Source: Elusimicrobiota bacterium (GTDB taxonomy: Bacteria; Elusimicrobiota; Elusimicrobia; UBA1565). Taken from it: a DNA stretch of 25,804 bases. A program made the translations under genes and the position numbers. The notes under the pieces are model-generated. The model searched no databases, was not told the DNA's origin, and saw nothing but the letters and a program-made list of their open reading frames with translations. The stretch's first letter is position 1, and each line of letters opens with the position of its first letter. This document shows positions 1-25,804 of this stretch, piece by piece. The DNA lies in NCBI GenBank assembly GCA_043819795.1, contig JBDREN010000180.1, positions 1 through 25,804 on the forward strand, in the 5' to 3' direction.

Positions 1-2
1 GG

Positions 3-2234
3 CTCACGGTGGGCTTTGTCCAGCACGACATAGATAACGCCACGCGGCGCGACGCCTACAATTGCGACGTCACCTACGTGACCAACAACGAGATCGGCTT
101 CGACTACCTGCGCGACACCATGGTCATCCACCGGGAGGACCGGGTGATGCGGCCGGTCCACTATGCCGTTGTCGACGAGGTGGACTCGATCCTGGTCGAC
201 GAGGCGAGGACGCCGCTGATCATTTCGGGGCCGGCCGAGGAGTCTACCGACCGCTATGTCATCATCGAACGGATTATCCCTCTCCTTAAAATCCGATTCA
301 TCACCGAGGAAGATGAGGTCCAGGCCAAGTACTCGGGCGAGAACCTGGGCCAGGGCTTCGATGCGGTCATCGATGAGAAGAACCACAACGCGACGCTGAC
401 CGACCAGGGGATCGCCAAGTCCGAGAAGCTCCTGGGCGTCTCCAACCTCTACGACGACCTCCAGGGACAGTGGGTGCATCACATCACGCAGGCCCTGAGG
501 GCGCATCACCTTTATAAGCGGGACGTGGACTACGTGGTCAAGGACGGCGAGGTCATCATCGTCGACGAGTTTACCGGGCGCCTGATGCCCGGCCGCCGCT
601 GGTCCGAGGGACTGCACCAGGCCGTGGAGGCCAAAGAGAAGCTCCCCCCGCGCGAAGAGAACCAGACCTTGGCCACCATCACCTTCCAGAACTTCTTCAA
701 GATGTACGAGAAGCTCGCCGGCATGACGGGCACGGCGATGACCGAGGCCGACGAGTTCCACGAGATATACAAGCTCGGCGTCGTGGAGATGCCGACCAAC
801 CGCCCGAACATCCGCGCCGACCAGCCCGACGTCATCTACCTCAACCAGCGGGGCAAGTGGCGGGCGATCGTCGCCGACATAGACGCGAACTGGCGCAGGT
901 CGCGCCCCATGCTCGTGGGCACGCGCTCGATCGAGAAGTCCGAGTCGCTCGCGGCGATGCTCCGCGAGAAGGGCATCCCGCACCAGGTGCTCAACGCCAA
1001 GTACCACGAGATGGAGGCGCAGATCATCGCCCAGACCGGCAAGAAGGGCGCCGTCACGATCGCGACCAACATGGCGGGCCGCGGCACCGACATCGTCCTC
1101 GGCGGCAGCCCCCAGGACAAGGAGGACGAGAAGGCCGTCCTCGCCTCCGGCGGGCTCTACGTGATGGGCACCGAGCGCCACGACGCCCGGCGCATCGACA
1201 ACCAGCTGCGCGGCCGGTGCGGCCGGCAGGGGGACCCCGGCGAGACCCGATTCTACCTGGCCCTCGACGACGAGCTCATGCGGCTGTTCGGATCGGACCG
1301 CATCCAGGGGCTGATGGGGAGGATCGGCATGACCGAGGACGAGCCGATCGAGTCGCCTCTGGTGAGCAGGCAGATCGAGGGGGCCCAGCGCCGCGTCGAG
1401 ACGCACAACTTCGACATCCGCAAGCAGCTGCTCGACTACGACAACGTGATGAACAAGCAGCGCGAGGTGGTCTACGGCCTGCGCAACCGGATCCTCGACG
1501 GAGAGGACGTGTCCGCCCACGTCCGCCAGATGCTCGGCGAGGACCTCGCGGAGAAGCTCGACACGTGGGCCCCGAAGAACGCCTATCAGGAGAAGTGGGA
1601 CCTGGTCAGCCTCGGGACCCACCTCAATCGCGTCTGCGGCATCTCCTTCGGGCCGACGAAAGAGGAGCTCGCCGACCTCGACCGGGATTCGCTTCAGAGG
1701 GACCTCGGGGAGAAGATCTCCGCCGCCTATAAGAAGCGGGAAATGGAGGATTTCGAGGGCTACAACTTCCGCGAGATCGAGAAGATGGTGCTTCTCCAGA
1801 TGATCGACCAGACCTGGAAGAACCACCTCTACGACCTCGATCACATGAAGAAGTATATCCACCTTCGGGCCTACGGCCAGAAGGACCCGAAGGTCGAGTA
1901 CCAGCGCGAGAGCTTCGCCCTCTTCGAGGTGATGCTCGACCGTATCCGCCAGCAGACCGTCGAGTACCTCTTCCGCATCCAGGCCCCGCGCCGCGCGCCG
2001 AGGCCGATGATGGTCGCGCGCCACGAGCGGCCGCGGGCCGCGGACGGCGGGGAGGGGGAGCCATCCCAGGACGAGGCCGGGTCGTCCGGACCGCCGCCGC
2101 GGCGGTCGCTTCTCGAGAAGGGGGGCACGGCCACGGCCTCGGCAGCGCCCCAGGCGCTCAAGAAGATCGGCCGCAACTCCCCCTGCCCCTGCGGCAGCGG
2201 CAAAAAATACAAAAAGTGTTGTGGTAAAAGCTGA
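3..2234 (+). CDS. secA: Preprotein translocase subunit SecA (5'-partial)
   Basis: VDEVDSILVDEARTPLIISG, GRRWSEGLHQAVEAKE, IATNMAGRGTDI, RRIDNQLRGR.GRQGDPG and C-terminal SEC-C motif GRNSPCPCGSGKKYKKCCG; frame is open to the window edge. Confidence 0.99.
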   Translation, partial: LTVGFVQHDIDNATRRDAYNCDVTYVTNNEIGFDYLRDTMVIHREDRVMRPVHYAVVDEVDSILVDEARTPLIISGPAEESTDRYVIIERIIPLLKIRFITEEDEVQAKYSGENLGQGFDAVIDEKNHNATLTDQGIAKSEKLLGVSNLYDDLQGQWVHHITQALRAHHLYKRDVDYVVKDGEVIIVDEFTGRLMPGRRWSEGLHQAVEAKEKLPPREENQTLATITFQNFFKMYEKLAGMTGTAMTEADEFHEIYKLGVVEMPTNRPNIRADQPDVIYLNQRGKWRAIVADIDANWRRSRPMLVGTRSIEKSESLAAMLREKGIPHQVLNAKYHEMEAQIIAQTGKKGAVTIATNMAGRGTDIVLGGSPQDKEDEKAVLASGGLYVMGTERHDARRIDNQLRGRCGRQGDPGETRFYLALDDELMRLFGSDRIQGLMGRIGMTEDEPIESPLVSRQIEGAQRRVETHNFDIRKQLLDYDNVMNKQREVVYGLRNRILDGEDVSAHVRQMLGEDLAEKLDTWAPKNAYQEKWDLVSLGTHLNRVCGISFGPTKEELADLDRDSLQRDLGEKISAAYKKREMEDFEGYNFREIEKMVLLQMIDQTWKNHLYDLDHMKKYIHLRAYGQKDPKVEYQRESFALFEVMLDRIRQQTVEYLFRIQAPRRAPRPMMVARHERPRAADGGEGEPSQDEAGSSGPPPRRSLLEKGGTATASAAPQALKKIGRNSPCPCGSGKKYKKCCGKS

Positions 2235-2482
2235 CATCCTCTGGATGCCTGGCTCCCGAAGGGTGCCTGGCATCCAACGTCGTCAGTCTGTCGTCGGGAC
2301 ATCGGCGGAGTCCGGCTCCCGCAGGGTGCCAGGCATCCAACGTCGTCAGTTTGTCGTCGGAACGTCGGGAGATTCCGGCTCCCAACGGGTGCCTGGCATC
2401 CGACATCGTCAGGATATCGTCGGAACATCGGCGGAGTCCGGCTCCCGAAGGGTGCCTGGCATCCAATATCGTCAGGATGTCA
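2232..2482. repeat. About 3.7 tandem copies of a 63-bp palindromic unit bounded by a 9-bp inverted repeat (REP/BIME-like)
   Basis: GGCTCCC-NNN-GGGTGCCWGGCATCC units start at 2251, 2314, 2377 and 2440; TGACATCCT (2232-2240) and AGGATGTCA (2474-2482) are inverted copies. Confidence 0.85.
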
Positions 2483-2492
2483 TAGGAATGCC

Positions 2493-4160
2493 GTGCCGCC
2501 TCGGATGACGCGACTCCTCAAGAAGATCCCCGCAATCCGCTTCTCGCTGAAGCCCGCTCTTCTTTGCCTCCTCGCCGGAGCCGCGCTCGCCTGCTGCTTT
2601 CCCAAGCCCGGAGTATCCCTGCTGGCCTGGTTCGCGCCGGCGGTCTTCTTCTACTTCATAAGAAGAACGGAGAGCGCCTATCAGGCCGGCATTCTGGGCT
2701 CGGCGTTCGGATTCGCGTTCTGCGGGGTGACGCTCCACTGGGTCTACCTGACCTGCCGCTTCGCGGGCGTGTCCGTGCCGGTCTCGGCGCTGGCGTTGGC
2801 TATGCTGGCCGGCTTGCTATGCCTTAACTGGGCGCTCTACGGCGTCTGGGCGAGGCATCTGGCCCGACGCCTGCCGGTCGCCGCCCTGCCCTGGGCGTGG
2901 GCTCTGTCGTGGACGGCGCTAGAATCGGCCAGCGCTCACTGGACGCCGCGCGTCGCCGCCGACCTCCTGGCCTATACGCAATGGCGCTACCTGCCGATGA
3001 TCCAGGTCGGGGCCCTGCTGGGTCCGCACGGGCTCGGGTTCGTGATCATGCTATGGAACGGGGCCCTCGCGGAGTTCCCGTTTCTTGATTTCGGAAGCGC
3101 CGTGCGGCAGGGCGGGCGCGTCCGCAACCTGGCTCTCGCCGGGATCCTGATCCTCTCCTGCGCCGCCTACGGCTCGGTGGCGATCTCCGGGAGGAAGCAT
3201 ACCCGCTTCGCCGGGCTGCGAGAGGCCGGGCTGCGGGAGCGGAAGAAGCCCCAGGCGGCCGAGGGCTCCGAGTGGGTCCGTATCGAGGTCCTCCAGCCGA
3301 ACATCGACCAATATCAGAAGTGGGACGGCCGCTACGAGGAGACGATCCGCGGGACGTTCGACGGGCTTCTCTCTTCCCGGCGCCATGAGCGTCCCGACTT
3401 GGTCGTCTGGCCTGAATCGGCCCTGCCGGGCTGGCTCGACGAGCCCGGGAACCTGCGCTTGATCGCCGGGTGGGCGCGCAGGCTGAGGACGCGGATGCTG
3501 GTGGGATCGGTCTCCCGCGTCGGCCCGCGCCGGTATAATTCCGCGGTGCTGATCGGCCCGGACGGCTCGCCCGAAGGCATCTACCACAAGCGCCAGCTCG
3601 TGCCCTTCGGCGAGTTCGTGCCGCTGAGGCGCTGGCTCGAGGGAAGCATCGGCATCCTCGCCCAGATGGGGGACTTCGACGCGGGCGCGCCCCGGCAGAA
3701 GCTCTTCGCCCCGGGCTTCGGGCCTCTGGCGGTCACGATCTGCTACGAGGCGGCGTTCCCTCATCTGGTGCGCCGGGACAGCGCCCGCGGCGCCCGCATC
3801 CTGGTCAACGTGACCAACGACGGCTGGTACAAGGACACCGCGGGCCCCCTGCAGCATTTCGGCACGAACGTGTTCCGCGCGGTCGAGAACCGGGCGACGG
3901 TCGTGCGCGCCGCGAATACGGGGATCTCCGGCTTCATCGATCCCTACGGCGTGGTGGGCGCGTCCATCGGCATCGAAGAGAAGGGGCGGCTCGCCTTCGC
4001 CCTGCCGCGGGAGGATCCGTTCCCGAGGGGCTCCTTGTACTCGCGCGCGGGGGACTGGTTCGGGTTCGGGGCGATGCTGGCGAGCGCGGGGCTGCTCGCG
4101 TGGTCGCTCCGCGGCCGGCGGCGGGACGCCGCGCGGGACAAACGGCGTGAAAAATCTTAA
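2493..4160 (+). CDS. lnt: Apolipoprotein N-acyltransferase
   Basis: N-terminal TM helices, QPNI, nitrilase-fold E-K-C triad motifs VVWPESA, YHKRQLVPFGE and ICYE, plus TNDGW, RAVENR and RAANTGIS; start may be ATG 2505. Confidence 0.96.
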   Translation: MPPRMTRLLKKIPAIRFSLKPALLCLLAGAALACCFPKPGVSLLAWFAPAVFFYFIRRTESAYQAGILGSAFGFAFCGVTLHWVYLTCRFAGVSVPVSALALAMLAGLLCLNWALYGVWARHLARRLPVAALPWAWALSWTALESASAHWTPRVAADLLAYTQWRYLPMIQVGALLGPHGLGFVIMLWNGALAEFPFLDFGSAVRQGGRVRNLALAGILILSCAAYGSVAISGRKHTRFAGLREAGLRERKKPQAAEGSEWVRIEVLQPNIDQYQKWDGRYEETIRGTFDGLLSSRRHERPDLVVWPESALPGWLDEPGNLRLIAGWARRLRTRMLVGSVSRVGPRRYNSAVLIGPDGSPEGIYHKRQLVPFGEFVPLRRWLEGSIGILAQMGDFDAGAPRQKLFAPGFGPLAVTICYEAAFPHLVRRDSARGARILVNVTNDGWYKDTAGPLQHFGTNVFRAVENRATVVRAANTGISGFIDPYGVVGASIGIEEKGRLAFALPREDPFPRGSLYSRAGDWFGFGAMLASAGLLAWSLRGRRRDAARDKRREKS

Positions 4161-4238
4161 ACTGTCGGGAGAGCGGCGGACCGCGCCACGTGCGGCCGCC
4201 GCTGTCGGCGGCGACCGGCCGCCGACGGAGGATCTGTC

Positions 4239-5393
4239 ATGGCTGAACCACTGTTCCGGGAGATCGAGCAAGCGCTCGCCCAGACGCGGACGAGGTTCGA
4301 CGGCGTCGCGAAGTTCCTCGACATCCCGGCCAAGCGCGAGGAGATAGAGGTCCGGGAGAAGGAGGCTTCGGATCCCGCGTTCTGGGCGGACTCGTCCGCC
4401 GCGAAGAAAAAGTCCAAGGAGCTTGACGGCTTCCGCAAGCTGGTCGAGGAGTACGAGCAGGCCTCCCGGCTGATCGAGGACGTCGAGGCCCACCTCGAGC
4501 TGGCCCAGGAGGCCGGGGACGCCGGCGAGCTGGGCGAGGTCCGCAAGGCCCTCGATTCCGCCGAGCGGGTGGTCGCGGAGCTCGACACGCGCCTGAAGCT
4601 CTCCGGCGAGTTCGACGACGCGGACGCCATCTTCAGCATCAACGCGGGCGCGGGCGGTACCGAAGCCTGCGACTGGGCCGAGATGCTCCTGCGCATGTTC
4701 ACCCGGTGGGCGGAGCGCCGCGGATTCGAGTTCCGGGTCACCGACCTGCACAAGGGCGAGGAGGCCGGCATCAGGAGCGTCACCGCGTTCGTGCGCGGCT
4801 CCTACGCCTACGGCTACCTGAAAGGAGATGTCGGCGTGCACCGCCTCGTCAGGATCTCGCCCTTCGACGCCAACAAGCGCCGCCATACCTCGTTCGCCTC
4901 CTGCGACATACTGCCCGACATCGAGCAGGAGATCGAGGTCGAGGTCGCCGACTCGGACATCGAGATTGCGACGTTCCGCGCCGGAGGCAAGGGCGGCCAG
5001 AACGTCAACAAAGTGGAGACCGCGGTCCGCATCAAGCACCTGCCCACCGGGATCGTCGTTTCCTCCCGGGCCGAGCGGTCCCAGCACCAGAACCGGATGA
5101 ACTGCATGAGGATGCTGAAGGCCAAGATCTACCAGGTCGAGCTCGACAAGAAGCGCTCGGCCTTGGAAAAGCACTACGATGCCAAGGGCGACATCGCTTG
5201 GGGCAACCAGATCCGAAGCTATGTGTTCATGCCCTATCAGATGGTAAAGGATATGCGCACCGGCCACGAGACGTCCCAGATCCAGAACGTCATGGACGGG
5301 GACCTCGACTCCTTCATGCAGGAGTACCTCGCGTGGCTGGCGGCCGGCAAACCCAATCGCAAGGCCGCCTCCGAGGCTGAAAAGAGCGGGTGA
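4239..5393 (+). CDS. prfB: Peptide chain release factor 2, with no programmed frameshift
   Basis: [23 protein letters not shown] (SPF motif), [17 protein letters not shown] (GGQ), WGNQIRSY; single continuous ORF with GGAGGA RBS. Confidence 0.97.
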
Positions 5394-5539
5394 GTAGCCG
5401 CGAGCTTGTGTAGTGTCCCCGCGACCTCCTCGTCCATTTCGGGGCGAAGGGAAGGATCGCTCTCGCCGTGGCCGACGGCATTTTTCCGAGCCGGCTCCTG
5501 AAATCCGGTCCAAGGGGGCCCCTCCCGAAAACACGGTCA

Positions 5540-5621
5540 TGTAGCAATCGAAATGACATACAATTGTCAAATGCGATATTGACCGCTACAGGTACCGACT
5601 TTCCGGTTCAGTTCCCATAAT
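5540..5621 (+). promoter_or_regulatory. AT-rich putative promoter/operator region upstream of the chorismatase-DAHP synthase pair
   Basis: TGACA-N6-TGTCA palindrome at 5554-5569 overlaps GTCAA-N8-TTGAC at 5566-5583; -10-like CATAAT at 5616-5621; locally low GC. Confidence 0.4.
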
Positions 5622-5788
5622 ATGCTGGCGTCGCCAGCCGGTCCCGCCGATTTCCTTGAGATGTGGCGGGCTAGTGGCCGCGCCCGAAGCGGGGAAGCCT
5701 TTGACGGGGGTTCCGCCGACACCGGAGACGACTTCGGTGCCGATGGGTCCCACTGACCGGCTCTCCTGGGATGAATTTGGGGGATGGC

Positions 5789-7033
5789 ATGAAAAACGAG
5801 ACGATCCGACGTTCTATGCGCAGCGGAATCGACGTCCGCGTGCTGCGGGGGGGGAGCCATACCGAATACTTCCTCACGGCGACCGTGGAGGAGCGCCCCG
5901 CGGAGGGGTCTCCGGAGTCGGTCCGGGCTGTCTTCTCGGACCTGGCCGGCATTCTGCTGGAGGAGGGCATCCAGCCTGTCCGCGAGACGGTCTATGGCCG
6001 CCGGGGCGCCAGAGAAGAGATCCTCGGCGTCCGGAAATCGGCGTATCTGGACCAGGGCATGGATCCCACGCCGCCCGGCGCTTACCTGGACGGGGCGCCA
6101 CCCTGCGGGGCCGAATTCGGGGGAGCGCAGATATGGGGGATAGCTCCCAAAGCCAACGACAAGGCGGCCGTGTCGACCGTGGACTGTCCGGGGGGGCTCC
6201 GGGGGCGCCTGTGGACGGGGAGCGGGTTCCGGTTCCTGCATGTTCCCGCGGTCAGGGGGACCGACGCCGATGGGAGGCTGCCCGCCGGCTGCGCAACGCA
6301 GGCGGAGCGCATGTTCGAGAACGCCCGGGAGGCGGTGGAGTCCCACGGCTTCAAGTACACGAACGTGGTGAGGACGTGGATCTACGTCAGGCGTCTGCTC
6401 GACTGGTACGATGATCTCAATAAAGTCAGGAACGCGCTCTATCAGCGTCCGGGGTATTTCGGCCGGAACGGCTCCCCGCGGTTTCCCGCCAGCACGGGGA
6501 TACAGGGACGCCTCCTCGACGAGGAATGCGTCATGGACGTCCTCGCTTTGGATTGCAACGGGTCGGGCGGGATCGAGGCCAGCCCCATACTCACGACCGC
6601 CAAGCAGGGGCAGGCCTTCTCCTACCGGTCGGCGTTCGCGCGCGGCATGGCGCTGCGGGCCGGCAAGAGGCGCACCATCCACGTGTCCGGGACGGCGAGC
6701 ATCAACGGGGCGGGGGAGACGATCCACAAGACCGACGCTGAGGCCCAGAGCCTGCAGACGCTGATGAGCGTGGCCGCCGTCCTCGAGCAGCAGGGAGCGG
6801 GCCTGGAGAACATCTGCAGCTCCACGGTCTTCTGCAAGGACGTCGAGGCGTACGAGGCGTTCCGCAGGGCCGCGCGCCTCCTGCGCGTGCCGAGGTTCCC
6901 GGCGGTGTTCGTGCTGGCGGACGTGTGCCGTCACGATCTTCTGGTCGAGGTCGAGGCGGTGGCGGTGGTCGGCGGAGGCGCCGCCGCGGCTCGGACCGCG
7001 GACGGACCGGCCGCTGAGGAGGTCCGGAAATGA
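5789..7033 (+). CDS. Chorismatase-like protein (FkbO/Hyg5/XanB2; multi-YjgF/RidA fold)
   Basis: VVRTWIY, YDDLNKVR, PASTGI, SAFARG, VSGTASI and ADVCRHDLLVEVE motifs; ATGA overlap with the DAHP synthase gene; alternative start 5771. Confidence 0.75.
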   Translation: MKNETIRRSMRSGIDVRVLRGGSHTEYFLTATVEERPAEGSPESVRAVFSDLAGILLEEGIQPVRETVYGRRGAREEILGVRKSAYLDQGMDPTPPGAYLDGAPPCGAEFGGAQIWGIAPKANDKAAVSTVDCPGGLRGRLWTGSGFRFLHVPAVRGTDADGRLPAGCATQAERMFENAREAVESHGFKYTNVVRTWIYVRRLLDWYDDLNKVRNALYQRPGYFGRNGSPRFPASTGIQGRLLDEECVMDVLALDCNGSGGIEASPILTTAKQGQAFSYRSAFARGMALRAGKRRTIHVSGTASINGAGETIHKTDAEAQSLQTLMSVAAVLEQQGAGLENICSSTVFCKDVEAYEAFRRAARLLRVPRFPAVFVLADVCRHDLLVEVEAVAVVGGGAAAARTADGPAAEEVRK

Positions 7034-8178
7034 GCCCCTCCAGCGTGGTGGTCACGATCATATGCTTCAAGAACGGGGCCAAGAAGCTGGCCCCGCGGGT
7101 CCTGCGCAGTCTGGGGGTCACGGAGGACGGGGACCATCGCTACCGGTGGCACGCGCCCGGCGTGCTGTCCGTTCATCTGGAGGGGGCGGTCCGCGAGGAG
7201 GCGCTCGATGAGCTGCGCGCTCTGCGCGGGATTACGCGGGTGGTGACCATCCCGCAAGCCCGCGGTTTGGTGCGCCGCGAGGAGGGCCGCCCGGATTCCA
7301 CGCTGACGCTGCCCAACGGAGCCGTGGTGGGCGGCAAGAACGTGGCGGTCATCGCCGGGCCCTGCAGCGTGGAGAGCGAGTCGCAGGTCTGCGAGATCGC
7401 GGCGATGGTCAAAGAAGCCGGCGCCGTGGCGTTGCGCGGGGGCGCGTTCAAGCCGCGGACATCCCCCTACTCGTTCGGAGGGCTCGGCGAGCGCGGTCTC
7501 GAGTGCCTGGCCCTGGCGCGGGAGAAGACGGGGCTCCCGGTGGTCACGGAGGTCATCGACACGGAGGACGTGCATCTGGTGTCGCGCTACGCCGACGTGC
7601 TCCAGCTGGGCTCCCGGAACATGCAGAACTTCCCGCTCTTGTTCAAGGCCGGCAACAACCCGTACGGGAAGCCCATCCTGCTCAAGAGGGGCTTCGGGGC
7701 CACCGTCGACGAGCTGATGCAGGCGGCGGAGTACGTCCTGCTCGGCAGGCTCGCCGCGGGGAGAGAGGGCCCCGGCGTGATCCTGTGCGAGAGGGGCATC
7801 CGTACCTTCGAGACCTCGACCCGCTTCACGCTGGACGTGGGCGCGATCCCCGTCCTCAAGGAAAGGACCCATCTGCCAGTGATCGTGGACCCGAGCCATC
7901 CGGCCGGCGTCCAGAGGTATGTCCCCCCCTTGGCGCGGGCCGCCGTGGCCGCCGGGGCGCAGGGGCTCATGGTGGAGGTCCATATGGAGCCCGCGCGGTC
8001 ATGGTGCGACAAGGGCCAAGCCTTGTCCCCCGGCGCCTTCGCGGAGCTCATGGACGACGTGCGCCGATTGGCCCCCATCGGGATGAAGATGGGCGTCGTC
8101 GCGGGTCCCGGTCGGCGTCGCGGCGAGGCTCCGCTCCGCGGCCGAAACGGCGCCGCGGTCGGGCTCTCCTCGGACTGA
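7030..8178 (+). CDS. aroF: 3-deoxy-7-phosphoheptulonate (DAHP) synthase, type I-beta, with N-terminal regulatory-like domain
   Basis: IAGPCSVES, RGGAFKPRTSPYSF, GSRNMQNF, LLKRG, CERGIRTFE, DPSH and MVEVH motifs. Confidence 0.93.
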   Translation: MSPSSVVVTIICFKNGAKKLAPRVLRSLGVTEDGDHRYRWHAPGVLSVHLEGAVREEALDELRALRGITRVVTIPQARGLVRREEGRPDSTLTLPNGAVVGGKNVAVIAGPCSVESESQVCEIAAMVKEAGAVALRGGAFKPRTSPYSFGGLGERGLECLALAREKTGLPVVTEVIDTEDVHLVSRYADVLQLGSRNMQNFPLLFKAGNNPYGKPILLKRGFGATVDELMQAAEYVLLGRLAAGREGPGVILCERGIRTFETSTRFTLDVGAIPVLKERTHLPVIVDPSHPAGVQRYVPPLARAAVAAGAQGLMVEVHMEPARSWCDKGQALSPGAFAELMDDVRRLAPIGMKMGVVAGPGRRRGEAPLRGRNGAAVGLSSD

Positions 8179-8309
8179 CCGCGCGGTGGCCTCGCTCCGG
8201 GAAAAGGGTCCGCGGGCGATAAAACCCTTGGGAGCGGTTCGGATGACGTCCGCCGGGAGCTCACCGGCGGGGACATCTTTAGGGAAGGCTGCCCTCCTTC
8301 GCCGGAGAC

Positions 8310-8338
8310 TTGCCGACGGGAGACGCGCCGTGTAGGAT
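8310..8338 (+). promoter_or_regulatory. Sigma70-type promoter candidate for the regulator/cytochrome operon
   Basis: TTGCCG-N17-TAGGAT; overlapping palindrome TGTAG-N8-CTACA (8331-8348); a second TATAAT at 8393-8398. Confidence 0.5.
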
Positions 8339-8416
8339 TTTAGCTACAAGAGAATCATGATTACAGCGACAGATATCCCTCAAACCTCCGGGTATAATCC
8401 ATCAAGGATATCCGTG

Positions 8417-9115
8417 ATGAAAGACCATTGCAGAGACTGCCCGGTCGTCAAGACGGGTCTGTTCGCGACCCTCAGACGCTCCTCGAAGTCCGCCGTCTCC
8501 TGTATGATGGTGCACGGCCGCTACAAGAGGCGGCAGATCCTGTATCAGGAAGGGAACCCGTCGTCCCGCGTGTACGCCGTCAAGTCGGGGATGGTCAAGA
8601 TCTATAAGTCCCAGACCTACGGCAAGGACCAGATCATCGACGTGATGGGGCCCGGGGCGGTCTTCAACCTGGAGAGCCTCAGCCTCGGCCGCTGCTCCGT
8701 CTCGGCCGAGGTGCTGGCGGAGTCGGAGCTCTGCTTCGTCGAAAGAGAGCGTCTGGCGAGGCTCCTGGGAGACAACCGGGACCTCGCGATGGAGGTCATC
8801 CGGATCCTGTCCCAATCCCTGGCCGCCTCGCACGACAGGATGCTCGAGTTCGGGACCCAGTCGGCGAAGGCGCGCCTTGCCTCTTTCTTCATCCGCCTGT
8901 TCCCGCTCGTCACGGACGGCGAGGCCTTGACGACCGAGATACGGCTGCCCATCTCCAGGCGGGAGATCGGGGACCTGATCGGGGTCAGCTTGGAGACGGT
9001 CTCGAGGCTGTTCCGGCTGTTGAGCCGGGAGGGGATCGCCTCCGCCAACCACCGGCAGGTGACGATACTCAGCCTTCCGCGCTTGAGGAAGATGGTCGAG
9101 CGGGCGAATCTCTGA
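8417..9115 (+). CDS. Crp/Fnr family transcriptional regulator with N-terminal CxxC
   Basis: cNMP-binding fold (LYQEGNP..VYAVKSGMVK), HTH SRREIGDLIGVSLETVSR (FNR-type E..SR), HCRDC and ELCF cysteines; ORF extends to ATG 8357, but AAGGA before 8414/8417 favours the later start. Confidence 0.92.
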   Translation: MKDHCRDCPVVKTGLFATLRRSSKSAVSCMMVHGRYKRRQILYQEGNPSSRVYAVKSGMVKIYKSQTYGKDQIIDVMGPGAVFNLESLSLGRCSVSAEVLAESELCFVERERLARLLGDNRDLAMEVIRILSQSLAASHDRMLEFGTQSAKARLASFFIRLFPLVTDGEALTTEIRLPISRREIGDLIGVSLETVSRLFRLLSREGIASANHRQVTILSLPRLRKMVERANL

Positions 9116-9187
9116 GGGCCGCCGACCGTCGGCGCGACGTTTCGACTTTACGGTCCGGCGAGGGCCGACGCAGCAGGTGAACCGCAA

Positions 9188-12100
9188 ATGAGGAGACTGA
9201 AGCCCCCGCACCGCGAGCTCCTGATCCGGGGGGGAATCGTCCTGGGGGTGCTGGGCTTGGTGGGCTCCACGGTCCGGGACGCCGCGCGGACCCGCTCGTT
9301 CGACTATTTCAGGGAAAACATCGTCCCCATCCTGGAGACCACCTGCTCGGCCAAGGACGCCGAGGGCAACTACGTATGCCACGGCGGAGACAGGCCCGTC
9401 GCCGACGTCGAGAAGTCGGGCGGCGGGCAATTCACGCACGCGGACGTCAACATGCGCTCGTACACCTGCGAGGCCGCCTGCCACCGCGCGTCCGGGCGGA
9501 AGAAGTTCTCGTTCGCGCTCGACGCCGACGGGAAGATCTCCACCCACCGGCAGGTGATGCTCGCCTACCAGAAGGCGGCGATGCTGGCCGCCTACAGCAG
9601 AAAGTCCTTCGCCAAGCTGTTGCGGATGCCCTTGGGCGCGCTGGCCGGGGGATTCGGGCAGATGCATGTGGGGGGGGAGATCTACGAGAGCGTGAACGAT
9701 CCCGAGTACCGGCAGCTGGCCGAATGGGTCAGGCTGGAGAATCAGGCGATAAAGCCCATGGGCGGCGATGTCGGCGAGGCGCAGCGGTTCTTCGGGGAGA
9801 ACGTGTTGCCGGTATACGCCCGCAACGGATGCCTGAATCCCTCCTGCCACGTCTTCAACCATTCCAGCTTCATCCCGGACAGGGGCATGCCCACCGACGA
9901 CCTCACAATGGAGCTGGCCAAGCGGTTCTCCCCGGAGCAGGTCAGCTTCAACCGCATGACCTCCCTGGGCTTGATCCAGGGCACCGTGCACCTCACGGGA
10001 GACGTCGAGCAGAGCAGGGTCCTGAGGAAGAATATACCCATCGGGAATGGCGGCGTTCTTCACCGGGGCGGCAACGACCAGTTCTTCTCCGGGCCTGACG
10101 ACCCGGATTACAAGACTATCAAGAAGTGGCTCACCCTCGAGCGCGAGGAAGCCGTCTCGAAGCTCAAGATCGATGGGGAGCCGGTCGATCCCTCTCTGGT
10201 GGGCAAGGTCCGGGGCGTGGTCTTCGTGCGCACCAAGACCGGCAACCACCGGCGCTATCTGGACATCGGGAAATACCTGCCGGGCGGGGACCTCTACCTC
10301 CTGAAGCTGAAGGAGGGCGAGACGCTGGAGACGGCGACCGGCGAGCCGGTCAACTTGACGGCACGCTTCCATCCGAAGGGCGAGGCGGATGTCCGGGAGC
10401 CGGACGTGCGCTACGACGGCAGGGGCGTCGCGTTCTCCATGCGCATGGGAGAGCAGGACAACCTGAACGTCTACGAGATCCTCCTGGATGAGGACCTCGA
10501 CTACGTGGAAGGGAGCTTCAGGAGGCTCACCTACGCCCCCAAGCAGGTCAACGGGATGAAGGTGCATTTCACGGACCCGACTTACGTCCCCGACCCGACC
10601 GACGAACACGCCGCCGGCGGCGGGTACAACCTGGAGAAGGCCGACCTGGTCTTCGTCTCGAACCTGGCCGGGGGCGTGGTGCCGAGCGTTAAACGGGGGA
10701 CCGTGGGGGAGGCGGACGGCGGCACTGAGGACACCATCGTGGATTTCGACCGGCCCGAGGCCGACGGGACCTTCATCGGACGGCACGTCTACATCGTCGA
10801 CGGCGCGAACGAAGGGGACTGGAGGAAGATCGTCGGCTTCAAAAACGAGCTCTTTAATCACAAGGGGAAGTCCTCCCTCATGGTGGACCGGCCGTTTGCC
10901 GAGCCCATCGATGATTCCACCGTCTACGTGATCGAGGGCGACGCGGGGTCCCAGCCGGGGTTTCTCCCCTCGTATTCCGTGTACGGGATGAAGATCCCCG
11001 CCCCGGGCGAGGAGAAGCGAATCTACGACGCCACGATTTCGAGGATCACGCACGGCGTGGCGCAGGAGCTGGATCTGAGCGTGAGGACGACGGGCGAGGT
11101 CTTTTACGCGGGCCAGCGGGCCTTCCTCGACAAATACGGCCGTCCCATCTTTCACGTCGGGAGCTGCCGCAGGCATCTCGACACCCGCTTCAGCTTCCCG
11201 ACGCACCACGGCAACCGTTCCCAGGTGCTCGTCTATGCGGACAACAACGAGATGCCCACGGGCATCGACATCCATGTGGGCTTGGACCCCGATAACCTCT
11301 GGGAGGGGGGCAACCTCAGCGTCTCGGATCACCAGTTCGGTCCCGGATTGGAGGCCAGGAACCCGCACGACTACGCCACGGGCTATTTCGACGAGGCCGG
11401 CGTGCCGAGGGCGCGGCCCAAGATCACCAACGTCCGCTACGACTTCGAGAACGGGAAGCAGCCCTCCCACCCCCGCTTCGTATTCAAGAAGAACTCGCTC
11501 TTCCCCCTGCGCGGTCCGACGGCGGTCTCTCGGACGGGCTATTCCCCGGGCGGGATCTTCAGGGATTCCATACCCCTGCCCGATGGCGCTATCCTCGTGT
11601 CGCACTCGCCCGCGCCGATCGATCACCTGGACCCCAAGGCGGACCCGGATTTCGACCTCTACATCCTGCGCGGGGACCCCGGCCTCCAACCCCCGGGGGG
11701 CAAGGGCTTCCCCAAGATCGCGAAAGCCAGGCTCGGCGCGGCCAGCGCCGCGGGCATGAGCGACATCCAAGCCTATCCGATCTACGTCCGGATGAAGCCG
11801 AAGATCAACGCGGCCAATCGTCCCAAGGAGGAGCACCTGATCCGGTATCCGGGCACGCCGGATGACGACGACCGTCCGGCGAAATATCTGGAGAGGAACT
11901 TCCTCCTTATCGACGCCATCATGGACGACCCCTCTCCGGTCGGCAAGCACGCGGCCTTCGACACCGATCCGGTCACGGGAGAGACCGTCCGGGACATCGA
12001 TAAGGTCAGATACGTCAGGATGGTGGAGGTCCTGCCCACGCCTCCGGCTCTCGCCGCCCCGGTGGACCCGTCCAAGACCGCCAACGGCGATCCCACGAGC

Positions 12101-12886
12101 ACTTTGATCTGCAACGGGATCCACCTGAGGAAGCGGATCGTGGGGGAGGCACCCGTGGAGGAGGACGGGTCGATCTTCGTGAGGCTGCCGTCGAAGGTGC
12201 CGATGATCATCCAGACCCTGAACAAGGACAAGATGGCCTTGCGACAGGAGGCGAGGCATTACTTCTTCGCCCCCAACGAGACGTTCACGATCTCGCCGGC
12301 TCCCAGCGAGACCTTCCAGACCTGCGGGGCATGCATGGGAGCCATGTCGGGTAAGCCCGACAGGCTGTTTGGGCCCGTCAACCTGTTCTCGGGGCAGGGA
12401 AAGGTGAAGGCCATCGCCAAGGCCAAGGGCGATCCCCCGGCCTACGGCCTCAAGGTGGAGGACCGGGAGGGGATCGACTTCGTGCGCGATATCCAGCCGG
12501 TCCTCGACCGGCGCTGCGCGGCCTGCCACAACGGCAAGACCCCCCCTAAGGGGCTCCGCCTGACCTCGGGCAAGACCGCCTACTACAACGAGGCCTACGA
12601 GAGCCTCATGCAGCTCGAGGACCCGGAGAGCAGGTGGTACGGGCACAAGAAATACGTCAACGAGCGCGCCGCGCTTGCCATCGAGAGCTATCTGATCGAG
12701 AAGATCTTCGGGAAGGAGCTGCGGGCCCCGCGCAAGCTCACCGGCGACACCCCGCATCCCAGCGGGGGGCTGCTCGCCGGGAGCGGGTTCACGGGCGGTT
12801 CGTTGAGCGAAGAGGAGAGGATGATGCTCGTGCGCTGGATCGATCTGGGCGCGCCTTTCCTGGGAGCGGGAGGAGCCGGGAAATGA
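9188..12886 (+). CDS. Exported multiheme c-type cytochrome with TolB-like beta-propeller and hydrazine synthase alpha (HzsA)-like middle domain
   Basis: N-terminal hydrophobic segment; heme-type motifs CX10CH, CEAACH, CLNPSCH, CGACM and CAACH; propeller blade DVREPDVRYDGRGVAFSMR..NLNVYEI; GEAPVEEDGSIFVRLPSKVPMIIQTLNKDKMAL..APNE (HZS_alpha-like); C-terminal FVRDIQPVLDRRCAACH..LVRWIDLGAP cytochrome. Confidence 0.8.
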   Translation: MRRLKPPHRELLIRGGIVLGVLGLVGSTVRDAARTRSFDYFRENIVPILETTCSAKDAEGNYVCHGGDRPVADVEKSGGGQFTHADVNMRSYTCEAACHRASGRKKFSFALDADGKISTHRQVMLAYQKAAMLAAYSRKSFAKLLRMPLGALAGGFGQMHVGGEIYESVNDPEYRQLAEWVRLENQAIKPMGGDVGEAQRFFGENVLPVYARNGCLNPSCHVFNHSSFIPDRGMPTDDLTMELAKRFSPEQVSFNRMTSLGLIQGTVHLTGDVEQSRVLRKNIPIGNGGVLHRGGNDQFFSGPDDPDYKTIKKWLTLEREEAVSKLKIDGEPVDPSLVGKVRGVVFVRTKTGNHRRYLDIGKYLPGGDLYLLKLKEGETLETATGEPVNLTARFHPKGEADVREPDVRYDGRGVAFSMRMGEQDNLNVYEILLDEDLDYVEGSFRRLTYAPKQVNGMKVHFTDPTYVPDPTDEHAAGGGYNLEKADLVFVSNLAGGVVPSVKRGTVGEADGGTEDTIVDFDRPEADGTFIGRHVYIVDGANEGDWRKIVGFKNELFNHKGKSSLMVDRPFAEPIDDSTVYVIEGDAGSQPGFLPSYSVYGMKIPAPGEEKRIYDATISRITHGVAQELDLSVRTTGEVFYAGQRAFLDKYGRPIFHVGSCRRHLDTRFSFPTHHGNRSQVLVYADNNEMPTGIDIHVGLDPDNLWEGGNLSVSDHQFGPGLEARNPHDYATGYFDEAGVPRARPKITNVRYDFENGKQPSHPRFVFKKNSLFPLRGPTAVSRTGYSPGGIFRDSIPLPDGAILVSHSPAPIDHLDPKADPDFDLYILRGDPGLQPPGGKGFPKIAKARLGAASAAGMSDIQAYPIYVRMKPKINAANRPKEEHLIRYPGTPDDDDRPAKYLERNFLLIDAIMDDPSPVGKHAAFDTDPVTGETVRDIDKVRYVRMVEVLPTPPALAAPVDPSKTANGDPTSTLICNGIHLRKRIVGEAPVEEDGSIFVRLPSKVPMIIQTLNKDKMALRQEARHYFFAPNETFTISPAPSETFQTCGACMGAMSGKPDRLFGPVNLFSGQGKVKAIAKAKGDPPAYGLKVEDREGIDFVRDIQPVLDRRCAACHNGKTPPKGLRLTSGKTAYYNEAYESLMQLEDPESRWYGHKKYVNERAALAIESYLIEKIFGKELRAPRKLTGDTPHPSGGLLAGSGFTGGSLSEEERMMLVRWIDLGAPFLGAGGAGK

Positions 12887-15800
12887 CGGGCCAGAAGCGT
12901 TCCTTGGAGGTCCTTCTGGGGGGGATCATCGTCCTGGTCATCCTCTTCGCCCTCACGCGCTCCGGGACCCAGGCGTTCGTCCCAAATCCGGTCTCGGCTT
13001 TCGCGGAGTCCGGATACAGCAATCCGTCGAAATACGGGATTCTGACCAGCTCCCGATGGGCATACGGGGCCAAATACAAGAGAGAGGACCTCAAGCCGGT
13101 CGCGCCCAACAACCCCCACCCCGAGCCCCAGCCCCACCGGGACCACCCGTGGTACATGGCCATCTCCCCGGACGGGCGGAAGCTCTATGTCTCCCTGGCC
13201 GGCAACGAGGTCCATCCGGGCAGCGAGGTCGCGGTATTCGATACGGCCGCCAAGAAAGTCCTCAAGAGGATCGGAGTGGGCTCGAGCCCCATGCATCTTG
13301 CCTTCCATCCCGGCGGGCGTTTCCTGGTGGTCCTCAACCAGTTCTCCAACTACGCCTCCGTGGTCGACACGCGGACGGATACGGTGGTCTCCGAGATCCC
13401 CCTGGACTTCTACTGCCAGTACATCGTGTTCAACCGGGCTGGGACGCGTGCTTTCGTCAGCAACCGGTACCTGAATCAGGTGTTGGTGGTCGACGTCCGG
13501 GCGGCGGGGGACTCCTTCAAGGGCGGGATGCTGGAGCTGGGGGGCTACGACGACAGCTCCTTCACCGCGGAGGCCGACGGGAGGTCCGGGGTCTACGGGG
13601 CGCTGAACCATTCCTGCGGCGGGACGGAGTGCCACGCCGCCCCCAAGAGCGGCTTCTACGCCGGCAAGGACCGCCTCAAGACTTTCTTCTCGGCCATGAA
13701 CAACTCCGTGCCGGGAGACGCGGACGACAGCGTCCTGCTCCGGGCCGTGCGCTCGGTCAAGGAGGGCGGTTTCGCCGACGACCGCGCCGGCAACAACTTC
13801 CATGCCGAGGGAAGGGTGATCTGGAGCAAGGGCGATTCCGGCTACCGCGCGGTCGCCGGATGGATCGACTCGGCCGGGAGCGGCCCCGGCATCCCCGTGG
13901 GGAACTTTGGGTCCAAGCCGCGCACCCTGTATCTCGGATCGGACGAGAAATACCTCTTCGTGGGCAACCTCGGCACGCAGGACATCTCCATCATCGACGT
14001 GGAGAAGCTGGAGGAGGTCAGCGGCATCTACACCCAGAATCTCGTCACCGACCTGACCATGCATTACGATGAGAGGACGGGCCGGGACCTCCTGATCGCG
14101 CTCTCCATGGGCGTCGGCTTCGGCGCCGCCAAGGAGCGCGATCCCCTCGGCGGGGAGACCGAGGACCCGAACCATGCCGCCGCCCAGTTCACCGTGATCC
14201 GCGACACGGCCACGACCGAGCCCCTGCCCATCGAGAAGCAGAAGGTCCTCGGCCGGTTCGACGCCGTGGACGGCACGGCCGGTTTCAAGATGACGGACAT
14301 CCAGAACGACATCATCGTCGTGGACGCGGGCCGCCTGAATATCCCGCCCAAGCCGGACCGAGGGCGGCTGCGCTACGCGCTCATGGCCAACCGCTATGAG
14401 GCGCACTGGGATTGGGTGCGCTACACCTCGGACTCGGCCGAGATCCTGCCGCAGGACATCAGCGGCGACATCCCGCCCGAGCTCCAGAGGGTGGTGGGGT
14501 CCTTCCCGGAGGGAATCGCCGCGCAGGGGGACAGGCTTTACGTGGCGATGCTCGGCTCCTACGAACTCGTCGAGTACAAGATCGACCCGGCCCCGCGGGA
14601 GGCCTCGGACGTCTTGGAGCCCGTGGCGGTTTATAAGACCGGCATCATGCCCCGGTCCGTGGTCGTGGGTCCCGAGGGAACCTCCGCCGAAGGGAAGGTC
14701 TTCGTCAGCAACTTCCTCGGAGAGACCGTCACTGTCGTCGACCGCCGCACGGGCGAGACGGAGGAGCACGTGGTCGGCGATCTCGCGCGGCCGGTCCCGG
14801 ACACCAACGCGGAGAGAGGCGAGATGTTCGTGATGACGAACATCTTCTCCGCCGATGAGGACACCTCCTGCCAGTCGTGCCACATCTACGGCCTGAGCGA
14901 CGCCAGGGGCTGGGGCGCCGGCCAGGCCATCGCCCAGATGCGCGACGGGAAGTTCGTCAACGGCGGCCTTCTTGCCATCCCGCAGCTCAGGAACCTCTTC
15001 GCGACCCAGCCGTTCTACTTCGAGGGCACGCACACGGCCTTCGACGCGCAGTTCGACGACGCCAGGGAGCACGTCACCCTGCAGGCGTTTTTGGAGCCCA
15101 ATCCCCACGGGGACTTCACGGGCCTCTTCTCCCCGGTCCCGAAAAGCCGGCGAAAGAAGGAGCACGAGGAGATCCAGGACAAGATGTCCACGGCGTCCTG
15201 GGGGGACCTCTACGACGACCTGAGGGAGCGGCGCGACGAGCACACCCGCCGGCGCTCGATGGAGTACTTCGGCAAGGCTTTCAATTTCCGCGACTTCCAG
15301 AGGTTCATCGGCGAGTTCCAGGCCGCGGAGAACCGGCTCATGCCCAATCCCTTCGACCCGCGCAACCCGTCGGTGGCCAGAGGCAAGCTCCTGTTCAACG
15401 ACCTGGGCGTAGGATGCGTGATCTGCCATAAGCCGCCTGAGTTCACGGACAAGGCCGAGATCCTGTACCACAACAACGAGCGGGTGCTTCCCTCCATCAT
15501 CAGCTTCACGCGTAGGGAGAAGGCCTTCACCCTGGTCGGTCCGCACTGGATGGACAGCAGGAACGACCACGTGAGGGACCTGGAGTACTGGGAGACAGGG
15601 CGGGTCGAGCGCAAGGAAGGGAGCGTCACCACATTCCCGCTGAGGGGCCTCTTCGACCGGCCGAGCGCTTTTCTGCACCACGGACGCGCAATGTCCGTCC
15701 TGGAGACGTTCGCCGCGCCCAGTCATTACGCATTGAGACGTTATAAGTACCCGGCCTTGAGAGGGGGCGAGCTTGTCCGCGAGGAGCGCCGCGAGCGGGG

Positions 15801-15921
15801 CTTCAACGAGCTCAGCTTCCTCGAGGAGCGGACGTTCATGATGGACACGCATGGGGGGACCTCGCACCTGAACGTGGTTCAGGCCCGGGACCTGGAGCGC
15901 TTCCTCCTCTCTATCGAATAA
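12883..15921 (+). CDS. Exported YVTN beta-propeller fused to a di-heme cytochrome c peroxidase/MauG-like domain (HzsB-HzsC-like architecture)
   Basis: ATG 12883 overlaps the upstream stop (ATGA) after GGAGGAG; TM/signal; YVTN blades (PWYMAISPDGRKLYV, IGVGSSPMHLAF, VFVSNFLGETVTVVD); ERGE..FSAD..SCQSCH..PQLRNL..QPFYFEG and ARGKLLF..GCVICH..PLRGL..FLHHGRA; extra CGGTECH. Confidence 0.85.
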   Translation: MTGQKRSLEVLLGGIIVLVILFALTRSGTQAFVPNPVSAFAESGYSNPSKYGILTSSRWAYGAKYKREDLKPVAPNNPHPEPQPHRDHPWYMAISPDGRKLYVSLAGNEVHPGSEVAVFDTAAKKVLKRIGVGSSPMHLAFHPGGRFLVVLNQFSNYASVVDTRTDTVVSEIPLDFYCQYIVFNRAGTRAFVSNRYLNQVLVVDVRAAGDSFKGGMLELGGYDDSSFTAEADGRSGVYGALNHSCGGTECHAAPKSGFYAGKDRLKTFFSAMNNSVPGDADDSVLLRAVRSVKEGGFADDRAGNNFHAEGRVIWSKGDSGYRAVAGWIDSAGSGPGIPVGNFGSKPRTLYLGSDEKYLFVGNLGTQDISIIDVEKLEEVSGIYTQNLVTDLTMHYDERTGRDLLIALSMGVGFGAAKERDPLGGETEDPNHAAAQFTVIRDTATTEPLPIEKQKVLGRFDAVDGTAGFKMTDIQNDIIVVDAGRLNIPPKPDRGRLRYALMANRYEAHWDWVRYTSDSAEILPQDISGDIPPELQRVVGSFPEGIAAQGDRLYVAMLGSYELVEYKIDPAPREASDVLEPVAVYKTGIMPRSVVVGPEGTSAEGKVFVSNFLGETVTVVDRRTGETEEHVVGDLARPVPDTNAERGEMFVMTNIFSADEDTSCQSCHIYGLSDARGWGAGQAIAQMRDGKFVNGGLLAIPQLRNLFATQPFYFEGTHTAFDAQFDDAREHVTLQAFLEPNPHGDFTGLFSPVPKSRRKKEHEEIQDKMSTASWGDLYDDLRERRDEHTRRRSMEYFGKAFNFRDFQRFIGEFQAAENRLMPNPFDPRNPSVARGKLLFNDLGVGCVICHKPPEFTDKAEILYHNNERVLPSIISFTRREKAFTLVGPHWMDSRNDHVRDLEYWETGRVERKEGSVTTFPLRGLFDRPSAFLHHGRAMSVLETFAAPSHYALRRYKYPALRGGELVREERRERGFNELSFLEERTFMMDTHGGTSHLNVVQARDLERFLLSIE

Positions 15922-15922
15922 T

Positions 15923-16741
15923 ATGGGCAGAACGGTCTTGATCGTCTTTCTATTGAGCTTGCTGATAGGCCGCTCGTCCATCGGGAGTCCGGGCAAGACC
16001 GAGGCCCGGTACGGCTCCGACATGGTCCTGGTCTCCAGCGGCGTGTTCCGGATGGGCGACGAGCTGAAGCCGGTCCACGTGGACAGCTTCTACATCGACG
16101 CGTACGAGGTGACGAACGCGCAGTACAAGGCGTTCCTGGGCTGGGTGCGGGAGAACTCGGACGAGTCGGTGAGGAGCCCGGACCAGCCTCCCGGCAAGGA
16201 CCATACTCCGCGCTTCTGGAAGCCCTTCAGGCCGGCGCTCCTCAAGAAGACGGGGATGGCGAAGCTGCAGAGGTTCGACGAGGAGACGTTCCGTAAGGAC
16301 GATCACCCGGTGGTCGGGGTCGACTGGTACGACGCCTACGCCTTCGCGAAATGGGCGGGCAAGCGCCTCCCCACGGAGGCCGAGTGGGAGAAGGCCGCCC
16401 GGGGGACCGAGGGCAACGTCTGGCCTTGGGGCGGCACGTGGGATTTCAGTAAATGCAACAGCGGCGGGTACGAATGGAAGGGGGAGCGCGACGGGCACAT
16501 CTATCCGGGACCGGTCAACGGATACCCGGACGGCAGAAGCCCTTACGGCTGCTACAACATGGCCGGCAACGCCTGGGAGTGGGCCGCGGACTCTCCGGAG
16601 GGCGCAAACGGCCCGCGGATCATCAAGGGAGGAGGTTCGAACTCTTATCCGACCTCTGTTCGCGCCGCTTCCAGGAAGGAGTACGAGCCCGGCTTCAGGT
16701 ACTTCAATATCGGTTTCCGCTGCGCGAAGGACGCGGAGTGA
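15923..16741 (+). CDS. FGE-sulfatase (SUMF1/EgtB/PvdO) fold protein, exported
   Basis: Signal peptide; FYIDAYEVTNAQY, HPVVGVDWYDAYAFAKWAGKRLPTEAEWEKAARG, NMAGNAWEW and IGFRC motifs. Confidence 0.92.
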   Translation: MGRTVLIVFLLSLLIGRSSIGSPGKTEARYGSDMVLVSSGVFRMGDELKPVHVDSFYIDAYEVTNAQYKAFLGWVRENSDESVRSPDQPPGKDHTPRFWKPFRPALLKKTGMAKLQRFDEETFRKDDHPVVGVDWYDAYAFAKWAGKRLPTEAEWEKAARGTEGNVWPWGGTWDFSKCNSGGYEWKGERDGHIYPGPVNGYPDGRSPYGCYNMAGNAWEWAADSPEGANGPRIIKGGGSNSYPTSVRAASRKEYEPGFRYFNIGFRCAKDAE

Positions 16742-16746
16742 GGCGT

Positions 16747-17598
16747 ATGCGAGAGATGTCCGTCCTGCTGGCCTCCTGCCTCGCGGTCGCGATCCCATCC
16801 GGGGTCGAGGCCGCCGAGCGGATCGTCTCCAAGGACGGCAAGTATTTCAGCGCGGCCGACGGGATGGAGATGGTGCGCGTGCCGGCCGGCGAGTTCGTCA
16901 TGGGAAGCGACGCGGGCAACTACAACGAGAAGCCCGCGCATAAGGTCTTCCTCGACGATTACCTCATCGATATCCACGAGGTGACGAACTTCCAGTTCGA
17001 GCAGTTCGTGCAGGCCACCGGCTACTTCCCCCAGGGACCCTGGCGGCGCGGCTACGCCCCGGGCGAGGAGACCCATCCCGTTCGGTTCGTCACCTGGCAC
17101 GACGCCCGGGCGTACGCGAAATGGGCGGGCAAGCGGCTTCCCACCGAGGCCGAATGGGAGAAGGCCGCCCGCGGCGCCAAAGGCCTCGTCTATCCCTGGG
17201 GCAACGACTGGAAGCCGCCGCTTCGCGGTGGGGACGCGGCCGACGAGCCGGGACCGGTGGGCTCCTCCCCCGGGAGAGCCAGCCCTTACGGCGTCCTGGA
17301 CATGGGGGGAAGCGTCTGGGAGTGGGTCCAGGACTGGTATGACCGCTACTACTACCGGAGCTTCAAGGGCGGGGAGACGGCGAACAACCCCGCCGGACCC
17401 GAGGACGGCGCCGAGCCGGAGCGGCGCTTCCAGGAGAGCGGGACCGCCGGTGGCAACGAGAGAAGCACCCTGAAGGTCATCCGCGGCGGCGAAGGCAAAG
17501 GCCGGTTCAAGAAGGAAAATTCCAGGACCTCCAAGCGGATGTGGGGCAACCCCAGATACTGGCTCAACGACACCGGCTTCCGCTGCGCCGCCGACTAA
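16747..17598 (+). CDS. Second FGE-sulfatase (SUMF1/EgtB/PvdO) fold protein, exported
   Basis: Signal peptide; MVRVPAGEFVMGS, EVTN, HPVRFVTWHDA..RLPTEAEWEKAARG, DMGGSVWEWVQDWY and TGFRC motifs; start is 16738, 16747 or 16756, not the 16453 ORF start. Confidence 0.92.
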   Translation: MREMSVLLASCLAVAIPSGVEAAERIVSKDGKYFSAADGMEMVRVPAGEFVMGSDAGNYNEKPAHKVFLDDYLIDIHEVTNFQFEQFVQATGYFPQGPWRRGYAPGEETHPVRFVTWHDARAYAKWAGKRLPTEAEWEKAARGAKGLVYPWGNDWKPPLRGGDAADEPGPVGSSPGRASPYGVLDMGGSVWEWVQDWYDRYYYRSFKGGETANNPAGPEDGAEPERRFQESGTAGGNERSTLKVIRGGEGKGRFKKENSRTSKRMWGNPRYWLNDTGFRCAAD

Positions 17599-17603
17599 CC
17601 TCC

Positions 17604-17686
17604 GGTGTCAGGCTTCAACTTATGTAACTTTTGGAACTTATTCTCCAGACAACTCGCAAAAGTTGCATAAGTTGAAGCCTGACACC
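17604..17686. repeat. 83-bp AT-rich inverted repeat (REP doublet/MITE-like)
   Basis: 30-bp arms at 17604-17633 and 17657-17686 are 29/30 complementary (GGTGTCAGGCTTCAACTTATGYAACTTTTG), with a 23-nt loop. Confidence 0.85.
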
Positions 17687-17702
17687 ATTCTTAGGAGGGG
17701 CT

Positions 17703-18572
17703 ATGAGCTCAAGCGAAGCCCGGAACATGCGCAAGCTCAAAACGATCCTCGTGGTCTTGGCGCTCGCCGTTCCCGGGCCCGTCCTCGCCGCGGCCGAGCC
17801 GGCCGGGCTCGCGGGCAAGGTCGCGATCGTGACGGGCTCCAGCAGCGGGATCGGAAGGGCGCTCGCCTACCGGGCGGCGAAGAGCGGCATGAAGCTCGTC
17901 CTGGCGGACATCGACCTGCCGGGCTCGCAGCGCGTGGCTGAAGATGTGAGAAAGGGCGGAGGGGAGGCCATCGCCCTTCGCGCGGATGTGTCGGTGGAGA
18001 AGGACCGCGAAGCGCTGGTGCGCGCGGCGGTGGAGGCTTTCGGCGGGGTCCATGTCCTGTTCAACAACGCCGGGTACGGGTATATGGCCTCGCAGGAGAA
18101 CATCGCCATGAAGGGCGCGAGGCATCAGTTCGACGTGAATTTCTTCGCGTACGTGGATCTCGCCCAGCGCGTCATCCCGCACATGAAGAGGGCGAAGGGG
18201 GGAACCATCGTCAACGTCGCTTCCGTGCTCGGGCTGACGCCAGGCTCCCCTTTCACCAGCATGTATACGGCCTCGAAGCACGCGGTCGTCGGCTGGGGGC
18301 GGACGATCGCCCAGGAGTTGGAAGATGACGGGATCGCCGTCAAGGTCGTCTGTCCCGCCGGGGTGAAGACGAACTTCCATCGCAACATGAAGGGGAAGGA
18401 CGCCGAGAGCGTCGCGGAGCTGATGCGGGCCGGGTGGAAGTCGATGGCGGAGCCGGAGGACGTGGCCGAGCAGATATTCTCCGGCATGGCGCGGCCCGGC
18501 GTGCTGATATTGCCGCGCGGGGTGGAAGACTACTTGCCCGCAAAGACGCTGGAGGCCCTGGCCGGGGAGTGA
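17703..18572 (+). CDS. Short-chain dehydrogenase/reductase (SDR) with N-terminal signal-like extension
   Basis: TGSSSGIG, NNAG, NVAS and YTASK motifs; AGGAGG RBS; alternative start 17727. Confidence 0.95.
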   Translation: MSSSEARNMRKLKTILVVLALAVPGPVLAAAEPAGLAGKVAIVTGSSSGIGRALAYRAAKSGMKLVLADIDLPGSQRVAEDVRKGGGEAIALRADVSVEKDREALVRAAVEAFGGVHVLFNNAGYGYMASQENIAMKGARHQFDVNFFAYVDLAQRVIPHMKRAKGGTIVNVASVLGLTPGSPFTSMYTASKHAVVGWGRTIAQELEDDGIAVKVVCPAGVKTNFHRNMKGKDAESVAELMRAGWKSMAEPEDVAEQIFSGMARPGVLILPRGVEDYLPAKTLEALAGE

Positions 18573-18578
18573 GTATTC

Positions 18579-18608
18579 GCGCCCAGCCCCCCCGGGGGGG
18601 CTGGGCGC
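18579..18608. terminator. Perfect 30-bp GC palindrome after the SDR; putative terminator/REP
   Basis: GCGCCCAGCCCCCCC|GGGGGGGCTGGGCGC, flanked by AGTAT..ATACT, between convergent genes; no U-tract. Confidence 0.5.
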
Positions 18609-18659
18609 ATACTTCCTCAGAGATTCTTGCGACGGCCCTCCTCATGACTCGAAGGTGTA

Positions 18660-18686
18660 AGCGCCGCAAAGCGAGTTTGCGGCGCT
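18660..18686. terminator. Hairpin between convergent genes; putative terminator
   Basis: AGCGCCGCAAA-GCGAG-TTTGCGGCGCT, 11-bp stem immediately after the stop of the minus-strand gene. Confidence 0.5.
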
Positions 18687-18689
18687 GAC

Positions 18690-19706
18690 TTACCAGGAAA
18701 GCGGGACCAGGGCGTAGTCGCGATTGAGCAGGGTGTCCCGGTCCCCGCTGACGAACTCCTTGTGCTGGAGGGTGCGCGCCGCCTGACGCGCGAGATCCAT
18801 CCGGCGATCCTGGGAGAGCTTCCGGTACGACGGGTCGCTGTCCTCGATGTACTTCGGCTCGTACCCCGGGTGGCGGATTTTGAGATCGAAGCCGTGGTCG
18901 CGGACCGGCAGGTGCGCCCGGTAGCCCCCGTTGGGGCCCGTCTCGGTCCGGAAGGGCTCCCCGCTCTTGAGGTCCGTGAAGACGACGTCGGCTCCGGACA
19001 CGGGCGCGAGCGTCAACAGGTCGAACACCGTCCCGCGGATCCGCCACTCGTCGTCCTCGGCCTCCAGGCCGCCGGAAGAGGGATCCGGGTGATGGACGCG
19101 CCCCAGGATGATCGGCTCTTCCGGGACGGGAACGTTCCGCGGCGGCTTTCCTTCGGCCGGCTTCCTCGCCTTTATCCGCCGGGCGTCCTTCGCGGAGGCC
19201 TTTTCCGGGGCGGGCTTCTTCGGGGTCAGGGCCGCTAGAGTCGTCGCTCTGATGGCGTCAAGCGTCGGCTCGGGCGCGGCCGCAAGGTCGCGAGCGAGCG
19301 TCACATCGGCCATCTCCGAAGAGGCCTCCGGGTGCGGCGGGGGCGGCGTGCGCAGATAGCGGACCAGCGGGCTTGCGGCGAGGACGGCGACGCAGGCTCC
19401 CGCCGCTACAAGGTAGGGCCAGGGGCTCGGCTTCTTCTTGGTCGGAAAGGAGATGGGCTCTCCGGATGATGCCGACATGAAGCGGGCCGGCGGCGCCTCG
19501 GCCGGCCGACGCGGCTTCGGCGTGGGAGCCGGCCGCGCCTTCGCTCCGGGCTCGGGCCGCGGTTTTGGCTTCTCCGGCTTGTCGGATGGGGGAGAGGGGC
19601 GGGGGCGCTTGCGGACGACCGGGACGCTGAAGTCGCAGCCGCAGAAGGGACAGACCTCGTCGGCCTCGGCGATTTCCTTGGCGCATCCGGAGCAGCGGGT
19701 GAGCAT
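18690..19706 (-). CDS. Zinc-ribbon/TM/carboxypeptidase-regulatory-like domain hypothetical protein
   Basis: CSGC-x10-CPFCG zinc ribbon, Pro-rich linker, one TM (WPYLVAAGACVAVLAA), C-terminal IRGTVFD..PVSGADV..TGPNGGY..IRHPGYEP beta-sandwich; ORF track start is 19745. Confidence 0.75.
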   Translation of the reverse strand: MLTRCSGCAKEIAEADEVCPFCGCDFSVPVVRKRPRPSPPSDKPEKPKPRPEPGAKARPAPTPKPRRPAEAPPARFMSASSGEPISFPTKKKPSPWPYLVAAGACVAVLAASPLVRYLRTPPPPHPEASSEMADVTLARDLAAAPEPTLDAIRATTLAALTPKKPAPEKASAKDARRIKARKPAEGKPPRNVPVPEEPIILGRVHHPDPSSGGLEAEDDEWRIRGTVFDLLTLAPVSGADVVFTDLKSGEPFRTETGPNGGYRAHLPVRDHGFDLKIRHPGYEPKYIEDSDPSYRKLSQDRRMDLARQAARTLQHKEFVSGDRDTLLNRDYALVPLSW

Positions 19707-19839
19707 GTCAATATATTTTCTAGCAGGGGTTTCGGACGATTGCAAGAGCCCTTTGGCACGGACGGCCGGAGATTCGCGCCCGGAAACGCCGACCTCGCGG
19801 GACCTCGCGGCCCCCTCATGGGCCGCGCCTGCGTACTTC

Positions 19840-19868
19840 TTGACAGGTTCCGGGGCGCATGTTACACT
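19840..19868 (+). promoter_or_regulatory. Sigma70 promoter
   Basis: TTGACA-N17-TACACT with extended TGn, about 20 nt upstream of the GGAGG RBS and ATG 19890. Confidence 0.7.
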
Positions 19869-19889
19869 CCACCGAGGGAAGGAGGGAAC

Positions 19890-20588
19890 ATGGATAGATC
19901 ATGCTGTTGCGCCATATTTCTCGCCGGCTGCCTAGTCCTGGCGCCGGCGGTCGTGAACGCGCAGGACGAGGACCCCGCGCCCGGCGCCGAGAAGGAATCC
20001 AAGCCGCCGGAGATACTGACTGAAAAGTTCCTCGAAAGGCTCGATAAGCGGCTTAAGCTGACCGACAAGCAGCGCGAGAAGATCGAGGGCATCCTCGAGG
20101 GTTCGCGGCCCGGCCTGAAGAAGAAGTGGGATCAGGTCCAGAAGCTGCGCAAGGAGATGAAGGACCTTCAGAAGGGGCTCCAGGAGACCATGCGCAAGAC
20201 GAGCGAGAAGATCCGCTCGGAGCTTGACTACGGGCAGCAGGACAGATACGACATGATGCGCATGCGAATGCGCAGGCGCATGGAGCAGCGCGGGACGCCC
20301 CGCGGGATGCAGCCCCCGGGCCCACCGGGGATGGACGGGCGCGGACAGGAGGACTTCCCGCCGGAGCCGGGCTCGCCCATGGGGGGGCCCGAGATGTGGC
20401 ACGGCGGCCCGCCGGGAGGCAGGGGGGGGCTGCCGCCCGAGATCCAGGAACGCATCCGCGAGCGCCGGCAGCGGCGCATGAAGATGGGGCCCGGCTCTCA
20501 GAGAGACGTCCCGCCCGTCGACCAGCGGAACGACAGGCGCCGCCATCCCGCGTTTGACCCCGACGAAGCCCCTCCTGAAGGGGAGTAG
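19890..20588 (+). CDS. Periplasmic Spy/CpxP-like (LTxxQ) helical protein with G/P/M-rich tail
   Basis: Signal peptide ending VNA-Q, LKLTDKQREKI motif, coiled coil, low-complexity C-terminus; AAGGAGG RBS. Confidence 0.7.
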   Translation: MDRSCCCAIFLAGCLVLAPAVVNAQDEDPAPGAEKESKPPEILTEKFLERLDKRLKLTDKQREKIEGILEGSRPGLKKKWDQVQKLRKEMKDLQKGLQETMRKTSEKIRSELDYGQQDRYDMMRMRMRRRMEQRGTPRGMQPPGPPGMDGRGQEDFPPEPGSPMGGPEMWHGGPPGGRGGLPPEIQERIRERRQRRMKMGPGSQRDVPPVDQRNDRRRHPAFDPDEAPPEGE

Positions 20589-20631
20589 GCGCGAACGGCG
20601 GGGACCAAGGTCCTCTCTCGAAAGACAATAA

Positions 20632-20662
20632 GGAAGGCCTCCCGAAGCTTGGGAGGCCTTCC
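20632..20662. terminator. Hairpin, putative bidirectional terminator
   Basis: GGAAGGCCTCCC-GAAGCTT-GGGAGGCCTTCC between convergent genes; followed by TTATT on the minus strand. Confidence 0.65.
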
Positions 20663-20690
20663 CTCTATGAGTGTGTCGCCGCCGCCGGGA

Positions 20691-22682
20691 TTACATCAAT
20701 GCCGGCAGGAACACCAGCGAGACGATGGTCATCAGCTTGATGAGGATGTTCATCGCAGGCCCCGAGGTGTCCTTGAACGGATCGCCGACCGTGTCGCCCA
20801 CGACGGCCGCCTTGTGGGTGTCGGAGCCCTTCCCGCCGAAATGCCCCGCCTCGATGTACTTCTTGGCGTTGTCCCATATCGCTCCCGCGTTGGCCATCAT
20901 GAGTCCGAGGACCACGCCGCAGGCCGTGGCGCCCGCCAGGAAGCCTCCCAGGGCGTTAAGGCCCAGGACCTTTCCCACGATGAGCGGCGCCAGCACCGCC
21001 GAGATGCCCGGCAGGATCATCTCCGTGAGCGCGCCCTTGGTCACGATGTCGATGCATTGGCCGGTGTCCGGCTTGGCCTTGCCCTCGAGAAGCCCCGGGA
21101 TCTCCTTGAACTGCCTCCGGATCTCGTGGACCATTTTGTTGGCCGCGCGGCCCACGGCCTTCATGGTCATGGCCGCGATGGCGCAGGGCATCATGACGCC
21201 CAGGAACAGCCCCATCACGACCTTCACATCCGTGAGCTGGATGAGCAGCACCTGGCCGTTCGCCGCCGCCGTCTTCTGGAAGGCGCTGAACAGCGCCAGC
21301 GCCGTCAGCGCGGCCGAGCCGATCGCGAAGCCCTTACCCACGGCGGCCGTCGAGTTGCCGAGAGCGTCCAGCTTGTCGGTGATCTTGCGGATGTCGGCGC
21401 CCGCGCCCGACATCTCGGCCAGGCCGCCGGCGTTGTCGGCGATCGGGCCGTAGGAGTCGGTCGCCATCACGATGCCGATGGTGGCCAGCATCCCTAAGGC
21501 CGCCAGGGCGATGCCGTAGAGCCCGCCGAACTTGAAGGCGACCCCGATGCCGATCACGATCGTGATGATCGGCAGGATGACGCTCTCGAAGCCGAAGGCG
21601 ATGCCCGAGATGATGCCCGTGGCCGAGCCCGACTGCGCGGTATCGGCCTGCTTCTTGATGGGCGGCCCCGAGGTGTAGTAGTTGGTCTCCTCCCCGATGA
21701 GGATGCCCACCACGAGTCCTCCAACCACGCAGTAGAAGTAGCCGAACGTGCCGAACATCGCGCGGATGATGAAGAACGCGGCCGCGGCGAAGACGATGCC
21801 CGCCACGTAGGTCGCGCCGTGCAGGGCCTTGTCCGGCTCCAGCGAGCGCAAAAAGCGCATGGACAGTATCCCCAACAGCGAACTGATCAGGCCGATGGCC
21901 GCCAGGTAGAGGGGCAGCAGCATGCCCGTGACGGACATTTCCTTCCCCAAGGAAGGATCGAAACGCCAGGTGTAGGCCAAGGCGAGGCAGGCGATGATCG
22001 AGCCCACGTAGGACTCGAAGAGGTCGGCGCCCATGCCGGCGGTGTCGCCCACGTTGTCTCCCACGTTGTCGGCGATCACTCCCGGGTTGCGGGGATCGTC
22101 CTCCGGGATGTTGGCCTCGGTCTTGCCCACGATATCCGCTCCTACGTCCGCGGCTTTCGTGTAGATGCCCCCGCCGATGCGGGCGAAGAGCGCGATCGAC
22201 GAGGCCCCCATGGCGAACCCGTTGATGATTTCCGGCTCGCCCCAAAGCAAGTAGATTCCGCTCACCCCGATAACGCCGAAGGCCGAGACCGTGATCCCCA
22301 TGACCGAACCGCCCTTGAAGGCGACGTCGAGGGCCAGGGGAGCGCCGCCCGTCTTGGCCCCTTCCAGCGTGCGGCTGGAGGATTTCGTGGCGGCCATCAT
22401 GCCGAACCAACCCGCGCCCAGCGAGAACGCGGCGCCGAGCAGGTACGCGAACGACGTGTCGCGGCCGACGAGCGTCCAGAGCGCGGCGAACACGATGACG
22501 ATGAACACCGCGATGATGCTGTATTCGCGCTTCAGGAAGACGAACGCTCCCCGTTGCACCTCATCGGCGATCTCCCGGGCGTTCTGTGGTCCGGCCGGGA
22601 GGCTCTTCACGTAGAAATACGTCCAGATGGCCGCGATGAATCCCAGAAATCCCACCGCGGGCACGTAGTAGACTAGTTCCAT
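20691..22682 (-). CDS. hppA: Membrane-bound K+-dependent (probably Na+-translocating) pyrophosphatase
   Basis: GGGIYTKAADVGAD, EDDPRNP, DNVGDNVGD, GNSTAA (Ala at the K+-dependence position) and GDTVGDPFKDTSGP motifs. Confidence 0.97.
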   Translation of the reverse strand: MELVYYVPAVGFLGFIAAIWTYFYVKSLPAGPQNAREIADEVQRGAFVFLKREYSIIAVFIVIVFAALWTLVGRDTSFAYLLGAAFSLGAGWFGMMAATKSSSRTLEGAKTGGAPLALDVAFKGGSVMGITVSAFGVIGVSGIYLLWGEPEIINGFAMGASSIALFARIGGGIYTKAADVGADIVGKTEANIPEDDPRNPGVIADNVGDNVGDTAGMGADLFESYVGSIIACLALAYTWRFDPSLGKEMSVTGMLLPLYLAAIGLISSLLGILSMRFLRSLEPDKALHGATYVAGIVFAAAAFFIIRAMFGTFGYFYCVVGGLVVGILIGEETNYYTSGPPIKKQADTAQSGSATGIISGIAFGFESVILPIITIVIGIGVAFKFGGLYGIALAALGMLATIGIVMATDSYGPIADNAGGLAEMSGAGADIRKITDKLDALGNSTAAVGKGFAIGSAALTALALFSAFQKTAAANGQVLLIQLTDVKVVMGLFLGVMMPCAIAAMTMKAVGRAANKMVHEIRRQFKEIPGLLEGKAKPDTGQCIDIVTKGALTEMILPGISAVLAPLIVGKVLGLNALGGFLAGATACGVVLGLMMANAGAIWDNAKKYIEAGHFGGKGSDTHKAAVVGDTVGDPFKDTSGPAMNILIKLMTIVSLVFLPALM

Positions 22683-22713
22683 TCTTGGTGACCTCTTCGC
22701 TGTTTGTCTTGAC

Positions 22714-23397
22714 TCAGAACTTCTCGGCCGGGTTCACGTGCACCCCGGGCCCCATCGTCGACGAAAGCGAGACGCTGCACACGTAGTTCCCCTTCGCCGC
22801 CGACGGCTTCATGCGCAGGAGCGCCTGGAGCACGGCCTTGGCGTTGTCCACGATCTGCTCGGCGCCGAAGGACTTCTTGCCGATGCCGAGATGGATGATG
22901 CCGAAGTCGTCGTTCTTGAACTCGACGCGGCCGGCCTTGAGCTCCTTGACGGCCGAGGCGAGGTCGAAGGTGACGGTGCCGCTCTTCGGGTTCGGCATCA
23001 GGCCCCGCGGGCCGAGAATCTTTCCCAGCCTCGCGATATCCCTCATGACGTCCGGGGTCGCCACGAGCACGTCGAAGTCGAAGGTCCCCTTCTGGATCGT
23101 CTCGACGAGCTCCGCGTGGCCGACCAGGTCGGCCCCGGCGTCCTGGGCCTCCTTGGCCTTCTCGCCCTTGGCGATCACGGCCACGCGGCGGCTCTTCCCG
23201 GTGCCGTGCGGGAGAGCGACCGTGCCGCGGATCTGCTGGTCCGAGTGGCGCGGGTCGATCCCCAGGCGTACGTGCAGCTCGACCGACTCGTCGAACTTGG
23301 CCGTGGCGGTCTTCTTGACCAGCTCGGCCGCCTCCGCCAGAGAGTAGAGCTTGCCTTTGTCCACGTCCTTGACGGCGGCTTCGTGTCTCTTTCCCAT
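22714..23397 (-). CDS. rplA: 50S ribosomal protein L1
   Basis: [41 protein letters not shown] and STMGPG motifs. Confidence 0.99.
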
Positions 23398-23468
23398 CGT
23401 TATCCTCCGTGACCTGTTGGCGCACCCGTGGGCCCGGAGGGCCGGGTGGTGCTCGGTCGTCTTGACGG

Positions 23469-23897
23469 TCAGTCCTTGACCTCGATGCCCATCGAGCGGG
23501 CGGTCCCCTTCACGATGCTGAGGGCCTGCTCGATGTCGTCGGTGTTGAGGTCGGGCATCTTCGTGCGCGCGACCTCTTCGGCCTGCTGGCGCGTGATCTC
23601 GCCGACCTTGGTCTTGTTCGGCTCGCCGGAGGCCTTGGCCAGCCCGGCCGCCTTCTTCAAAAGGGCCGACATTGGGGGCATCTTCGTGATGAATGTGAAA
23701 GAACGGTCCTCGTAGACCGTGATCACCGCCGGGATCGTCATCCCGGCCTCCATCTTCCTAGTGCGGTCGTTGAACTGCCTACAGAAATCCATGATGTTCA
23801 CGCCGTGCTGGCCGAGCGCGGGGCCCACCGGCGGCGCCGGATTGGCCGCTCCCGCGGGGATCTGCAGCTTGATCTGCGTCTTTACCTTCTTCGCCAT
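23469..23897 (-). CDS. rplK: 50S ribosomal protein L11
   Basis: [30 protein letters not shown] and GTARSMG motifs. Confidence 0.99.
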
Positions 23898-23970
23898 GAC
23901 TTCCTCCGTGACCTGCTAGCGCCCCGGCCGGCGGCGTCCGCCGCGCGGTCCGGCGACTCGGTCGTCTCTT

Positions 23971-24327
23971 CTACGTCAGCGCCCCGCGCCGGAACCACTT
24001 GAGGGCCAGCTCGGCCAGGGCGAGCAGCAGCAAAATCTTCCAGAACGGGACCGTATCGGCGCCGAATACCCAGAGCGTGAACTCCGGCGAGAATACCAGG
24101 GGCCACAGCAGCGTGACCGCGGCCGACACCAAGATCAGCCTCCCGAAAAGGAGGAGCAGACCCATCATCCCCAGCGCGGCCAGAGTCGTGCCGCCGGCGA
24201 ACAGGGCCCCCCAGAAGGATCCGCCGCGCACGGCGTAGGCGCGCACGCGCGTGCCGCCGGCGCAGGGTCCGTCTCCGGGCTTTCGCCGGAACGGAGGGGA
24301 CTCGACCAGCTCCGCTTCGACCGCCAT
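23971..24327 (-). CDS. Small hypothetical membrane protein between nusG and rplK
   Basis: 118-aa ORF starting 2 nt after the nusG stop, with 2-3 hydrophobic segments; fills the nusG-rplK gap. Confidence 0.65.
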   Translation of the reverse strand: MAVEAELVESPPFRRKPGDGPCAGGTRVRAYAVRGGSFWGALFAGGTTLAALGMMGLLLLFGRLILVSAAVTLLWPLVFSPEFTLWVFGADTVPFWKILLLLALAELALKWFRRGALT

Positions 24328-24329
24328 CG

Positions 24330-24860
24330 TCAGAGCTTCTCCACCTGCAGGAAGTCCAGCTCGACCGGGGTCGGGCGCCCGAAGATGGTGACCATGGCCT
24401 TGAGCTTGGCCTTCGGCTCGTTGACGTCCTCGACGATCCCGATGAAGTGCCGGAACGGGCCCTCGGTGATGCGGACGTTCTCGCCCTTCTCGAACTGGAC
24501 GGCCGGCTTCGGCTTGCCGGTCGCCGACTCGGTCGTGAGGTCGAGGATCTGCTGGATCTCGGACTCCGGGAGCGGCCGGGGGCGAGGCTCGCCGAGGAAG
24601 CCGGTCGCGCCGCTGATGTTCTTGACGGCCCAGTAGGTCTCGTTGTCGACGATCATGTCGATCAGGATGTAGCCGGGGAAGAACTTGCGCTTTTTGACCT
24701 GCTTCTTGTTCTTCTTGACCTCGACGACGGCCTCGGTCGGGATCAGGACCTGGAAGACCTTTCCCGCGAGGTTTTCGATCTTCACCTTCTGCTCCAGGTG
24801 CGTGCGGACCCGGTCCTCCCAGCCCGACTGCGTGTGAACGACGTACCAGCCTCGCTCCAT
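24330..24860 (-). CDS. nusG: Transcription termination/antitermination protein NusG
   Basis: WYVVHTQSG, FFPGYILI and KOW region GENVRITEGPF..IFGRPTPVELDF. Confidence 0.99.
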   Translation of the reverse strand: MERGWYVVHTQSGWEDRVRTHLEQKVKIENLAGKVFQVLIPTEAVVEVKKNKKQVKKRKFFPGYILIDMIVDNETYWAVKNISGATGFLGEPRPRPLPESEIQQILDLTTESATGKPKPAVQFEKGENVRITEGPFRHFIGIVEDVNEPKAKLKAMVTIFGRPTPVELDFLQVEKL

Positions 24861-24875
24861 CTTTAATCTCCCAAA

Positions 24876-25067
24876 CTAGCGGCCCAAAAGCGCGCCCATC
24901 ACGATGGACAGGACGAAGTCGACCCCGCTGATGTAGACGGCCACGAACGCCACCATGACGAGGACGACGACCGTCGATCCCACCGCCTGCTGGCGGGAAA
25001 GCCAGGACGACTTCTTGAGCTCGATATATGCTTCTTTCACGAATTTCTTCGGATTCGGTACTGCCAT
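24876..25067 (-). CDS. secE: Preprotein translocase subunit SecE
   Basis: FVKEAYIELKKSSW..STVVVLV..VDF motif with a single TM; lies between tRNA-Trp and nusG; alternative start 25073. Confidence 0.93.
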   Translation of the reverse strand: MAVPNPKKFVKEAYIELKKSSWLSRQQAVGSTVVVLVMVAFVAVYISGVDFVLSIVMGALLGR

Positions 25068-25112
25068 GATCATTCCACCTGTCGGGCCGCTTCGGGCCGT
25101 TCTAGAACGGTG

Positions 25113-25184
25113 CGGGGGCGCCAGGATTCGAACCTGGAGTCCCGGTTTTGGAGACCGGTGGTTTAGCCATTAACCGACGCCCCC
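25113..25184 (-). tRNA. tRNA-Trp (CCA); 3' CCA not encoded
   Basis: Cloverleaf: GGGGGCG/CGCCCCC acceptor stem, GGTT/AACC D-stem, CCGGT-CTCCAAA-ACCGG anticodon arm, CCAGG-TTCGAAT-CCTGG T-arm; canonical position upstream of secE. Confidence 0.97.
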
Positions 25185-25494
25185 CTCTGTCGCATCCTTC
25201 GCCTTCGGCTCAGGACTGAGGCCTCGCTCCGAGAGGAAGAGCTCTCCGCTCGGTGCTCCCCCTAGGGGCTTGCGCCCCCTCGGGCCCGCAAGACCCTTCG
25301 GGCCTCGCGGGTCACCCCCACTAAGGTGCGCCGGCCATGCGGCGCACTAATATGTCGCACCCCTTCGCGAGGTCGCCGAGCCATGTCGGCGGTCCTATCT
25401 GTCGCCCCCTCGCTCCAAGGGGAATACTCAAAGAACTCCGGCCTGGCCCGAAAGACCCGCGGGGTCTTTCGGGCCGCCCCAAAGCGGCCGGCGG

Positions 25495-25650
25495 CTACTT
25501 CGTTTCCTTGTGTTCGGTTTGCTTGGCGCAGGCCGGGCAGAACTTGCGGATCTTCAGCTTGAACTGCTTTTTCTTGCCGTGCGCGAAGAAATAGTTCTTG
25601 TTCTTGCAGGCGGTGCAAGAAAGCGTCGTGACGTGCCGCTCGGACCCCAC
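25495..25650 (-). CDS. rpmG: 50S ribosomal protein L33 (zinc-binding C+ form)
   Basis: Manual translation from GTG 25650 gives MGSERHVTTLSCTACKNKNYFFAHGKKKQFKLKIRKFCPACAKQTEHKETK; absent from the ORF track; lies between tuf and tRNA-Trp. Confidence 0.95.
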   Translation of the reverse strand: MGSERHVTTLSCTACKNKNYFFAHGKKKQFKLKIRKFCPACAKQTEHKETK

Positions 25651-25654
25651 CGGA

Positions 25655-25804
25655 TCACTCCAGGATTTCCGAGACGACGCCGGCGCCCACCGTGTGGCCG
25701 CCCTCGCGGATCGCGAACCGCAGCCCCTTCTCCATCGCGATCGGCGTGATCAGCTCCACCTCGAACTCGGTGTTGTCTCCCGGCATCACCATCTCCGTGC
25801 CTTC
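25655..25804 (-). CDS. tuf: Elongation factor Tu (3' end only)
   Basis: Manual translation gives [49 protein letters not shown]. Confidence 0.98.

Follow-up and report, generated by a model that had tools for sequence, protein, structure and literature searches.

We found that a pair of adjacent genes from a non-anammox Elusimicrobiota bacterium is homologous to hydrazine synthase (HZS) alpha and to its fused beta/gamma chain, yet, judged by its residues, is not HZS. The conserved cluster in which the pair lies, with its predicted hydroxybenzoate-making enzymes, points to a possible redox reaction in the periplasm that involves an aromatic compound made by the cell itself. The role of such non-anammox relatives bears on the origin of anammox, and the cluster offers a handle on it: two small, easily expressed cytoplasmic enzymes would predict a small molecule for the haem complex.

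The gene pair and the conserved unit around it

The following features were recognised in the window, the whole stretch of 25,804 nucleotides that was analysed.

5554..5569, no strand: perfect 16-bp palindrome (5 + 6 + 5), ~200 bp upstream of the Rid gene
5771..7033, + strand: two-domain Rid-fold protein, chorismatase-like (FkbO/Hyg5/XanB2 fold), cytoplasmic (Pfam Ribonuc_L-PSP x2)
7030..8178, + strand: type I-beta DAHP synthase, ATGA-coupled to the Rid gene (NF006421, 390 bits, cut-off 335)
8357..9115, + strand: Crp/Fnr-family regulator with N-terminal CxxC (Pfam cNMP_binding and HTH_Crp_2)
9188..12886, + strand: protein A, HZS-alpha-like, predicted to be exported (sequence/profile matches, alignments)
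12883..15921, + strand: protein B, fused HZS-beta/gamma-like, predicted to be exported (sequence/profile matches, alignments)
15923..16741, + strand: FGE-sulfatase-like protein 1 (FGE1), predicted to be exported (Pfam PF03781, E 2.8e-51)
16738..17598, + strand: FGE-sulfatase-like protein 2 (FGE2), predicted to be exported (Pfam PF03781, E 2.3e-50)

Proteins A (1232 aa) and B (1012 aa) are translationally coupled, the ATG of B at 12883 lying inside the stop codon of A (ATGA overlap). The N-terminus of each is hydrophobic (best 15-residue hydropathy, 2.3 for A and 3.3 for B) and both contain haem motifs. The sequence-only reading of them as two coupled, exported haem proteins is borne out. That reading described the pair correctly but drew the unit too narrowly, at 9188..15921: the conserved unit spans 5771-17598, and the chorismatase-like protein, the dedicated DAHP synthase, the two FGE-like proteins and the Crp/Fnr regulator had been overlooked. 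FGE2 starts either at a GTG (16738) that overlaps the previous stop or at an ATG (16747). An SDR at 17703 falls outside the conserved unit, as one partial SDR was seen among 62 other loci. The long antisense ORFs (8402-12757, 12688-16023, 5567-6934 and 3051-5570) are shadows; none passed the codon-usage filter, and the two that were searched against Pfam had no match.

Proteins A and B retain the domain order of HZS

Homology to HZS alpha and fused beta/gamma, in the proposed domain order, extends along both chains: hhalign of the pair against alignments of 12 HzsA, 5 HzsB and 9 HzsC sequences gave 99.9%, 98.9% and 97.6%. As in Kuenenia stuttgartiensis HZS (PDB 5C2V/5C2W), alpha runs propeller, middle domain, cytochrome, and beta/gamma runs propeller, di-haem domain; four haem motifs stand at equivalent places, and the His ligand of gamma-II and export signals are shared. 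Anammox HZS itself consists of HzsA, HzsB and HzsC, with beta and gamma fused in Scalindua.

HZS alpha (5c2v_A) was the only PDB sequence match of A at E<=0.1 (E 1.8e-17; profile E 7.9e-32). The Pfam HZS_alpha domain, anticipated at about 12000-12340, was found at 12005-12283 (A residues 940-1032; 41.3 bits, cut-off 26.6, E 2.4e-10), and the GEAPVEEDGS...VP..IQTL motif is present as described. The propeller, which begins near residue 338, had been called TolB-like; its profile matches the HzsA propeller with 92% probability (two controls, 0.2% and 0.4%), but Pfam TolB/PD40 gave no match.

A carries two extra N-terminal cytochrome repeats. The first contains C53-x10-C64-H65 with H160 and an inserted C94-x3-C98-H99 with H84, and the second contains C215-x4-C220-H221; an ESM Atlas feature search with this N-terminus returned unnamed or cytochrome c clusters. 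The C-terminal cytochrome has C1110-x2-C1113-H1114 with H1190. In the middle domain, the alpha-I motif is C1046-x2-C1049-M1050, that is, CxxCM and not CxxCH. Of 37 rows of close relatives, 3 are truncated and the other 34, in which the site is covered, all have CxxCM; the sister subtype has CxxCH in 13/13 rows. With this change A has lost the zinc-binding His587, and Tyr591, defined as the proximal ligand of haem alpha-I (PMC12758564, PMC12607021), has no counterpart, as all 31 A-family rows lack a Tyr following the motif. A aligns poorly to HZS alpha around the zinc ligand Cys303, a residue that is not universal even in anammox (PMC12758564).

Protein B matches YVTN propellers, as had been noted, and HZS beta, and its profile matches HZS gamma (5c2v_C, E 2.5e-8). 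A cytochrome repeat (C245-x4-C250-H251 with H307) interrupts the propeller. The downstream domain, described as di-haem and CCP/MauG-like, does have two haem motifs (C663/C666/H667, then C845/C848/H849 with H990) in addition to the gamma match, but scores 18.9 bits against Pfam CCP_MauG, below the cut-off of 25.6. Propeller/di-haem clusters were returned by an ESM Atlas feature search with B; the atlas contains no model for A or B. The added cytochrome repeats bring A and B together to as many as 8 haem-c motifs, in agreement with the extra electron-transfer haems that had been predicted.

His990 aligns with His332 of the bis-His haem gamma-II and is kept in at least 90% of rows. Other pocket residues differ. 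The gamma His144 (Trp) position is Phe713 in B and Phe, Leu or Tyr across the B family, and none of the seven cysteines of B (178, 245, 250, 663, 666, 845 and 848) is equivalent to gamma Cys165, the third thioether. In the distal pocket, Ala occupies the Pro position (the Pro107 equivalent is missing) and the invariant Glu is at +16, not +20. This residue, Glu729, is conserved in 70/70 rows and may fill the distal-acid role of gamma Asp168, around which an insertion blurs the alignment. Gln723 stands at +10 from the Trp-equivalent position in the CxxCM subtype only. B resembles the bCCP/MauG/BthA superfamily (PF03150) in its two CxxCH motifs at matching positions, the Gln at +10 (CxxCM subtype) and the candidate distal acid Glu729, but differs in its sub-threshold Pfam score, the absence of the inter-haem Trp, a His sixth ligand on the second haem and the fusion to a propeller. 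The inter-haem Trp (MauG Trp93) serves high-valent chemistry in MauG and bCCP, and BthA manages without it (PMC6405878).

The pair is distinct from HZS and from other non-anammox operons

Quick phylogenies agree with the description of the pair as distant: the HzsA clade (support 100) was separate from the A-family clade (99), and the HzsC clade (99) from the B clade (100), the latter with a long-branch warning. NCBIfam scores were 72 for hydrazine_alpha (cut-off 800), 40 for hydrazine_BC (1250) and 53 for hydrazine_beta (560). Unlike Kuenenia HZS, the pair has a CxxCM alpha-I motif without Tyr591, Phe for gamma His144 and no gamma Cys165; it adds three cytochrome repeats (motifs CX10CH/CX3CH, CX4CH and CX4CH); its gene order is alpha, then beta/gamma; identity is ~24-26% in aligned columns; and its host is not an anammox bacterium. 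The unusual haem-binding motifs CxxCM, CX10CH and CX4CH are kept at 52-68% identity across several phyla. In the 90%-complete host genome no separate HzsC was matched, and HAO-family matches (PF13447) numbered zero, a weak result as the positive control was equally silent. The suggestion of N-N chemistry is left without positive support, since the HZS active-site residues tested are lost; a non-anammox host and an unspecified periplasmic redox function are supported. Surveys that count HZS_alpha domain matches as anammox markers could be misled by such proteins.

Such a pair outside anammox is not new in itself: operons of alpha and fused beta/gamma genes are already published (PMC10732223, PMC12758564), and a 2025 study concludes that HZS-like operons outside anammox are unable to make hydrazine (PMC12758564). 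The present pair shares its arrangement, an alpha-like gene with a fused beta/gamma-like gene downstream of it, with clades I-IV of Hagglund et al. 2025 (PMC12758564) and with the Phycisphaerae operons of Suarez et al. 2023 (PMC10732223); Tyr591 loss and extra haems are common to them. In clades I-III, position gamma-144 is still Trp and the neighbours are of the FG-GAP kind (PMC12758564), whereas the A/B family has Phe followed by a 50-residue insertion, a cytochrome inside the propeller, a B of ~1000 aa and an A of ~1230 aa, and FGE, chorismatase and DAHP synthase neighbours. The inter-haem Trp is retained in the other beta/gamma-like groups aligned, in contrast to Phe713 of B, and in a quick tree the B di-haem domain formed its own long-branch clade apart from Trp-keeping proteins. 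The CxxCM lineage, as predicted from its motifs, adds cytochrome repeats with CX10CH, CX3CH and CX4CH to a known kind of operon, for up to 8 haems.

A chorismatase-like protein, a DAHP synthase and FGE-like proteins accompany the pair

The best PDB match of the Rid protein was Hyg5 (5ag3, E 9.4e-7). Like Hyg5, FkbO and XanB2 (TIGR04444; PDB 5AG3, 5A3K), it has a Rid-derived fold with PASTGI, SGTAS and DVCR..L.E.E motifs; unlike them, it scores far below the family cut-off (62.9 bits, cut-off 325) and lies outside any polyketide or aryl-polyene cluster. We consider it a putative chorismatase of the Hyg5 type, whose substrate and product could differ, given the weak similarity to Hyg5 (E 9e-7; TIGR04444 far below cut-off). 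R220, Y285 and R291 correspond to the active-site Arg, Tyr and Arg of Hyg5/FkbO chorismatases. G307, C386 and E393 are the equivalents of Hyg5 Gly240, Cys327 and Glu334, and Hubrich reportedly found in 2015 that the Hyg5-type Gly240 and Cys327 steer product choice toward an aromatic product. G307 occurs in 57/57 Rid homologs and C386 in 56/57; E393, R220, Y285 and R291 occur in all 57, rows that were gathered with a profile that includes those columns. Glu334 is catalytic in Hyg5 (PMC7170507).

The DAHP synthase is the third copy in the genome, the two other paralogs being at ~48%. The DAHP synthases encoded in clusters of two phyla form a single group (SH-aLRT 99), which also takes in one Rid-linked copy and excludes the other paralogs of this genome. 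The host also encodes chorismate synthase, CcsA and qNor; MqnA/D of the futalosine pathway were not found in its genome, and its one UbiA-family gene lies elsewhere, none being recognised in any cluster.

The segment that holds the catalytic cysteine pair of true FGE is Cys-free in both FGE1 (by alignment) and FGE2 (by sequence). PDB matches of FGE2 include FGE and PvdO. PvdO, which functions in periplasmic pyoverdine chromophore oxidation, likewise has an exported FGE fold without catalytic cysteines, and it is an FGE-like precedent for action on a periplasmic catechol chromophore (PMC6206403); similarity to it is weak, however (E 1e-10 and 2e-5), true FGE scores higher, and siderophore genes are not nearby.

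Conservation of the neighbourhood

An FGE-like gene follows B in 34/37 loci; FGE1-type protein is fused to ApbE in one sister subtype. Among 52 non-redundant B loci, many of them incomplete, Rid is present in 9 and DAHP synthase in 6. Both are present in L118, which adjoins aroA and aroK/aroB, and in L227, while in G025 they are divergent and upstream of A; L018 and L118 also have Crp genes. The two-domain Rid occurs in 7/8 CxxCM-subtype genomes, which are kin and not independent, against a background of 27/251 and 30/251 genomes sampled in two phyla. In two genomes with B elsewhere, Rid directly follows FGE1.

In the reverse survey of 54 Rid loci, 12 lay close to a gene for an HZS-like alpha or beta/gamma protein, the gap being 4-39 bp in several of them; 6 had DAHP synthase, 2 had DHOR, another di-haem family, and in 42 no HZS-like neighbour was present in the flanking DNA retrieved. 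Loci with HZS neighbours clustered weakly in a quick Rid tree. The two-domain Rid was absent from 5/5 genomes with CxxCH-subtype B and from one alpha-less-subtype genome, indicating that the haem complex can work without it. The sister subtypes instead have pentahaem cytochromes and ApbE (9/13 and 8/13 T2 loci, respectively). A rule that Rid presence tracks CxxCM holds inside the A family and fails beyond it, since Rid also accompanies the alpha-less subtype and, in other clades, alpha-like genes with CxxCH. Among the conserved neighbours we recognised no transporter, ligase or prenyltransferase. Of the papers listed by a literature search, with subscription papers mostly outside its scope, none linked HZS-like genes to chorismatase or DAHP synthase; one listing showed 25 of 782 papers, none with 'hydrazine synthase', and the supplement of PMC12758564 has 0 matches for 'chorismat'.

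Proposed function and alternatives

Of the reactions put forward from sequence, aromatic oxidation is favoured, as the chorismatase-like protein, the dedicated DAHP synthase and the two FGE-like proteins travel with the pair. We tentatively propose that A and B may form a multihaem oxidoreductase of the periplasm, with a hydroxybenzoate derived from chorismate as its co-substrate or mediator. The sequence itself shows signals for export, as many as 8 motifs for haem c, the domain order of HZS, conservation of the cluster and intact DAHP synthase and chorismatase active-site residues. The DAHP synthase would raise shikimate flux, and the Rid protein would cleave chorismate to hydroxybenzoate, most likely 3-hydroxybenzoate because of its Hyg5-type Gly/Cys pair. 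This compound would reach the periplasm, the cluster itself having no transporter gene. There, haem gamma-II and the added cytochrome repeats with their His ligands would supply haem gamma-I with electrons or take them up from it. Haem gamma-I, for which Glu729 would be the distal acid, could activate a small oxidant (H2O2 or NO); the activated species would oxidise or couple hydroxybenzoate either at this haem or at alpha-I with its altered CxxCM motif. The FGE-like proteins could be binding or electron-transfer partners, by analogy with PvdO and its periplasmic catechol chromophore, and the product may be a metabolite or redox mediator. Chorismatase-less subtypes would employ pentahaem cytochromes and ApbE instead, and the complex would not make hydrazine.

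It is somewhat doubtful that A and B instead reduce H2O2, NO or hydroxylamine in the periplasm, for detoxification or respiration, in the manner of bCCP or HZS gamma, with Rid and DAHP synthase as quinone-precursor supply or loose passengers. The His-ligated gamma-II (H990 = His332), Gln723 10 residues past the Trp-equivalent position as in bCCP/MauG, the Crp/Fnr regulator, the host's qNor, the pentahaem and ApbE genes of T2 loci and the existence of Rid-less subtypes would all fit; however, it would go unexplained why there are two FGE-like proteins and why Rid and DAHP synthase are repeatedly and tightly coupled to di-haem genes from several clades that are unrelated; no UbiA was recognised in any cluster, and B lacks both the inter-haem Trp and an equivalent of Pro107.

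A MauG/MbnH-like maturase, in which B oxidatively modifies an FGE-like protein or A, or attaches an aromatic cofactor in the propeller, is improbable. Propeller oxidoreductases often bind small cofactors, B has the di-haem fold of the superfamily, and an FGE-like gene nearly always follows it, but the distal ligand of its second haem is His, not Tyr, and Phe replaces Trp93, features tied to MauG bis-Fe(IV) chemistry (PMC6405878, in which Tyr294 appears only through the title of a cited work). We give as little credence to a module for acquiring metal (iron), with hydroxybenzoate as the chelator or reductant and the haem complex maturing or recycling it: Rid and DAHP synthase also flank DHOR di-haem and porin genes (L230, L232), an Rrf2 regulator precedes Rid in L120 and PvdO offers a precedent, but the conserved neighbours include no recognised TonB-dependent receptor or ABC transporter, and an 8-haem enzyme is an iron-costly route to gain iron. 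An equally long shot is nitrogen transfer, in which gamma-I would reduce NO to a hydroxylamine-level species and the CxxCM alpha-I haem, without the Tyr phenolate, would aminate or nitrosate hydroxybenzoate; if true, the two-site logic of HZS would be kept with the acceptor swapped, the family would show the ancestral chemistry behind hydrazine synthesis, and its haem would be attached in a new way, through CxxCM. Scarcely credible is a true, divergent HZS forming an N-N bond from NO and ammonium, despite the complete domain order and the raising of that idea for other HZS-like operons by Suarez 2023 (PMC10732223): none of Tyr591, His587, gamma His144 and gamma Cys165 is retained, the NCBIfam scores (72/800 and 40/1250) and trees place the pair outside HZS, and, more weakly given the silent HAO control, HAO-family and separate HzsC matches are absent.

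Putative regulatory and targeting signals

The ApbE target motif DxxS/TGAS/T is absent from the eight window proteins tested. An FNR-box search matched 2 sites where 3.3 were expected, and neither is close to the start of the cluster. The palindrome at 5554..5569 has 2 exact copies in the genome (~1.3 expected) and, within 1 mismatch, none upstream of 10 related clusters; it overlaps the only sigma-70-like site found, and is possibly an operator.

The gene pair is related to, and distinct from, hydrazine synthase

The sequence-only reading had proposed an operon for a hydrazine synthase (HZS)-like alpha protein and a fused beta/gamma protein outside an anammox context, and the positions it gave for both genes are correct. 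With their neighbours, the genes are:

5771-7033, Rid, a two-domain chorismatase-like Rid-fold protein
7030-8178, DAHP synthase
8357-9115, Crp/Fnr-family regulator
9188-12886, + strand, A, HZS-alpha-like protein (1232 aa)
12883-15921, + strand, B, fused HZS-beta/gamma-like protein (1012 aa)
15923-16741, FGE1, exported FGE-sulfatase-like protein
16738-17598, FGE2, exported FGE-sulfatase-like protein

B begins with the ATG of an ATGA overlap (12883) and extends to 15921; the N-termini of A and B are both hydrophobic. Pfam HZS_alpha, a match to which had been set as a check on the proposal, scored above its cut-off at residues 940-1032 of A (window 12005-12283). A sequence search of the PDB returned HZS alpha as the sole match of A; a profile of 70 B sequences matched the beta subunit of HZS at E 6e-22 and the gamma subunit at E 2.5e-8, with an archaeal YVTN surface-layer protein ranking ahead. 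True hzs operons for comparison came from a sample of 351 Planctomycetota genomes, 16 of which scored above the NCBIfam cut-off. When profiles were compared, A scored 99.9% with HzsA (from A residue 338 onward), and B scored 98.9% with HzsB and 97.6% with HzsC; the propeller region of A by itself gave 92%, and two controls gave 0.2% and 0.4%. These domain matches and profile comparisons bear out the description of the pair. We conclude that A and B are a genuine HZS-like pair, but no HZS: they form a distinct variant within a known kind.

We then compared the pair with the residues that define HZS, as given in PMC12758564 and PMC12607021. Tyr591 has no counterpart in any of 31 A-family rows, and the position of His587 is Met in all 34 close relatives covering the site and His in 13/13 of the sister subtype. 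The gamma His144 position is occupied by Phe713 in B, unlike both the His of HZS and the Trp of bCCP, MauG and published clades I-III. Gamma Cys165 has no counterpart in the B sequence, and gamma His332 is retained as His990. NCBIfam hydrazine synthase scores were at most one tenth of the cut-offs. In quick trees, A and B formed their own clades, separate from HzsA and HzsC, with a long-branch warning on the gamma tree; from the alpha tree one locus (L055) was left out, as the motif used for cutting was not found, and another (L065) is mislabelled. Neither an HAO-family match nor a separate HzsC was found in the 90%-complete genome, a weak result given that the HAO control was silent. The pair is not hydrazine synthase.

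As a novelty, an HZS-like operon outside anammox had been anticipated in print. Suarez et al. 2023 (PMC10732223) describe hzsA-like genes 5' of fused hzsBC-like genes and propose a wider family with other substrates; Hagglund et al. 2025 (PMC12758564) assign such operons to clades I-IV and reject hydrazine synthesis. For named members of the family, six locus-tag prefixes gave one match in the supplement of the latter, to a different, 656-aa gene, and the Elusimicrobia beta/gamma-like rows measure 591-647 aa, which suggests, without proof, that the A/B lineage is not covered there. In the literature searched, no paper connects HZS-like operons with chorismatase or DAHP synthase. The value of this cluster lies in its CxxCM and long-spaced haem motifs, its lost inter-haem Trp and a testable small molecule named by its gene content.

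Candidate haem motifs and cytochrome repeats

Candidate haem motifs of A and B
A, motif 1: C53-x10-C64-H65
A, motif 2: C94-x3-C98-H99
A, motif 3: C215-x4-C220-H221
A, motif 4: C1046-x2-C1049-M1050
A, motif 5: C1110-x2-C1113-H1114
B, motif 1: C245-x4-C250-H251
B, motif 2: C663-x2-C666-H667
B, motif 3: C845-x2-C848-H849

All eight motifs show at least 90% conservation in close relatives. Their spacing differs from relative to relative, from CX2CH to CX10CH, and this variation favours their interpretation as haem sites. The pair of N-terminal domains in A and the domain that interrupts the B propeller are repeats homologous to one another (pairwise 96.6-98.3%). The C-terminal cytochrome of A was matched by the first A repeat (95%) and the B insert (93%), and not by the second A repeat (4%). 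The first A repeat, the B insert and the C-terminal cytochrome share a similar motif near their ends, whose His (H160, H307 and H1190, respectively) is a likely sixth haem ligand. For haem maturation the host genome has a ResB/CcsA-type locus; ResB and CcsA genes also lie within one related cluster (L018).

B is the core of a larger, variable cluster

The unit proposed earlier, 9188-15921, stands as a pair; a neighbourhood survey of B loci (63, in 52 groups at 95% identity) showed that the conserved cluster is larger. Of the 39 groups with at least 600 bp of DNA upstream of B, 36 have there either an alpha-like gene (22) or a second beta/gamma-like gene that keeps the Trp (14); an FGE-like gene follows B in 34/37 groups with at least 1 kb downstream.

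Cluster layouts around B
T1 (the window's own): A (CxxCM), B, two FGE genes; often Rid, DAHP synthase, Crp
T2: A' (CxxCH), B', FGE, ApbE-FGE fusion (8/13), pentahaem cytochrome (9/13)
T3: alpha absent; beta/gamma-like gene, B', two FGE genes, Rid, DAHP synthase
Fourth variant: A, B; pentahaem gene in 2/3

Rid was found in none of the 10 T2 loci with sufficient flank. From these layouts we conclude that B forms the core, that A can be replaced and that the accessory genes alternate.

At L059:8788-12489, one 1233-aa frame after B carries FGE, ApbE, RnfD-like and NuoF-like domains; sequence errors may have caused the merging, but the frame connects the cluster with electron transport at the membrane. 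At L015:6263-9918 the A gene is broken into two ORFs, and the FGE and Rid genes of that genome lie on a separate contig. The host genome itself holds an intact B paralog (C201:3543-6629; 91% aa; codon differences 179 synonymous, 93 non-synonymous) that has about 43 bp resembling the end of A in front of it, and a short A piece adjoining a frameshifted FGE1 piece (C133:26055-26498). Both are remains of a second cluster copy.

The aromatic module

Rid comprises two Rid domains, and its best PDB match is the chorismatase Hyg5, whose Gly240, Cys327 and Glu334 have retained equivalents. The Gly240/Cys327 pair reportedly has a role in chorismatase product choice. Glu334 is the catalytic acid of Hyg5 (PMC7170507), and Hyg5 yields 3-hydroxybenzoate and FkbO a dihydrodiol (PMC4685789). 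The DAHP synthase scores above its NCBIfam cut-off and is the genome's third copy. One clade unites seven copies from clusters in two phyla and one Rid-linked copy, with the genome's two own paralogs outside.

Two-domain Rid occurs in 7/8 T1 genomes (G000, G025, G041, G042, G044, G045, G800; not found in G043), in 2/3 T3 genomes, in the untyped G009 and in none of five T2 or fourth-variant genomes. A reverse survey of 502 genome slots, excluding three profile-building genomes and three second copies, gave 54 Rid loci. An HZS-like gene lay near 12 of them (Planctomycetota 11/25, Myxococcota 1/29) and was absent at 42 within the fetched DNA, some of it short; DAHP synthase was near 6/54, and a DHOR di-haem gene with a porin near 2/54. 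A stretch of 19 kb makes up only about 0.4% of a 5-Mb genome, so chance adjacency of Rid and HZS-like genes is unlikely, though kin genomes are not independent.

HZS-like clusters are clearly not the only context of the Rid family. In two Myxococcota (L230:7853-13309, L232:6059-11456), DAHP synthase, a DHOR di-haem protein (PF06537), a chorismatase-like Rid and a porin form one run, the aromatic module of the window beside a different di-haem family. Six loci (L182, L185, L188, L193, L225, L226) have DUF1553/DUF1549/DUF1501 modules, and seven (L214-L220) beta-helix and TPR exported proteins.

Proposed function

Gene content and motifs tentatively point to a periplasmic multihaem oxidoreductase that might work with a chorismate-derived hydroxybenzoate, a reading we offer as possible. 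The hydroxybenzoate would be supplied from the cytoplasm; a periplasmic haem wire would lead to the gamma-I haem, probably five-coordinate, with Glu729, which is invariant among B homologs; and a second, altered haem would lie in A. The FGE-like proteins of the cluster are without catalytic cysteines, and PvdO (PMC6206403) offers an example of a protein of this type that takes part in oxidising an aromatic ring in the periplasm. That the pair is instead a plain reductase seems to us only somewhat less likely. For the proposed oxidoreductase, NO or peroxide is plausible as co-substrate, since the host genome encodes qNor and many multihaem proteins.

Distribution and flanking DNA

The B family is rare and patchy. 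For A, 36 relatives share 52-68% identity, and a gap follows. B has 217 matches; the 120 listed show 44-70% identity over nearly full length and include Elusimicrobiota, Deltaproteobacteria, Myxococcales, Planctomycetes, Verrucomicrobiota and Bacteroidetes. The family forms about eight full-length 50% clusters in 1.84 billion proteins and, with the centre genome included in each count, occurs in 4/401 genomes of the host's phylum, 3/251 Planctomycetota and 6/251 Myxococcota. Homolog names make Elusimicrobiota the probable host phylum.

The cluster is an insertion between housekeeping flanks (1-5393 and 18690-24860: secA, lnt, prfB, H+-pyrophosphatase, rplK, nusG; an L1-like ORF at 22714-23397 was identified by eye). 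A perfect 16-bp palindrome upstream of the cluster (5554-5569) overlaps a sigma-70-like site and is not conserved in related clusters. The short-chain dehydrogenase (SDR) 3' of the cluster (17703-18572), with a signal-peptide-like N-terminus, is not conserved with it in the compared loci. Between FGE2 and SDR lies an inverted-repeat element of about 85 bp (17604-17686), REP- or MITE-like, with copies or half-copies on about 10 other contigs. The DNA separating secA from lnt (2221-2508) contains several imperfect repeats in head-to-tail order, visible as a repeated peptide.
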